A stretch of DNA of 64,000 nt from a virus. Taxonomy: Duplodnaviria; Caudoviricetes. The DNA lies in IMG/VR virus record IMGVR_UViG_3300025389_000010, positions 161,757 through 225,756 of that record. The stretch is one strand, 5' to 3'. The notes under the pieces are model-generated. The model made no database searches. It saw only the letters and a list, made by a program, of their open reading frames with translations, and was not told the DNA's origin. The position numbers and the translations under genes are program-made. Shown here one piece after another: positions 1 to 64,000 of the stretch; position 1 is the first letter of the stretch; every line of letters starts with the position of its first letter.

Positions 1-211
1 ATATATCAAAAGATTTCCAATATCAAGTTTTAATTTATGGAAATTTCTTCTTTTTTTACAGTTTCAATTCCTCCGGTTAAATATAATCTTACTTTGTAGT
101 ATTCGTCGTGTTCTTCCAATATTTCAACGATTTGTCCTTTTAATAATGGTGGATGATTTTCCGTATTGACGATACCTTGTTTATAAGGTCTGTTTCTTTT
201 CACGTATATAC

Positions 212-406
212 TTACAAAGCACTTTCTAATGCTTCAGACAATATTCTTTTTAAATTGATTGATTCGTTGTGAGAATAATAACCAATTGCTCTTAATTGAG
301 CTTTAGCCCTTGCTTTTGACAAGGGCTTTTTGCTGAAGCATTTCTTTTTTCCGTATCTTTTACAGACTTTGTATCCGCCTTTTACTTTGCTTATCTTATA
401 GGGCAT
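212..406 (-). CDS. Small basic hypothetical protein, probably late/virion
   Basis: 64-aa Lys-rich ORF; TAAGTA motif just upstream of ATG; NES and ILSE motifs near the C-terminus. Confidence 0.7.
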   Translation of the reverse strand: MPYKISKVKGGYKVCKRYGKKKCFSKKPLSKARAKAQLRAIGYYSHNESINLKRILSEALESAL

Positions 407-414
407 GAAGATAC

Positions 415-624
415 TTACTCTTCATCACGATTTGATTTATTTGAAGAAATCGCCCTAGACTTTGGTGCCTTTCCAAGGAAGACAAGCTTTTCGGTTTTGA
501 ATTCCTTTACATATTCATTCCACTCGGAATCGCTCATTCCCTTGGGTCTTTTACTAAGATACTTCTTCTTGTCAAAAGCCTTAATGGTTTTTAAAATATT
601 GTTTGAGATTATTGAATGTGACAT
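415..624 (-). CDS. Hypothetical protein
   Basis: 69-aa ORF in tandem with its minus-strand neighbours. Confidence 0.6.
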   Translation of the reverse strand: MSHSIISNNILKTIKAFDKKKYLSKRPKGMSDSEWNEYVKEFKTEKLVFLGKAPKSRAISSNKSNRDEE

Positions 625-654
625 ATTGTTATATTAACAAATTTTTTTAGTTTG

Positions 655-3600
655 TCAACGAGCTTTTGTATATATCGTAGCTACGCTTGTACCAGCTGTT
701 ATTGTAACAAGATTACCAGAAGTTGTTACAGATCCACCAACTTGCCCAGCATAATACTGACCCGCTATCGTAATACTAGCTGTTCCGTTAGCTCCCGGAT
801 CATTACTGTATTTCGATGGAACATTAGTACCGGGATACAACGTGAAGGCATCACCACCTGAACCCGTACCATTACCTTGACCACTTGGACCTGATTGATT
901 ACTTGCGCCTCCGCCAGTAGCAGTATCCTTTATTACATCATTAACACTTATATTACTAGATCCTCCACCAACACCATCACTACCAAGATAATTACCAATC
1001 TGTGGGGCCGAACCACCTTGACCACCAGCACCTGCTTGTATTTTTATATAATCACCAGCACGTATTTTAAGAGAACCGCTGCTAGTTGCTCCCGCACCAC
1101 CACCATTCCCGTTTTTATAATTACCATTAAAGTCAAATTGACCTTTACCGGCACCACCACCGCCACCAATTAATGCATAATCAATATTAAAAAATACAGG
1201 TGTTAATGTTGGCGTTTGTGTTCTTGTTTGTGTTGGTGTTTGTGTTCTCGTTTGGGTTGCCGTTGGTGTCGTTAGAGGTAAAGCTGCTCCAGCACTTTGG
1301 TTATATAAATTATATAAATAAAGTTCGTATATATATTTGATTTCATCATCAGATAAACCTTTGTTATATATGATCGCCTCGTCTATAAGACCAGAAAGAT
1401 TAGTACCAATGATTGGATAAAAGAATTGAATAGGTGCAGCAACATCTTGATTATAAAATGTCGCTGTTAAAACTATCTGACCATCTAAATAAATATAAAC
1501 ATATGAACCTCTTCTAACCATAACAAGATGATGCCAAGTGTTATTTGTTATTTGTTGTGCGAAGTTACTAATGGAATTACCTCCTATAATTGCTGATAAG
1601 CTTCCACTTGAATTATATGATATTTGATAAGTATCATCACGTGTTCTAAATATTCCAGCAGAGGAGCTATTATTATAAACTTTAAACCAGAAACAAACTG
1701 AAAAATCACCAACAAAAGAAATATTATCTCTTGTTATTAAATTAGATTTAGGATCGTATGAACACGCAACTGCGTTATCACCAGTAAGTCCTGATCTTCC
1801 AGCATTAGGAACAGAATATGCTTGTAGACTATTAAGATTAGAAGAAGTAAATAATGTATAATTGCTATTTACCGAATTATACCAAGGTCCATATTGGGCA
1901 TTTTCATTAAATGTCCAATATGCCACAGCATTACTATTATCAAATATTGATACTGTTATTTTAGGTATAACCGCAAGTGATCTTGCTCCTACGTTACCAT
2001 TGCTGTTAATCTTTGAAGTGGAAACAAGATTACCTGTAATCGCATTAACAAAATACATATAATAGTTACCCGATCCATCTTTTCCTAAACCAAAAACATA
2101 AAGATCTTGAATTGTTGTTTTTGATATTTTAAAAATATTTTGATTAAACACATCAACTTTCAGATTTAGATTTGTGTCAAAAAGCATGGTTGGCGTTGAA
2201 CCGTTTATACCATAAGAATTGCTAACATCATAACATGTAACATGCCCACTGACTGTAGAACCATCAGTTCTTAATATATAAAGTCTATCACCTTTTGAAT
2301 TTAATAAAATTTTAGAATTAAAACCAGTGGCACCGGAAATTACTTTATATTTGAAAGTATATTGATTATCTTGACCGATTCTATTACCAGATTTGTTATA
2401 TTGATACAAATTACCATTATTTGAATACAACCAAATTACGTCTCTATTAGGATCAACAGCAAATGTATCTATTCCATCATCAAATGGATTAAAACCACCA
2501 AAAGAAGCAGACCAGACAAAATCCGTTGAATCTATAGGCGGTAAATAATTTCCACCACCAACGGTAGTTTTAACTTTTGTTAAACGATAATCGTTACCAA
2601 AATTAGAAAACACATATATTGCGCTTAAACTTTGACCTGATGTTGTTAAATCATTTGGATCAACAGCCATATCTTGTGGATTGTGGGACAATAAACTACC
2701 CAAAACACCAAAATTGTTACCATTAAATGTATTAGTTAATATATTGTATTCTACTATACCATTTAAATATGCGATATAAAAATATTTATAGTCTGGTGAA
2801 AATTTACATAAGCAATCATCGTAACGTTGAAAAGGATTAAAATAAGCAGGAGATATTGAAATAGTATTTGAATATAAAAGATTATAATTTGGATCAACGT
2901 TATATATTTCAATAGCACCACCTGATGAATTAACAGCATCAACTGTCACAACCCATATTTGATTTCTATCAGCATTGTATTCAAGCGTTGCAACATAATA
3001 ATTTTTATTATTATTATAATTTTTTAATGATACTAATAATGAATTTAAATTGAATTCTGTGATGTAATCATTACCTGTATTTGAACTACCATCAGGTAAA
3101 ATTGAAACAAGAGAACCTTCTAATTGTGGAACAGGTGTCGGTGTCGGAGTCTGTGTAGGAGTTTGAGATGGTGTCTGTGTTTGAGTCTGTGTACGTGTTT
3201 GAGTCTGTGTACGTGTTTGGGTCTGTGTTTGAGTCTGTGTAGGAGTTTGAGTCCGTGTCGTTGTAGGAGTTTGTGTATAAGTAGGAGTCTGAGTTTGAGT
3301 CTGAGTTTGTGTTTGAGTCTGTGTCTGTGTTTGAGTCTGTGTACGTGTTTGAGTCTGTGTACGTGTTTGAGTCTGTGTTTGAGTCTGTGTAGGTGTGTTT
3401 GATGGTACGGGTGTATTGGTTCTTGTGGGTGTTATAATCGGTACAGGAACAACGTTTGATGAATTATATATTGTTAATTTAGATGATCCTCTTAAATCGT
3501 ATCCTGAATTTACGGTTTTTATAATAGGATTTTTTACAGACGGATCAGTTGACATGTCTATGGTATAGACATGTCCATAATTTATTAAATAAGCATAATC

Positions 3601-6600
3601 AAAAACATTTGTAGTTTCTAAATTATAATATTCTGTGGATTCTGCTATTAATGGAAATGTTTTGGATTTGAAAAAATTTGATATCCCCGTTGATGGATTA
3701 TATTTGATATCAAATACGATTAATTCACATTTATAATCAGTATCAGCATTAAAACTAACAGCATATAAATAAGAATAACCACCTATTAATGAATATGTAA
3801 ATGTGCTACCATAATCATTAATCGGTATATCTGTAATTGTTGGCGTTGATGTCGTGCAATCTATTTTTGTTATTTTTTTATTACCATATATAGCTGTATT
3901 ATAAAAACCGTAGGAAACATAATATATATTATTGTTATTCAAATCTCTTATGATTTTTCCACCAGTTGATTTAAACGGTAATGTTACATATGAATTTGAA
4001 TTTGGTGTATATAAAAATACACTATTACTTGCAGAATTAAGAAAATCAAAAGAAGAACAAATTACCGTATTGTCATCATAATTAAAATTAAAATATGGTG
4101 GAGATGAACCATCTAATGTTGATGGATAATTGTAACTAATTTTATTAATATTGGCGGATGGACCAGAGATAATACTGTATGGTACATACGGTATATTATT
4201 ACTTCCGTTTGTTAAACTCCATGTGTTATCCAACACGTAAAAAGCACCGGCATTATTACCGGGTACTGCATATGCAACATATATGTATGGATGATTTTTA
4301 TCATATGGATTATATGCAATATCTAATATTTGATAATTAAATGGAAATTGAGGTGAAATTGGGTTTGTACTTGGATCAAATAAACACATTTGTCCCAAGA
4401 ATGAAAGTGTGTTTAGGTCATATATTAAAACACATGCAATAGAAATACCCGGTGTTAAAATAATAATAGTATCATTAAATATAAGATTAATAGAATTTGC
4501 TGTATTGTTTGTAAAGTTTACAGCTGCCAATATTTGTTTATTTGCTTTATGTACTGTTACAGATGTTATTTTTGGTGTAGCATCTGAATTACCTACAGTA
4601 ATAACAGGATCAATATTTATAGATCCAATTAAAGGATCTCTTCCACCACTAACACCAATACCCGATAAATTAGGATCAATTATTTTTATATTTTTATTAT
4701 CTGTATTGATAATAAATTCATCCGGTATAACAGAAATATCATTAAAAACACTTTGTATAGAAGGGACATCGCCTGTAATTTGTTTTAAATCAAAACTAAC
4801 TGAATTAATTTGACATATATTCCTAATTGTATCAGCAGATATTATATAAAAATATTTGTTATCATTTGAAATTTTTATATCAGTAACATAATTTTGAGGA
4901 GACCCACCAAAACCAGTATTAATAGGAAGAGTTTGTATTGCTATTATTGGTGGTAATATGTTTGGATTATTCGTTAATAAAGGAACTGTTGGATACCCGC
5001 TATCTGTTAAATTTAAAATTTTAAAATTTCCATTTACTAAAGCATATGCAAGTTTTAATTTTTTATCATTTGGGTCCGTATACAATAATTGTGAATGTAT
5101 TATGCGGTCTCCTCCTGTGATATCAGGATTATATGAAACTGTGTTTGATGACGTAACATTATTAATATAAATTATTCCCCCATAATAGCTTAGGAATATA
5201 TCAGTTGTATTATTGGAAAGATTACTATATATTTGAATTTTACCTCTAGTAAAACCCGAATTAGTAATACTAAATGATTTATTATAAATAAAGGAAATAT
5301 TTGAAGAAGATGACCATATTTCATATATTAAAGTAGTATTACCGGAACTTAAATTAAAATTATAATAATAAACAATTAAATTATCAAAAGCATCAACTCC
5401 CATATCTTCAAAATTATTATTACTAAAAAGAGTAGGATTCGTTTCAATCCCAGTATTACTACTACTAAATTGTAACAATGATGATTGGTCGTTTACAATA
5501 TCATATTTTATTATACCAGCAAAACCTGAATTTGTCTCAACAGCAAAATATGCAATTGTTGCTTCATTATTAAACACTATTTTTGTTATACCATAAGTTG
5601 AATTAAACCCTTGTTTAAAACTATCACCATAGACTAATTTTTTGATAAGTTCTTTTGTTCTGATGTCATATATGTTTACCTGTGCATCATACGGAAAAGT
5701 ATTAGTATTAGTTCTAAAAGCAACATACAAATATGTATTTGATGGGTCTACTGCTGAATAAAAACCATATTGTCCAACAGGAGAACCAGAAGCAGGAATT
5801 TGTTTTAAAAAAAGAGAAGGATCACCATAAGAACCAGCCTCAAAATCATTAATGTAAAAACCATTAACACTATCTACGTGTAGTAATGGTGGAATAGAAG
5901 TACTAGATGGTGTTACTGATGGTGTCTGTGTAGAAGTTTGTGTATTCGTTGGTGTTTGAGTTTGGGTGCGTGTAGGAGTTTGTGTCTGAGTTTGTGTTCG
6001 TGAAGGAGTTTGAGTTTGAGTGGATGTCTGTGTAGGAGTCTGTGTTTGTGTAGGAGTTTGAGTTTGTGTTGGTGTTTGTGTATATGTTGGCGTATTTGTT
6101 TTTGTAGGAGTTTGAGTTGAAGTTTGTGTCTGTGTAGGCGTTTGAGTGTTTGAAGGAGTTTGTGTAACTGTGGGTGTTTGTGTAACACCTGCTGTACTTG
6201 AAGCCGTATTTGTAGGAGTTTGAGTTTGTGTCTGTGTAGGAGTTTGAGTTGAAGTTTGTGTTCTGGTAGGAGTCTGTGTGTTTGAAGGAGTTTGTGTAAC
6301 TGTGGGTGTTTGTGTAATATCCGGTGTACCTGACACGGTATTCGTAGGGGTTTGCGTTTGAGTACGTGTAGGAGTTTGTGTTTGTGTTTGAGTACGTGTA
6401 GGAGTTTGAGTTGAAGTTTGTGTCTGTGTAGGGGTCTGTGTGTTTGAAGGAGTTTGTGTAACTGTGGGTGTTTGTGTAACACCTGCTGTACTTGAAGCCG
6501 TATTTGTAGGAGTTTGAGTTTGTGTTCGTGAAGGAGTTTGTGTTTGCGTTTGAGTACGTGTAGGAGTTTGAGTTGAAGTTTGTGTCTGTGTAGGAGTTTG

Positions 6601-9600
6601 AGTTGAAGTTTGTGTCTGTGTAGGGGTTTGAGTTTGAGTTTGAGTTTGAGTCTGTGTTTGAGATAAAGAAAGGGTCGGTGTAGCAGTTGGTGTCGTTAAT
6701 GGTAATTCCGCCACACTATCTCTTTGATATAAAGAAAAAACATCCACATCAGTTAAGCCAACATCCCATACGATTGCTTCGTCTATATACCCATTGAAAC
6801 TGGAACCTGAATTAGTATCATAATAAAAGAAATTAAATGTATCTGTAAAATTACTTGAAAAACCATAAGGTCCGCTAATAAGATTACCATTTAAATAAAA
6901 GTTAACGTCTGAACCGTTTCGGGTTATAACCGCTTGATACCAAACAGCTACTGATATTGGTGCCGATGTTATCACAATGTTATTAAATGCAAAATTTAAA
7001 ACACCATTTAATGCATAAATTTGAATATCACCGTTTCCAGTTTTAAATAAACCACCACTATTATGGGCATTTGAAATATAAGAATTAAACCAAAAAGAAA
7101 AAGTAAAATCACCATTTAAAGGAACTGTATCTTTTGTAGACAAAAGTGTTTTTTGATTACTTGAATTATTAAGAGTATTAAAAACAGAATTATTTATTTT
7201 TCCAACACCAGAACTATTTACTAAAACATTTGGTAGATTTACATTATCATTATATATTGTATAATCATTACTAATAGAATTATACCAAGGACCAGCATAT
7301 GTTGTTGTTTTTATAAACGGTTCGTCAAAAGTCCAGTATGCTATAACACCAGATAAAATATTTGGTAATGTTTGAGTTAAAGTTGGTGTTTGTGTTTGTG
7401 TTAGTGTATTTGTCGGTGTTGGTGTTCTGGATGTTGTACTTGTCTGCGTATTTGTGTTTGAAGGAGTCTGTGTTTGTGTGTTTGTAGGGGTCTGACTTTG
7501 AGTTTGTGTAACTGTTGGAGTTTGCGTTGCTCCCGCTGTCGGTGTTCTTGTTTGAGTCTGTGTTTGAGTTGGAGTCTGTGTGTTTGTTTGTGTAGCTGTT
7601 GGTGTTTGTGTATTTGACCTAGATGGTGTTTGTGTTTGTGTTACTGTATACGTTGGAGTTGCCGTTTGTGTTACACTTGGCGTTTGTGTGCTTTGTGCGG
7701 TACTGGTTACTGTATTTGTTGGTGTTTGTGTATATGTTTTTGTCGGTGTTTGTGTTTGTGTGGGTGAATTACTCTGTGTGTTTGTCGGCGTTGCAGTCTG
7801 TGTATTTGTCTGAGTTTGAGTAACAGATGTTGTAGGTGTTGGTGTTATTAATTCTGCTCTGGCTTTATTATACTCATATAACCATGTAATATCAGCATCA
7901 AGAAGAACTTTTTTCCAAATTATTGTTTCATCGATATAACCATAAAATCTATAACCAAATGAAAATCTTTGATTTCCCGAAAAAGTTTGATTTGAATATG
8001 AAAATTGCTTTTGACCGTTTACAAAAATACTAACATTACCATTTTGCAATGTTATTACAAGATTTTGCCAATATAATGTTGGATCTGTTGGGCTTGTTGT
8101 GAAATAATAATATTGAGGCGAAAGCGAATTATTAAAGTATATTTTTAAAGCAGGAGAAGCACCACCAACAAAAGATACATTAATGAAATTAGGTGAATTA
8201 CTAGAAGACGGATAATTTGAAATAATTGTACCACTTTGTGAAGAATCTGTTACTTTAAACCAAGTTGATATCGTACATATTGCATTAGCTAATGTATTGT
8301 CAGGACTTATTACTACTGGATCATGTGTGTCTAAATAACTTGTACCGGAAAATACAGCGGCACCGTTTCCTATTACATTTGTACCTATGAATCCTGTTGT
8401 ACTTGTAGAATCATCATACAACGGATAGTTTCCGGTTAAATCATATCTTACGCCTCTCTGTTCATCAAACGTCCAATATGCAATAATGTCTTGATAAACT
8501 TCAGCAGGATCTGATGTTGGTGTTATCGTTTGGGTTGGTGTTTGGGTTTGAGTTGGTGTTTGGGTTTGAGTTTGACTCGGAGTAGGTGTTTGCGTTTGTG
8601 TATTAGATGGTGTCGATGTTTTTGTTTGTGTCGGTGTACCGGTTTGTGTTCTAGAAGGAGTAAACGTTTGTGTCTGTGTCTGTGTCTGTGTAGGAGTTTG
8701 TGTTTGTGACGGAGTCTGCGTTTGAGTCTGTGTAGGAGTTTGAGTCTGAGTAGCAGTCTGGGTTGGAGTACCTGTTTGTGTAATAGGAGGAGTGGGCGTA
8801 TTTGTAACAGTCGATGTATTTGTTTGTGTATTTGTATTTGTAGGAGTCTGTGTTTGTGTTGTCGTCTGCGTTGACGTAACGGTATTTGTAGGAGTCTGTG
8901 TTTGAGTTTGAGTTTGTGTCTGTGTAGGAGTCTGTGTTTGAGTTTGAGTTTGAGTCTGTGTAGGAGTTTGTGTTTGTGATGGAGTCTGTGTTTGTGTCTG
9001 TGTTTGAGTTTGAGTGGGTGTGTTTGTTTGTGTAACTGCCGGTGTAGGAGTATTTGTAACAGTTGAAGTATTTGTAGGCGTGTTTGTATTTGTAGGAGTT
9101 TGCGTCTGTGTCTGTGTAGATGTTTGAGTTGCCGTAACAGTATTTGTGGGAGTCTGTGTTTGAGTTTGCGTTTGAGTCTGCGTTTGTGTTGCTGTCTGAG
9201 TCGCAGTCTGAGTAGGCGATTGCGTTGGTGTTAATGTATTTGTAGGAGTTGGTGTACTTGTTTGTGTAGGAGGAGGAGTGGGTGTACTAGTAACCGTTGC
9301 CGTGTTTGTAGGCGTATTTGTCGGTGTACCCGTAGCAGTTTGGCTAGGAGTTTGAGTGTTTGTCGGTGTACCTGTTTTTGTGGGAGTATTCGATCTAGTC
9401 GGTGTTCTTGTTTGTGTACTTGTAGGTGTTGGTGTTAATGGTGTAGTTGTTGGTGTTATGGTATTTGTCGGTGTATTTGTTGGTGTTTTTGTGGGCAACG
9501 CGATACCGTAAATATCCGTATAAACAATCGGACTTCCAAGACCTGTTACGAAATCATATCCTTTTACGCTTGGCAAAGGATTGCTTCCTGATGTTATATC

Positions 9601-10668
9601 ATTGTAATAATTGCTATAGTTATCAGCAGCAAATTTATAAAACTGTGCAAGTACACCTTGTGAGTTAAAATATAAATTACCGTATGTTGCTTTTCTTGCT
9701 AACAATGCTGCCCACTGTGGCGCACCTGCGCTAGTACCACCAACACTAATCCAACCGTTTTGATTTGTAAAAGGATCTGTAAATTTAACAGCAACATAAG
9801 CACCGGCATTATATGCAACATCGGGTACACCTCTTCCCGAATAAATGTTAAATCCCTTTTGAAAATCAGGTACTGGATTTATTTTGCTATATCCACCACC
9901 GCTATAACTCCATGCTGTTTCTACAAAAGGACCGGTATTATTATTATAATTTTGTGCATTTCCACCCGATAAGACCGTGCCACCAACGCCTATTACATAA
10001 TTTGATGATGCTGGATAATTGACTTCCTCACCGTTATCACCGGATGATGCAACGAAAACACAACCTTTGTTTTTAAAGACTGTATCATCAGTGCTACCAG
10101 AATTAAAATAAAAAATATCTTCTGGACCACCAAAACTCATTGATACGATTTTTGCACCTAATGTATCAACTGCATATTGAACAGCTGCAAATAAATTAGC
10201 TGAACTACTATCTTGTGCAACGACAACGACAATATTAGCTTTTGGTGCCATTGCGTATGCATATTGAACATCAAGTGATGTTTCAATTGCCCAATGTGTT
10301 AAATTGTCTACTTGATTAACTGGTACATTGTCCCAATCAGTTTGGCCTTGTGGATAATAAATGGTTATTGTTTTATTAGGTAATCCAAATTGAGAACAAA
10401 AATCATTAAAATCTTGTTGTAAAAACTTGCTACCGTATGCATCAATTATATAAATCGTTTGACCTTCGCCTTGTTGCTGTACCTGATCAAAACCATAATA
10501 AGAAGAAAGTTGTGAAGGTAAAAGAAATTCTCCGTTTAAACTACCAGCCATTGGTATAAACCCAATCGGCTTTGGTGGTGTGGAACCACTAAGAGCAGAA
10601 CCTTCTGTTTTTGTTAAAGGGTTATACCAATGTAAAAAAGGATTAAGATTTCCTACAACATTGCTCAT
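655..10668 (-). CDS. Giant virion/adhesin-like protein: N-terminal S53 (sedolisin/kumamolisin-like) protease, Thr/Gln/Pro-rich repeats, three LamG-like domains, probable beta-propeller regions, Gly-rich C-terminus
   Basis: S53 motifs ETSLD (Glu/Asp), SSGDNG (oxyanion Asp), GGTSAGAP (Ser) and Ca-site GYDFVTGLGSP; (TQ)n/PT tracts; three AYWTF(D/N)E-initiated LamG-like modules; TATAAGTA upstream. Confidence 0.85.
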   Translation of the reverse strand: MSNVVGNLNPFLHWYNPLTKTEGSALSGSTPPKPIGFIPMAGSLNGEFLLPSQLSSYYGFDQVQQQGEGQTIYIIDAYGSKFLQQDFNDFCSQFGLPNKTITIYYPQGQTDWDNVPVNQVDNLTHWAIETSLDVQYAYAMAPKANIVVVVAQDSSSANLFAAVQYAVDTLGAKIVSMSFGGPEDIFYFNSGSTDDTVFKNKGCVFVASSGDNGEEVNYPASSNYVIGVGGTVLSGGNAQNYNNNTGPFVETAWSYSGGGYSKINPVPDFQKGFNIYSGRGVPDVAYNAGAYVAVKFTDPFTNQNGWISVGGTSAGAPQWAALLARKATYGNLYFNSQGVLAQFYKFAADNYSNYYNDITSGSNPLPSVKGYDFVTGLGSPIVYTDIYGIALPTKTPTNTPTNTITPTTTPLTPTPTSTQTRTPTRSNTPTKTGTPTNTQTPSQTATGTPTNTPTNTATVTSTPTPPPTQTSTPTPTNTLTPTQSPTQTATQTATQTQTQTQTQTQTPTNTVTATQTSTQTQTQTPTNTNTPTNTSTVTNTPTPAVTQTNTPTQTQTQTQTQTPSQTQTPTQTQTQTQTQTPTQTQTQTQTQTPTNTVTSTQTTTQTQTPTNTNTQTNTSTVTNTPTPPITQTGTPTQTATQTQTPTQTQTQTPSQTQTPTQTQTQTQTFTPSRTQTGTPTQTKTSTPSNTQTQTPTPSQTQTQTPTQTQTPTQTITPTSDPAEVYQDIIAYWTFDEQRGVRYDLTGNYPLYDDSTSTTGFIGTNVIGNGAAVFSGTSYLDTHDPVVISPDNTLANAICTISTWFKVTDSSQSGTIISNYPSSSNSPNFINVSFVGGASPALKIYFNNSLSPQYYYFTTSPTDPTLYWQNLVITLQNGNVSIFVNGQKQFSYSNQTFSGNQRFSFGYRFYGYIDETIIWKKVLLDADITWLYEYNKARAELITPTPTTSVTQTQTNTQTATPTNTQSNSPTQTQTPTKTYTQTPTNTVTSTAQSTQTPSVTQTATPTYTVTQTQTPSRSNTQTPTATQTNTQTPTQTQTQTRTPTAGATQTPTVTQTQSQTPTNTQTQTPSNTNTQTSTTSRTPTPTNTLTQTQTPTLTQTLPNILSGVIAYWTFDEPFIKTTTYAGPWYNSISNDYTIYNDNVNLPNVLVNSSGVGKINNSVFNTLNNSSNQKTLLSTKDTVPLNGDFTFSFWFNSYISNAHNSGGLFKTGNGDIQIYALNGVLNFAFNNIVITSAPISVAVWYQAVITRNGSDVNFYLNGNLISGPYGFSSNFTDTFNFFYYDTNSGSSFNGYIDEAIVWDVGLTDVDVFSLYQRDSVAELPLTTPTATPTLSLSQTQTQTQTQTQTPTQTQTSTQTPTQTQTSTQTPTRTQTQTQTPSRTQTQTPTNTASSTAGVTQTPTVTQTPSNTQTPTQTQTSTQTPTRTQTQTQTPTRTQTQTPTNTVSGTPDITQTPTVTQTPSNTQTPTRTQTSTQTPTQTQTQTPTNTASSTAGVTQTPTVTQTPSNTQTPTQTQTSTQTPTKTNTPTYTQTPTQTQTPTQTQTPTQTSTQTQTPSRTQTQTQTPTRTQTQTPTNTQTSTQTPSVTPSSTSIPPLLHVDSVNGFYINDFEAGSYGDPSLFLKQIPASGSPVGQYGFYSAVDPSNTYLYVAFRTNTNTFPYDAQVNIYDIRTKELIKKLVYGDSFKQGFNSTYGITKIVFNNEATIAYFAVETNSGFAGIIKYDIVNDQSSLLQFSSSNTGIETNPTLFSNNNFEDMGVDAFDNLIVYYYNFNLSSGNTTLIYEIWSSSSNISFIYNKSFSITNSGFTRGKIQIYSNLSNNTTDIFLSYYGGIIYINNVTSSNTVSYNPDITGGDRIIHSQLLYTDPNDKKLKLAYALVNGNFKILNLTDSGYPTVPLLTNNPNILPPIIAIQTLPINTGFGGSPQNYVTDIKISNDNKYFYIISADTIRNICQINSVSFDLKQITGDVPSIQSVFNDISVIPDEFIINTDNKNIKIIDPNLSGIGVSGGRDPLIGSINIDPVITVGNSDATPKITSVTVHKANKQILAAVNFTNNTANSINLIFNDTIIILTPGISIACVLIYDLNTLSFLGQMCLFDPSTNPISPQFPFNYQILDIAYNPYDKNHPYIYVAYAVPGNNAGAFYVLDNTWSLTNGSNNIPYVPYSIISGPSANINKISYNYPSTLDGSSPPYFNFNYDDNTVICSSFDFLNSASNSVFLYTPNSNSYVTLPFKSTGGKIIRDLNNNNIYYVSYGFYNTAIYGNKKITKIDCTTSTPTITDIPINDYGSTFTYSLIGGYSYLYAVSFNADTDYKCELIVFDIKYNPSTGISNFFKSKTFPLIAESTEYYNLETTNVFDYAYLINYGHVYTIDMSTDPSVKNPIIKTVNSGYDLRGSSKLTIYNSSNVVPVPIITPTRTNTPVPSNTPTQTQTQTQTRTQTQTRTQTQTQTQTQTQTQTQTQTPTYTQTPTTTRTQTPTQTQTQTQTRTQTQTRTQTQTQTPSQTPTQTPTPTPVPQLEGSLVSILPDGSSNTGNDYITEFNLNSLLVSLKNYNNNKNYYVATLEYNADRNQIWVVTVDAVNSSGGAIEIYNVDPNYNLLYSNTISISPAYFNPFQRYDDCLCKFSPDYKYFYIAYLNGIVEYNILTNTFNGNNFGVLGSLLSHNPQDMAVDPNDLTTSGQSLSAIYVFSNFGNDYRLTKVKTTVGGGNYLPPIDSTDFVWSASFGGFNPFDDGIDTFAVDPNRDVIWLYSNNGNLYQYNKSGNRIGQDNQYTFKYKVISGATGFNSKILLNSKGDRLYILRTDGSTVSGHVTCYDVSNSYGINGSTPTMLFDTNLNLKVDVFNQNIFKISKTTIQDLYVFGLGKDGSGNYYMYFVNAITGNLVSTSKINSNGNVGARSLAVIPKITVSIFDNSNAVAYWTFNENAQYGPWYNSVNSNYTLFTSSNLNSLQAYSVPNAGRSGLTGDNAVACSYDPKSNLITRDNISFVGDFSVCFWFKVYNNSSSAGIFRTRDDTYQISYNSSGSLSAIIGGNSISNFAQQITNNTWHHLVMVRRGSYVYIYLDGQIVLTATFYNQDVAAPIQFFYPIIGTNLSGLIDEAIIYNKGLSDDEIKYIYELYLYNLYNQSAGAALPLTTPTATQTRTQTPTQTRTQTPTLTPVFFNIDYALIGGGGGAGKGQFDFNGNYKNGNGGGAGATSSGSLKIRAGDYIKIQAGAGGQGGSAPQIGNYLGSDGVGGGSSNISVNDVIKDTATGGGASNQSGPSGQGNGTGSGGDAFTLYPGTNVPSKYSNDPGANGTASITIAGQYYAGQVGGSVTTSGNLVTITAGTSVATIYTKAR

Positions 10669-10721
10669 TTATTATTTTATACTTATAAATGAAGTTAATT
10701 TTTCAATAAAAATGTTTTTTT

Positions 10722-11120
10722 TTAATTCGACAATCCGTTATGATTTGTTCTTTCCAAATACTTTAATCTCTCATCGAGATTATCTACTTGTTTTTGGATA
10801 CCCAACATAACTTGGTTATATGCTTTTAATTGTTCGCTATAAGAAACCTGCTGTGTTATAATTGTTTCTAATTTACCTTGTATAATTTCAAATCTTTGTT
10901 TAGCATCATTGTCTTGTCTGGTATCATTTTGTATCTGCTGTTGGACGTATTCTGCAAATTTGTCTTGTTTTACGAAATTAATAGACATCCACATGGTTAT
11001 ATATCCAATAATAACAAAAACAGCCAACATTATGGCAGGTTTCACAAGGAAATCTTTCCAAGATGTTTTTGAATCTTTATCTGGCATGTGGGTCAATGGA
11101 TCAAGAGGTAAAAGGGCCAT
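10722..11120 (-). CDS. Single-TM coiled-coil membrane protein (holin/XhlA-like, tentative)
   Basis: Start refined to MALLPLDP after a TAAATA motif; one hydrophobic helix PAIMLAVFVIIGYITMWM followed by a coiled coil. Confidence 0.55.
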   Translation of the reverse strand: MALLPLDPLTHMPDKDSKTSWKDFLVKPAIMLAVFVIIGYITMWMSINFVKQDKFAEYVQQQIQNDTRQDNDAKQRFEIIQGKLETIITQQVSYSEQLKAYNQVMLGIQKQVDNLDERLKYLERTNHNGLSN

Positions 11121-11169
11121 ATGTTTTAAATATTTATCGATCTTTACTACCCGTTTAATAAAAAAATAT

Positions 11170-11198
11170 TTGACAAGTAGACCTTCTATCATTAATAT
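11170..11198 (+). promoter_or_regulatory. sigma70-type promoter for the metallophosphoesterase
   Basis: TTGACA-17 bp-TAATAT. Confidence 0.65.
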
Positions 11199-11209
11199 AC
11201 CCGAAACAT

Positions 11210-12403
11210 ATGAACAAATACACAAACAGGGAAGAGCTTAAAGCCGAAGTTTTAAAGCTTAATTCTGAAGGCAAAACAAACTCTGAAATATCCCAATTAT
11301 TGGATATCCCTAGATCAACCGTATATGATTATATTACGGGTAGAAGAAGAGGTGTCAAGAAAACCACCATCATAGAAGAAGAGGAAACTTTTGATGATAA
11401 TGACATTCCTATTGATGTTATTACAGAAAACGAACCAGATCCTTATTATGATCCGGTAGATAACATAATGGCTGGTGTTCCATATATGAGTCCTGTTGAA
11501 TTGAGGAAAAAGAAGATTGAGGATTTCCTTAACAATAGGGAATGGAGAGCTTATACGCCACCACAGGTTACTTTTAAAGAGGAAGCTAACGAAATTGCAC
11601 TGGTTATCGGTGACATGCATTTTGGTGTCCATTGTGAAAAGACTTTGAATATCTTCTATAAGGTAGTTCAGGAAACAAAGCCATCCAAGATTATTCTTAA
11701 CGGTGACACTCTTGATCTTTTGGCTGTCAGCAAGTACACAAAAGATCCTCGTTATACACACGGTATTATGGACGAGATCAATGCATTTCATGACTTCTTG
11801 AAGATTATTCATGATATTACGGCAAATTACGGAACGGAGATTCTTGAGACCAACGGTAACCACTCTGGTAATGGTATTGAAGGTCGTTGGTGGAGATATT
11901 TCTCAACCAGCAACGAAATTAAGGAACTTCTCAATATTCCTTGGGTTGCAGAGAGCTTGAGTTACCAGAGTGTATTTCATCCTAAATGGGAATGGTCTCG
12001 CTTGAAATTAGTTGAAGCTGACAATCAAAATGCATCAATCGTAGAACTTCCCGGTGAGTTATTTGTGTTCCATAGTGATATCGCCAGAAAGAACGGTGGT
12101 ATGTCTGCTCGTGGAAACTTTGAAAAGCATGGTGTTTCTTCAATTACCAACCATACACATCGTATTGGTTCAACAATGCAGAGGGCACCGAAGTTTGGTT
12201 CCAAGAAAGAAAAGATCTATAAGAACTATGAAAATGGTTGTGCCTGTTTGCTTAACCCAACGTATGTCACAAGTGCCAACTGGCAGAATGGTTTTTCAAT
12301 CGTAAACTACAATACAAAAGAAAACATAAGCGGTGTCGAGACCGTCGAGGTTGAGGATGGCAAGGCGGTAGTTTGTTCGCTCGGCAAGACCATAACAGCG
12401 TAA
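11210..12403 (+). CDS. HTH-fused calcineurin-like metallophosphoesterase
   Basis: N-terminal HTH (SEISQLLDIPRSTVYDY); GDMHFG, LNGDTLD, GNH and HTHR metal-binding motifs. Confidence 0.85.
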   Translation: MNKYTNREELKAEVLKLNSEGKTNSEISQLLDIPRSTVYDYITGRRRGVKKTTIIEEEETFDDNDIPIDVITENEPDPYYDPVDNIMAGVPYMSPVELRKKKIEDFLNNREWRAYTPPQVTFKEEANEIALVIGDMHFGVHCEKTLNIFYKVVQETKPSKIILNGDTLDLLAVSKYTKDPRYTHGIMDEINAFHDFLKIIHDITANYGTEILETNGNHSGNGIEGRWWRYFSTSNEIKELLNIPWVAESLSYQSVFHPKWEWSRLKLVEADNQNASIVELPGELFVFHSDIARKNGGMSARGNFEKHGVSSITNHTHRIGSTMQRAPKFGSKKEKIYKNYENGCACLLNPTYVTSANWQNGFSIVNYNTKENISGVETVEVEDGKAVVCSLGKTITA

Positions 12404-12423
12404 ACGGGACAATACGCCAAATA

Positions 12424-12456
12424 AAACCCACACGGTTTCGGCTGTGTGGGTTTTTT
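12424..12456. terminator. Bidirectional intrinsic terminator
   Basis: AAAACCCACAC...GTGTGGGTTTTTT hairpin between convergent genes. Confidence 0.8.
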
Positions 12457-12883
12457 ATTTGTATTCAAAAAATCTTGCTTTATCTACTTCAAAATCATCA
12501 CCATTATCTTCAAATACTTTTTTTGTCAATAAAACCGGATCATCTTTTATACTATAATCAGCTTTCCATGAACCGGTATTATCATATATCCAAAGATTAG
12601 TACTTCCTCTTGGAAAAACATATTCTACAAAAGTATGACCATAAATATGATCATTTTTTTCACTAGGAATTTTAAACAAAGCAAAGACTATTCTTGACCA
12701 GATATTGTGTTTATCAAAGGTATCTTTAAAAATAATAGCTGATGGAAGACAAGAATTTTCCATTTTTTCTATCTGTGGTTCAGGGTTTTCCAACGGTGCT
12801 ATATCTTTGGAATTAGAAACATTGTAAGGTATGCTTATAAACATTATAAAAAGAATTAACATCAAGTATAATGTTTGTTTCAT
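12455..12883 (-). CDS. Secreted/membrane-anchored transglutaminase/papain-like protein (tentative)
   Basis: N-terminal hydrophobic segment; NSCL...GHTFV...WIYDN Cys-His-Asp spacing. Confidence 0.5.
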   Translation of the reverse strand: MKQTLYLMLILFIMFISIPYNVSNSKDIAPLENPEPQIEKMENSCLPSAIIFKDTFDKHNIWSRIVFALFKIPSEKNDHIYGHTFVEYVFPRGSTNLWIYDNTGSWKADYSIKDDPVLLTKKVFEDNGDDFEVDKARFFEYK

Positions 12884-12951
12884 ACTAATATTTATATAAT
12901 ATAAATAACATAAAAAAAGGACTAATAAATTAATATTAGCCCTTTTTAAAT

Positions 12952-13403
12952 TGGTGGAGGCGAGGGGAGTCGAACCCCTGTGTTTAATGTTGAGAAGTAT
13001 ATAATCTTCACATGTTTGGACAAACTTCGTACTTTGGTTGTCTAAAGGTAACGAGGTGTTGTCAACCTATCCATGTTTAGAGACCTACCTGTATGTGTGA
13101 TTAACGACCACATACCACCGCTTGCACTTATTTTCGAGTGTCACAAGTCCCACTCAACCTATTATGATTTACCAAAGGGATTAATAGGATTACCTTTGGT
13201 CCTTATGCTGCGAGGAGGGTCTCTTCCTCGTAACCACAGAGGAACTCTGCGGCGTTGTTGAGGATATAGTCTGCTTCAGCTAAGATAGCATCAGTATTAT
13301 CTTCTGCGTTTATTTGTTTCGATCAGCTTTTAAGGTAGCCAACTGATCAACTACCACATGCATACATAACATCTAACAATTAAGTCGAAGCCAGTACGCC
13401 CCC
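12952..13403 (-). ncRNA. ssrA: tmRNA with tag peptide AEDNTDAILAEADYILNNAAEFLCGYEEETLLAA (13203-13307)
   Basis: 5' GGGGGCG...TTCGAC and 3' GGGGTTCGACTCCCC-T-CGCCTCCACCA form an acceptor stem with G3.U70 and encoded CCA; resume context ATAAAC-GCA; tag ends LAA-stop. Confidence 0.95.
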
Positions 13404-13459
13404 AAAATTATTTATCAAAGATCTATATAAATCTTATAACAAAAATTATAAAAGTCAAC

Positions 13460-13490
13460 AAAAAACCCTCCTTATAAATAAGGAGGGCTT
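13460..13490 (-). terminator. Intrinsic terminator
   Basis: CCCTCCTTA/TAAGGAGGG hairpin with a T-tract on the minus strand. Confidence 0.75.
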
Positions 13491-13509
13491 TATGAATTTG
13501 TTGCCTGTT

Positions 13510-13749
13510 TTAGGCGAATGATATGTTTCCGCTTGAGATAATTTCAGTAGCTCTTGCTAAAACAGAGTCATTCGACCATTCACCAGCAGCGGTATATTCC
13601 TGTTCACCTTGCCAAAGGACGATTCCACGAGGAATGCCTTTGATTCTGGCTATAATCTTTTTTTCTAAAAAAAGATCTCTAACTGTTTCTACAACAATTT
13701 TATCAATTGTTATTGATTGTGAATTTTGTAGGTTTACGGTTATTGACAT
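13510..13749 (-). CDS. Small fibre-associated protein, paralog A
   Basis: 79 aa; strongly similar to 13762-14001 (VRDLF.EK.IIAR.KG.PR.IVLW.G..EY.AAG.W.NDS). Confidence 0.75.
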   Translation of the reverse strand: MSITVNLQNSQSITIDKIVVETVRDLFLEKKIIARIKGIPRGIVLWQGEQEYTAAGEWSNDSVLARATEIISSGNISFA

Positions 13750-13761
13750 AACATTTTAAAT

Positions 13762-14001
13762 TTATGCCCAAGGAATAGCCGAAAGAGAAAGAACCTGAGT
13801 AGCTTGTGCAGTAGCTGAATCATTTGTCCAGTTACCAGCAGCAGCATATTCAGTTGCACCACTCCAGAGAACGATTGGTCTTGGGAGACCTTTTACTCTG
13901 GCGATGATTGTCTTCTCTTGAAACAAATCTCTGACAGCGAGTAATTCTACTGCTGAGAGAGATACCGTCTGTTCAGGTTGTGTTACGACATTTATGCTCA
14001 T
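13762..14001 (-). CDS. Small fibre-associated protein, paralog B
   Basis: 79 aa; tandem paralog of 13510-13749. Confidence 0.75.
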   Translation of the reverse strand: MSINVVTQPEQTVSLSAVELLAVRDLFQEKTIIARVKGLPRPIVLWSGATEYAAAGNWTNDSATAQATQVLSLSAIPWA

Positions 14002-14115
14002 ATGTTTTTTAGTTGGGGGTTATGGATTCGTTGTATTCCCCACCCAACCGGATGGGGCGAATCCTTTCTTTTAATATTTATCTTTGGCTTTTACTATTTC
14101 TAGTAAATTTTAAAT

Positions 14116-14478
14116 TTAAATTGTTTTATAAGCTAAAACTGCACCGTGTGATAACTGAATAGCATATATTTGCCCATTAAGTTCAAAACCTTGTGGTAAT
14201 TCATATGCTGTTAAATTTCCAACAAAGCTATTATCAGCTGTTAATCCTGCAATTTTACAATCAGCTACTACCTTTATGGTTTGATAACTTCCTAAATATA
14301 AAGTTGCATCATCAATAAAATCAAAACCATTAGCGGTTTCGTTATTATTGACAATATAAGTCGCTTGTGCAAACAATGCTCTGTTCTGATCATTGTTGAC
14401 GGTAACCCAAGAATTATTAAACGCTACGTTTGAATTAAACGGAACTGCTGAGAGTATAGGAGATAAAGTTACAGGCAT
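14116..14478 (-). CDS. Putative structural protein
   Basis: 120 aa; TATAAGTA upstream; shares the SWVTVN motif with 16484-16765. Confidence 0.65.
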   Translation of the reverse strand: MPVTLSPILSAVPFNSNVAFNNSWVTVNNDQNRALFAQATYIVNNNETANGFDFIDDATLYLGSYQTIKVVADCKIAGLTADNSFVGNLTAYELPQGFELNGQIYAIQLSHGAVLAYKTI

Positions 14479-14499
14479 AGAATTAAAAATACTTATAGA

Positions 14500-14823
14500 T
14501 TATGATGACACTTTTGTTGGTGGAATAGAAGGTTTTGGAAATAAAGCTAATATGCTCTTTTGAATATCATCATTTGTTTTTCCCAAAAGTTCAGTAATTC
14601 TATTTTCAACATCAGTATCGGTAAATTGACCAGCTTGTGTATATGTTGGTGTTGTATTTGGACCCCATAAAAGAAGGCTTACGTTTGCTCCTTTAATAAA
14701 AGCAGTTGCTGATTTTGAATCATAAGTTATTGACCAATCAATATTGTTTAACACAATCGGTGTAATTGGTTTTCCGTTAACTGGATTAGGTGTTAATGTT
14801 ATTGGTGATGTTAATGTTATCAT
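14500..14823 (-). CDS. Small fibre-associated protein, distant paralog C
   Basis: A.IKG...LLLWG....Y..AG..TD..V..R pattern like the 13.5-14.0 kb pair; TATAAATA upstream. Confidence 0.65.
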   Translation of the reverse strand: MITLTSPITLTPNPVNGKPITPIVLNNIDWSITYDSKSATAFIKGANVSLLLWGPNTTPTYTQAGQFTDTDVENRITELLGKTNDDIQKSILALFPKPSIPPTKVSS

Positions 14824-14828
14824 ATTAA

Positions 14829-14836
14829 TATTTATA
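14829..14836 (-). promoter_or_regulatory. T4-type late promoter motif (representative copy)
   Basis: TATAAATA 5 nt before ATG. Same or variant (TATAAGTA, TAAGTA, TAAATA) motif precedes the starts at 406, 10668, 11120, 14478, 16478, 16765, 17800, 18514, 18955, 20962, 21921, 24081, 27398, 28574, 39963 and 55748. Confidence 0.75.
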
Positions 14837-16478
14837 CTTTAATAAACCAAGGAAGATTTAATATGCGTGATATAAAACCTCCTGTTGATATATTGTAATA
14901 TATCGGAGTACCCCAATTAAGAGATGAAATTGTATTTTCTAATGATGCTAACGAATTAAAATATACACCACCACCACAAACACCATTACTTCCGCTATTT
15001 TGTAATGTAGAATTATCGTAGAAATAAACATTACCGTTTATATAACCATTGCCATAATTAACATTATCATAAGAATTATTATAAAAATATGCATCACCAT
15101 AAATTGTATAATTATTACCAGAATTATCGTAAAATTTTACATTTTCGTTCACATACAATGTTAAACTATTAAGTGTAGAATTTTCATAAAATATTGCACT
15201 GTTTACATTAATTGATGGGTTTTGGTTGTATCCGGTTAATCCAGAACCGTATATGTGAATGTTTGATCCTGCATCTGGAAGATTTTGTGAACCAATTCCA
15301 ATTGGTCTTGATGTAAATGTTGTATCCGACCACCAGTTATTTAAATCATCCCATATACCAGTTGATCCACTTCCAGATACACTATCATTGAACCATTGTT
15401 CAACAACAGCAGGCCAGCCAATATATGTTACTGTACCAGTAACAATTCCACCAATTGGATATAAACCATTTCCGCTGGAATAATAAACAGTTGCATTTCC
15501 AGTAATTGTTCCGTAATTGTAAGAAGAATCAGTAAAAGATACATTTCCAGTAACATGACCATTTGATCCTAAAGAACTTTGATTATAAAAATAAAATGCA
15601 CCATTCCCGTTTGCATCAAAAACGTAACTATTAAAAACAGAAGCATCAGCACAACGACATACATGATCACCATATGTGTTTTGGGTAACATTACCATATA
15701 TTTGTGCTTCGGTAATATTTGTAGGGTGAGACGTTGCTGCCACAGTAAAAGTAGAATTTTTCCACCAATTACCCAAATCGCCCCAATCTCCATTATTATT
15801 TGCATTATTATAATACAAAACAGAAAATGGATAGCTATTACCAACACCAGCAGCATAAAGTGCCGAAACTTCGACAGAATTGAGTGCCCTGTTCCAGATT
15901 CCTATTTCATCCGCAAGACCAGTATATTCGTTATTTAAATTATTATCATTTGAACCAAAAAAACCAAGAGAAGTAAAATGTTGCGGAAATCCGTATGAAC
16001 CAACAGCACTAGAACCTATATTCGTATTATCCAAATAATATTTTGCAGACCCATCCGAATCTATCGATATTACAATATGATGCCAACTATCATCTAATAT
16101 ATTTATATTATAAAGATTACCCCAAATACTAAGTTTTGAACCACCAAACGCTTGTGTCATTCCAAAATCATAAGATGGAAACCCACCACCACTGGAATAA
16201 GTTGTAATAAAAACTTGTTGACTATCGGTTTGCGTAGAACTGGGTTTAACCCAAAAAGAAACACTAAAAGCATTAAAATCAGCAGGAAAATTTGCCTGTA
16301 AGTTTCTTGCACTACCATCAAAAATAGCACAACCACCAATCTTCCCTTGTGAGTAGAATGGAACATCACCGTTATTGGTTAATGTGCTACCGTTTGATGT
16401 GGAATCAAGAAGACTTAATCCACCACTTCCATCATTGTCAAGTTTCCAATAAGCTACAATTCCATCAAGCAATGACAT
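14832..16478 (-). CDS. LamG-domain tail fibre/adhesin with beta-helix-like repeats
   Basis: IVAYWKLD...DEIGIWNRAL LamG module followed by repeated GNV.F.D.S.NYG.I.G units and two W..L.NWW motifs. Confidence 0.75.
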   Translation of the reverse strand: MSLLDGIVAYWKLDNDGSGGLSLLDSTSNGSTLTNNGDVPFYSQGKIGGCAIFDGSARNLQANFPADFNAFSVSFWVKPSSTQTDSQQVFITTYSSGGGFPSYDFGMTQAFGGSKLSIWGNLYNINILDDSWHHIVISIDSDGSAKYYLDNTNIGSSAVGSYGFPQHFTSLGFFGSNDNNLNNEYTGLADEIGIWNRALNSVEVSALYAAGVGNSYPFSVLYYNNANNNGDWGDLGNWWKNSTFTVAATSHPTNITEAQIYGNVTQNTYGDHVCRCADASVFNSYVFDANGNGAFYFYNQSSLGSNGHVTGNVSFTDSSYNYGTITGNATVYYSSGNGLYPIGGIVTGTVTYIGWPAVVEQWFNDSVSGSGSTGIWDDLNNWWSDTTFTSRPIGIGSQNLPDAGSNIHIYGSGLTGYNQNPSINVNSAIFYENSTLNSLTLYVNENVKFYDNSGNNYTIYGDAYFYNNSYDNVNYGNGYINGNVYFYDNSTLQNSGSNGVCGGGVYFNSLASLENTISSLNWGTPIYYNISTGGFISRILNLPWFIKV

Positions 16479-16483
16479 ATTAT

Positions 16484-16765
16484 TTATACAATAGTTGTGG
16501 AGAGGTTTTGAAGATTATTACTTCCATCATATGTTATAGTAATTGTTGCAACTGTAACATTATTTAATTTTAAAGTAATATTTTGTGGTTTGTCTGTAGC
16601 AACATAATTAGTTGCTACAATTTGATCATATACTGGTAATTTCAATTGACCTAAATTTTGAACCGCTCTTGCATAAAAAGGTGCGTCACCATTGACTGTT
16701 ACCCAAGAATGATCGGCTGGTTCGTAATGAAGTTGTGCGTTTGCTGCTAATGGATCGAGTGACAT
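16484..16765 (-). CDS. Putative structural protein
   Basis: 93 aa; ATAAGTA upstream. Confidence 0.6.
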   Translation of the reverse strand: MSLDPLAANAQLHYEPADHSWVTVNGDAPFYARAVQNLGQLKLPVYDQIVATNYVATDKPQNITLKLNNVTVATITITYDGSNNLQNLSTTIV

Positions 16766-16775
16766 ATACTATTAC

Positions 16776-16919
16776 TTATCTTTTAAATATACTTAATAAC
16801 CTTTGCCAGAAACTTTTTTTCTTAAGCAAAAGAGGTCTTTTGGTTGGCGTTGGTTCTTCCTCTTCATACCTAAAATCTCTATAAACTCTGCTCGTTGTAT
16901 AATTTACTTTATTTTTCAT
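16776..16919 (-). CDS. Small basic peptide (47 aa, not in the ORF track)
   Basis: MKNKVNYTTSRVYRDFRYEEEEPTPTKRPLLLKKKSFWQRLLSIFKR; fills the gap and overlaps the upstream stop. Confidence 0.5.
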   Translation of the reverse strand: MKNKVNYTTSRVYRDFRYEEEEPTPTKRPLLLKKKSFWQRLLSIFKR

Positions 16920-17800
16920 ACTCTATAATTTATATCATTGTTTCTATTCACTACTGTAGATTTTTTTGGAAATTCATCTTTAATGTATTCATTTGAATTA
17001 ACTAATGCAGATTCTTCAGAATTTTCCACTTTAGTTAATTCCTTTTTAAAACCGTCGAATTCGACGGGTTTACGTTCTATTAAAGAATTATAAGCTAAAA
17101 CTAATGCAACTGCCAAAGGATCAAATACTAAAACAATAGCAAGCGTAAACCATTTAACAATTGTGTCCATGTCAACACCAAAAGCTTTAGCAACATATTT
17201 AAGCGTTCCAATGTCAACTTCTTTCGATCCTTCAATCTTCTCTTGGATTGTGTCCTGATTAACTCGAAATAGTTCATTTGTAAGTTCATCAATTCTAGCT
17301 CTTGTTGAACTGATTTCTTCGCCTGATCTTCTAATATCATCATATACTGGTCGAGCCGATTTCGATGACATCTGTTGTAACCTTTTCTCTTGCGATTTCC
17401 TTGCTTCATTTAAAGTATTTATTCTTTCGTTAAGTTGTTTTATTTCAGTATTTAAGAATTCCTTCTTGGAATTCAATGCTTCTTGTTTGGTGTCTGTAAG
17501 TTCAACTTTAACATGACTCTGTTGATAAGCACCTGTTAAAAATCCAAAAATACCAAGAGATGTTATACCCATTAAAACAACAACGGCTATTGTTAAATAC
17601 AATTTAAGTAACCAACCGGTTGTTTTCCAGTATCTATGTAGAAAAGAAGCTGCTACTAATTTTCCCACTTCAAGTCCACCTGCCATTACACAAACGGCAA
17701 TATATCGAGCAGCATAAAGTGTTGCCAAACCTTGTACCGAAAAGAATGCTGCACAACCAGCAACTATCAAAGCTACGATTCCAACTAAAGCAGTAAACAT
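16916..17800 (-). CDS. Multi-TM coiled-coil membrane protein (conserved phage hypothetical)
   Basis: Three N-terminal TM helices, a long coiled coil and a C-terminal TM with FDPLAV. Confidence 0.7.
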   Translation of the reverse strand: MFTALVGIVALIVAGCAAFFSVQGLATLYAARYIAVCVMAGGLEVGKLVAASFLHRYWKTTGWLLKLYLTIAVVVLMGITSLGIFGFLTGAYQQSHVKVELTDTKQEALNSKKEFLNTEIKQLNERINTLNEARKSQEKRLQQMSSKSARPVYDDIRRSGEEISSTRARIDELTNELFRVNQDTIQEKIEGSKEVDIGTLKYVAKAFGVDMDTIVKWFTLAIVLVFDPLAVALVLAYNSLIERKPVEFDGFKKELTKVENSEESALVNSNEYIKDEFPKKSTVVNRNNDINYRV

Positions 17801-17863
17801 ATCTAATACTTACTGTTTATAAATATCTGATACAAAAGTATTATCCAAAGTACCATCAACACA

Positions 17864-18514
17864 TTAATTATAAGATATAAAGGTAGCAAAAACTGTTTTA
17901 TTTGCACTACTAGCTTTAATTGCTACTTCGCTAGTATTACCAACCAATTTAAGATCTACAGATGTGTTATTATCAATCGGTAAACCTATTGTTTTAGAAG
18001 CATTTTTAATATACATGGTGTCACCTGTATTATTTAAAATTGTTATTTCGTTAGCTGGATTTGAAGGAAGAGTTGTATATGTTGATGAATTAATAGCAGC
18101 ACTCAATACATCCCAATTTGTAACAGTTGTGGATTGGAGATTATTTACAAAAACATTTAATGCACTGTTAGTTATTATTGCATAATTTCCTGAAGGATCA
18201 CCAATAGTAAAACTATCATGTTGAGAATCTAAATCTTGAGTCAGAACCCTTAATGCACCTTGTCCAACACCAACAGAAACAACATTTGCATTTAAACCAG
18301 TATCTGGATCTGCTATATTGAAATCACCTATTGCAACGTGATCAGCAGAAAGACTTATTACCAAATCATTTAGATTTGTTATATAAGAAGCTCTTGCCGT
18401 TATTGGTCTACCAGCATTGCTATCGACTACAATTAATTCACTATCATACTGAGAGGTTGAACGTAAAGGTAGGGCTGAAAGATTGTTCGTTAATGCATAG
18501 TTAGACATTAACAA
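17864..18514 (-). CDS. Putative structural protein
   Basis: 216-aa beta-rich ORF; ATAAGTA upstream. Confidence 0.65.
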   Translation of the reverse strand: MLMSNYALTNNLSALPLRSTSQYDSELIVVDSNAGRPITARASYITNLNDLVISLSADHVAIGDFNIADPDTGLNANVVSVGVGQGALRVLTQDLDSQHDSFTIGDPSGNYAIITNSALNVFVNNLQSTTVTNWDVLSAAINSSTYTTLPSNPANEITILNNTGDTMYIKNASKTIGLPIDNNTSVDLKLVGNTSEVAIKASSANKTVFATFISYN

Positions 18515-18528
18515 TACTTATTTCTTTT

Positions 18529-18732
18529 TTATTTTTTTTTCAAATCTATTTGATATATACCAGTTTTAGCACTACCATAGTTTACTATAGTTCCTGTATA
18601 TCTTTCGTTATCGTAATTAAACCTTATCATATCACCCTCTTCTAATACCAAATCAGGGTGTGTGGTGTTATAATCTCCCAAATCAATATAAAAAATATTA
18701 TTTTCTTTATTTATAAAGTCTTCTATTTTCAT
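18529..18732 (-). CDS. Hypothetical protein (SH3-like, tentative)
   Basis: 67 aa; L.EGD.I...RYTGTIV pattern. Confidence 0.55.
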   Translation of the reverse strand: MKIEDFINKENNIFYIDLGDYNTTHPDLVLEEGDMIRFNYDNERYTGTIVNYGSAKTGIYQIDLKKK

Positions 18733-18896
18733 GCAAATATCGAATCAAAGGGTTTTTCTATTACCATTAACACCTTTTCCAAGGCATGTTTATGCTTTTT
18801 TAGTTCTTCTATTTTTTTAGTTGCTTCCATAAGCTTATCTATTTCAATATCTATCTCATCCGAGATGTCTTTTATCTGTTGTTGTATTTCTTCCAT
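18729..18896 (-). CDS. Small coiled-coil protein (55 aa, not in the ORF track)
   Basis: MEEIQQQIKDISDEIDIEIDKLMEATKKIEELKKHK...; ATGA overlap with the next gene. Confidence 0.55.
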   Translation of the reverse strand: MEEIQQQIKDISDEIDIEIDKLMEATKKIEELKKHKHALEKVLMVIEKPFDSIFA

Positions 18897-18954
18897 TTTA
18901 TTTATTTTTTATATTTATTCAATACTTTTTGCATTTTATTTATAAGTAGTCATA

Positions 18955-19641
18955 ATGGATTCTTTAAATGACAAGATATGGGGCAAAGATGGCAAAATTA
19001 TACCCATCGTTAGAGACAAGTTGCTCAAACTCGCACATAAGATCATAAATGAGGTTGAAACAAAGGTAAAGGTTAAACATATCTATTTTACAGGCTCACT
19101 TGCTGGTTATAATTGGACACCAATGAGTGATATTGATGTTCATATTATTGTTGATATTCTTGAAAATCATACGGATAAAACTTTGAGTGATTATTTCGAT
19201 CTTATATGCAAAATGTTTAATAGTCAACATTTTATTTTTATAAAAGGTTATAAGGTTGAAGTTAACATGAAAGAAAAAGAAGGATATGTTGAAGGTAAAG
19301 CAATATATGATTTATTAAAAGACAAATGGGTTGTTAAACCGACATCCAATAAAAGAAGTTTAAACGATCCCGATGTAATGGAACTTACAAAAAAATACGA
19401 AAAAAGAATAGACAAAATAATTGACCATAGAGGAAGTATTGATGATGCAGTTGATTTAAAACAAGAAATAAAAGATTTAAGAACAACCGGACTCAAGCAC
19501 GGTGGAGAATATTCAATCGGCAATCTTGTTTTTAAGAATCTCAGAAATTCCGAATACATTGCAAAACTTTTCAATTACAAAAACAAATTGGAAGACCAAG
19601 AACTTTCATTAGAAAAACTTTGTGTCAGTACTTCTTGGTAA
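18955..19641 (+). CDS. Pol-beta superfamily nucleotidyltransferase
   Basis: YFTGS...SDIDVHI motif (GS plus DxD), with a later acidic residue in YKVEV. Confidence 0.8.
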   Translation: MDSLNDKIWGKDGKIIPIVRDKLLKLAHKIINEVETKVKVKHIYFTGSLAGYNWTPMSDIDVHIIVDILENHTDKTLSDYFDLICKMFNSQHFIFIKGYKVEVNMKEKEGYVEGKAIYDLLKDKWVVKPTSNKRSLNDPDVMELTKKYEKRIDKIIDHRGSIDDAVDLKQEIKDLRTTGLKHGGEYSIGNLVFKNLRNSEYIAKLFNYKNKLEDQELSLEKLCVSTSW

Positions 19642-19750
19642 TTTTATTTTTGTTTTTAACAAACCCATCTACCTTACCTGAAGGTTTAGGGAAATTCTCA
19701 ACAAACTTTTTCATATCTGTTGGTCTTGGTTTTGATCCTTTTCCTGCCAT
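19625..19750 (-). CDS. Small phage peptide (41 aa, not in the ORF track)
   Basis: MAGKGSKPRPTDMKKFVENF...; GKGSKPRP is a recurrent start in small phage proteins. Confidence 0.55.
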   Translation of the reverse strand: MAGKGSKPRPTDMKKFVENFPKPSGKVDGFVKNKNKITKKY

Positions 19751-19921
19751 AATATTATTCCAAATTAGAAGCTGTCTTAACGCAAAGCAAACGAAGCTTT
19801 CCTATCAGATTATGAACTTTATTGAACAGAAAACTATTTTCCGCTGATTCCAAAGACAATAGCCACCTTTCAAATTTGATTGTCATTAACGAAAATTCAA
19901 TCAAGAGCTTAGTTACGATTT

Positions 19922-20254
19922 TCATTTTTTCTTTGTTGTTTTCTTTTTTGTTGTTTTCTTTTTGGGTTTTGGTGGAGCAATTATAGCATCAAGTTCTTCT
20001 TTTGTAAACTTAAATCCTGTTGATTGTACATTATAAATGTCCAGAATTGAAAGTCCTTCTTCTGCCAAGAAGTTGATTCTGTTCTTCACACATTCTTGGT
20101 TATAAACAGTTATAGGCTCATTTGCAATTTTCTGCAACTCTAAAAAGATATTTTCCAATTCATTTTCAGAACCATTGTAATAATCATAATACACAGGTTC
20201 CGGATTAAAAGATCCACAATTGAAGAAATCTCTGATTTTTTGAAGAATGCTCAT
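19922..20254 (-). CDS. Hypothetical protein with a Lys-rich tail
   Basis: 110 aa; TTGACA-16-TAAATT-6 nt-ATG promoter upstream. Confidence 0.65.
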   Translation of the reverse strand: MSILQKIRDFFNCGSFNPEPVYYDYYNGSENELENIFLELQKIANEPITVYNQECVKNRINFLAEEGLSILDIYNVQSTGFKFTKEELDAIIAPPKPKKKTTKKKTTKKK

Positions 20255-20284
20255 GTAAACAATTTAACTTGTTTTTTTAATTTG

Positions 20285-20962
20285 TCAAGCAATTGGATTT
20301 TTTCTACCACCAAATGCTCCTCCGTGTTGGGCAAGAGCAAAGGCGGGTGGCATTAAAGATCTTGGTGTTTCGGGATCTTTTTGTTTTAAAATATGTTCGA
20401 TGAGCTTTGCAAGTTCATCATTTACAATTTGATGGACAGCAATATCTTTTTCTTGATTTTGAATAATTTTATTGATTGTTGCTCTAATTTCTTCGTGTTT
20501 TAAAAGAAATTTGATATTTTCTTCCTTTTGTTTTTTATCTAAATTCTTATAATAATTTTCTAATCTAGATTTAACAGCTTCACCAGCTTTACCGATACCA
20601 GCAACAGCAGCTGTTATAATCGCAGGTGTTATCCAAAACATTATTTTGTCATGAAAACTTTCTGGACCACTTGTTGTAGTAAACGCATGCCACATTTCTT
20701 GAAAGCCCATGAATACTGTTTTTAATGCATCAGATACAGTACCAAAATCCAAAGCTTCTTTTATTTTACTATATTTCCCGCAATCGCATTTGTCTACTGG
20801 TCTGTGACATTCATCACACATATCGGTATGATCGTTGCAATTACACTCTTCTTCTCCGCCACATTCGCATTCATGTGATTCCGTTTCCTCTGTTTCTTCA
20901 TTGAGATGAACCATGCGATAAGCTTCTTCTAGGCTGATTTGTTCTTTTGAGTTTGAGTACAT
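20285..20962 (-). CDS. Hypothetical protein with a Cys/His-rich segment, probably virion-associated
   Basis: Leader EQISLEEAY...LNE; HECECGGEEECNCNDHTDMCDECH segment. Confidence 0.65.
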   Translation of the reverse strand: MYSNSKEQISLEEAYRMVHLNEETEETESHECECGGEEECNCNDHTDMCDECHRPVDKCDCGKYSKIKEALDFGTVSDALKTVFMGFQEMWHAFTTTSGPESFHDKIMFWITPAIITAAVAGIGKAGEAVKSRLENYYKNLDKKQKEENIKFLLKHEEIRATINKIIQNQEKDIAVHQIVNDELAKLIEHILKQKDPETPRSLMPPAFALAQHGGAFGGRKNPIA

Positions 20963-20984
20963 ATATTAATTACTTACTTGTGTT

Positions 20985-21215
20985 TTATTTCAGATTCAAT
21001 ACTTTATTTAAATCGTTTGCCAGCTTCATGGCAGATGCAATACTGAGATTGATTAAAATGCCTTCAAAAGATATTTGAATGGTGGTGTCTTCATTGACTT
21101 CACCAGTTTCGTCAAATATCTCTTTGATGGTAAAATGTTTGATTACAAGATTTAATTTCTTTTTTCTTGCTTTTTCATTTTCTTTTACCCTCATTCTTTT
21201 ATTATAGTTTACCAT
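20985..21215 (-). CDS. Hypothetical protein
   Basis: 76-aa ORF in the operon. Confidence 0.6.
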   Translation of the reverse strand: MVNYNKRMRVKENEKARKKKLNLVIKHFTIKEIFDETGEVNEDTTIQISFEGILINLSIASAMKLANDLNKVLNLK

Positions 21216-21252
21216 TCTATAATACTTATGAGGTTAAATATACGTAATATTA

Positions 21253-21864
21253 TTAAATACGGTTTTTAGTAAACATATCTGCAAATATATCTGCTACGTC
21301 AATGTCAGCTTGAATTGATTCCTTTTCTTTCTCGTCTTGTGTTTCTTCCTTTTTCTTTTTAAGTTCATCTGATTTATCAATAAGATTATCAACGGTTTTT
21401 CTTTTATTTAATCCATCTATTGTATTATTAAAAAACTCTTCTGATTTATCATAATTTTCATTTATATTAAGATTTTTTAAGTTAAACCTTTTGGTATTCA
21501 ACACCTTCCATATTGGTTTAAATGTTCCATTAGAATAAATTCTTTGAACACATACAATATTTTCACCGGATTCGTTTGTAAAAATTCCAGCAAAAATAAG
21601 TGTAGGTCTGGCATCGGTTGTTGGTTGATTTGTATTTAAGTAACTTGTATTTTCTATTATTGCTTCTTTTAGTGTCAACGTTGAAGCTAATTTAGGATTA
21701 AGATCCGTTGTTTGTGATAACTGTTGCTGTACATCATTTAGAAGAATTTTTTTATTTTCATCATTTGAGTTATCAACAGGGAAATACCATTCAAAAAATT
21801 TTAATCCATCTAAAGTTTGTTCTGATATTTCTATCTTTGATTTTTGGTCTATTACAATTTTCAT
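21253..21864 (-). CDS. Hypothetical protein
   Basis: 203-aa ORF. Confidence 0.65.
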   Translation of the reverse strand: MKIVIDQKSKIEISEQTLDGLKFFEWYFPVDNSNDENKKILLNDVQQQLSQTTDLNPKLASTLTLKEAIIENTSYLNTNQPTTDARPTLIFAGIFTNESGENIVCVQRIYSNGTFKPIWKVLNTKRFNLKNLNINENYDKSEEFFNNTIDGLNKRKTVDNLIDKSDELKKKKEETQDEKEKESIQADIDVADIFADMFTKNRI

Positions 21865-21920
21865 TTTTAATATTTACAACGAGTTGATATTAAGTGTATA
21901 AATATAAATATAAATATATC

Positions 21921-22784
21921 ATGCGATTTAACAGAGATCAACAAAAATTAATGGCATTATACGAATCTGTTTATTCTATAATAAAAGAAGAAGACGATAA
22001 ACATAAAAAAGGTGAAGCTGGTATGTCACCAAAGCTACAAGATGCTTTCTATACAAAACTTCACAAAGCAAAGGATGTGGTTTTAGCACTTGATCCTTAT
22101 GCTTATGGTATTTTAAATCAATTAACCGTAAAACCAACCTTTACTGTTGAAACAATGGCTGTTAATCTTAATAAACAAATTTTCATAAATCCAAGGTATA
22201 TGTTAGAAGAATTATCTGTATACCAAACAGCTGCTGTTCTTATACATGAAACAATGCACTATTCGTTAAACAGTTTTCACAGAATGGGCATAAGAGATTT
22301 GGAACTTTGGAATATAGCTACTGATTATTTTATCAACATGTATATACATAGAGATTTTCAACATATTAGAGTTAGATTACCAAAAGGTGTCATGATGCCG
22401 TCAAAAGTTGGTGACAGGTATATAATAAAAAAATACAAAAATCTTAATATAAACGGGATAGATACATCTAATGGATTAGATATAACAAATCTTACAGCTG
22501 AAGCATTGTATGAAATATTTGAAACATTAAGAGAAAGAGGTGAAAAAACAGAAGAACTAAAAGAAGATGAAGAAAAACAAAAAAAGGTATCTCAACATAA
22601 CCCCAAACCAAAAGGTCAACCTAAACCATTAGAAGTTGGTAAAGTGATAAGAGATACAAAAACTGGAGAATACGGTATTGTAACAAGTATTGATGAAAAA
22701 ACAGGCGAGTTTACATATAAAGAAATTAGTAAAAAAGAAGCATACGAAAAAGCAAAAAATGCAAACCCAAGAGTAAACTATTAA
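21921..22784 (+). CDS. DUF2201_N-like zincin metallopeptidase
   Basis: VETMAVN...AAVLIHETMHY (HExxH)...WNIATDYFIN; start refined to the ATG after the TATAAATA repeats. Confidence 0.8.
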   Translation: MRFNRDQQKLMALYESVYSIIKEEDDKHKKGEAGMSPKLQDAFYTKLHKAKDVVLALDPYAYGILNQLTVKPTFTVETMAVNLNKQIFINPRYMLEELSVYQTAAVLIHETMHYSLNSFHRMGIRDLELWNIATDYFINMYIHRDFQHIRVRLPKGVMMPSKVGDRYIIKKYKNLNINGIDTSNGLDITNLTAEALYEIFETLRERGEKTEELKEDEEKQKKVSQHNPKPKGQPKPLEVGKVIRDTKTGEYGIVTSIDEKTGEFTYKEISKKEAYEKAKNANPRVNY

Positions 22785-22787
22785 AAT

Positions 22788-24050
22788 ATGAAAAAACAAA
22801 AAATCAAATACGCTAAAATCATAGAATATAAACCACCACAAGGCGGTGGAGGCGGTGGTGGGGGTCCACAACCACCACCTGAACCAGAACCAGAAAATGT
22901 TGAAACCTTTAGTGATGATGAAAAGGATAAACAAAATGGTAATGATCAAGAACAAGAAGGTGACGAACAAGATCAAAAAGGTAAAGGTGGTAAAAGCGGT
23001 AAAGGTCGCAAAGATGAAAATGATCTTGATGAAGATAATGAAGATTTTGAAGGATCTGCCGAAGATGAAGACGGAGAATCCGAAGGTGATGATTTTGGCG
23101 ACAACAAACAAAAAGGTAAAGGTGGACAAGAAGAAGATGATGATGATGACGATTTAACAGAAAAAACAGGAAACGGTGAACATGATTTAGATGATGAAAC
23201 CCAAAAGGAATTAAATGATCTTGATGATAGTACACCGAAAACATATCAAGATACAGATGGTGGCGAAGAAGGTGGCGAAGAAGGTGGCTATCCCGGCAAT
23301 CCTGTAGATTTTATAGAAGCTGAAAATTTTAAAAGACAACACGAAAACTCTGGAAAAAGAGGAATAGGTAAATCATCATTTTATGATAAAGTAAAAAAAA
23401 TAGATGCGAGTAATTCAAATGTTGCATGGAGAACACTTTTGCGCAATTTTTTTGGTACAAAATTAATAAGAGAATTAGATCCCGGAAAAATGAAAATAAG
23501 AGATGCTGTTTCCATGAGACAGATTAATCCGGGATATACAATACATGAAAATCAAAACCCTGAAATATTAGTACTGGTTGATACATCTGGTTCAGTTTCA
23601 GAAAATTCTTTAAGAACATTCATGTGTGAGATCGTCAATATTGCATTTAAATCAAAGAAAACACCATTACTTAGAATATTATTTTTTGATGATATAGTTA
23701 ACCAAGATTTAACAATTGACGTTTTAAAAACAAAACAAGATGAAATGTTAAGAATAATGAATAACTTACAAACAACCCGTGATGGAACAACAATACAATG
23801 TGTTAAAAAATATTTGGAAGATCCAGAGAAAAATAAAAAAAATTATAAGCAAGATAAAAATAAAAAATACGAAGGACTTATAATTTTTACGGATGGTTGT
23901 TTAGGAGATGATCTTAGAATGGATCAATTACCAAAACATAAAAACATGTTAAACTTTATTATTCAAGATAAGAAAGGTTATAATTGCTTAAATCCTCTAA
24001 AAAAATTAAACCCATCAAATACACATTTATTACCATTCATTATAAAATAA
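22788..24050 (+). CDS. vWA-domain protein (DUF2201 C-terminal type) with an acidic low-complexity N-region
   Basis: LVDTSGSVS (MIDAS DxSxS), GTT and IIFTDG motifs. Confidence 0.8.
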   Translation: MKKQKIKYAKIIEYKPPQGGGGGGGGPQPPPEPEPENVETFSDDEKDKQNGNDQEQEGDEQDQKGKGGKSGKGRKDENDLDEDNEDFEGSAEDEDGESEGDDFGDNKQKGKGGQEEDDDDDDLTEKTGNGEHDLDDETQKELNDLDDSTPKTYQDTDGGEEGGEEGGYPGNPVDFIEAENFKRQHENSGKRGIGKSSFYDKVKKIDASNSNVAWRTLLRNFFGTKLIRELDPGKMKIRDAVSMRQINPGYTIHENQNPEILVLVDTSGSVSENSLRTFMCEIVNIAFKSKKTPLLRILFFDDIVNQDLTIDVLKTKQDEMLRIMNNLQTTRDGTTIQCVKKYLEDPEKNKKNYKQDKNKKYEGLIIFTDGCLGDDLRMDQLPKHKNMLNFIIQDKKGYNCLNPLKKLNPSNTHLLPFIIK

Positions 24051-24080
24051 ATTGTAAGTATAAAGGATAAATATTAAAAA

Positions 24081-25868
24081 ATGAATTCCAGAGACGATAA
24101 AAATTTAAAAAAAATTTATGCTTCTATTATAAACGAAGCGATAAAAAAACCCGCCGCATCTGAGTCTGAACATGAATGGACAAGCAAAGAAACACCATCA
24201 GCACCAAAATCTTCTGCACCTTCTATAGATACTAAAAAAACATTTGGTAGTCTCAAAGGTGATTTGGATGCAATTAATTCTGTTTTTTCTGATTTAGATA
24301 AACAAGAAACAAAATCTGGTTTCCGTATTCCGGAAGTAAAGTTACCACAGGCTTCACTTTCAAAACATATGAATGCTGGTATTGGGAATTTTAAAAGATA
24401 TAAGAAGGGTGAATTACCACAGTGGGGAAGAAGACAAGTTGAAAGATTAACAGAATTGGCATACAAATATAAAAAATCTTTCATGATATATGGTGAAGCC
24501 GGTATTGGTAAAAGTGATATTGTAAGAGAGCAGTGTGAAAAAATAGCAAAAAAAATAGGAAAAAGATTTGTTGATTGGGGTAAAATGAACGATCAACAAA
24601 GAGATGTTATTATTCAAAATCCAGAACATTTTTTTGTTGTGATGGAATTTAACATGAGTGAACAGGCAGATACCACTGATATTAAAGGTACACCAAAATT
24701 TGAACTCTCTGCAACCGAAAAAGATAAAACTTATTCCGTATGGGTTCCATCACAACAGGTTGATTTCTTAAGACAAGAAAATGCAGATGGTGTATTATTC
24801 TTGGACGAAGTTCTTCATAGGTCATTTGCAAAACCTTTATTGTTTAAACTTCTTAGAGAACGTCAAATGGGAACCATGCCCATTTCTAAAAAATTAGGAA
24901 TAGTAGCTGCTGGTAATACAGCAGAGTATGGTGATTATGAAGAAGTTGAAGCACTACATAAACCAGTCAGAACAAGATTTTCATTAGGTGTTGGTATACT
25001 TGTTGCAAATCCTAGAGAATGGGCAGATTGGGCAGCATCAAAAGGAATAGATCCTGTTGTTATTGGATTTGCTTTGTCAGAACCAGCAAAGACATTTTTA
25101 ATACAACCTGATCCGAATTTATCACCAGACGAAGAGTCAAAAGTTCCCGGTTATAAACCTATAGAAGATAGAATCGGAAAAAGTCCCGGTTATCCAAGCC
25201 CAAGATCAATTGTCGATTTTTCAGCAGAATATGCAATAATGTCAAATTTATTAGATGAATATGAAAAAACCGGTGATAGTTCTATTCTGGATAGTCCAGA
25301 ATTCAGAGGATATTCCGGTAAAGACTTTTTTAAAGATGCAGTTTGGGATTCAGCAGCAGCACATTGCGGAGCTACATGGGCAGATGAATTTATAACTTAT
25401 CTTAAAACGTGGGGTCTCATAGATTTAAAAACATTGATGGCGGATAAAAATTTACATAAAACTATAAAAACCAATAAAGATAATGAATTTACATCTTCAA
25501 AATTATCACAAATTGGTCTTAAGTTGGGAGCAATTGCAAGACAAGTTATAGATGATATTAATTCTGGAAAAATAAAAGAAGCACACGATGATGCTGTTTT
25601 TCTTACTAAAGCAATTCATCATATATTCATATCGGTGTTTAAGGCAGGACATAATGAACATGCAAAAAATACGTGGCAATTTGTTATCAATTCAATGAAA
25701 TCATCAATTGAAGAAGAAACACAAATGAATTCAAATACTATTAGTAGATTAATTATGGAATATATGAAAGGATTAAAAGATGATGAAAAAATAGAATTTG
25801 CAACAGCATTTAAAGGACAAAAATCAATAACCATAGATCAAAATGATCTTTTCAAAAGCTTCAAATAA
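24081..25868 (+). CDS. MoxR-type AAA+ ATPase
   Basis: Walker A GEAGIGKS, Walker B VLFLDE, sensor AAGN, RTRF arginine finger and PSPRS; adjacent to the vWA gene. Confidence 0.8.
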   Translation: MNSRDDKNLKKIYASIINEAIKKPAASESEHEWTSKETPSAPKSSAPSIDTKKTFGSLKGDLDAINSVFSDLDKQETKSGFRIPEVKLPQASLSKHMNAGIGNFKRYKKGELPQWGRRQVERLTELAYKYKKSFMIYGEAGIGKSDIVREQCEKIAKKIGKRFVDWGKMNDQQRDVIIQNPEHFFVVMEFNMSEQADTTDIKGTPKFELSATEKDKTYSVWVPSQQVDFLRQENADGVLFLDEVLHRSFAKPLLFKLLRERQMGTMPISKKLGIVAAGNTAEYGDYEEVEALHKPVRTRFSLGVGILVANPREWADWAASKGIDPVVIGFALSEPAKTFLIQPDPNLSPDEESKVPGYKPIEDRIGKSPGYPSPRSIVDFSAEYAIMSNLLDEYEKTGDSSILDSPEFRGYSGKDFFKDAVWDSAAAHCGATWADEFITYLKTWGLIDLKTLMADKNLHKTIKTNKDNEFTSSKLSQIGLKLGAIARQVIDDINSGKIKEAHDDAVFLTKAIHHIFISVFKAGHNEHAKNTWQFVINSMKSSIEEETQMNSNTISRLIMEYMKGLKDDEKIEFATAFKGQKSITIDQNDLFKSFK

Positions 25869-25873
25869 TAACA

Positions 25874-26362
25874 ATGAAAAATAACAAAAATCAAATATTA
25901 AAAAAACTCGCAGATAGGTATGTCTATGAAAAAGACAGACTTACAAACGAAGAATATAATATGCTTGCTGAATCCAGTTTCTACAAGCACATTCTTTATC
26001 CAAGAACAAGTGTTTTTGATACACTTGTGGAAACAGCAATAGTTGATGATGCTCAGTTAAATACTAAGTTTTCCGAACATGAACACGATGGTACATCAAA
26101 CCCACTTGATGCAGATAGAGAGAAAGTCAGAAAACTTATACAAGACGGTATAGAAGTTGAATTTCCCGGTCTTAATCCACATTCAAAAGAATATCCAGAT
26201 GAAGAATCTGTAAATGTAGATGATTTAAAAGAGTTTATAGCAAGATGGGCATATTTACATATTCATCATAAATTAACCTTATCAAAAATACATAGTATAT
26301 TATCTCGTAATGATACCGTAGAACATATCATGCACGATTTATTCTCAACAGCTGGTATATAA
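25874..26362 (+). CDS. Hypothetical protein
   Basis: 162-aa ORF in the operon. Confidence 0.65.
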   Translation: MKNNKNQILKKLADRYVYEKDRLTNEEYNMLAESSFYKHILYPRTSVFDTLVETAIVDDAQLNTKFSEHEHDGTSNPLDADREKVRKLIQDGIEVEFPGLNPHSKEYPDEESVNVDDLKEFIARWAYLHIHHKLTLSKIHSILSRNDTVEHIMHDLFSTAGI

Positions 26363-26363
26363 A

Positions 26364-27185
26364 ATGGAAAAGGAATTTGATAAAAACTATCATTTTAAAA
26401 TTGTTCTAAAAACACTAATCGAACATTTCAATGAAATGGTAGAGGATGATAACGGATTTGAAAGGTTTTATGTAGATCCGGAGTTTATTAAAATGCGTTA
26501 TGTCAATGACCATATTGATCAAAACGATAGAAAATTAATCGATTCAATAAAAGACCCAAAAGAAAAAAATAAGCTCATCAAAGATTATGTAAAAGCAAAG
26601 TATTTCGGTAGATACATATCACACCTTCATAATGTAAAAATAAGAATAACCCAATCAGGACATTTACAGATTCATACAGAAAATGATATCGGAGTTATAC
26701 ATATTGGTAACAAACTTGCATTTGATCATTTACCGGTAATAATAGATTCTTTTACAGGCGGTGGAACACTTGATGTTTCCAGTAATGAATTAAAATCACT
26801 TGTCAATTTACCCAAAGAAGTAATGGGCAACTTTGATTGTTCCCATAATGAACTAACAACACTAGAAGGTGGCCCTACTATAGTAGCGGGTGATTATAAT
26901 TGTGCAGATAACCCATTACAAAACTTAAATGGTGTACCGCAAAAAATAAATGGTAAATTCACTTGCAGTTTAGACCCTGAAGCAATAGGTTGGGACCAAA
27001 TACCAATGGCAAAAGAATATCATCTTGCAACATCCAGCGGTAAAATATATTCAAACGATGATATTAAAAAAAATATAGGTCGTGCAAAAAGAACAAATTC
27101 AATCAAGGCAAGTGCGGAATCCGGTACAGACGTAGATAAAGACTTTGCAAGTACATTTGCAGATTACATGAGTAAGGTAACCTAA
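26364..27185 (+). CDS. Leucine-rich-repeat-like phage protein
   Basis: Repeats G.(L/F)DVSSNELKSL..LP / GNFDCSHNELTTLEGGP / GDYNCADNPLQNL.G.P. Confidence 0.7.
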   Translation: MEKEFDKNYHFKIVLKTLIEHFNEMVEDDNGFERFYVDPEFIKMRYVNDHIDQNDRKLIDSIKDPKEKNKLIKDYVKAKYFGRYISHLHNVKIRITQSGHLQIHTENDIGVIHIGNKLAFDHLPVIIDSFTGGGTLDVSSNELKSLVNLPKEVMGNFDCSHNELTTLEGGPTIVAGDYNCADNPLQNLNGVPQKINGKFTCSLDPEAIGWDQIPMAKEYHLATSSGKIYSNDDIKKNIGRAKRTNSIKASAESGTDVDKDFASTFADYMSKVT

Positions 27186-27340
27186 AAGTCTTCCTTTGAC
27201 AAAACAACAGTACTATAAGGAAAACAACATCCTGCTCCAACCGTATAATACCATCTTCCACCATAATTGGGCTTATAATACTTAATATCCCTGCAAGTAC
27301 AACCGGACAACATTACCAAACAGACAAAAAATTTTTTCAT
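27182..27340 (-). CDS. Small lipoprotein (52 aa, not in the ORF track)
   Basis: MKKFFVCLVMLSG-C lipobox signal peptide. Confidence 0.5.
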   Translation of the reverse strand: MKKFFVCLVMLSGCTCRDIKYYKPNYGGRWYYTVGAGCCFPYSTVVLSKEDF

Positions 27341-27397
27341 ATATCCATTATAGGATATTTCAAAAACCTAACAGTATCAAGATAAATATATTATAAC

Positions 27398-27700
27398 ATG
27401 AAAAACAAAGATCAAATTATATTAGAACATTTATATAGTGAAATGTTAGATTCCCATGACGAGTTAGATTCCCATGATGAAAAAGATTTTTTAGCTGATA
27501 AACATAATTTATTACAAAAATTAAGAGAATATTTTGCTATAATGAAAAATGAACATATAGAAAAAAATATAAAATTTATAGAAGATCTTGGTGAACTTTG
27601 TTGCAAAAATAATCCAGATGACCCTGCGGGTAAAGAAATAAAATCATTAGTACGTAGCATGAAAGCAATGTATAAACTTAAAAACGATTATCATCAATAA
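27398..27700 (+). CDS. Hypothetical protein, probably virion-associated
   Basis: Leader MKNKDQIILEHLY; ATAAATA upstream. Confidence 0.65.
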   Translation: MKNKDQIILEHLYSEMLDSHDELDSHDEKDFLADKHNLLQKLREYFAIMKNEHIEKNIKFIEDLGELCCKNNPDDPAGKEIKSLVRSMKAMYKLKNDYHQ

Positions 27701-27707
27701 GATATAA

Positions 27708-28574
27708 TCACATTACGAATATCTTCCCAATTGCACTTGCTATCAGATCTTCTATGGCATAACGTATGGAAGACTCGTAATCTTCTATAAGCTGTTGAAT
27801 ATCATCACTTTCATCCGTAGAACGTCTTTTATATGGACCCTGCGGATGACCCCATGCATATCGAAGTGCCAACATATTGGGTAAATCACGGTTAAACCTT
27901 ACAGTTCCTGTTATTATATACTGGGCAATAACTTCATTGGTAAACTCCGCATCGTTTCTTAAATTCTTATCCCTTGCAGATTTAAATGTGCCAAGAGCAT
28001 GGGCAACCTCAAGTTTTATCTTATCCTTGCGCCTATCATATTGCCCATAATTTTGCTTTACATTGGAACCGTAAATCTTATCCGCTATCTTTGATATAAG
28101 TTGTTGAACATTGCCTTCCACCAATTTATACGGTGTCATGGAATTATATTTCATATAATCCTTTGATTTTCTCAAGGCATGACCAAATCTATGAGCCAAA
28201 GTCCATGCAGTAGCAGGAACCTTTTCGCTTCCTTTGTTATTAGTATAAATTATGGTTATATTATCAGGATTAAAGTCAATATCTAATTTAAGATTATCCT
28301 TTACCCATTGTTCCGATACCTCCCCAACTTCTGTATGTTTCCATCCTTCCTTCGTAGAAACCAAATACATATCAACATCTTCCGGTAATTTACTCCAAAG
28401 ATTCTTAATCTTTTCCACACCGGAAGGAGAAGTCACAATACCTCTACTAGCCTTGTCCCAACCCCTTGGTTTATCCTTTGGTTCCCATTCTCCTATTCTC
28501 TCAAATGTATTTATAGGAGCCTCTTTTATTAATTTATAGGTTTCTCCCAATAAAAACTGATCTTTATCTCGCAT
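27708..28574 (-). CDS. Hypothetical protein, probably virion-associated
   Basis: Leader MRDKDQFLLGETYKLIKE; TATAAATA upstream; contains HRFGH. Confidence 0.7.
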   Translation of the reverse strand: MRDKDQFLLGETYKLIKEAPINTFERIGEWEPKDKPRGWDKASRGIVTSPSGVEKIKNLWSKLPEDVDMYLVSTKEGWKHTEVGEVSEQWVKDNLKLDIDFNPDNITIIYTNNKGSEKVPATAWTLAHRFGHALRKSKDYMKYNSMTPYKLVEGNVQQLISKIADKIYGSNVKQNYGQYDRRKDKIKLEVAHALGTFKSARDKNLRNDAEFTNEVIAQYIITGTVRFNRDLPNMLALRYAWGHPQGPYKRRSTDESDDIQQLIEDYESSIRYAIEDLIASAIGKIFVM

Positions 28575-28627
28575 TAATATATTTATACATTGACAATAAT
28601 ATATTACATGATAATATAAGCAAAACT

Positions 28628-29146
28628 ATGAACGAAGAAATCTGGAAAGACATATCAGGATATGAAGAAAAATATCAAGTATCCTCTCAAGGCAGAGTAA
28701 GAAGCTATAAGAAGTTTTCAAATTCCTATAAAATATTAAAGCCATATTATGTTAATGGATACCCCAAAATTATCCTAAGTCTCAATAATACCGTTAAGAA
28801 ATACAGAATACACAGGCTAATAGCAGAGGCATTTATTCCAAATCCTCACAATAAACCCTGTGTAAACCATATAAACGGTATCAAAGACGATAACAGAATG
28901 GAAAACCTAGAATGGGTAACATATTCTGAAAATATGAAACACGCCTTTAAAACCGGCCTTTTTATTCCCAAAACAGGCATAGAAAACAAAAAGTCCAAAA
29001 GATTATTAGTCTTTAAAGACGGAAACCACATAGCCACCCTTTATGGCTTAAAAGAACAAAAGGAATTCGGACTAAATGCCTGTAACATTTACCAATGTCT
29101 TAAAGGTATTATAAAGCAACATAAGGGATATACTTTTAAGAGATAG
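28628..29146 (+). mobile_element. NUMOD4-HNH homing endonuclease
   Basis: EIWKDI.GYE..YQVSS.GRVRS (NUMOD4); HRLIAEAFIPNP...VNHING.K.DNR..NLEW (HNH); TTGACA-16-TAATAT promoter at 28590-28617. Confidence 0.9.
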
Positions 29147-29212
29147 GTATACGCCCCCTTATATAGAAGGTATACCCCATACCCCACCCCTATATAGGGG
29201 GGCACTGCCCCC
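29147..29212. repeat. Cluster of short GC-clamped palindromes at the compositional boundary
   Basis: GGTATAC twice, CCTT-ATATAG-AAGG and the perfect CCCCTATATAGGGG (29187-29200). Confidence 0.6.
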
Positions 29213-29219
29213 AAACAAA

Positions 29220-29291
29220 CTTTGTTTTACAAATCGCCTAATAGCAAATTTTTGCAGATGGGGTCTGTTTTTACACTTTGTTTTACAAATC
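29220..29291. repeat. Two half-sites of the GATTTGTAAAACAAAG element
   Basis: CTTTGTTTTACAAATC at 29220-29235 and 29276-29291. Confidence 0.9.
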
Positions 29292-29324
29292 ACTCGATTT
29301 TTTTCCGACCCTGTGCAAAAAAAA

Positions 29325-29348
29325 ACCCGATCCATTTCTGGATCGGGT
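29325..29348 (-). terminator. Intrinsic terminator after the RHH gene
   Basis: ACCCGATCCA-GAAA-TGGATCGGGT followed by a T-tract on the minus strand. Confidence 0.85.
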
Positions 29349-29369
29349 CTTGTGTGAGGTGCTTCTGGC

Positions 29370-29588
29370 TTATGCCTTTGCCTTGGCCTTGGGCTTGGAA
29401 GCCTTGGGCTTCTCGGCAGGTGCAGGGGTGGCCTTGCTCTGGACATACTGACGGAGGACATGGACGATGAGCTTGGACAGGGTGACATCGAACATCTCGC
29501 CTTTGGCGATCTCTTCGAGGCTGGCCTTGAGTTCGTCCTCGCAACGGAAGGTGACCATTGAGGACTTCTGCTTGATTGTGGCTGACAT
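29370..29588 (-). CDS. Ribbon-helix-helix (CopG/Arc/MetJ-type) DNA-binding protein with a Lys/Ala/Pro tail
   Basis: MVTFRCEDELKASLEEIAKG...LSKLIVHVLRQYV fits the RHH strand-helix-helix pattern; alternative start at 29654. Confidence 0.75.
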   Translation of the reverse strand: MSATIKQKSSMVTFRCEDELKASLEEIAKGEMFDVTLSKLIVHVLRQYVQSKATPAPAEKPKASKPKAKAKA

Positions 29589-29660
29589 GGGCGTTTGTGT
29601 TTTTGGGTTACGGCAAGCGTGACCGGCGTTGTGCTGGTGCGTTCCGATTGCCATATTGAA

Positions 29661-29689
29661 AGACTAGTCTCGTGCCTTTCGTTGGTCAA
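29661..29689 (-). promoter_or_regulatory. sigma70-type promoter of the RHH gene
   Basis: TTGACC-17-TAGTCT preceded by A-tracts. Confidence 0.7.
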
Positions 29690-29800
29690 CGACTATTTTC
29701 GTTGCCCTTCACTTTTTTTCTAGGGTGCAAAGTCGGTGTGTGAAACGGGGTTGTATTTTTACAGGGTGTGGCATTACCGCAGAGGTTGGTTTTCAGGAAC

Positions 29801-29842
29801 GATTTGTAAAACAAAGAATGTTCAAACTTTGTTTTACAAATC
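29801..29842. repeat. 42-bp palindromic element, copy 1
   Basis: GATTTGTAAAACAAAG-AATGTTCAAA-CTTTGTTTTACAAATC. Confidence 0.95.
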
Positions 29843-29908
29843 GAAACCGGGCGGAGGGTCTGTGTTTCCCGGTTTCCCGGTTTGAGTCTTGACATCGAAG
29901 CAAAAGAA

Positions 29909-29938
29909 AATCCCCATCACCTTTCGATGATGGGGATT
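29909..29938 (-). terminator. GAAA-loop terminator of the repeated family
   Basis: AATCCCCATCA..GAAA..TGATGGGGATT plus T-tract. Confidence 0.8.
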
Positions 29939-29962
29939 ACCCGTTTGCCTTTTCTCTTCTGC

Positions 29963-30247
29963 CTATTCCTTCTCGTTCATCTCTCTCTGCATGAAGTTTA
30001 GAATATCCTCCATCCGGTCGGCGGCTTGGTTAGGGCAGTTCCGAACAAGGAAGCGACGGACTCGGCTGGCTACTTGATTGCCTCGGCCCATGATATTCTC
30101 TGACTTGAATTTCTTTTTGGGCTTGCCTTCGATGATGATCTCTAGGTCGGCTTGGTCAGGGCAACCTATGCCTTTCCACAGGGTGAGACTGACTGACCAT
30201 TGACCGGAGCAAAGGGCACGAACGGAGGATTGGGTGTATCGGTTCAT
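29963..30247 (-). CDS. Hypothetical early protein
   Basis: 94 aa; overlapping stop/start chain. Confidence 0.65.
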   Translation of the reverse strand: MNRYTQSSVRALCSGQWSVSLTLWKGIGCPDQADLEIIIEGKPKKKFKSENIMGRGNQVASRVRRFLVRNCPNQAADRMEDILNFMQREMNEKE

Positions 30248-30444
30248 AGGTAGGAACGGAGGATGTTGGCGATGATCTTTGTGTGCTGTGCCCTGCCGTG
30301 GGCTTTCATGTAGCTTTCGGTGTAGATGCCGATATCGGCTTTGTTAAGGTCGGAGAGTTTGATTGTGACTTCGTCCCTGTAGGCTGAAAGGGCTTTTATT
30401 AAAACGATGATGTCGTTTCGGGTTAGAGGAACATGGGACTTCAT
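30244..30444 (-). CDS. Hypothetical early protein
   Basis: 66 aa; ATGA overlap. Confidence 0.6.
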   Translation of the reverse strand: MKSHVPLTRNDIIVLIKALSAYRDEVTIKLSDLNKADIGIYTESYMKAHGRAQHTKIIANILRSYL

Positions 30445-30626
30445 AGCGTGTAGTATTTCGGGGAGCGGTCTTCCAGCATTCCTACTAGGAGGAGTGCTTT
30501 CTGTGCGGTGGCGACACGCTTGTTGCCAAGCTGGACGCTACCATCGGCGTATGCTGTGACATCCATCCTGTATCCCTTCTTGAGAAGGAGATTCCAAATG
30601 GCTTCTAGGTTTTGTTTTTGGCTCAT
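30441..30626 (-). CDS. Hypothetical early protein
   Basis: Start refined to MSQKQNLE, downstream of the TTGACC box at 30677-30682. Confidence 0.6.
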   Translation of the reverse strand: MSQKQNLEAIWNLLLKKGYRMDVTAYADGSVQLGNKRVATAQKALLLVGMLEDRSPKYYTL

Positions 30627-30709
30627 GGGATCTGCTGGTTGAAGCATTGGGATAAAAATATCACCGGCAAATCGTGGGTCAATACTTTTTTCTGATTTTT
30701 TTTGGGCCT

Positions 30710-30841
30710 CGCCGGTCGTCGATTTGTAAAACAAAGTTTGGTGGTTGGTTGTACTACATCGTTGGTTCGCCGGTCGAAGATGGGCTTTCGCCGGTCGTCG
30801 ATTTGTAAAACAAAGTTTTGTTCAATTTTGTTTTACAAATC
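30710..30841. repeat. Half-site (30721-30736) and full 42-bp palindrome (30800-30841), with three CGCCGGTCG repeats
   Basis: Read directly; the spacer is again 10 bp. Confidence 0.9.
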
Positions 30842-30894
30842 GGTGCGGGTTAGACCGGCGTGTAATACCTTGCCTTGCGTGTAGTACAAAAAAA

Positions 30895-30938
30895 TACAAT
30901 ACAATACAATACCTTATCTGATATTGTATTGTATTGTA
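30895..30938. repeat. 44-bp TACAA-repeat palindrome
   Basis: TACAATACAATACAATA-CCTTATCTGA-TATTGTATTGTATTGTA. Confidence 0.9.
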
Positions 30939-30960
30939 TGGAGTCGTACTCTTTGTATTA

Positions 30961-31605
30961 CTAGTGCTTACGATAGCTTATGGAGTAGATTTCGGGATTC
31001 CAACAAGCTCGGCAATCTTTGCACTCATTGTTCTGTTGTGGGGCAGGGCAGGTGAATGATGACTTGGACACACCGCTTGTGGGCAATCCTAGCCTTTCGG
31101 CTATGGCATCGGGTGCAGGGCCGTCAATCATGAGGGCAGAGAGACGGATCGTCAGGTTCTTTGGCTTCTCATAGGTTGCCATGTATTGTTCAACCATTGC
31201 ATATTCCCTAGTCGGAAGCCAAAAGGTGATGTGGGGCAGATTCTTTGCAATCTCGGCAATCTTTGCAAGGTGATCGACACTCTGGATGTCTCCACTATCA
31301 TGCCAGCGAAAGAATCCGCTTTTCTCCTTTCGGTTGATAAGCCATGTGAGAACGGATGTCCACCTATCACTCTGTAGTGATGCGAAACGCTGTTGCATTG
31401 CGTCACGGGTCGTCTTAAAAACATAGCGTCCCTTCATTGCATAGCAAACGGAACACACAGAGCCTTTGATGTTTCTCATCTTTTGCCCTATCTTGCAATA
31501 GACGGCAGGGATGGAATATCCGTGGCATGGCATCTTTGACGGATTGGACAAAGAGCCAACGATTGATTTTGCGATTTTGATTGTGAGTTTGGGTGTGGTA
31601 GTCAT
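30961..31605 (-). CDS. GP88-like phage protein (Cys cluster, radical-SAM-like)
   Basis: SKMPC..YSIPA..C..G......GSVCS.CYA.KGRY...FFRWHDSGD...WLPTRE; start refined to MTTTPK. Confidence 0.75.
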   Translation of the reverse strand: MTTTPKLTIKIAKSIVGSLSNPSKMPCHGYSIPAVYCKIGQKMRNIKGSVCSVCYAMKGRYVFKTTRDAMQQRFASLQSDRWTSVLTWLINRKEKSGFFRWHDSGDIQSVDHLAKIAEIAKNLPHITFWLPTREYAMVEQYMATYEKPKNLTIRLSALMIDGPAPDAIAERLGLPTSGVSKSSFTCPAPQQNNECKDCRACWNPEIYSISYRKH

Positions 31606-31693
31606 GGGACTTGAAGCATCGGATAGATCAAAAGGGATTGCAAGAACTATTTTCAACTTTTTTTTCGGTTGACTTTTCTTCGATTCGAGCATC

Positions 31694-31778
31694 GATTTGT
31701 AAAACAAAGAATGTTCAAACTTTGTTTTACAAATCGTTCCTGATTATCTCGATGGTTTCAAACTTTGTTTTACAAATC
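31694..31778. repeat. Full 42-bp palindrome (31694-31735) plus half-site (31763-31778) in a local tandem duplication
   Basis: Read directly. Confidence 0.9.
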
Positions 31779-31830
31779 GTCCCTGATTTTCTCGATGGTG
31801 GTGTTTCGTTGTTGGGTATGAAAACAAAAA

Positions 31831-31854
31831 ACCCACCACCTTTCGGTGATGGGT
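31831..31854 (-). terminator. GAAA-loop terminator
   Basis: ACCCATCACC-GAAA-GGTGGTGGGT plus T-tract. Confidence 0.8.
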
Positions 31855-31878
31855 CTTTGTCGGGGGGATTGGGGGAGT

Positions 31879-32094
31879 CTATGATCTCAAGTATGCGATA
31901 TCTTTGGCATGATACAGGGTCAGGGCATCTTCTTCTGTCAATCCGATAAACTCATAGGGATCGAAAAAGATTTCATCGGGATAGTATGTGAAGAGAACTT
32001 TGATAGATCCATCCTCAAAGGTCGCAATGACTTGGGGCATGGGATCAAAGGGATTCTCTGGCATCTTGGTGATCTTGCACTCAACGATTTTCAT
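31879..32094 (-). CDS. Conserved hypothetical protein
   Basis: MPQVIATFEDGS...YYPDEI.F...EFIGLT; start refined. Confidence 0.65.
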   Translation of the reverse strand: MKIVECKITKMPENPFDPMPQVIATFEDGSIKVLFTYYPDEIFFDPYEFIGLTEEDALTLYHAKDIAYLRS

Positions 32095-32176
32095 GGTATT
32101 TGATTTGTTGGGGATGCCTCCTGTCACTCACTCAAGTGACAGGAGGACTTTCCCATTGCCTTTCTCTACTACCTAC

Positions 32177-32719
32177 TCAAATGATTTCGATGTGGTCGCC
32201 TTTGGCAACGATGCCAGCGATGTGGGATGGGTCAAGTTTGAACTGGGCAAACTTGCTTCTCTTGAAGTTGCAAGCCTTTTCAATGTCCTTCTTGGCAAGG
32301 GTCAGGGGGCGAGAGTTGACAGGTGCTTTCGTAACCTTTGCGGGTTCGATGGTCTGCTTGTCGTGGACATATCCGTAGATGTAGATTTCGCCAGTTTCGG
32401 TATGCTGTTTGATGCCCTTGCCGATATTTTCAAAAGTCTCCTTCTGCGTGTAGGAGGAAGAGACTCCTTCTGTCAGGGTTTCGTTAAGGCTTTGGAGCAT
32501 TTCGTCCTTGGCTTGAATCTCTAGGTCATTCTTGGGGACATACGCCTCTAGGGTCTTCTTGTCATCGGCAACGGCAGAACGATAGTCAATGCCGAAGTTG
32601 ATGACATACTTGGAAGTCTCCTGCGTTCCCTTGGTCGTGTAGAGGAAGGAAACAAAGGTGCAACCATTCTCGGTCGCCTCACGGAGTTGATCGACTGCCT
32701 TGATCTTGATGTTTTGCAT
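32177..32719 (-). CDS. Hypothetical early protein
   Basis: Start refined to MQNIKIK after an AC-rich leader; promoter TTGACC-16-TAATCT at 32767-32794. Confidence 0.7.
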   Translation of the reverse strand: MQNIKIKAVDQLREATENGCTFVSFLYTTKGTQETSKYVINFGIDYRSAVADDKKTLEAYVPKNDLEIQAKDEMLQSLNETLTEGVSSSYTQKETFENIGKGIKQHTETGEIYIYGYVHDKQTIEPAKVTKAPVNSRPLTLAKKDIEKACNFKRSKFAQFKLDPSHIAGIVAKGDHIEII

Positions 32720-32854
32720 AGTAGGATTTGGTTTGGTTTTGGGTTGATGTCTTATCGACAAGGAAGAGATTACCACAACCACGCCACAGGTCAATGGGTT
32801 TTTTTCATTTTTTTTCTACTCTGAAAACCGAGCCACCGGCGTTCTTACGGTGAC

Positions 32855-32896
32855 GATTTGTAAAACAAAGTTTGAACATTCTTTGTTTTACAAATC
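32855..32896. repeat. 42-bp palindromic element with the spacer in reverse orientation
   Basis: GATTTGTAAAACAAAG-TTTGAACATT-CTTTGTTTTACAAATC. Confidence 0.95.
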
Positions 32897-32942
32897 ATGC
32901 CCGTGCAAATAATAAAAAATTCGCTTGACATCCAGAAAATGA

Positions 32943-32976
32943 AAAACCCCACCACCCTTTCGGATGATGGGGTTTT
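32943..32976 (-). terminator. GAAA-loop terminator, identical to 44025-44058
   Basis: AAAACCCCACCACCCTTTCGGATGATGGGGTTT. Confidence 0.85.
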
Positions 32977-32998
32977 CCCAGTTTCCCTTTCTTCTACC

Positions 32999-33478
32999 TT
33001 ACACAAATGCTAGTCCAAGGGTCTTCATCTTGAAGCTCTCAATCTCGTCCCTAATCGCCATCCTCTGACGGAACAGGGCCATCTCTTCTTTTTGGAGAGC
33101 TTCCAGCTTGGCTTTCTTTTCAGCCTCAAACTCTGCCACCTTCTCCAGCTTCTTGAAGCGGTCAAAGAGGTTACGGCACTTCTGGATTGCCTTCACCTTT
33201 TCGGAATCGGTGACAAGGTTGGGATAATCGCCAGAAATTTGACGACCAGCAAGGATATGCTCGACAGCACTCTCCATGTTCTCAAAATAGCACTTGCCCA
33301 CTCCGTAGACATCGGACTCCGTTGTGAACTTTCCAGTTCGTATGAAGGTGTGATAATTGCTCCTACGATAGATCAACTCCCATCCTTTTGCTTCGATCTC
33401 GACAGGGCATACTCGCAGTTCGGTGATCCAGTTAAAAATCTGGACTCCGTATGACTTGAACTTCGGCGGTGTTTTCAT
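32999..33478 (-). CDS. Hypothetical early protein
   Basis: Start refined to MKTPPKF after an AC-rich leader. Confidence 0.65.
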   Translation of the reverse strand: MKTPPKFKSYGVQIFNWITELRVCPVEIEAKGWELIYRRSNYHTFIRTGKFTTESDVYGVGKCYFENMESAVEHILAGRQISGDYPNLVTDSEKVKAIQKCRNLFDRFKKLEKVAEFEAEKKAKLEALQKEEMALFRQRMAIRDEIESFKMKTLGLAFV

Positions 33479-33516
33479 TGTGTGTGTGTGTTGGTGTTTG
33501 GGTTTTGGGTTGGTTC

Positions 33517-33708
33517 TCACTTCTGCATAGTGTCGCAGTAGACTTGAAAGGACAGGTTGCCCTTCAAGTAACCACTTATGGCTACGCATTGGTGAATCGG
33601 ATAGCCAAGATCCTCGGCTAGAGTCATGAGTTTCCAGTATGAAAACTTTTTGGCAAGCCTTTTCGCATCGGTCAGGTTGCCGTTCATGAGATTTTCGATA
33701 GCGTTCAT
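33517..33708 (-). CDS. Hypothetical early protein
   Basis: Start refined to MNAIENL; promoter TTGCAT-16-TAGCTT ending at 33773. Confidence 0.6.
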   Translation of the reverse strand: MNAIENLMNGNLTDAKRLAKKFSYWKLMTLAEDLGYPIHQCVAISGYLKGNLSFQVYCDTMQK

Positions 33709-33811
33709 TGTATGATAGATAGTGTGGGTTGGGTGTGCGGGTATGAAGCTATCAACAAAAATCGGGTATGCAAGAACTTTTTTCAACTTTTTTTGGGCCT
33801 CCGAATTCCCC

Positions 33812-33922
33812 GATTTGTAAAACAAAGTTTTGTCCTACAATATCTTATCCTACAATGTTTTCATGCCTTCGCCCGGTGACGATTTGTAAAACAAAGTTTG
33901 GTTTAATATTGTTTTACAAATC
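33812..33922. repeat. Half-site (33812-33827) and full palindrome (33881-33922)
   Basis: Read directly; the right arm starts TATTGT. Confidence 0.9.
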
Positions 33923-33924
33923 GA

Positions 33925-34810
33925 CTACCGTTGAGCCGTGCGTATTACCTTGCAATACTTACAATGCAATATAAGACAATACATTACAATACCTTCACTT
34001 ATAAGACAATACAATATAACGAATTGTATCGTAATATCCTACAACTTTTTACTTTACAATTCCTTTGAAATCTACTTGGGAATCATTTCTTTCAATTCCT
34101 TTGAAAGATTCCCCTACAATCATTCCCCAATACCTTCCCAATATCCCTGTATCTGTATTGGTAATACCCTTGGGCAATATCCCTTTGGCCCTTCGGGGCC
34201 AATATGTATTGCCAATTCCCTTGCCCAAACCTTTGTCCCTACTATTGCCTCGTGCCTATCAATACATTCCCAATTTATTTCCAATATCTTCCCAATACTA
34301 TTTCCAATACATTGTCAATACATTTATTTCTTTATATTTTATTGTATTGCCTTGACTTTTGTCTTCCTTATGATCCTTGTATCGTTATGTCTTTTCGTAT
34401 CGTCATGCACACAATCCCCCCAATCTTGTTGTGAGGTAGCACCCTGTTGCAATTTTACACGGTGTTGCATTAAAACAGAGTTTGCCATTGTCAATACATT
34501 GTATTTTTATAGGTAAAACATTGCCCTATAATACCATACCTTGTATTCGCTATGATCTTGGTAGCACATTTTAATACATTGTCAATACTTTTCTTACAAA
34601 AAATTACATTGTAAAGTGAGTGTAATAAGAATATCTTACCAATGTTTGTTACAATGTTTGCCACAATGTAATAAGAATATCTTCCCAATGTTTGTTACAA
34701 TGTAATAAGAATCTCTTCCCAATGTTTGCCACAATGTAATAAGAATATCTTACCAATGTTTGCCTCAATCTCTTCTCAATGTTTGCCACAATGTAGCAAG
34801 AATCTATTTC
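33925..34810. repeat. Non-coding CAAT-rich block with 34-bp tandem repeats (candidate origin/iteron region)
   Basis: TGTAATAAGAATATCTT(A/C)CCAATGTTTG(TT/CC)ACAA at 34621, 34667, 34701 and 34735, plus a degenerate copy; G-poor plus strand; no credible ORF. Confidence 0.7.
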
Positions 34811-35337
34811 CAATTAAATCTTATGTAGTCTTTTATTGTATTGCTATTTCCTACTCTGTAAATATATTTGATACGCTTCAAGGGTTTGTTGAATCCCATG
34901 TCATAGATGGTTCCGTTGACTACTGCAAAGGCATGATCTCTGGTTACTGCTATGTATCTTCCCCTGTAATAGTCCATGAGCATTGCCCTTATTGTGAGTC
35001 CTTTCTTTGGGAGTATGTATTGGATCTGGTATCCTTCTGTCTTTATTAGGGTTTCCACTATCTTGTGTGTCCAGAATCCTTCGTTGTCTTTCCTTCCTGC
35101 TTGCCTTGCATAATCATGTGCTTTCTTGTATGGTAGTCTTAATGCTACTGCTATTGCCATGACTGTGCAGTTGTTGGTGTCTATGATCCTGTCCTTTGAT
35201 GCTCCTCCGTCTGTTATTATCGTTTTGGCCTTTATGAAACTTTCGTGTGCTTTCAAGAGAAGAGTTCCTTTATGGTTAGAATTAAGCATCCTACATAGTA
35301 TTGTAGTAGTGGTTGTTCTCTTACAATGCAGAACCAT
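34804..35337 (-). CDS. Conserved phage protein with papain-like Cys-His-Asp spacing (tentative)
   Basis: NNCTVMAIAVA...DHAFAVVNG.IYD. Confidence 0.55.
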   Translation of the reverse strand: MVLHCKRTTTTTILCRMLNSNHKGTLLLKAHESFIKAKTIITDGGASKDRIIDTNNCTVMAIAVALRLPYKKAHDYARQAGRKDNEGFWTHKIVETLIKTEGYQIQYILPKKGLTIRAMLMDYYRGRYIAVTRDHAFAVVNGTIYDMGFNKPLKRIKYIYRVGNSNTIKDYIRFNWK

Positions 35338-35681
35338 TCACCGTTTGGAGCCTTGTTCATTATCATTCCGTTCTTGAAGCGTAGGTAGATTTCTGATTCC
35401 TCGTTACAGGTTGGGCAGATTCCTTTCCTTATGACATTGACTCCTTTATTGCCATAGGTTGCATTGACTTCTAGGTTTGTGGGTATTGGTAGTCCTTGGT
35501 TTTCGCAGTTATCGTTTATGCAGGATATGGGTTCCTCTTCAAAGTCTTTTCTCATTTCGTCTTCATCGTATGTAGTCTCATGTTGTGATATATCATACAA
35601 TTCGTGCATCCTTTCCTCTGTTAATACCCTGTAATGGGTTGTAAAAAATACTCTTAATGCGGTAAATGGATCTATTCTCAT
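35253..35681 (-). CDS. Zn-ribbon protein
   Basis: CINDNC...CPTC. Confidence 0.6.
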   Translation of the reverse strand: MRIDPFTALRVFFTTHYRVLTEERMHELYDISQHETTYDEDEMRKDFEEEPISCINDNCENQGLPIPTNLEVNATYGNKGVNVIRKGICPTCNEESEIYLRFKNGMIMNKAPNGEWFCIVREQPLLQYYVGCLILTIKELFS

Positions 35682-35827
35682 GGTGTATAACCTGTTATTT
35701 TGTTGTAATTCCTTATTTTACTCTGTTAGCCTATAATTTTTCTTGTATTTTTATAGTATTTTTTCTCCATTTTGCCCCACTTTGGCCCACTTTTTGAAAC
35801 TTTTTCTTATATTTTTGGGCATTTTTA

Positions 35828-36058
35828 TCAGGGATATTGATGAATAATCTTGTCATTCATCATCTGTAATATGGAATACTTTGTAAGTTTTTTCCTACCT
35901 GCATTTCTTTGTTGCTGGTATTGTTGGTCGAGTGCTTCCCTTGCTTCTTCCAGAGTATCGAAATAGTAGAGTTGTGTATCCTCATCGACCTTGTTGCCGA
36001 AATAGGTATTTGTCCATTTTCCTCTGCTCCACCATTGGATATGATACAATGTTTTCAT
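35828..36058 (-). CDS. Hypothetical protein
   Basis: Start refined to MKTLYHIQ (ATGA overlap). Confidence 0.6.
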   Translation of the reverse strand: MKTLYHIQWWSRGKWTNTYFGNKVDEDTQLYYFDTLEEAREALDQQYQQQRNAGRKKLTKYSILQMMNDKIIHQYP

Positions 36059-36645
36059 ACCAGTTCTGGATGATCTTTCTTGGTCTTGGTATAGTCTGAC
36101 CACACTTGTAGGTCAAGTTTGGCGGGTGTCATGCCTCTGTTTTCTGCTTCCATCAGGAACCATCTTTCGATTTCGGGGTAGCGTTTCTTGCTTGGGGTTG
36201 CCTTTGGGACATCGTATCCAAGGAACTTCATCCACTTCAAAATATGGGTATCAAGGACTGCTACCTTGGTGTTGGGTCTGGAATGAAGGACAAAGAATCT
36301 TGCTGTCTTGCTTCCTATTCCAGAGATGCTTTCCAGTTCTTCTATGGTAACAGTCTTGAGTCTTCCCTTGAACTGAAGGATCTCCTTGAAGGCATGACCG
36401 ATCCTCTTATATTGTCCTAACTTGAACTCTCTCATGTGGATCTCTAGCCAATTATTCTTGATGAGAAATTCAAGATGATCGAAAGGCTTGCCTATCTGTT
36501 CCCACATACAACGCTTGAGAAACTCGTCGAGCTTCTTTGCCTGTTGCTCTGCTCCCTTTCCTGCCACAAGGATAGCGAACATTAGGAACTCTTCCAACTC
36601 CTCCTCTGTCCTGTTGAAGTTGGTGATGGTCTTTGGGGTTATCAT
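36055..36645 (-). CDS. HhH-GPD superfamily DNA N-glycosylase/lyase (Ogg/EndoIII-like)
   Basis: HhH motif LESISGIGSKTARFF with catalytic Lys, followed by VLDTHI with catalytic Asp. Confidence 0.8.
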   Translation of the reverse strand: MITPKTITNFNRTEEELEEFLMFAILVAGKGAEQQAKKLDEFLKRCMWEQIGKPFDHLEFLIKNNWLEIHMREFKLGQYKRIGHAFKEILQFKGRLKTVTIEELESISGIGSKTARFFVLHSRPNTKVAVLDTHILKWMKFLGYDVPKATPSKKRYPEIERWFLMEAENRGMTPAKLDLQVWSDYTKTKKDHPELV

Positions 36646-36656
36646 TGTATTACTTC

Positions 36657-36809
36657 TTAATTCCTTGTTTCTTGTTGTTCTTTAAGTTCTTGCCACAAGG
36701 ATTGTATGATCCTGTTGGCAGTAACAAGCATCTCTTGGGCATCCTGCTGTGCCTCTGGATATTTGTCAATTAGGGTTCTGTATGCGTTTTGTAGTGCAGG
36801 AGTATTCAT
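36657..36809 (-). CDS. Hypothetical protein
   Basis: Start refined to MNTPALQ. Confidence 0.5.
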   Translation of the reverse strand: MNTPALQNAYRTLIDKYPEAQQDAQEMLVTANRIIQSLWQELKEQQETRN

Positions 36810-36943
36810 TAGAAGAGATGGATGAAGTAGTTGATAGTGGTAGCGATTAGCATGATGACACAAACCAGCATCATAAATGCAAGGAAGGCAATCAAGGGTA
36901 AAAGTGCTTCAGCTTCGATTTCAATTTTCATTGTAGGATATTT

Positions 36944-37252
36944 TTATACATAGTCGATTTGACAACCAGTAGCTTCCCATTCGATGTTGTTGGTGTCAAA
37001 CCAATTTTTGATGTCTCTCTGGATTTGTAGCTTGCGTTTGTCCTTCAGTTTGCCTTCTGTCCATTCTCTCATACCGTCTGCATTAAAGACTCTCCACGAT
37101 ACTTGGTTTTCACCTATTGCCTTACGATATTTAACTTCGCACCACATGGGTTTATCCTCATAGGTGAACTCATGTGTCGTGTCAATGAACTCATATCCAT
37201 TGCCGATACATCTGTGATCGGTCTTTTTGGCAATTAGCCTTAATTCATTCAT
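36944..37252 (-). CDS. Hypothetical protein
   Basis: 102 aa in an overlapping chain. Confidence 0.6.
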   Translation of the reverse strand: MNELRLIAKKTDHRCIGNGYEFIDTTHEFTYEDKPMWCEVKYRKAIGENQVSWRVFNADGMREWTEGKLKDKRKLQIQRDIKNWFDTNNIEWEATGCQIDYV

Positions 37253-37515
37253 GGTAAGGGTAGGTTTTCGCAGTCTATCTTGATAATACGATATTTTACA
37301 TTGGAATACGATGCTTTCATCTGTTTGCTGATATTTGCCAGATCGTTATGTCTTTGTATTGCATTCTTGTATTCCTCTATAATGTTCTTGTAGTCACCAG
37401 AGTCCATGATGTTCTTCCAATCCCTCATCCTCGGTGTCTTAAATTGAAGGACATAGAAGTGCGAGTCTCCGTTCTGGTTGGAGTGCCATTCGTATATTCC
37501 GTTTGTAACGATCAT
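37249..37515 (-). CDS. Hypothetical protein
   Basis: Start refined to MIVTNG. Confidence 0.55.
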   Translation of the reverse strand: MIVTNGIYEWHSNQNGDSHFYVLQFKTPRMRDWKNIMDSGDYKNIIEEYKNAIQRHNDLANISKQMKASYSNVKYRIIKIDCENLPLP

Positions 37516-37703
37516 TGGTTTTCGTCCTCTGGATGGTTGTCCCTGCAATACTCTGCAATACCGGCATCGTATCCCATCTTGTATTGTGCATAGTTATACA
37601 CATCCATTTCGTTACTCCAAGGATTGTCTTCTACTCCTTGCTCATACGCATCGACGAATCCCCTGCAATAACCGATATTTCTCGGATTAGGTTGTAATGT
37701 CAT
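37512..37703 (-). CDS. Hypothetical protein (Rmf/CrpP-like pattern, tentative)
   Basis: GYCRGFVDAYEQG...NPW...Y..GYDAG. Confidence 0.55.
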   Translation of the reverse strand: MTLQPNPRNIGYCRGFVDAYEQGVEDNPWSNEMDVYNYAQYKMGYDAGIAEYCRDNHPEDENQ

Positions 37704-37918
37704 TGTAAGTCCTTATTGTCCTTGATCTTACGCACAACTGGTTGAAGGTTGTGCATGATTGTCTGAAGGTGTTCGCTAGTCTCTTCGATGGATTCGGTTA
37801 GTTCCTCGTCCTCTGGATTGGTTGATCCTTTGCATTGCCACAGGATACTCTCCGCATCCTTGATGGCATTATACATTGACCAGAATGTGTGTTCGGTGAT
37901 GGTGACTTTGGGTTCCAT
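37700..37918 (-). CDS. Hypothetical protein
   Basis: 72 aa; TTGACT-17-CATAAT upstream. Confidence 0.6.
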   Translation of the reverse strand: MEPKVTITEHTFWSMYNAIKDAESILWQCKGSTNPEDEELTESIEETSEHLQTIMHNLQPVVRKIKDNKDLQ

Positions 37919-37961
37919 GTTGCCGATTATGGTTTAGGGTTTGCTTGGAGTCAATAGGTTT

Positions 37962-38339
37962 TTACCACCAAGAGTCATAATACACTTTCCTACCTTGACT
38001 GATCTCATACATTGCAGTTGCAATGAAGTGAAGATCCTGCTTTTGGGATTCTTCGTCAGGAGGATTGTTGCCAAAGAAAAACCCTGTGGTCTTTGGTAAG
38101 TCATTGGTTAATATAGCTTTCTGAAGATTTGCAAGATCCTCCATTGTAAGAAGGAGTGGGATACAGTTAAACGACTGCTCCTTGCCTCCCTTCTGACGAT
38201 AGAGTTTCTCCATCCAACCATGTAGGTCATGGTGTTTCCTCCAATACTGGATCTCTTTACGATCTGCTCCCTTGCGGATCTTGAACTTCGATAGCCCATC
38301 CTTCTTGGCTACCGAATAAGTATACATATCGAGTCCCAT
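37962..38339 (-). CDS. Conserved phage hypothetical protein
   Basis: MGLDMY...YWRKH..LHGWM...FFFG...VYYDSWW family pattern. Confidence 0.75.
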   Translation of the reverse strand: MGLDMYTYSVAKKDGLSKFKIRKGADRKEIQYWRKHHDLHGWMEKLYRQKGGKEQSFNCIPLLLTMEDLANLQKAILTNDLPKTTGFFFGNNPPDEESQKQDLHFIATAMYEISQGRKVYYDSWW

Positions 38340-38343
38340 ATTA

Positions 38344-38616
38344 TTATTCCTTGATGCCGTTGTCTTTCAATGTCTGTGCAAACTGCTCTTCTGATGCCTT
38401 CTTGCACTCGGAATAGTCCTTGAAAGGAGAACGAGCATAGGAACTTGTGTCCTCCCAATGGAACGATACTCTTGCCCAATTATCTGCCTCGAAAAAAGCC
38501 GCACGATGCACAACACACTCATGTTGCCATACAAGGCAGGTTATCGTATTGGTTAAGACAACTACCAGCAATGCCAGTAGCGTTATTACAATGTTGTTTT
38601 TGGTTTGGTCTGTCAT
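38344..38616 (-). CDS. Membrane-anchored hypothetical protein
   Basis: N-terminal TM helix. Confidence 0.55.
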   Translation of the reverse strand: MTDQTKNNIVITLLALLVVVLTNTITCLVWQHECVVHRAAFFEADNWARVSFHWEDTSSYARSPFKDYSECKKASEEQFAQTLKDNGIKE

Positions 38617-38635
38617 TGTTTTGCTTGGTTTTGGC

Positions 38636-39040
38636 TTATCCATAAATTACTTCTCCAAAGAGACAACATTGTAAGTAGACATCTGATGTCTCGGCATCGT
38701 CGTTTTCATTAAGGAAGTTTGCCATGTGGTATGGGTAATCGCTTGCCATAACCTGTAATCCCTTTGCCATACTCTCTAGGTTCAGAGTATAGGTCTTGCC
38801 CTTCTCATAGTTTGGAACGCTAATGATTAAAGCCCCACCTTTGTTTGTAGGATAAGATAGATGACGAAACTCCCTGTCATCCTTCTCGGTATTGTCAAAG
38901 TTTTCGGGCTTTACAAACTCGTCGATCTGATACCAGTAGTTCGATCCTCCTTCAAATGCTCCACACAGGAGATCGGACAGTCTATTGATTGTCACATCCT
39001 GCCTGTATCCTATCGTTGCCGGTTTCATTGTCTTGGTCAT
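38636..39040 (-). CDS. Conserved phage hypothetical protein
   Basis: YW...DAETSDVYLQCCLFGEVIYG C-terminus. Confidence 0.7.
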   Translation of the reverse strand: MTKTMKPATIGYRQDVTINRLSDLLCGAFEGGSNYWYQIDEFVKPENFDNTEKDDREFRHLSYPTNKGGALIISVPNYEKGKTYTLNLESMAKGLQVMASDYPYHMANFLNENDDAETSDVYLQCCLFGEVIYG

Positions 39041-39366
39041 TTTGGGTGTTGGTGTTGGTTGGAAAATTGTTCCCTGCTCCTCCGTCGAGGACTATCTTCG
39101 CTAAAAGATTCGGCGTTGCAATCGCACAGGGATTATTCGTAGACAGATTCCCCTGTCTACACGGGAGTTGCTCTCTGCCTTTTGCTCCGACTTGAGACGG
39201 ATTGGAAGCATCTTTTCTTCCAAGTAGCATTTCAACTATTGAGGATCTTATAGATTTTTGTGGTCAGGTCAATACTTTTTTTATGGTATGTCATCGTCAT
39301 CGTTTGCCCAATGAACCAGAAGGATTATCACTATCCAGAGAATGAGCAGGATGTCAAGGATGATCG

Positions 39367-39606
39367 TCATTTCACATGGAGGACATATTGCCCTCTAATG
39401 TAGATCGTATTGCCATGAATTGCACAATCATTCAGGTCATCCATGAAGACCGTGCAGTATTTTCCACTTACAATGATGTCATCGTCATCTTCGATCTCCT
39501 TGTTGATGAAGTCGATGTTGAGGTTGTATGAGTCAGAGGCATGGAATCCCTCGACCTTTTTTGCATTTTTCAGCAAGTCTAGTGCTATTAGTGCGTTTTT
39601 TGTCAT
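39367..39606 (-). CDS. Hypothetical protein
   Basis: Start refined to MTKNAL. Confidence 0.55.
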   Translation of the reverse strand: MTKNALIALDLLKNAKKVEGFHASDSYNLNIDFINKEIEDDDDIIVSGKYCTVFMDDLNDCAIHGNTIYIRGQYVLHVK

Positions 39607-39929
39607 AGTGTTACATTCTCCCACATTGAAATTAAAGGTTCGTCATTGTTAGAAATAAAATCGTTAATCATCTGAATTACCCGTCTCTTCTGCTTGTCCT
39701 TGGTTTCCACGCTAAAAGTCTGCGTGTTGCATCCCTTGAAATACAAGTGTTCCCTGCTATTGGTGTCTTTGTATTTCCTCTTGGAGATGATAACGGATCT
39801 GAACCTGTTATACATATTTGCATCTCCGTTGAAATCTTGGAGATCAAACACAATCTTCCACTCGGTGTAGATACACTCCCACTCGGTTCCGATTGCGGCT
39901 CGACTAATTTTTTTGTCAAGAATTTTCAC
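39603..39929 (-). CDS. Hypothetical protein
   Basis: 108-aa ORF. Confidence 0.55.
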   Translation of the reverse strand: MKILDKKISRAAIGTEWECIYTEWKIVFDLQDFNGDANMYNRFRSVIISKRKYKDTNSREHLYFKGCNTQTFSVETKDKQKRRVIQMINDFISNNDEPLISMWENVTL

Positions 39930-39962
39930 TATTTTGTTAGCTTAATTTGTAAGTATTGTTGT

Positions 39963-40442
39963 ATGAAAATTTGTGCTATATGTCAATCCCAAATTCCATC
40001 ATGGGTTGTAATTGATGGTAAAAGAAAAAACCTTCAACGGAGAAAGTATTGTTTAACTTGTTCACCTTTTGGCTTACATAATACTGCAAAGTTAAATGTT
40101 CCATTGGAGATTAGAGGTAGGGGCAGGATAAGAAAAAAGGGTGACACATATAAATATCAAAAGGAAAGAGGATTGAAAAGAAAAACCAAACTTGTAAAAT
40201 TATATGGTGGATGTTGTAAAATATGTGGTTACAAAAAGAATCTCGGTGTATTACAATTTCATCATAGAGATCCTAAAGAAAAGATAAGTCAATTAGATGT
40301 TCGTATAATAACAAATAGGACATGGCAATTTTGCCTTGATGAAGCAAAGAAGTGTGATTTGCTTTGTGCTAATTGTCATGCGGAGCATCATTATCCAGAA
40401 TTAAGTAAGTGGGCCGGGTCGGAGTCGAACCGACAGTCTTGA
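39963..40442 (+). mobile_element. HNH homing endonuclease with Zn fingers, antisense insertion next to a tRNA
   Basis: CAIC...CLTC; GGCCKICGY...LQFHH.DP..K...CDLLCANCH; AT-rich; TAAGTA before the ATG at 39963. Confidence 0.8.
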
Positions 40443-40483
40443 CCGTTATGAGCAGTATGTTTTAACCCTTAAACTACCAGCCC
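40410..40483 (-). tRNA. tRNA with CAT anticodon, probably Ile2 (lysidine type), otherwise Met; CCA not encoded
   Basis: Cloverleaf GGGCTGG/CCGGCCC-A, loop CT-CAT-AA, T-loop TTCGACT; C4-G69 and G68 resemble Ile2. Confidence 0.8.
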
Positions 40484-40516
40484 TTACTTAAATTTGTTAG
40501 TTGATGTTAGACTTTG

Positions 40517-40699
40517 TTAAGCCTTTTCGATACCCTCCAACAAGGTAAAGGTCTTGAGGTGTTTGACGGCATCACCCATTGCAGAGTCGAGAGTGATGAA
40601 CATTCCCTGCTCTTGCGTGTTGCCATCCTCATCGTCGTAACGATAAGCGTATCCTGCCTCTTTGTAATAAACCAGTTGGAGTGTTGGTATGTGTTTCAT
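40517..40699 (-). CDS. Hypothetical protein
   Basis: 60-aa ORF. Confidence 0.55.
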   Translation of the reverse strand: MKHIPTLQLVYYKEAGYAYRYDDEDGNTQEQGMFITLDSAMGDAVKHLKTFTLLEGIEKA

Positions 40700-40705
40700 T
40701 GTATG

Positions 40706-40918
40706 TTAGATAATGGTTGATTCCATGTCGATATTGGTATGGATCATAAGTTCCTCAATATCGTCAATGAATGAGTCCCTTGCCTCGACCCAATTTTCAA
40801 TGTCTTGCTCTGTTGCACCTTCCTTGTTCTTCTGAACAAAGGCGAGGAGCATATCGTTAAGAGAGTCTTTAAGACCGTTCTTGATTTCGTCTATCATTTG
40901 TGCGGATGCTGTTTTCAT
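40706..40918 (-). CDS. Hypothetical protein
   Basis: 70 aa; TTGACA-17-TAGAAT promoter at 40930-40958. Confidence 0.65.
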   Translation of the reverse strand: MKTASAQMIDEIKNGLKDSLNDMLLAFVQKNKEGATEQDIENWVEARDSFIDDIEELMIHTNIDMESTII

Positions 40919-40932
40919 GTTGGAATATAATT

Positions 40933-41205
40933 CTAGCCGATCTTTGCAGGAATGTCAATAGGCAATTCACAATAATTTTCGTGTTGCCAATTATGCAATG
41001 CCCTACCAAGTGCGATCCTGTTGCCAAGTTTGCGATTCGGATGATCCTTGTCGTGGCAGACTGCAATGCCCTTTGAGGTATTACCTACCCTGTCTGTCAA
41101 GAAGATTTCGGTGTGGTATTGCGAGTTGTGACAAACGAATACTTTCCAACCTTGTTTGCGGAGTTGTTCGATTGTCAGATGTTTGATGTCTGGTTTGTTG
41201 TGCAT
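40933..41205 (-). CDS. Conserved phage hypothetical protein
   Basis: G.AVCH.KD...RKLG..IALGRA pattern. Confidence 0.6.
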   Translation of the reverse strand: MHNKPDIKHLTIEQLRKQGWKVFVCHNSQYHTEIFLTDRVGNTSKGIAVCHDKDHPNRKLGNRIALGRALHNWQHENYCELPIDIPAKIG

Positions 41206-41209
41206 TGTA

Positions 41210-41428
41210 TTATCTCTCCTTGCTTAACAATTCGTTCTTGATGTCCTGCTGAAGTTCCTCCAAGTCCTTTAAGATTTCAGATGCCTCATCTAGTAATTCC
41301 TTGATCGACTCGTCCTCGACATCGAACTCGTCAAGGACGGCATCGAGATCGGAGAGGAGTGTTCCTTCTGCGACTCCACACCATTCGAGGAGTTGTCTGG
41401 TTGTTGTTTTTTCTGTTGGGGTTTGCAT
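41210..41428 (-). CDS. Acidic hypothetical protein
   Basis: 72-aa ORF. Confidence 0.55.
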   Translation of the reverse strand: MQTPTEKTTTRQLLEWCGVAEGTLLSDLDAVLDEFDVEDESIKELLDEASEILKDLEELQQDIKNELLSKER

Positions 41429-41633
41429 AATTTGTAAATCGGTCTATGTGGTATGAATGTTCTCATTGAAGGACAAGTTCATTCTCTGTCATATAAGCGA
41501 ATTGATCCTGTGGGTGTGCCTTGAAGGTTCCGATTGTTCCGACTTCTTCTGACACAAAGAACCAGATGCCTTCGATCAGAACAGCAGGACGACCCATCTT
41601 CATTTTGACTTGTGTATGTGCTTGTATCATATA

Positions 41634-42254
41634 TCAATCCTCCTCTTCCTCGTTATCTTCCATCATTTGATAGTAGTTGTCAAGATCCAAGTCGTAGTAA
41701 AGATCACTACCCTCTGGAATCTCATCCATGTCCTCATAGCAGTTGTCTTGCTCACCATCGGGGCCGACGATGTATTCACCTGCAAACATATATCCTTCAT
41801 CGAAATATGTCATGCGAAGTGTTTCGCCGGTCAACTTTGCAAGCTCTCGTATGACTGCAATCGGTGGACTCCATGCCGTCTGGAAACTTATGTCACCAAA
41901 GTCCTCGACATTGTTGATGCTATCGTCCTCCAATGTCCAACAACTGTATGCGTTCCACTTGGTGTCCCATTTGTCAACACTCCAATCATACCAGTTCTTG
42001 TAACCATAGTCCTTCAAGTTCTGCTCTTGTAAGAGGTCGTGTTCCTTCTGCCTTGCGTCTATCTCCTCCTTGGTTTTCGGTTCGGTGATCTTCTCTATCG
42101 TAGATTCTAGGGTAGTCTTGTAGATTCCCTCTGGCATAGGGATTATCTTGTTGAAGTCAATACTCTTGCCATCATCTGTAAGATAAGGCTTGATGACTTC
42201 TCCGATATTCTTTCCGCTAGTGCAGGAAAGACTGTTTGTGCAATGATTAGGCAT
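41634..42254 (-). CDS. DUF1281/YubB ferredoxin-like fold protein
   Basis: MPNHCTN...DFNKIIPMP...WYDW...WDTKWNA...F.TAWSPP...YFDEG. Confidence 0.8.
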   Translation of the reverse strand: MPNHCTNSLSCTSGKNIGEVIKPYLTDDGKSIDFNKIIPMPEGIYKTTLESTIEKITEPKTKEEIDARQKEHDLLQEQNLKDYGYKNWYDWSVDKWDTKWNAYSCWTLEDDSINNVEDFGDISFQTAWSPPIAVIRELAKLTGETLRMTYFDEGYMFAGEYIVGPDGEQDNCYEDMDEIPEGSDLYYDLDLDNYYQMMEDNEEEED

Positions 42255-42460
42255 TGTATTATGTTGTTTGTTTTGGTGTTGGGGTTAATCTCTTACCAGA
42301 AACAGATGTCCTTGGTCAAGCACATCATTGGTTTCTTCCTCGGAAAATTCCGTTCTGGTTATGGGGTAGTATTCCTCATCCTCGGCATCGTAGATCGTGA
42401 TGGTATCCTCCAACCGATCCTTGGGCATGGAGTAAAGAATGTTGAGTAATTCAGCGTATG

Positions 42461-42670
42461 TCATTTGTCAAATGGTGTGGAGTAAGACCAAGAAGGTTCT
42501 GCTTTTACCTTGAAGAACATTCCGATCAACGGAAGGTTCGGGTGAGTTTGGAGTTTGACCCTGTAATCGGCATAAGCCCACAGGAATGATGCAACGAATC
42601 CCATCGCTAGGATGATGTTGACTCTGGTTGTGTATCTTCTGGATCTGATTATTGTTCTTGCTGATTTCAT
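42461..42670 (-). CDS. Small membrane protein
   Basis: One TM helix. Confidence 0.5.
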   Translation of the reverse strand: MKSARTIIRSRRYTTRVNIILAMGFVASFLWAYADYRVKLQTHPNLPLIGMFFKVKAEPSWSYSTPFDK

Positions 42671-42892
42671 AGTGGGCCGAATTTATTGTAGTAACAAATG
42701 ATTACAAAGAGTAACAGGAAAGTGAGTAAGGTCATGTGGTTGTAATACGATATTGATTCTTCAATCCTGCCATTGTATCCCAAAGGGTGAAGGTGTCAAT
42801 CCTATTCTGTGCTTCTTTTTGGGAATCGGACTGAACATTGTTGATGCTCACCCACTTCTTCAACGATGTGTTAAAGTATTCGACAATGTATT

Positions 42893-43114
42893 TCATTCGA
42901 TTTCGTAAATGTGAGTGCTGGTCGTTGTCTGCTTGATGCGATAGAAGTTGGAGATGTGAACTCCTGCTTCGTTGTCTGGATCGTTGCGATAGAGGTGTCT
43001 TGCTCCTTCTTCTGCATCCTCTCTGTTCTCATAAGTCAGGGAATATCTGTCAGACCACTTCCTACGATTATAGACTTCGATAGTGAAGACGGTTTGTGTC
43101 TCGGTGTTAGTCAT
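42893..43114 (-). CDS. Hypothetical protein
   Basis: Start refined to MTNTET. Confidence 0.55.
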   Translation of the reverse strand: MTNTETQTVFTIEVYNRRKWSDRYSLTYENREDAEEGARHLYRNDPDNEAGVHISNFYRIKQTTTSTHIYEIE

Positions 43115-43370
43115 GGTAAATGTGTGCCGTGATCTCGTTGGCTTGCGTGTCGAATGTGATCCTAGTAGCAAACCCTCTCATAATGCAATGAGGTTGTTTC
43201 TTCTGTGCATGACTCTCAATATAGGGAACCTTGATCTTGACATGGTTGACCATGTGGCAAGCACCTTCCCAATGCACGGTCATGACATTACGACCCTGCT
43301 TCCTTGCCTCTGCCTTGTTGTAGTGGTAGAAGAATCTCTTGGGTTTGACTGCAATGATATTGTTTTTCAT
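43107..43370 (-). CDS. Conserved phage hypothetical protein
   Basis: FFYHYNK...MTVHW.G.CH...QP.C.MRG; start refined to MKNNII. Confidence 0.6.
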   Translation of the reverse strand: MKNNIIAVKPKRFFYHYNKAEARKQGRNVMTVHWEGACHMVNHVKIKVPYIESHAQKKQPHCIMRGFATRITFDTQANEITAHIYHD

Positions 43371-43374
43371 TGTA

Positions 43375-43578
43375 TTATTCCTCGTAGGGGATGTCACTTG
43401 CAATTTCATACACATTCCACAGGTCTTTGTTGAGAGTGTGAGAATACTCAAGCGGTTCGTCGGGTGTGCCAGTAGTGGCATACTTGTTCTCGGCAATTTC
43501 GATTGCCTCTTCGGGACTCTCTGCCTCGACATACATCGTGGCATAATGAACTTCAGGGATGCTTACGCTATATTTCAT
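43375..43578 (-). CDS. DpnD/PcfM-like small protein
   Basis: MKYSV.I.E......VEAES.EEA.E.AE. Confidence 0.6.
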   Translation of the reverse strand: MKYSVSIPEVHYATMYVEAESPEEAIEIAENKYATTGTPDEPLEYSHTLNKDLWNVYEIASDIPYEE

Positions 43579-43865
43579 TTTGCTTTGGTTGGTTTGGTTA
43601 TGGAGACTTTAGCTTTGCAGAGATCCTTGCTCTGGTCAATCGTTTTTTTCTCTTTTGCGATTCTTTTTTTTCTACGAGTGATAGCCTTGGAAACTTCCTT
43701 TATGATGTCGGGTTTGAGATAACTGTCATTGCTTGTATCAATATGTGTGTCAAGAGGATTGCCACTCATTGTAGTATAATCGGTTACATAGATTTTGGCC
43801 TTGTCATGCTTCATGATATAGACCTCCCTTATGATAATGTCCTTCGTGTATTGCAGGATTCTCAT
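43575..43865 (-). CDS. Hypothetical protein
   Basis: 96 aa; TTGCAT-16-TACGAT-6 nt-ATG. Confidence 0.6.
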   Translation of the reverse strand: MRILQYTKDIIIREVYIMKHDKAKIYVTDYTTMSGNPLDTHIDTSNDSYLKPDIIKEVSKAITRRKKRIAKEKKTIDQSKDLCKAKVSITKPTKAK

Positions 43866-43945
43866 ACCCTGATCGTATCATCATCGTGTATGGATGCAAC
43901 AACTTTTTTTGAAAACATTGTAATACGCCTCCGTTGCCGGGTGAC

Positions 43946-43987
43946 GATTTGTAAAACAAAGTTTTAATATTCTTTGTTTTACAAATA
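43946..43987. repeat. 42-bp palindromic element
   Basis: GATTTGTAAAACAAAG-TTTTAATATT-CTTTGTTTTACAAATA. Confidence 0.9.
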
Positions 43988-44024
43988 TCGCAGCGGGAAG
44001 GTTCGGTGGTCGGATCTGAAAACG

Positions 44025-44058
44025 AAAAACCCCACCACCCTTTCGGATGATGGGGTTT
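44025..44058 (-). terminator. GAAA-loop terminator after the tRNA cluster
   Basis: Identical to the hairpin at 32943-32976. Confidence 0.85.
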
Positions 44059-44104
44059 CCCATGAACAGGATCTTACTTCATGTAAGACCCTTACCAACA
44101 AAGT

Positions 44105-44180
44105 TGGTGGGATCGTCGGGACTCGAACCCGAAACCAATTCGTTAAAAGCGAACTGCTCTACCGATTGAGCTACGATCCC
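44105..44180 (-). tRNA. trnK: tRNA-Lys(UUU)
   Basis: 76-nt cloverleaf, loop CT-TTT-AA, encoded CCA. Confidence 0.95.
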
Positions 44181-44207
44181 TAAAGTCATTTTTGTTTCGT
44201 TGATTGT

Positions 44208-44282
44208 TGGTGCATCCAGTAGGAATCGAACCTACATATAGGCTTTAGAAGAGCCTTGTCCTATCCGTTGAACGATGGATGC
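44208..44282 (-). tRNA. trnR: tRNA-Arg(UCU)
   Basis: 75-nt cloverleaf, loop CT-TCT-AA, encoded CCA. Confidence 0.95.
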
Positions 44283-44293
44283 TTTATTAAGGT

Positions 44294-44388
44294 TGGAAGT
44301 GGCGGAGGGAATCGAACCCTCGCTAATCCCACATCTAGGGAAGTTATAGGTATAAACTATATCGTGCTTCCAATTACACTACGCCACC
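44294..44388 (-). tRNA. Atypical long-variable-arm tRNA with UAU anticodon (nominal Ile; identity uncertain)
   Basis: 95 nt; acceptor GGTGGCG/CGCCACT-T-CCA; stem TATAG/CTATA around TT-TAT-AC; about 23-nt variable region with a TCCC/GGGA stem; T-loop TTCGATT. Confidence 0.75.
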
Positions 44389-44397
44389 TTGTAAGTT

Positions 44398-45717
44398 TTA
44401 GTCCTCCTTGGTTTGAGTTGCCTTCTTGAAGAAGTTCCTCAAGGCATTAAGGACAGTCGTTGTATCCTGCTTCTTCTTGATGAAGCGACCCTTCTCGTCC
44501 CTGACATTGTGATATGCCGTGGGTGTCGGTGTAGGCTTGCTGGTGTTCTGGTTTTCGTGGCAACCACATTGACCTCCGCAACATCCATCGTTGCCCTTAT
44601 TGCCTACCTCATCTTCCTCGGTGTAGGTGTATCCACACTTCTTGTCGAGGTAGTCGGTCAAGGTTGGTTCCTCATTCGTGGTCTTGCCAGCACATCCTCC
44701 TCCGTAGCAACCAGAGTATTCATCGTCGTAGCAGTTATCACAAAGGTCGTCACCATTGCCGTTGTAGTTCTCGTTATTGAGTTCCAACTTGCAGGAACAG
44801 CAATTACCAAGTCCTTCATCGTCATCGTCATCCTTGCACAGATAGCAAAGATTATCTCCGTTGCCATCATAGGTTTTTTTGTTCAAGAATCCTCCACAAT
44901 TATCGCAGGTATCATCGTTGTCATTGTCCTCATACTCTCCACCATCGGAGGAGTAGAGATCAGAGTCGAACCCATTCTCTCCACGATCCAGTTTGCTCCT
45001 CCAATCGTCGGTGTATTCAGCAACAACCTCATAGCGACAGGTGCGACCCTTGGTGTTGTTGTAGTCGGCAGGGATCGCCACAACATCCTTGGGATTGATC
45101 TTAACAATCATCGTATGACCTCCGCTTGAATCCCTGAAGTGAGGGAGGTATGCAATCGAACAGAAGTGCAGACCATAGGAGCAAGTGCGATCCTTGTCCT
45201 CATCGACACGATTGCGAGGCATCTCACAGACCTTGCCAACGGAGTTGTCGAACTTCCCACTATGAATGTCCTTGTAATCTGCCTTGACATTCTTGTAGGC
45301 AAGGAAGCAACCATCCTCGGTGATCGGGAGTTCCCCAACCTCAAGGAAGTCGTAGAGTTCATCTACTGCTCTCTTGGAAGGATTCTGCATGAGGTTCTCC
45401 AAGAACTTCACAAGAGGCTCAAACGGAAGATCCTGCTGAACAAAGCTAATGATCCTCTTGGTGAGAGTATTATGGAGTTCTTCATCGTTATACACAAGGA
45501 TGCCGTCCTTAATGGAAATACCATGTGAGAGGTAGGCATTGAGTTGACGAGAGACATCGACATACTCCACGAACTTGTGCCAGAATCCGTTCTTCACGGC
45601 ATCCAGCAGGATGTGGTAGTTGGGATGGTCGGTGTCAATCGCATAGGACTGACCGTTGACAAATGCGGCGATCTTTCCAGATCCCGTAATTGTGACTGCG
45701 TTGTTGGTGGTGTTCAT
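44398..45717 (-). CDS. rIIB: RIIB-like protein with a Cys-rich acidic C-terminal extension
   Basis: PITEDGCFLAYK...MPRNRVD...CSYGLH...KINPKDVVAIP.DY...KGR.CRYEVV; follows rIIA. Confidence 0.85.
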   Translation of the reverse strand: MNTTNNAVTITGSGKIAAFVNGQSYAIDTDHPNYHILLDAVKNGFWHKFVEYVDVSRQLNAYLSHGISIKDGILVYNDEELHNTLTKRIISFVQQDLPFEPLVKFLENLMQNPSKRAVDELYDFLEVGELPITEDGCFLAYKNVKADYKDIHSGKFDNSVGKVCEMPRNRVDEDKDRTCSYGLHFCSIAYLPHFRDSSGGHTMIVKINPKDVVAIPADYNNTKGRTCRYEVVAEYTDDWRSKLDRGENGFDSDLYSSDGGEYEDNDNDDTCDNCGGFLNKKTYDGNGDNLCYLCKDDDDDEGLGNCCSCKLELNNENYNGNGDDLCDNCYDDEYSGCYGGGCAGKTTNEEPTLTDYLDKKCGYTYTEEDEVGNKGNDGCCGGQCGCHENQNTSKPTPTPTAYHNVRDEKGRFIKKKQDTTTVLNALRNFFKKATQTKED

Positions 45718-45727
45718 AGCGTTAATG

Positions 45728-45755
45728 ATCTTATCAGGGTTTTGCTCGGTGTCAA
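45728..45755 (-). promoter_or_regulatory. sigma70-type promoter of rIIB
   Basis: TTGACA-16-TAAGAT. Confidence 0.7.
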
Positions 45756-45770
45756 TACGATTTCTTTGTA

Positions 45771-47795
45771 TTACTTGAGATTTTCTACAAGCAGGAGAAC
45801 TTCGTCAATCGACCAGTTATAGGTTCCAATCCTTGACAAGAGCAAGGAGATTGCCTTGTTAGACCCTGCATACTTGATCGGTGTGTTGGAACGAAACGAG
45901 TGACCCTCAAAGAGCAAATGGTCAATACTCCGATACTTGTAATACTTATCCATGCACTCGTTGACCTTGTTGACAAAGACCTTGAACTCGTTGTCCTTGG
46001 CAAGTGACATGAACTTGCTGTGCTTTACAATGTTCTGAATTGTCGATTGGTTGTAGTGATAGCAAGTTGCAAGACCTTCTTTGTCAATGTCGATCTTGAT
46101 GTTGTCGTTGATCCATTTGATAAAATCAACACAAGTGGCAGGAAGGTTCTTGACATTGTTCTCGGAAACCATGACCACATCCTTTTCGGTAAGTTCCATG
46201 AACTGCATGACCCGATACAGGTCACTCTTGTTGGCAATAAACTTTTGCAGACCCTTGATCGGGAAGTTGATGTCGTAGTTTTCCTTGGGTTTGACAAGGT
46301 AAAACTTTGGAGTCTGTGCATCGAATACCTCGGCATCCCAACCCTTCTTGTCGAGATCACCAAGATAATAAAGGTTGAACTGACCCTTGACCCTTTGCGT
46401 GGTCGTGGTCGTGCGACCCTTGCGTGATGCAGGGATGGGTTTGGGCAGACTGCTCACAGGCAGGAATGATTCCTTGGGGAACCCATTGGCAATCATCTTG
46501 TCGTATGCCTTACTTGAGAATACACAAATCTTGGTGTCCTCGTTAGACCTGACATGATGCCTGACACGAGAGATGCCACCCTTGATGTCATCATGGTAAT
46601 ACCATGTGATATTACGACCCATCTGGACATTGTGACTCTCGTTGATCTTGGTTCTGTAATACGAAGGCTTGCTGTATGTAATGCAAGGTATGGGATCGTC
46701 GGAAATGTGGTTGACCACATTAGCCTTGATGATCTCCCTGATGAAACCGTATGGATCGGAAATGTCCATGCCCTTCCACATGAGTTTGTCGATCTTCATA
46801 CCTTGTATGAAAGCGAACTGGTTGTGCAGGGTATAGACCATGTGCAAGGCATCGTAGATGTTTGTCTTCTCGGCAAGCATCTCGGTCAACCTCTTCTTGA
46901 AGTCCTCTTGAACCATTGCCAACTTGTCGTTGAGTGCCTTGATGGTTGCAGGACAATATGAGATAGACTCACGACTTGGAGTGAAATCAATCTCACCCAT
47001 CTTGAAGTGCAGGACAAGGTTTGCTTTGTAAAGCATATCCCGATACTTGCCGTCGAGCTTATAGGAGTTAATGGGATAGTTGACTCCTCCCATGATGGCA
47101 AAGCTACCATTCCAATCCTTCTTGCTATCGGCATAGCTTTCCCATCCATCGCCCTTGAACATGGGTGATTCAATGTTCCACTCGATCTTACCTCCCGTGA
47201 TGGTAGGCTTAACAGAGAAGAAACGAAATGCCTTGAAGGTTGCCGTCTTGAAGTCCTCAAAGTCACTTGCCTTGACAGGGATCTTGATGGCAACTCCGTT
47301 CTCCTCGGTCGTGTTCTCGGTAGATACCAGAGCAATGGCAGGAGTGTTGTGTTGGTTGAAGAAGGCATTGTATGTCCTCTTCACACCCTCATGGATACTC
47401 GTCACGGTGAAGGCATCGGTGTAGCAGAAAGGAGACTTGCTACCAAGACCAAGGCATCCAACTTGGTCATCGGTGTTGGTCTTTGTGCTTTCAAAGTATG
47501 TCGCATAGATATTGTAGATGTTCTCATGCGAGATGCCGGTTCCGTAGTCTTGAATGGTGATCCAAGGCTCAAGTGTATTGGGCAGATGAATGTGGAAGGG
47601 ACGATCCTTCTTACCAGATGCAACCATGCTATCGCTTGCATTGCATCCCAACTCACGCACGATGGCGAGAGGCTTATCGGAGTAGAGGTCAGAAAGAATC
47701 TGAAAAGCCTTGCGGCTTGACTTCATCTTGAACTCGTTCTCCTGTGTCACTTGTCCGATCTGCTCGACTGTGTTGGTGTTCTCTATCAGTTTCAT
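45771..47795 (-). CDS. rIIA: RIIA-like protein (GHKL ATPase N-terminus)
   Basis: LYSDK..AIVREL..NA.DS, IQDYGTGIS, STK...DQVGCLGLGSKSPF. Confidence 0.85.
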   Translation of the reverse strand: MKLIENTNTVEQIGQVTQENEFKMKSSRKAFQILSDLYSDKPLAIVRELGCNASDSMVASGKKDRPFHIHLPNTLEPWITIQDYGTGISHENIYNIYATYFESTKTNTDDQVGCLGLGSKSPFCYTDAFTVTSIHEGVKRTYNAFFNQHNTPAIALVSTENTTEENGVAIKIPVKASDFEDFKTATFKAFRFFSVKPTITGGKIEWNIESPMFKGDGWESYADSKKDWNGSFAIMGGVNYPINSYKLDGKYRDMLYKANLVLHFKMGEIDFTPSRESISYCPATIKALNDKLAMVQEDFKKRLTEMLAEKTNIYDALHMVYTLHNQFAFIQGMKIDKLMWKGMDISDPYGFIREIIKANVVNHISDDPIPCITYSKPSYYRTKINESHNVQMGRNITWYYHDDIKGGISRVRHHVRSNEDTKICVFSSKAYDKMIANGFPKESFLPVSSLPKPIPASRKGRTTTTTQRVKGQFNLYYLGDLDKKGWDAEVFDAQTPKFYLVKPKENYDINFPIKGLQKFIANKSDLYRVMQFMELTEKDVVMVSENNVKNLPATCVDFIKWINDNIKIDIDKEGLATCYHYNQSTIQNIVKHSKFMSLAKDNEFKVFVNKVNECMDKYYKYRSIDHLLFEGHSFRSNTPIKYAGSNKAISLLLSRIGTYNWSIDEVLLLVENLK

Positions 47796-47837
47796 GGGTG
47801 TTGGTGTTTATGGGTTGGTGTCGTATTGACAAGGGAC

Positions 47838-47865
47838 AATCTATACGATGGATCACCCGTGTCAA
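47838..47865 (-). promoter_or_regulatory. sigma70-type promoter of rIIA
   Basis: TTGACA-16-TAGATT with upstream A-tracts. Confidence 0.7.
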
Positions 47866-47927
47866 AACTTTTTTCGGTGTCCGAAACTTTTTTTATTTTT
47901 CCGTTGACAAGATACTTTGTATGATAG

Positions 47928-48003
47928 TGGTAGATGTGGTGAGACTCGAACTCACACTTGACGGATTTTAAGTCCGTTGCCTCTGCCGTTGGGCTACACA
48001 TCC
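47928..48003 (-). tRNA. trnL: tRNA-Leu(UAA) with a short variable loop
   Basis: 76 nt; loop CT-TAA-AA; 5-nt variable loop; A73; encoded CCA. Confidence 0.9.
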
Positions 48004-48021
48004 ATACTATGTAAAACTTAT

Positions 48022-48198
48022 TTACTCGTTGTCGTCATATTCTCCATCACTCTCGTCTCTCTCAAAACGAGAAGCATAAAGACCTTCATGCCTTCTGGCA
48101 TACAAGATACTCTCTTGCCATTCCTGTTCATCGAAATCATCCATGACTCTTGTGCATCCGTATCTGTCATCATCTAGGTTGAACGAGTATGTATTCAT
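48022..48198 (-). CDS. Small acidic protein (58 aa, not in the ORF track)
   Basis: MNTYSFNLDDDRYGC... Confidence 0.5.
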   Translation of the reverse strand: MNTYSFNLDDDRYGCTRVMDDFDEQEWQESILYARRHEGLYASRFERDESDGEYDDNE

Positions 48199-48223
48199 GT
48201 TTATATGGGGATATTATACGAAA

Positions 48224-48418
48224 TTATTGTTCGGTCAAGCACTTTTTGATGTATGCCTTCAAAATAGGAACTGCTCTCATGTGCTTATGGAAGATATATG
48301 AGTCTTTACCGTTAGGGTGAAGGACAATGTATTTGTTCTTTCTAATGAGAACACGCAGTCCTGCTCTCTGTGCGTTCTTGATCTCGGCATCGAACTCCTT
48401 GCAATGGTGGTTAGGCAT
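48224..48418 (-). CDS. Small basic protein (HicA-like dsRBD fold possible)
   Basis: G..V.IRKNKYIVLHPNG....FH pattern. Confidence 0.4.
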   Translation of the reverse strand: MPNHHCKEFDAEIKNAQRAGLRVLIRKNKYIVLHPNGKDSYIFHKHMRAVPILKAYIKKCLTEQ

Positions 48419-48550
48419 AGGTGTAGGTTGGTTAGGTATGGGTTGAGGAACATGAGACTAGCAGAAGCAGGAATCCGATCAAGCAAATTTTTCATGCACA
48501 ACAATGTTTTTTTTGTTGTTCTTTGTAATACGCCCCCGTCGCCGGGTGAC

Positions 48551-48592
48551 GATTTGTAAAACAAAGTTTTGTTTAATTTTGTATTACAATAC
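48551..48592. repeat. Degenerate 42-bp palindromic element, last copy
   Basis: GATTTGTAAAACAAAG-TTTTGTTTAA-TTTTGTATTACAATAC. Confidence 0.85.
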
Positions 48593-48681
48593 AATACATT
48601 ACAATATTTTATATTATATTGTATTGTTTTATAATGTAATACTTTATATTGTTTTATAATGTATTACCTTAACTAATAAAG

Positions 48682-48718
48682 AAACTCCCAATGAAACTTG
48701 ACATTCCATTGGGAGTTT
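48682..48718 (-). terminator. 12-bp hairpin, probable terminator, with a plus-strand TTGACA in its loop
   Basis: AAACTCCCAATG/CATTGGGAGTTT; TTGACA(48698)-17-TATTAT(48721). Confidence 0.6.
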
Positions 48719-48744
48719 AGTATTATCCTAACTTTACGATGATC

Positions 48745-48993
48745 TTACTTACTTCTGCGACAAGCGAAGCGACCCTTCTTGTCACGAAGATTGTGGAACT
48801 TGGGCATCAGGCGAACCATACTACCATTGGCATCGAATCCCTTGAAGCTATAACGATCAAAGTTGATCGTCTTCTCAAGAACCTGCATCTTAATTACACG
48901 AGGAGTATTGCGATTGCAAAGACCATTGGTGATCTTATTGAGGCTATACTTGATCTCGTTCATCGTGTTGTTGTCGGTGGTGTTGTTTTTCAT
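48745..48993 (-). CDS. Small basic hypothetical protein
   Basis: 82 aa; ends HNLRDKKGRF. Confidence 0.6.
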   Translation of the reverse strand: MKNNTTDNNTMNEIKYSLNKITNGLCNRNTPRVIKMQVLEKTINFDRYSFKGFDANGSMVRLMPKFHNLRDKKGRFACRRSK

Positions 48994-49594
48994 AACTCCA
49001 CTACTCTAGTCTTTAATGATGCCGGTGTCAAAATAAAATTTCTCCAACAGAGTAAAAAAGTTGTTTTCCGCCCACCCTCATACACACATCAACGCTACAC
49101 TATGCTGTATTTTAACATAGTGCGTCATTACGGCACACTTTACTCTGGTAGACACTATTGCCCCGCATTTCCTTGACTTTTGGAAACATTTCTGGTAATG
49201 TTATATTCATGATTAAGTTGTTAGGTGACAGGATTTCAACAACAAAAGCAACCAATGATGCACAATTAACAACAACCACAAGCAATGTTGTACAATATAT
49301 TGTATAACAATAACAAACAAATTATAACATATCAATACATTGTAAATACTTAAAATACAACAACATACAATATTGAGCATTGTCAAACATGTAAACTATT
49401 TGACTACAATGTTTTACAAAAAAACCTATAAGTTTTTTTGTTTTGAATGAATATAAAAAATAATTATATTTTAGATATAAATATAAGAACTAAAATAAAT
49501 TATAAAAACAAAAAGTTTTTATTTGTCCCAAATATACATGGATATAAACCATGTGAGAAACATACCTGAAACATTTATGAAAGCAAAAATTAAA

Positions 49595-49792
49595 TCATTC
49601 ATCCTTAACTTTTTCCTTTTCGGCTACTTCTTTTAACTCGTCATGAAGTGATCTTATTTTGTCCTTCAAGTCGATAATCTGTACCTTGAAGCTATTCGTG
49701 ATTAAAACAATTTTACTAGTTTTTCTAATAAGCTTGTTTAACTTAGTTTCAAGAACTCTTATTTCATTAACTATTTCAATTTTCGATCTCAC
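49595..49792 (-). CDS. Coiled-coil hypothetical protein
   Basis: 65-aa heptad pattern. Confidence 0.55.
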   Translation of the reverse strand: MRSKIEIVNEIRVLETKLNKLIRKTSKIVLITNSFKVQIIDLKDKIRSLHDELKEVAEKEKVKDE

Positions 49793-49885
49793 TATTTAAT
49801 ACTTATCAATTCTAAAGTTATATTAAATAATGTGATAACTAGTGTGGTAATGCCACACCATGTTGTATTTTTACAAAGTGTTGTA

Positions 49886-52800
49886 TTAAATCGGCATCAA
49901 TTTTTCTCTTTGTAATGAAGGGGTGATTTTCTGTGTAAAATCACCGATACTAATAGATATTGGAATATCATCACTATGATCATTACCATAAAATTGATCT
50001 AAAAACGATTCTAAAGTTTTAGGGTTTTTATTTAAACTATATCTGGATGTAACCAAATAAAATAAATCATATGCTAAGATGTATCCACTATACCCATTGA
50101 CATCTCTTTCGGAAGAAGGTATTTTTATTTTTCCATTTATTATATTGTTAATCACACTTTTACGTTCTTCTTTATTATTTACTTTTATTTCTTTTACAGT
50201 TTTATTATCATTTATACTATAAACACACAAATAAAGAGGATATGAACTAGAATTTTTAACATCATTAAAAGATTTTTTGTAATTTAAAGTTTCAATATTA
50301 AAAACTTTAACCCACTTTAAAAATTCATTACAAGCATTTATATATTGCTGAATTGTTTCAAAACCAAAAATTTTAATTTCTTTATTTATTTTATGTATTT
50401 CAGAACCATAAAAAGTTACATTTTCAATATAATTTACACTACTCTCTATTACTCTAGTTAGTGCTACTATATCTATATTAGAATAATTTTCAATTGGGTA
50501 ATTGTATCCATCAGCTTTAAGTTTTCCTAAAAATTTAGCAACCCAAGGATAATTCTTTTTAACTTCTTTTATAAACAATTTATTAGTTATTGTATTTGTT
50601 GTAGGTTGTTTATAAAAAAAATCAGGTCTAATTTCATCATCATATATGTACATTCTATTCTTTTTAGAATCATATGCACCGAAAAGATTATGTCTGCTTT
50701 GTAAAATCTTATTATTGAAAGTTACAACACTTTCCGATAATACCGATTCTGTTAAATTTTTATTATCAATGTTTTTATATTGTTCCGGTGTTAATTGAGC
50801 AATATCATTTATTGTTTCTTTAAAATTTTCGGGAAATGGAGAGTTATCAATTGATACATATAACATACCATATTTTGTTTTTATATTTTTAAATCTACCA
50901 TATGTTGGTTTAGCGTTATAACTATAAAAATAAATTTTATTTAAATATTCACATTCATCATTATTTTGTTTTTCAAACATTTTTAATGTTTTATTTAAAA
51001 ATGTTAACATATGTTCAATATTTTTTATTTTTTCAACATACCAAATTGTTCCATATTGATTACCGTAAGCTTCACGGCATGATGATGTTACTGATGCATA
51101 TAAAGGATAATTTGAATCATTAAATATAGTATGTGAATAATGTCTATCAAAAATATTTCTAAAATCTTTTAAAAGTTTTAAAACTTTTTCTGACAATCCC
51201 GGTTGATTATATTCTTCATCAAGCCATTTATTATCAGCCCTAATTTGCAATACTGCTGAATCCATCTCTTCTATATATGGAAATTGTTTTTTAATATATT
51301 CTTTAAAATATTTTTTAAAATATTTTATACCCATATTGTTTTTGGCTGGTTTGTTTGGGTTTGTTAAAATTAGATCAAGAAAATTACCAGTATAATAACT
51401 AATATTTTTAATAAGTTCTTGTAATTTTTCTTGATTAGAATCTTCCGATACTAATTCTTCTTTACTTTCCGATATTGCATAATATGCTAATTCACCAGAT
51501 TTAATATGTTTTTCAACATCATAAAATTCATTTGTTTGCCAATAAAAATCCTTTGCGTCTAATGAACTTCTACTGGTAACGACAAAGGAATAATAATATC
51601 CGGGGTTTCCTATTTGTTCATCGTAATCAATATCTGCAAAAACATCGCTTTTTGGAATTTCTACTCTTGTTTTACCGGTTTCGATATTTTTAATTTTGGT
51701 CTTTAATTCTTCTGGATTATTTACTTTTACTTTTAATACAACTTTGTAGTCATTTAAACTTACAACATTTAAATACAATGGATAATTTTCTTTGTTATTT
51801 ATATCTTCATTAAATGAATCATTTATTATAGTTTTTTCAAGGCTTATTAACCAATTTTGAAAAGATATAAATTGTGACAAAGCATTTTCTTTTGTTTTAA
51901 ATCCAAAAACATTAAGATATTTCTTCAAATTAGCTTCATCGGCAGGATCTGTATATTTCGTATTATTTTCATGAAAATTTTTAACATAATATATGCTACT
52001 ATCAACATCTCTTTTTGTAGCATCTATTAAATTTAAAATCTGAGAATGTTCTATTGTAACATAATCAAAAATATCTTTCCAACTTCTATCGTAATCATAA
52101 TTTTTAGCATGTGACACTAAAGATTGTCTATTTTTCATAAACAATGCATTTGAAATAAGTTTTTTAGCCCAAGGGTATTTTTCATCAACTTCATGTTTAA
52201 TGATATTGCTATATTTTATAAAATTTATTTTTGTTTTGTATCCGTAGCTGATAGGAAATATTGAATTATGATTGAAGAAAAACTGATTTGTCTTATTATT
52301 ATAAACTGCCGTGACTTTACTTCCTCTTTCACCTTTTTCGCTCCAAACAAAAGGTATAATTGCTTCCGATAATATATTTTTAATATCTTCTGTGTCAATA
52401 GAACCTTTATCTATTATATCACTTAAAGCTTTTTTTAGAAGATTTATTTCTTTTACATATTCTGCATAACTTTCTTTACTCGCTGATTTAATCGATGCTT
52501 TTGCATTTTTTATAAATCTTTTATCTTGATTAACATAATCTAAGTTACCTTTTACCATTACATCAAAATTTATATATATGCTTTCTATTTCTTTTAAAAA
52601 TTCACTGTTATCACTAAATGTTTTCTGTAATTGTTCAATATTTTGTTTATTTTTAAGATTTTTAACTGCATTGATATATTGATCGTAATTTTCTATCAGT
52701 TTATGATAATATATAGTTTGATGTGCTCCATAATTTACAATAGCCCTAAGAACCACGGGATATGACCATGAACTTTCTAAATTTGTTTTATCGGTTTCCT

Positions 52801-55387
52801 TAAAAGATTTCCAAATAATATCATATAATTTTTTAAAAATAGGATATTCACCATAATGTTGCAATCCATCGAAAACAGATAAAATTTGATGTATTTGGTT
52901 TAAAGTATTTTCTTGGTTGTAATTTTTATCACTTACAATATTACCATTTACATCTTTCAATACATTTTTAAATCTATTAAATAAATTTTTTATTGATTGA
53001 ACAATCGCACCTGCATTTGGATCATTTGGAAATCTATCCTTTTCAAAAAATTTAGCTTCTATTTTTGAACACAAACTCAAGAACTTTTTATAATCTTTAA
53101 TAGTATAATTTGCATTGATCTTATCAGCAATCTCAACACGTATTGGTTTTAAATATCTTCCTTCTAAGTTATCTGCAAATTTTTGAGACTCGTTTATACT
53201 TTGATTATTGCCATATAATTCATCTTCAATGAATTTTTTAAAAACATCTGAAAAATGTGAGTTAAATGAAGATTTCTTAGAAGAAGTTATTTTTAAAACT
53301 GTTATCCTTTCTATGGACCATTTTGCTTTTATTTTTTCCAAAAAACTTAAATCGTGTAATATATCGTAAAGTTTTTTGTAATATTGTTTGTTTTTTATTA
53401 AAATAAAAGAATCATATGCGTTTCCTCTTATATCAAATAATGCAAACCGAGCATAAAATGGATAAATGGCATCATTTCTAGCTGTTAAGAAAAACTTATT
53501 TTTTAAAAAAATAAATATTTTATTGAGATAATCTTTTGCTTTAATATAATATTTTTCTTTGTTTACATCAAAAGAATTTAATCCGGGGTTTAAATAAAAA
53601 TTAATATAATGAAACATATATTGAAGTTGAAAAATATTTTCTAATTTTTCATTTTCTTGTTCTTTAAGATGTTTTGTAAAATTTTTATAAAAAAGTGGAT
53701 ATTTTTTATTAACCAAATTTTTTGTAATTGTATTTATTTTGTTTAAATAAATCTTATTATCTTTTAACGTATGTCCAATTGAATGAAGATTAGAATTTTC
53801 TATATTTTTATCTAAGACGTAATCCATATAATCATCATCAAAATCTACTTTTATAACCGGATTACTTACGCTCTCATTTATTGGTTTTTTAATATCTAAT
53901 ATAAATTCAAGTATATCTTCACATGATCTAAAAAATTTTAAATGATTAATATCATCTTTAGGTATAAAATCTATAAAAGATTTTACCCATTTATATTGTT
54001 TATTTATTTCAGAATAAGGTTTTGCTGCTCTATTTGAAGTATCTGATAATTTGTGTATAAAACTTATTTTTGCATCTATTTTATATTCATCATCATTAAG
54101 TCGAGTGTAAAAATACACTTCATCGATATATTCTTTTAATTTGTTTTTATTGTTTACTTTAACATGAAATTCAAAATTTCTGCTATAATCTTGTAAAGAC
54201 ACAAGCATATATAATGGATAATTGTTATTGTTATCTAATGATAAAGGGTTTTGTTCTTTTTCAACTTCAGATAAATAATTTTTAAAAGCATGAATTTCTT
54301 TGTATTTTTTATCATCAATTGATTCTATATCAAGAGTAAAAGGATACCCATCAATATAAAAATTTATTGTTTTTTCTCCTAAAAACCTTGCTTTATTTAT
54401 ATAATCTATAAAATAATTTAAAGTGTTTATCGCATTATAATTATTTTTTTTATATAGACTTTTTAAAATACCATATACTGGCATTTTATTTTTATTAAAA
54501 TATTTTACAATAAGCCAAAAGAGAAGTTTTTGTATATGTGGAGTATAACCCTGTTTAGTATATATTTCAGGGTAAACATAAAAACCACTATAATAATCAA
54601 ATTTTTTTTGTGAAAGATATGATGTAAGGTCATCTTTTTTTTCTAACGAATCATCGTCATCATCACGAGATTCTTTTACTATACTATTTGAATTTAAATT
54701 TTCGTTAAATTTTATATCTCTAACTCTTTCTCTTAGAAAAAGATTTTTATAATGTGTGTCTTTTTTATGTTCAAAAACTATTTCTATTTTATCGATATCT
54801 TTTGTAGGATAACCTTTTTTGTATATTTTTATATTATCGGCAATATTTTTTACTTTTGAAAAAAGTTCATTTCTATTCATTACTTTTAATGAACCCAAAT
54901 ATACAATCGTCCTGTCTTTTTTTATGATATAAAGAGAAGCATATACTGGATAAACACCTTTATCCTGTAAACTATTAAAAGTACGAAATTTTAAATTACC
55001 TTGTATATTATCATAAAATGTTTTTATTTTTATTTTTAGATTATGATTAAAAGAAATTGAAGAAGGAACTGATGTAAATGGAGATGAAATATTACCTAAA
55101 AAATATTCAACCGAAACATTTGGATTATTTTTTAAATAAATTTGAAAATTTTTTAATATTTCCTTATATTCTCTATCACTAAAATATTCTTTTATTTTTT
55201 GAATTAAAAATTTATCAAATGCTAAATATTTTCTTTTGCTATGAATATCATTCATATCATTTTCTACAAAAGATTGAATTTCAATTGATGACTTTTTTTT
55301 ATAAAATTCTCTTAATTTAAGAAAATCTATATAAAATTTATTTTCACTTATGGTATGTAATGCATCTTCAAGCTCATCATCGGTCAT
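49886..55387 (-). CDS. 1833-aa modular protein with seven YP(L/V/F)(Y/V) repeat modules; putative virion polyprotein
   Basis: Seven YP motifs, each followed by a (K/L)(V/I)xN motif; modules 5 and 7 align over more than 200 aa; linkers contain VKES, INES, INES, LSE, ISE and LTES/LSES. Confidence 0.75.
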   Translation of the reverse strand: MTDDELEDALHTISENKFYIDFLKLREFYKKKSSIEIQSFVENDMNDIHSKRKYLAFDKFLIQKIKEYFSDREYKEILKNFQIYLKNNPNVSVEYFLGNISSPFTSVPSSISFNHNLKIKIKTFYDNIQGNLKFRTFNSLQDKGVYPVYASLYIIKKDRTIVYLGSLKVMNRNELFSKVKNIADNIKIYKKGYPTKDIDKIEIVFEHKKDTHYKNLFLRERVRDIKFNENLNSNSIVKESRDDDDDSLEKKDDLTSYLSQKKFDYYSGFYVYPEIYTKQGYTPHIQKLLFWLIVKYFNKNKMPVYGILKSLYKKNNYNAINTLNYFIDYINKARFLGEKTINFYIDGYPFTLDIESIDDKKYKEIHAFKNYLSEVEKEQNPLSLDNNNNYPLYMLVSLQDYSRNFEFHVKVNNKNKLKEYIDEVYFYTRLNDDEYKIDAKISFIHKLSDTSNRAAKPYSEINKQYKWVKSFIDFIPKDDINHLKFFRSCEDILEFILDIKKPINESVSNPVIKVDFDDDYMDYVLDKNIENSNLHSIGHTLKDNKIYLNKINTITKNLVNKKYPLFYKNFTKHLKEQENEKLENIFQLQYMFHYINFYLNPGLNSFDVNKEKYYIKAKDYLNKIFIFLKNKFFLTARNDAIYPFYARFALFDIRGNAYDSFILIKNKQYYKKLYDILHDLSFLEKIKAKWSIERITVLKITSSKKSSFNSHFSDVFKKFIEDELYGNNQSINESQKFADNLEGRYLKPIRVEIADKINANYTIKDYKKFLSLCSKIEAKFFEKDRFPNDPNAGAIVQSIKNLFNRFKNVLKDVNGNIVSDKNYNQENTLNQIHQILSVFDGLQHYGEYPIFKKLYDIIWKSFKETDKTNLESSWSYPVVLRAIVNYGAHQTIYYHKLIENYDQYINAVKNLKNKQNIEQLQKTFSDNSEFLKEIESIYINFDVMVKGNLDYVNQDKRFIKNAKASIKSASKESYAEYVKEINLLKKALSDIIDKGSIDTEDIKNILSEAIIPFVWSEKGERGSKVTAVYNNKTNQFFFNHNSIFPISYGYKTKINFIKYSNIIKHEVDEKYPWAKKLISNALFMKNRQSLVSHAKNYDYDRSWKDIFDYVTIEHSQILNLIDATKRDVDSSIYYVKNFHENNTKYTDPADEANLKKYLNVFGFKTKENALSQFISFQNWLISLEKTIINDSFNEDINNKENYPLYLNVVSLNDYKVVLKVKVNNPEELKTKIKNIETGKTRVEIPKSDVFADIDYDEQIGNPGYYYSFVVTSRSSLDAKDFYWQTNEFYDVEKHIKSGELAYYAISESKEELVSEDSNQEKLQELIKNISYYTGNFLDLILTNPNKPAKNNMGIKYFKKYFKEYIKKQFPYIEEMDSAVLQIRADNKWLDEEYNQPGLSEKVLKLLKDFRNIFDRHYSHTIFNDSNYPLYASVTSSCREAYGNQYGTIWYVEKIKNIEHMLTFLNKTLKMFEKQNNDECEYLNKIYFYSYNAKPTYGRFKNIKTKYGMLYVSIDNSPFPENFKETINDIAQLTPEQYKNIDNKNLTESVLSESVVTFNNKILQSRHNLFGAYDSKKNRMYIYDDEIRPDFFYKQPTTNTITNKLFIKEVKKNYPWVAKFLGKLKADGYNYPIENYSNIDIVALTRVIESSVNYIENVTFYGSEIHKINKEIKIFGFETIQQYINACNEFLKWVKVFNIETLNYKKSFNDVKNSSSYPLYLCVYSINDNKTVKEIKVNNKEERKSVINNIINGKIKIPSSERDVNGYSGYILAYDLFYLVTSRYSLNKNPKTLESFLDQFYGNDHSDDIPISISIGDFTQKITPSLQREKLMPI

Positions 55388-55391
55388 ACTA

Positions 55392-55748
55392 TTACATGAG
55401 TTTTAATTCTTTAAGTCTTTCTTTTAAAATAGGTTGTGTTGTTTCTACAAAAGTTTTGGAATGAATAGTATCTTCTATTTTTGCATTGGTTTCAACTTTT
55501 TTGAAAAAGTTTATAAAATCTTTTTTATTAGATACATAGAAACTATTTTTTATAAGGTTTATAACAGCATCAACACCAGCATAAGGGTTTTTTTTAAGTT
55601 TTCTACCAATTAACCTATTTGCTCTCTTATAAAACATATTCATTGAAAGTTTAGGTGCGCCTTCCAATGGTTCTGCTTCTATGTATTCGTCAAATTCAAC
55701 AACCATATCATATGCTTCTGCTAATAATTCTAAATCTTTATCTTTCAT
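55392..55748 (-). CDS. Hypothetical protein, probably virion-associated
   Basis: Leader MKDKDLELLAEAY; ATAAATA upstream. Confidence 0.65.
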   Translation of the reverse strand: MKDKDLELLAEAYDMVVEFDEYIEAEPLEGAPKLSMNMFYKRANRLIGRKLKKNPYAGVDAVINLIKNSFYVSNKKDFINFFKKVETNAKIEDTIHSKTFVETTQPILKERLKELKLM

Positions 55749-55756
55749 ATTAATAT

Positions 55757-56650
55757 TTATCTAAGTGTGTAATGCTTTGGATCAGTATAAAGTCTTCTAT
55801 ATGCTACTTCAGGGTTTTCACCAAGAGTAATTTTACCATTTCTCTTTTCATTTAAGAAATTAAGATATTCACCGATTCTTAATGATATTCTAAGTTGTTC
55901 TGGTGTAAGATCTGCTTTGATTCTTACGTTTGATAAAGCAAGAGGTTTTGGCTTTTGCTTATCTTGAAATCTATCTGTTGTAAATAATGCACCTTTTGGT
56001 ATAAAACCATTTTGATCAACTTTTAAAGCTGTTCTATATGGTTTTTTATCTACACCCCACCAATAAACAACATCTTTTTCTCTTTCTCTATCTATTGGTG
56101 TATCTTGTCTTCTCCTAAATGATTTCCAAGGTTTGCCCAAATGTGTATAAATTTTTTCATAAAGTCTAGCTAACTCTTTGTTACCACCAGATTGACCAAA
56201 TTGAAAAATATCAAGATATACTATTTTTTCATGACTATTATCAGATGGTAAATAAAAAGGTTTACCGTTTTTATCAACTTTTCCTTTTTTTGCAGGATCT
56301 CTAAACCGGTGTGTCGGTGTAACCCCACCATGTCTTGTATCTTCAAGAATTCTTTTTAATATCTGATTTGCTGATAATGTAACTTCTTTACCTTGAGTTT
56401 TTACAGTATATTTCTTCTTGAAATTTGAAATTTCAAGAATTTTAAATATTATATTAGCAGCAGTACTATCATTTGGATTTTTCTTAATCTTATCTAAGTT
56501 ATTACCTAAAATTTTTGTTACACCTTTTGGGTCTCTTTCAATATCCAAAGCACCTTGACCACCCTTTGCAAAATAAGCTCCAGTTTCAAAAAGTGTGTAT
56601 GCTTCATCTTTTCCTTCTACTAAGTATTTATATAAGATATCAAATTTCAT
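55757..56650 (-). CDS. Hypothetical protein, probably virion-associated
   Basis: Leader MKFDILYKYLVEG; TAAATA upstream. Confidence 0.65.
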   Translation of the reverse strand: MKFDILYKYLVEGKDEAYTLFETGAYFAKGGQGALDIERDPKGVTKILGNNLDKIKKNPNDSTAANIIFKILEISNFKKKYTVKTQGKEVTLSANQILKRILEDTRHGGVTPTHRFRDPAKKGKVDKNGKPFYLPSDNSHEKIVYLDIFQFGQSGGNKELARLYEKIYTHLGKPWKSFRRRQDTPIDREREKDVVYWWGVDKKPYRTALKVDQNGFIPKGALFTTDRFQDKQKPKPLALSNVRIKADLTPEQLRISLRIGEYLNFLNEKRNGKITLGENPEVAYRRLYTDPKHYTLR

Positions 56651-56681
56651 TTTCTTATATATTTACTTTAGTTTTTTAAAA

Positions 56682-56933
56682 TTAATGTATAAAAGTTGGG
56701 GTTTTTGGTCCAACATATGCCCCTTCCATATTAAAGGAAAAGAATTCGTCGGCTTCTTCCATAGTCATACCATCCTTCATTAACTTCTGAAGTATTGCAT
56801 CTACGGAATAAGCAACACTATGACCATGTCCAAAGTTAAAAGCCAAACCGGATATGCAATCGTCATATCCATCCATGAACATAAGTTCTTCTTCTAGTTC
56901 TTCTGCCCACTCTACGATTTGTTCTTTTGTCAT
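56682..56933 (-). CDS. Conserved phage hypothetical protein
   Basis: DGYDDCI.G...AYS...GM..EEA.EFF.FN..GAYVG..TP.F. Confidence 0.7.
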   Translation of the reverse strand: MTKEQIVEWAEELEEELMFMDGYDDCISGLAFNFGHGHSVAYSVDAILQKLMKDGMTMEEADEFFSFNMEGAYVGPKTPTFIH

Positions 56934-57114
56934 ATTATTTAATTGTTTTCATAACGTAACACCACATGACTTGAATAACATTTGCCATTGTATTCAAATT
57001 CATAAACATCCTGACCAAAAAGATCTTCACTGATGTTTACAAATATGGTTTTAGAAACGGGTATCCATTCCTGTTCAACCATGACATGTGGTGTTTTTTC
57101 CATTATTTTATAAC

Positions 57115-57471
57115 TTAATTCTCCACATCAAAGTTTACCTTAAAACCGCCGGTCTTGCGATACTCATCGTTCTTCTCTCCACTCTGGAACCAAGAAGTCT
57201 CTCCCTTCTCACAGGAATTGGCATACTCTGTCCACTTGACATTATCTACCATCTTGTCGAGTTCATCTGCCATATCACTATCAAGATCATAAGGGATACC
57301 ATCCCAGCGACAATTATTAATAAACCCTTGGATATACTTCAAAAACTCCTCTTCAGAATCTCCTGTATAAGGATTATCCTCTAGGTTTTTAAATGCCTCT
57401 GGATCAAGTTCTGCAACCTCGGTTGCTTGCCACAGGGTTATCTCTTCGACTTTGCGTATTTGGTATTTCAT
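57115..57471 (-). CDS. Hypothetical protein
   Basis: 118 aa; TTGACA-17-TAGAAT upstream. Confidence 0.65.
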   Translation of the reverse strand: MKYQIRKVEEITLWQATEVAELDPEAFKNLEDNPYTGDSEEEFLKYIQGFINNCRWDGIPYDLDSDMADELDKMVDNVKWTEYANSCEKGETSWFQSGEKNDEYRKTGGFKVNFDVEN

Positions 57472-57512
57472 AATTGAAAGTATATTCTATTAGATAATTG
57501 ATAATATGTCAA

Positions 57513-57839
57513 TCAAGATTCAACGAAAAAGATTCCAGCAAGAACAAGAATAATACCTATCATTTGATTTAGATTCAAATGTTCCGCAAAGATATATCTA
57601 CTGGCAACAGCTACCATGAGAACATTGACTGCGATGAATACAACCAAACCCTTGGTGAGTTCATGGTACTTTAAAGATATGGCCCAACAACCAGAACCTA
57701 GAATGTAAATGATATAACCCAAATGCCTATATATTTCTTTATTAACAACTGTGGCATATCTAAATGCCACATCACCAACACTTTCCAAAAAAGTTCCAAG
57801 AACAATAAAGATCCAAAATAGTATATATTGTTTGTTCAT
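57513..57839 (-). CDS. SMR/DMT-family small membrane transporter
   Basis: 108 aa, four TM helices, Glu in TM1 (FLESVG), C-terminal GIILVLAG. Confidence 0.7.
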   Translation of the reverse strand: MNKQYILFWIFIVLGTFLESVGDVAFRYATVVNKEIYRHLGYIIYILGSGCWAISLKYHELTKGLVVFIAVNVLMVAVASRYIFAEHLNLNQMIGIILVLAGIFFVES

Positions 57840-58150
57840 ATTTTTGTAACACCTTCTCCGACAAAAATATAAAAATAATCATTCTTTTCTTCTTTAATAC
57901 ACCTAATCATATTCTTAGGAAGGATTTCAATTACATTAAAAGATGAACAATCTCTCTGAACAATATCTCCTTTTAGGATTTGTTTACCTACTTTATCGTA
58001 TGCTTCTACTTTCATAAATATGTCATTAAGTTTTTAATCAATCTATAACCTACATAAATACCAAGAAGCAATATAAACCCAAACAAAACTAAATCTGGAT
58101 CACAATTATGTGCTACGCAAAACCTATCATATGGTTCCATGTTCATATTT

Positions 58151-58309
58151 TTACCAGTGTCGAATTACACCTGCTATTATAAAGAAGTTTGTAATAATGT
58201 AAACTAAAACAATTAATGTACGGATAAAAGCAATCGTATCTGCTTCTTTATTATGTCTACCGGCTTTGTCACCCAAAGCTTTTGCCCATAATCTCCAAAT
58301 ATTGTTCAT
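58151..58309 (-). CDS. Small conserved T4-like phage membrane protein (52 aa, not in the ORF track)
   Basis: WRLWAKALG.KA...EAD.IA.IRT...ITNFFIIAGVIRHW. Confidence 0.7.
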   Translation of the reverse strand: MNNIWRLWAKALGDKAGRHNKEADTIAFIRTLIVLVYIITNFFIIAGVIRHW

Positions 58310-58611
58310 TACTTTATGATAGGTTTATTCGTTCCAAGATCTTCTGCTACATAAGGACAGTGCATCTTGATATTTCTTTCAGAAGGATATTCCTTAAAGG
58401 TTACATAACTATCAGTGCCCCAAGGATATCCCGTTGAATAATAAACCTGTTGAACTTGACCATAAACATCAAGTCTTTGAATCTTATAGTAATGGGTTGG
58501 ATCAGATTCTGCTATACATCCTCCAATAAACAATGGTATAAGAGTAATACCAAACATGCAAAGCACAACTGACCATCCAAACAAAAATGTTTTAAATTTA
58601 TTATTCACCAA
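58309..58611 (-). CDS. Membrane-anchored hypothetical protein
   Basis: N-terminal TM helix. Confidence 0.6.
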   Translation of the reverse strand: MVNNKFKTFLFGWSVVLCMFGITLIPLFIGGCIAESDPTHYYKIQRLDVYGQVQQVYYSTGYPWGTDSYVTFKEYPSERNIKMHCPYVAEDLGTNKPIIK

Positions 58612-58787
58612 ATTAATAGGTAGAAGTTTTAGCGGCTGTGAACAACCGACTTGCCTACAACGCTCTTACCATCAGATACTTTTGTAGTATGATGAGCACA
58701 TCCGTTTAAACAAGTGATTGCGATAGCGATTAAGATTATATTTTTCATATAAAAATATATTATCATAGGAATAATACTTTTCAAGTA

Positions 58788-59039
58788 TTATTTCTTTTTC
58801 TTCCAGCTTATTTTCTTTGAACCTTTTTTAAGTCTTTTCCTACTATTACACATGGACATGGTAGGACGGCATGCGGGATATCCTTTACGCTTCTCACCTT
58901 CTTGTCTACCACAAGGTTTGCCTGTTTTACAATCTACCCAACCCTTTCCATGATTACGGGAAAACCACCCGTGAAGACCTTGCTTCTTTTCCTTCTCGAA
59001 TCCTTCCAGTAAAACATTTACAAGGGTATCAAATTTCAT
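58788..59039 (-). CDS. Small Cys-containing basic virion-like protein
   Basis: Leader MKFDTLVNVLLEG; L..WF...WVDC..G.PCGR...YPACRP, as in small T4-like/cyanophage proteins. Confidence 0.7.
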   Translation of the reverse strand: MKFDTLVNVLLEGFEKEKKQGLHGWFSRNHGKGWVDCKTGKPCGRQEGEKRKGYPACRPTMSMCNSRKRLKKGSKKISWKKKK

Positions 59040-59197
59040 TTCTTTTTCCAGATTTTATCTTGACGACACTTTACAACGGCACCCGATTTATATGCCGATG
59101 TTTTCTTACCATAAACACTGTCTGCTTTACGAAGACAACGATCACGTTTTACTTTCTTTTCTGAAAGTATTTGCATTACAGCTACATCAAATTTCAT
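59036..59197 (-). CDS. Small basic virion-like protein (53 aa, not in the ORF track)
   Basis: MKFDVAVMQILSE...DRC..K...Y...SAYKSGAVVKCR; ATGA overlap. Confidence 0.7.
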   Translation of the reverse strand: MKFDVAVMQILSEKKVKRDRCLRKADSVYGKKTSAYKSGAVVKCRQDKIWKKK

Positions 59198-59238
59198 AAT
59201 ACTACTTACATTTTTAAGTAATATTTTATATTAAATTA

Positions 59239-59457
59239 TTAACCGTACCATTCTCTATCTGGCAAAGATTCTGCACTCACTTTACAATCTGGTCCTTTAT
59301 ATGGAACATAAGGAATGTCTTTTCCAAAATGAGGATCAATATTTGGAGGTGCTGGAACAGTTGGAAGAGTTCTCCAAATGTTTTGATTCTTTATAATCTC
59401 TTCATTCTGCTTTACAATCATTTCAAGCAGTTCAATAATCTTTTCTTCTTTCTTCAT
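59239..59457 (-). CDS. Hypothetical protein
   Basis: Start refined to MKKEEK. Confidence 0.5.
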   Translation of the reverse strand: MKKEEKIIELLEMIVKQNEEIIKNQNIWRTLPTVPAPPNIDPHFGKDIPYVPYKGPDCKVSAESLPDREWYG

Positions 59458-59458
59458 A

Positions 59459-59764
59459 TTAATCTCTAGGATCAGTCCAACTCTGAACAAGGTAAGGTGT
59501 ATTGAGAATCATTTCAACAAAAGCTTTTCCTTTTTCAGTGAGTGTGAGTTGATCAGCATCAGAATCATGTTCAGCAAATCTTACTAAGATATGATCTTTT
59601 AGTAATTGACTAGCAGCATCATATTCTGCCTTATTCCATCTGTTGATCATATACCTTGGCATATAGTGAGCTTTGAGTAGAATTTCAATCTTTAATGGAC
59701 TGTGTAGGTTTCTTGTGATCATATTAGTCTTTGTTGAAGTCATTAAAGATAGCTTTCCATTCAT
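59459..59764 (-). CDS. Hypothetical protein (winged-helix-like, tentative)
   Basis: L...LT.KG..F pattern; start uncertain. Confidence 0.5.
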   Translation of the reverse strand: MNGKLSLMTSTKTNMITRNLHSPLKIEILLKAHYMPRYMINRWNKAEYDAASQLLKDHILVRFAEHDSDADQLTLTEKGKAFVEMILNTPYLVQSWTDPRD

Positions 59765-60029
59765 TTAGGATATACTCTCTAATTGGATTGTCTTGGTACA
59801 TTACATCTATATCTTTTACAATTCTATCAAAGCTCTTTACTAATTGCTCTCCTCTTTTCTTATAGAGATTTGCAACATCCTCCCAATCAATATATTCATT
59901 TGGTACTGAAATGACCATATCTTTATTACAATGAACACAAGTGCAATGAACTCTCTGACCTATAACAGAAGCAAACTCTAAAGTGTCTTCATTGAGAAAT
60001 GGATTAGCAAAGATTGTTTTATGTTTCAT
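59724..60029 (-). CDS. Hypothetical protein
   Basis: CxCxxC motif. Confidence 0.55.
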   Translation of the reverse strand: MKHKTIFANPFLNEDTLEFASVIGQRVHCTCVHCNKDMVISVPNEYIDWEDVANLYKKRGEQLVKSFDRIVKDIDVMYQDNPIREYILNEWKAIFNDFNKD

Positions 60030-60030
60030 A

Positions 60031-60309
60031 TTATTTTACAGCCTTCTCTGTTGTCTCATTATAAGCAAATTTTTCCATCTGCTTAATATATCTCAAAGCT
60101 GTCTGATGTCTAGTCTCATTTTCAAAACAACTAGAAACATTAAAAAGTAACTCATGGTAAAGCTCGGAAAGTTTTTCATACTTCTTTCTATTAACAACAC
60201 CATCAAATGCTTCTACATTATGCATCTCCATCCAAATGTATAGGACTTTAGCAGCAGCAATGATCTCTGGTGGAACGTCTGTTACTGGTAGATAGATGTC
60301 ATTGTTCAT
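60031..60309 (-). CDS. Hypothetical protein
   Basis: 92 aa in the operon. Confidence 0.55.
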   Translation of the reverse strand: MNNDIYLPVTDVPPEIIAAAKVLYIWMEMHNVEAFDGVVNRKKYEKLSELYHELLFNVSSCFENETRHQTALRYIKQMEKFAYNETTEKAVK

Positions 60310-60310
60310 A

Positions 60311-60688
60311 TTAAACTACTGCTGATTGTTGTACTTCAAATCCTGTATCATAATCTTGTATAATAGTTGTAATCTGATTCTTATAATAATTCAAATTATA
60401 TACAACATCTTCAAAGTATCTAATAGGATTTTGGGTTTCATTTTTATTGAAATTTACTTTAAACATAGGCCAAGGAAGAGGTCCATTGTGATTAACAGCA
60501 TCTGTAATTGCATCAACTCCATCCTTGTCTGTTTGAAGCAAAGCATAACAAGCTAATAGATCCTTCTGTTCAATAGGTAACTTTCTTAGTTGTTCCTTTA
60601 CTGGATAGTTGGTTACATTCTCAACAAGAGACATTCTAATAGAGTTATTCTTTAACAACTCTACATTTACATTCTTTGGTGTTTTCAT
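60311..60688 (-). CDS. Hypothetical protein
   Basis: 125 aa in the operon. Confidence 0.6.
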   Translation of the reverse strand: MKTPKNVNVELLKNNSIRMSLVENVTNYPVKEQLRKLPIEQKDLLACYALLQTDKDGVDAITDAVNHNGPLPWPMFKVNFNKNETQNPIRYFEDVVYNLNYYKNQITTIIQDYDTGFEVQQSAVV

Positions 60689-60689
60689 A

Positions 60690-61079
60690 TTATTTCAAAA
60701 GTTCTGGGTTCTCAAAAATATTGCCAATCACTTCAATCGATTGTTTAACCCAATTCTCACAGCCAATACTGAAACCAGCAAATCTGTCACTGTAGACAAC
60801 ACTTGCTTTTATTTCATCCCAATGATTGTAATCTGTATCTTTATACAAACCTTCTACAATATCTCCTTCATAGATCTCTTTTCCATTCTTATCTTTCATT
60901 CCAGTATATTGCTGAACAGTAATGTTTCTAATACCAGATACAAGAACATCTCCACCTTCCTTTTGTCTTTCATGGCAATAGACAGTACCATTCCAACAAA
61001 TATGTGGATCAGCATTAGAATCTTCAATGAACTTTTTTAGATCATGATCCCAAACTCTGAATTTGATTTCTCTTTGCAT
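60690..61079 (-). CDS. yopX: YopX-family phage protein
   Basis: REIKFRVWD...QQYTGMKDKNGKEIYEGDIV...EVIGNIFENPELL. Confidence 0.9.
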   Translation of the reverse strand: MQREIKFRVWDHDLKKFIEDSNADPHICWNGTVYCHERQKEGGDVLVSGIRNITVQQYTGMKDKNGKEIYEGDIVEGLYKDTDYNHWDEIKASVVYSDRFAGFSIGCENWVKQSIEVIGNIFENPELLK

Positions 61080-61497
61080 ATTTCTCCTTTGTTCTATCAA
61101 AAGCATTATTATACACTACCTCAATAGGATTACCATCACATCCTAGATACTTTCCATTCTCATCAAAGAGCTTATGGAACTCATCAATGATCATCTCATT
61201 AAGATAAACATCCCTTGCATAAACTTTGCCATATTTACAATCATGTTTCCAAAGAGAATTCTCTACACTACAGCATCCTTCCTCTCCACAGCTCTCACAA
61301 ACTGGACAATAAGGGCTTTCATAAGAGCTCTCTTCAATGTCAATGCCATCTTCTTCAAAGACATCAACAATTCTTGTATTTTGTTCTGGATAATGTTCCT
61401 TAATAGCCTTTTCAGCATCTTCATATGAATTATACTCAATACCATCTATAAAGCTCCAGAAATTACTAAAGTATCTTTGAATTCTATAATGCTTCAT
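61042..61497 (-). CDS. Hypothetical protein with a Cys cluster
   Basis: CPVCESCGEEGCC. Confidence 0.6.
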   Translation of the reverse strand: MKHYRIQRYFSNFWSFIDGIEYNSYEDAEKAIKEHYPEQNTRIVDVFEEDGIDIEESSYESPYCPVCESCGEEGCCSVENSLWKHDCKYGKVYARDVYLNEMIIDEFHKLFDENGKYLGCDGNPIEVVYNNAFDRTKEKYAKRNQIQSLGS

Positions 61498-61768
61498 ATT
61501 ACTTTGAATATTTGCCTAATGCATAGCCTAGAAAATAAGCAAACAAAACAGACATTAAAACTGCTATATTGTGATCTAGTGTTATGTTCATATCAATTAA
61601 AATAATTCTGTGCTCCAAACAAACTATACACCCAATGATAATATGGTGTAAAAAACTTTACAAGCCAAAATACTGCACCAAAGATAAATGGAACAACTAA
61701 AGCAATCATTACAAAGATTGCAATTGCATTTATTGCTACTAATAGATTTTCAATTGTCTTTGTGTTCA

Positions 61769-62338
61769 TTAGTGCTTAATAATATACCAAACTACTCCCA
61801 AGTCAAATATAAACAATCCAAGAACCATAATATGTAGAGCAATGAGAAGAGTTCTGATTTTTGGAATAATAATATATTCAATATGATTGATCTCAGCAAA
61901 TCTATTGTGATTCTGCTTATTAAGTTCCTCAATCTTCTTTCCTTGTTCAAAGGTAAGATTGATTGTACTATGCAAAGTCTCTCTTGTCTCAGTAATGTTA
62001 TTAGTATTCTGCTCAATATCATATTCAGCATGTTTCTTAAATGCTCTAAAATCATCCTTTAACTTACCTATACTTTCATCTGTAGCATTTTGCGAATGTA
62101 CAATACTAGTTGCCAAAGTCTGAAGTGACTCTTCTAGTCCTTCTACATTTCTTTGAGGAATAGAAGCGGCGGTAATAGTACCCATCCAACCATTACCAAT
62201 AGTCTTCATTTCTTTTTCACAAAATTCACAATAGTTTGGAATTAAGTTTACTGGATATTCAAGAACATCATCACACTCGACCAATGCAATAAAATCTCTG
62301 TGACATTCGGCACATTCTGTACTGATTTCTTTTTTCAT
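61769..62338 (-). CDS. Zn-ribbon, coiled-coil, C-terminal TM protein
   Basis: CAEC...CEFC; heptads; hydrophobic tail. Confidence 0.6.
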   Translation of the reverse strand: MKKEISTECAECHRDFIALVECDDVLEYPVNLIPNYCEFCEKEMKTIGNGWMGTITAASIPQRNVEGLEESLQTLATSIVHSQNATDESIGKLKDDFRAFKKHAEYDIEQNTNNITETRETLHSTINLTFEQGKKIEELNKQNHNRFAEINHIEYIIIPKIRTLLIALHIMVLGLFIFDLGVVWYIIKH

Positions 62339-62577
62339 TTAAATAAGTTTTAAGATTGGATGGTCAATGAAATCATTAATATCATTCTCATATTTTTCAC
62401 TAATAGTAAGAATAGCATTTACCATCTCTTGCCATTGTTTACAGTCGGCAGACGCATCAAGAATACCAAGAATCTTTTGTGCTACTTCTTCAGCTTTAAT
62501 TGTGTTTTGATCTTTCATATTATTGATTTTTTATTATTAGTTAAAGTGTCGCTTTAACTAAAGCAGATAATTCAATA

Positions 62578-63234
62578 TTACCAACCCTCCTCTTTCTTTC
62601 TTGGTGCTGTTACCCATACACCAATGTTTTTATACCATTCAGATGGATCATCAGGAAGTCGATAACCAAGTTCATATTTGTCACCTTTAGGTAAAGATTT
62701 CCATTTCTTATCAATAAGATCATAACATTCTTGATACTTCTTTTCTTCAAACCATTTTTCAAGTTTTTCTTGTAAACTACTTGGAGCTTTGAAGAACTTT
62801 CTAGTACTAAATCCTTCCACAACTGGATTAGGAACATCTGAATAAGCTCCCCAAGTAGTATCAAAGTCTCGACCAGATCCAGCATATCCATCGTTTCTCT
62901 CATATGCCATATACTGTCTAAGAGTCTTCCAGATCATATAGGCTTCCTCTCCACCAAAACCATACTGACCAACTCCCCATGCGGCATTAGGAGAACCAAG
63001 ATCTTTGAAATATACCTTTCTGATCATAGCCTCAATGTCCTTATTGTCATTGAAGTGATCGTAGTTCTCATCCTTGAGCATTTTGGTTTGCTTATCAGCA
63101 TAACACTCATCAAGTGCCATAGTGATCTGACCGCTACGCATCCTCATAAAAATCTCCAGAGAACGACACAATACTGGCAAATGTCTTTCATCGAAAGTAA
63201 CAGTTACTTTCTTATGTTCTTTTTTCTTAGGCAT
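62578..63234 (-). CDS. Hypothetical protein
   Basis: 218 aa; TTGAAG-17-TAGACT-6 nt-ATG. Confidence 0.7.
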   Translation of the reverse strand: MPKKKEHKKVTVTFDERHLPVLCRSLEIFMRMRSGQITMALDECYADKQTKMLKDENYDHFNDNKDIEAMIRKVYFKDLGSPNAAWGVGQYGFGGEEAYMIWKTLRQYMAYERNDGYAGSGRDFDTTWGAYSDVPNPVVEGFSTRKFFKAPSSLQEKLEKWFEEKKYQECYDLIDKKWKSLPKGDKYELGYRLPDDPSEWYKNIGVWVTAPRKKEEGW

Positions 63235-63265
63235 GGTTGTAGTCTATATGAATCTTTAGGACACT

Positions 63266-63445
63266 TCAAGATAAAAATGCAATCTGTGTTGCAGATCCAA
63301 TATGTCCAAGCTTGATATTCATTTTATCTTTGAGAATATTTTTAGCTGTTTTAATATCTGGTGCTAACACTAGGATTGCTCCGATATTTGTTCTGCTACC
63401 CAACCAACCATTTCCATATTTTAACTTGAATAGCTTATTTTTCAT
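63266..63445 (-). CDS. Small hypothetical protein (59 aa, not in the ORF track)
   Basis: MKNKLFKLKYGNGW...; starts at the cassette ATG. Confidence 0.55.
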   Translation of the reverse strand: MKNKLFKLKYGNGWLGSRTNIGAILVLAPDIKTAKNILKDKMNIKLGHIGSATQIAFLS

Positions 63446-63476
63446 AATCTTATTCTATATGCTCTAGGAGGAGGTG

Positions 63477-63695
63477 TCAAGCTCTTTTATAACCAGCTTT
63501 TTCTATAATTAGATTTAACTTTGCAACAGCTAGTTTTGATTCTTTACACCAATTCTGATTGATTTCATCACTCATAGTATCTGCCAAAGTAATGGCTTCA
63601 TTTAAAAGCTTTTCTAGCTCTTGGTTCTCTTTGTAAAGCCTTTCATATTGCTCTGGAGAAATGTAATAATAATGTTCTTTTACTTCTTCATTCAT
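63477..63695 (-). CDS. Small coiled-coil protein
   Basis: 72 aa; starts at the cassette ATG. Confidence 0.65.
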   Translation of the reverse strand: MNEEVKEHYYYISPEQYERLYKENQELEKLLNEAITLADTMSDEINQNWCKESKLAVAKLNLIIEKAGYKRA

Positions 63696-63713
63696 AATCT
63701 TATTCTATATGCT

Positions 63714-63893
63714 TTAGGAGGAGGTGTCAAACCCAATTAAAGGATCAAGAGCTTTTAATTGATCAAACAGTTCATTAAACCTAATTGATATAGTTTCATC
63801 TTTTGCAGTAAAGGGTTCTAATGTTTCAGCAAATTCATATGCAATGTTTAATGCAGCATTTAATTTTTCTTTGAGAATATCTTCTTCATTCAT
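63714..63893 (-). CDS. Small hypothetical protein (59 aa, not in the ORF track)
   Basis: MNEEDILKEKL...; stop codon lies inside the next cassette. Confidence 0.55.
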   Translation of the reverse strand: MNEEDILKEKLNAALNIAYEFAETLEPFTAKDETISIRFNELFDQLKALDPLIGFDTSS

Positions 63894-64000
63894 AATCTTA
63901 TTCTATATGCTTTAAGAGGAGGTGTCAAGAAGTTAATTTGCAAAGAGTAGCATTAATAATAGCATCAGCAATCTTTTCAGCAGCTTCTGTGTTTGGATAC

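Follow-up and report, generated by a model that had tools for sequence, protein, structure and literature searches.

What would a phage gain from a 215-kDa protein that repeats one unit seven times? The question is raised by P0001, a single open reading frame on the minus strand (49886..55387, stop codon included) that encodes 1833 aa (~215 kDa) in an uncultured, T4-like phage. The window, i.e. the whole stretch of DNA analysed here, is the final 64 kb of a 225,756-bp IMG/VR virus record whose completeness is rated by CheckV as complete. At 22.9% GC versus 32% genome-wide, P0001 ranks sixth from the bottom among the genes of this phage, which makes its composition low, not exceptional. Because 5.5 kb remain open in such AT-rich DNA, the reading frame can be considered real and not a product of chance. 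An earlier note on this DNA had proposed that the gene yields seven internal head proteins, each released from a common precursor by the prohead protease, and the analysis below follows up this proposal.

Modular layout of P0001

On the evidence of its sequence, P0001 is composed of seven tandem, diverged copies of one module, which range from 228 to 299 aa in size (27-35 kDa, pI 6.5-9.7) and all lie on the minus strand. Module 1 (54671..55387; aa 1-239) has its YP core at residue 146 and ends in IVKE↓S, with the arrow marking the predicted cut here and below. It is followed by module 2 (53873..54670; aa 240-505; core at 390), which ends in PINE↓S, module 3 (53189..53872; aa 506-733; core at 642), ending in SINE↓S, and module 4 (52364..53188; aa 734-1008; core at 876), ending in ILSE↓A. 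Module 5 (51467..52363; aa 1009-1307; core at 1202) terminates in AISE↓S and module 6 (50747..51466; aa 1308-1547; core at 1427) in LTE↓S, while module 7 (49889..50746; aa 1548-1833; core at 1716) completes the protein. These cores correspond to the seven YP strings listed in the earlier note, every one of which was found. The pattern YP[LVF][YV].{8,26}[KL][VI].N matches P0001 at seven regularly spaced positions, compared to 0.003 matches expected from shuffles, and has no match in the remaining 69,707 residues of the phage proteome.

How firmly these units can be called paralogues, as the same note had done for all seven, varies along the chain. M5 and M7 are clear homologues from end to end (blast E 1e-16; local-alignment z 21.6), and M2 matches each of the two (z 5-6). 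With a leave-one-out HMM of the ~95-residue YP core, M1, M2, M5, M6 and M7 were recovered at E-values of 3e-10 to 5e-4, compared to 0.04 or worse for the highest-scoring phage ORFs outside the modules; M3 and M4, i.e. two of the seven modules, were not recovered. Whole-module leave-one-out HMMs failed to recover M1-M4, and hhalign was unsuccessful for M2, M3, M4 and M6, so the support for M1-M4 and M6 comes from the core HMMs and the pattern search. Taken together, the profile and pairwise tests support the homology of modules 1, 2, 5, 6 and 7. Module 3 is linked to the others weakly (blast E 0.004 to M6; z 3.5-3.9), and module 4 is placed in the family by its YP motif. We accept all seven modules, with 3 and 4 as the least certain ones and with an identity of 37% or less from module to module.

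Beyond this phage, no homologue of P0001 emerged from a protein search with residues 1-1833, from HMMER with residues 634-1833 against 1.84 billion representatives, from a profile of the seven modules run against proteins of 125-524 aa, from tblastn against 50,697 phage records, from scans of IMG/VR and the JGI metagenomes or from a search of the ESM Atlas by features. Pfam and PHROG returned no family for P0001, for any of its modules or for the neighbouring genes, and no peptidase domain in P0001.

Structure prediction gave a similarly sparse picture. The AF2 model of module 7, for which the seven modules served as the alignment, has a mean pLDDT of 54 and comprises a beta hairpin, a helical bundle (residues 48-164) and a beta-beta-alpha-beta unit that contains the YP motif. 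Its last ~60 residues and its first 19 are disordered or of low confidence; the latter, which directly follow the junction, have a pLDDT of 26-34 and no secondary structure. A single-sequence AF2 model of P0001 residues 200-1399 was unusable (pLDDT 34). Fold searches with module 7 returned generic helical-bundle matches only (best E 0.46 for Foldseek against the PDB, best Z 6.5 for VIA wide), and the Atlas fold search with the same model gave TM values of 0.30 or less. Weak hints of a GIY-YIG nuclease came from T4 EndoII (Foldseek E 1.8) and from an Atlas GIY-YIG cluster (TM 0.24-0.30). This idea was dropped. PF01541 gave no match even at E 10, and six of the seven modules are without the Gly and Arg positions of GIY-YIG.

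A variable locus upstream of rIIA

The genomic position of P0001 can be compared between phages via rIIA (45771..47795, minus strand), which was identified together with rIIB beside it (44398-45717). rIIA has many homologues and was used to find relatives and to establish synteny, leading to a comparison of eight syntenic loci of related phages. The closest relative, L006, has an rIIA that is 94% identical, on a 5.3-kb contig that stops just short of the gene position. Upstream of rIIA lies a hypervariable stretch bounded on one side by a P0003-family gene, which is missing in one relative, and on the other by a conserved gene of 65-81 aa. The latter is represented here by a 65-aa coiled-coil gene (49595..49792, minus strand) that has its own TAAGTA motif and forms the conserved downstream border of the locus. 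Between these borders, the eight relatives encode zero to three separate genes: no extra gene in L012, two genes each in L007 and L009 (233 + 212 aa), L013 (207 + 198 aa), L014 (132 + 49 aa) and L015 (155 + 196 aa), and three in L011 (150 + 199 + 184 aa). In a comparison that covered L007, L009, L011 and L013, the variable genes were unrelated between lineages.

Most of the variable genes whose N-termini were read begin with one of two types of leader, both ending in (I/L)xE↓(N/S/A). Type A, M..KDQ.LL.E↓AY, is common to seven otherwise unrelated proteins of the phage under study (HMM E 1e-8 to 1e-11; next ORF 0.1), none of which belongs to any known family, and it is also found in L015 (MNKDSLLLE↓MAY and MTLEE↓AY). 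Type B occurs in the relatives as MNFKQYILE↓N, MNFKQYYLKE↓N, MLSFKQFITE↓S and MKTFKEYIKSVTLEE↓N, as well as MKTFKEYIKS.., and is close to MKTYQEFIAE, the capsid-targeting sequence of T4 (PMC8442874). The leader-bearing separate genes of the relatives encode 130-235 aa and are thus comparable in size to a single module of P0001. In T4, the capsid-targeting sequence is a short N-terminal peptide common to cargo proteins that otherwise differ (PMC9026906, PMC3012670). By analogy, a shared leader ending in L-x-E↓A on unrelated, presumptively late proteins is the signature of such a sequence.

In the phage itself, the gene directly upstream of P0001 is one of the seven type-A genes. P0002 (55392..55748, minus strand; 118 aa) starts with MKDKDLELLAE↓AY, and its stop codon lies 4 nt before the P0001 start. 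The motif TAAATA at 55754..55759 (minus strand), 11 nt before the P0002 ATG, is the likely promoter of a P0002-P0001 operon. Further upstream, the conserved anchor gene P0003 (55757..56650, minus strand; 297 aa) is preceded by TAAATA at 56660-56665 and contains eight [IL]xE sites where 2.7 are expected. Its family has a conserved leader of its own (MKFD..V.KI.L.E), which in P0003 reads MKFDILYKYLVE↓G. Throughout this phage, TAA[GA]TA peaks sharply 11-13 nt ahead of start codons. It is present upstream of the scaffold gene, the protease gene and further genes for head and tail, as well as upstream of P0003, of P0002 and of each of the seven genes with a type-A leader, and we read it as the late promoter core. 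With a gap of 4 nt to P0002 and neither a promoter nor a terminator between the two genes, P0001 appears to be the last gene of a late operon. Its late expression is predicted from this position and from the promoter motif, and expression may be low since there is no Shine-Dalgarno sequence ahead of P0001.

P0001 itself lacks a recognisable targeting leader. The type-A and type-B HMMs have no match in it, whereas they do match its upstream neighbour P0002; residues 16-27, NKFYIDFLKLRE↓F, bear only a loose resemblance to type B. A candidate 15-aa propeptide, MTDDELEDALHTISE↓N, is delimited by I-S-E at residue 15, with L-R-E following at residue 27; both sites fall within the 7-65 residues taken here as the length of a T4-type propeptide. 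However, an [IL]xE site falls within the first 20 residues of 75 of the 295 phage genes, meaning that 25% carry one by chance and that the I-S-E of P0001 is weak evidence.

Because the relatives hold variable and mostly leader-bearing genes at this position, the P0001 locus looks like a hyperplastic head-cargo locus that is occupied by separate leader-bearing genes in other phages. P0001 itself most likely arose by tandem duplication within this locus or by fusion of genes in it. For this clade of uncultured T4-like phages, the hypervariable late locus upstream of rIIA, with leaders on most of the variable genes that were read, may be a more robust and more reusable result than the polyprotein reading discussed below. 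Together with the two short leaders, which are predicted to be cleavable, it suggests a rule, based on sequence, by which packaged proteins of metagenomic phages could be predicted.

Junction sites and the prohead protease

The phage encodes a prohead protease of the gp21 type (Peptidase_S77, PF03420; genome positions 61833-62501), detected with 92 bits and above the cut-off. T4 gp21 cleaves after the Glu of L/I-X-E (PMC9026906). This specificity seems to be conserved here, since the scaffold, the capsid protein and the protease all carry matching sites. The scaffold (gp22) homologue contains 17 [IL]xE sites as opposed to 6.5 expected (z 5.7), HINE↓S and KLNE↓S among them. CLEE↓ANVSGGG is found near residue 60 of the capsid protein, about the place of the cut in T4 gp23. 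In the protease, LLVE is located at residue 10, just as T4 gp21 carries LIE at residue 9 (PMC9026906).

In P0001, the junction strings quoted in the earlier note are all present, namely IVKES at residue 236, PINES at 502, SINES at 730, ILSEA at 1005, AISES/LVSED at 1304/1312 and LTES/VLSES at 1545/1549. The accompanying claim of a gp21-type site at all six junctions needs one amendment: five of them have the canonical Ile or Leu at P3, but junction 1 has Val (V-K-E). If Val is admitted, (I/L/V)xE↓(S/A) is present at all six. The strict motif [IL].E[SA] has six matches in P0001 (503, 731, 1006, 1305, 1545 and 1550), all of which are at junctions, with 2.1 expected. For [ILV][NST]E[SA], there are six matches versus 0.6 expected, and among the 23 phage proteins of 600 aa or more, P0001 alone has more than one. 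As the total number of [IL].E sites is not enriched (23 versus 20 expected), the special feature of P0001 is the placement of these sites rather than their count. They follow the YP core at a distance of 89-130 residues and fall at a relative position of 0.37-0.46 in each inter-core interval. The junction motif was kept while the modules diverged to the extent described above, and its variants match the site variants of the scaffold homologue. Two junctions are doubled: at the end of module 5, AISE↓S is followed by LVSE↓D eight residues on, and at the end of module 6, LTE↓S is followed by VLSE↓S five residues on. Redundant sites have been reported for phiKZ-type propeptides as well (PMC9026906).

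We give an even chance to the reading that P0001 is a polyprotein of internal head proteins processed by the prohead protease, inferring the processing from the sites described. P0001 would be made late as a precursor of seven diverged paralogous modules and loaded into the prohead, where the gp21-type protease would cut it after the Glu of (I/L/V)-x-E↓(S/A), behind the N-terminal propeptide of 15 residues as well as at all six junctions or at some of them. This would leave as many as seven individual internal head proteins, which would enter the host together with the DNA. The protease, the site-rich scaffold, the late-type operon and the cargo-like locus speak for the proposal that one gene yields seven such proteins, and the absence of a leader on P0001 speaks against it. 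The complete strategy, in which a single 215-kDa precursor is cut in the prohead into seven paralogues of 27-35 kDa for equimolar delivery, possibly to different host targets, is put forward more tentatively, at somewhat less than an even chance. That the modules are aimed at different host defences is speculation by analogy with T4 IPI. While the repeats, the placement of the motif and the gene context are observed, packaging, cleavage, delivery and any role in the host are inferred from them.

The most serious alternative treats P0001 as a large late protein, possibly of the virion, whose seven domains stay in one chain or which loses only its N-terminal propeptide. In (I/L)-x-E-S, each repeat would then begin with a conserved element of its structure, e.g. 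a strand or helix cap, that only resembles a protease site. In line with this, the motif lies within the repeat unit and is aligned between M5 and M7 (ILSEAIIPF and VLSESVVTF). A hydrophobicity scan marked clearly polar sequence only at junctions 1, 3 and 5b and found junctions 2, 4 and 6 ordinary, so it lends no independent support to the exposure of all junction sites. Moreover, many [IL]xE sites of folded proteins stay uncut in T4, and P0001 has no leader to direct it into the head. Yet the junction motif is the only sequence besides the YP core that is kept in all repeats, its tandem doubling at two junctions would be odd for a structural element, it matches the scaffold site variants of the same phage, and no other large protein of the phage has such an excess of it. 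Because of the missing leader, the low-confidence models and the fact that only three junction sites are clearly polar, we retain the uncut chain as an unlikely explanation that still deserves weight.

A late cytoplasmic protein that is never packaged, such as a host-directed or assembly factor whose resemblance to protease substrates is meaningless, appears improbable. It would be compatible with a P0001 that has no leader, no known domain and no structural match, but it sits uneasily with the operon shared with leader-bearing P0002, with the leaders on most of the variable genes read at the same locus in relatives and with the non-random placement of the junction motif.

The junctions also show a peculiarity of codon use. 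The P2 Ser is encoded by the rare codon TCG at all four junction x-S-E sites, creating the in-frame octamer TATCGGAA four times, whereas TCG makes up 9 of the 134 Ser codons in P0001 and is not favoured at [ILV]SE sites in the rest of the proteome (6 of 58). This hints at a constraint at the nucleotide level for which cleavage offers no explanation. The octamer may stem from gene conversion, from a joint formed by recombination or from a codon that causes a pause where two domains meet. Inside P0001, the junctions are not regularly accompanied by late-promoter motifs or start codons. It is nevertheless very improbable that the motif is only a nucleotide signal, be it a recombination joint through which modules are shuffled or a pause at rare codons, with no role for the protease, since junctions 1-3 and site 6a differ in sequence (AAAGAA, AATGAG, AACGAG and ACAGAA) yet keep the amino-acid motif, and such a signal could coexist with cleavage.

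Relation to known head cargo and polyproteins

The host encounters the head-packaged proteins of a phage before any of its other proteins, and those of T4 include inhibitors of restriction systems. If P0001 is indeed a processed polyprotein, it would represent a known principle, i.e. capsid-targeted cargo processed by a gp21-type protease, in a new form, that of a polyprotein of paralogues. T4-type phages would thereby be able to enlarge their injected arsenal through module duplication within a gene, using the prohead protease as the releasing enzyme, and would provide a compact natural design for the co-packaging of several proteins.

The closest parallel is found in IPI, IPII and IPIII, which are internal proteins of T4, and in Alt, with which P0001 has in common a T4-like phage, a protease of the gp21 family and a hypervariable, late-type locus. 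T4 internal protein loci contain diverse cargo that shares only the targeting sequence (PMC3012670), and the putative cargo genes of the relatives and of the phage described here similarly have leaders of 9-15 residues ending in (I/L)xE, one type of which resembles MKTYQEFIAE. T4 cargo proteins, however, are single small products that are cut once, whereas P0001 forms a single product of 215 kDa that has as many as eight predicted internal sites, seven paralogous modules and no shared leader.

In phiKZ, 201phi2-1 and SPN3US, a gp21-related protease processes inner-body and ejection proteins of the head, cleaving behind the Glu of a short motif; the propeptides have redundant sites, and paralogous head proteins differ in number from phage to phage (PMC5694885, PMC9026906). 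Unlike the modules of P0001, each of these paralogues has a gene of its own, and what is cut off is a propeptide; a precursor that gives rise to a whole chain of paralogues is described in neither publication (PMC5694885, PMC9026906).

The polyvalent proteins of phages and conjugative elements are a further point of comparison. These very large, multidomain proteins have their genes beside those of the virion and are predicted to enter the capsid and to be injected from it, and for some of them processing into separate products has been proposed (Iyer et al. 2017; PMC5512222). These combine different known enzymatic and DNA-binding domains and often have their own metallopeptidase, in contrast to P0001 with its seven copies of one module, no match in Pfam or PHROG and no peptidase domain. 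Finally, the T4 core proteins gp22, gp67 and gp68 resemble P0001 in having multiple L/I-x-E sites, which in T4 are cut by gp21. There, the sites are dense and the proteins are cut to small peptides that leave the head, while those of P0001 occur only every 230-300 residues, between units of the size of a folded domain.

Type-A leaders and late-promoter-like motifs

Seven ORFan proteins, unrelated in the rest of their sequences, have in common an N-terminal leader of 10-13 residues, M(K/R)(D/N)KDQxLLxE|AY (type A; the bar marks the predicted cut), and a late-promoter-like motif is present at each of their genes. These are located at window positions 20285-20962 (-), 27398-27700 (+), 27708-28574 (-) and 55392-55748 (-), the last encoding the 118-aa protein P0002, and at genome positions 139668-140006 (-), 152523-152855 (-) and 154235-154615 (-). 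The seven proteins constitute a candidate capsid-targeting-sequence family, which would predict which cargo the phage packages.

Genome-wide, the position of TAA[GA]TA peaks 11-13 nt 5′ of the ATG in some 60-70 genes, head genes included (e.g. window 55754-55759, 56660-56665 and 49796-49801, all on the minus strand), and a Shine-Dalgarno sequence is absent from most genes with the motif. Should TAA[GA]TA serve as the -10 element of late promoters, the late transcripts would carry little or no 5′ leader. A TAAGTA late-type motif is also found upstream of a 3337-aa ORF (window 655-10668 (-)), whose giant product is presumably a fibre or other virion protein.

P0001 junctions and the P0003 family

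Despite the highly diverged modules of the 1833-aa P0001, four of its junction sites contain the in-frame octamer TATCGGAA with the rare Ser codon TCG (window 52364-52371, 51467-51474, 51443-51450 and 50732-50739, all (-)).

P0003 (window 55757-56650 (-)) is one member of a protein family, 297-466 aa in length and with its own leader, MKFD..V.KI.L.E; most relatives retain a member of this family where the variable locus starts. Searches of P0003 found no match to any family or fold; [IL]xE sites are in excess (8 versus 2.7 expected), and the protein may serve in the head as core or cargo.

Type-B leaders in the variable locus

Upstream of rIIA, the variable-locus genes of related phages are mutually unrelated, and most of them begin with another leader, type B, of consensus M(N/K)FK(Q/E)Y(I/F/Y)LxE|(N/S) (L007:4404-5740, L009:2692-4030, L011:4358-5995, L013:3662-4892 and L014:5053-5202; genome 138324-138710 (-) is listed with this observation). 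In L015 it is the type-A leader that is found at this locus (L015:6188-7242). In our phage, rIIA and rIIB, together with many small minus-strand genes, lie within ~20 kb of 42-46% GC (window 28000-48000), compared with 32% for the genome. The type-B leader of the relatives resembles the T4 sequence MKTYQEFIAE.
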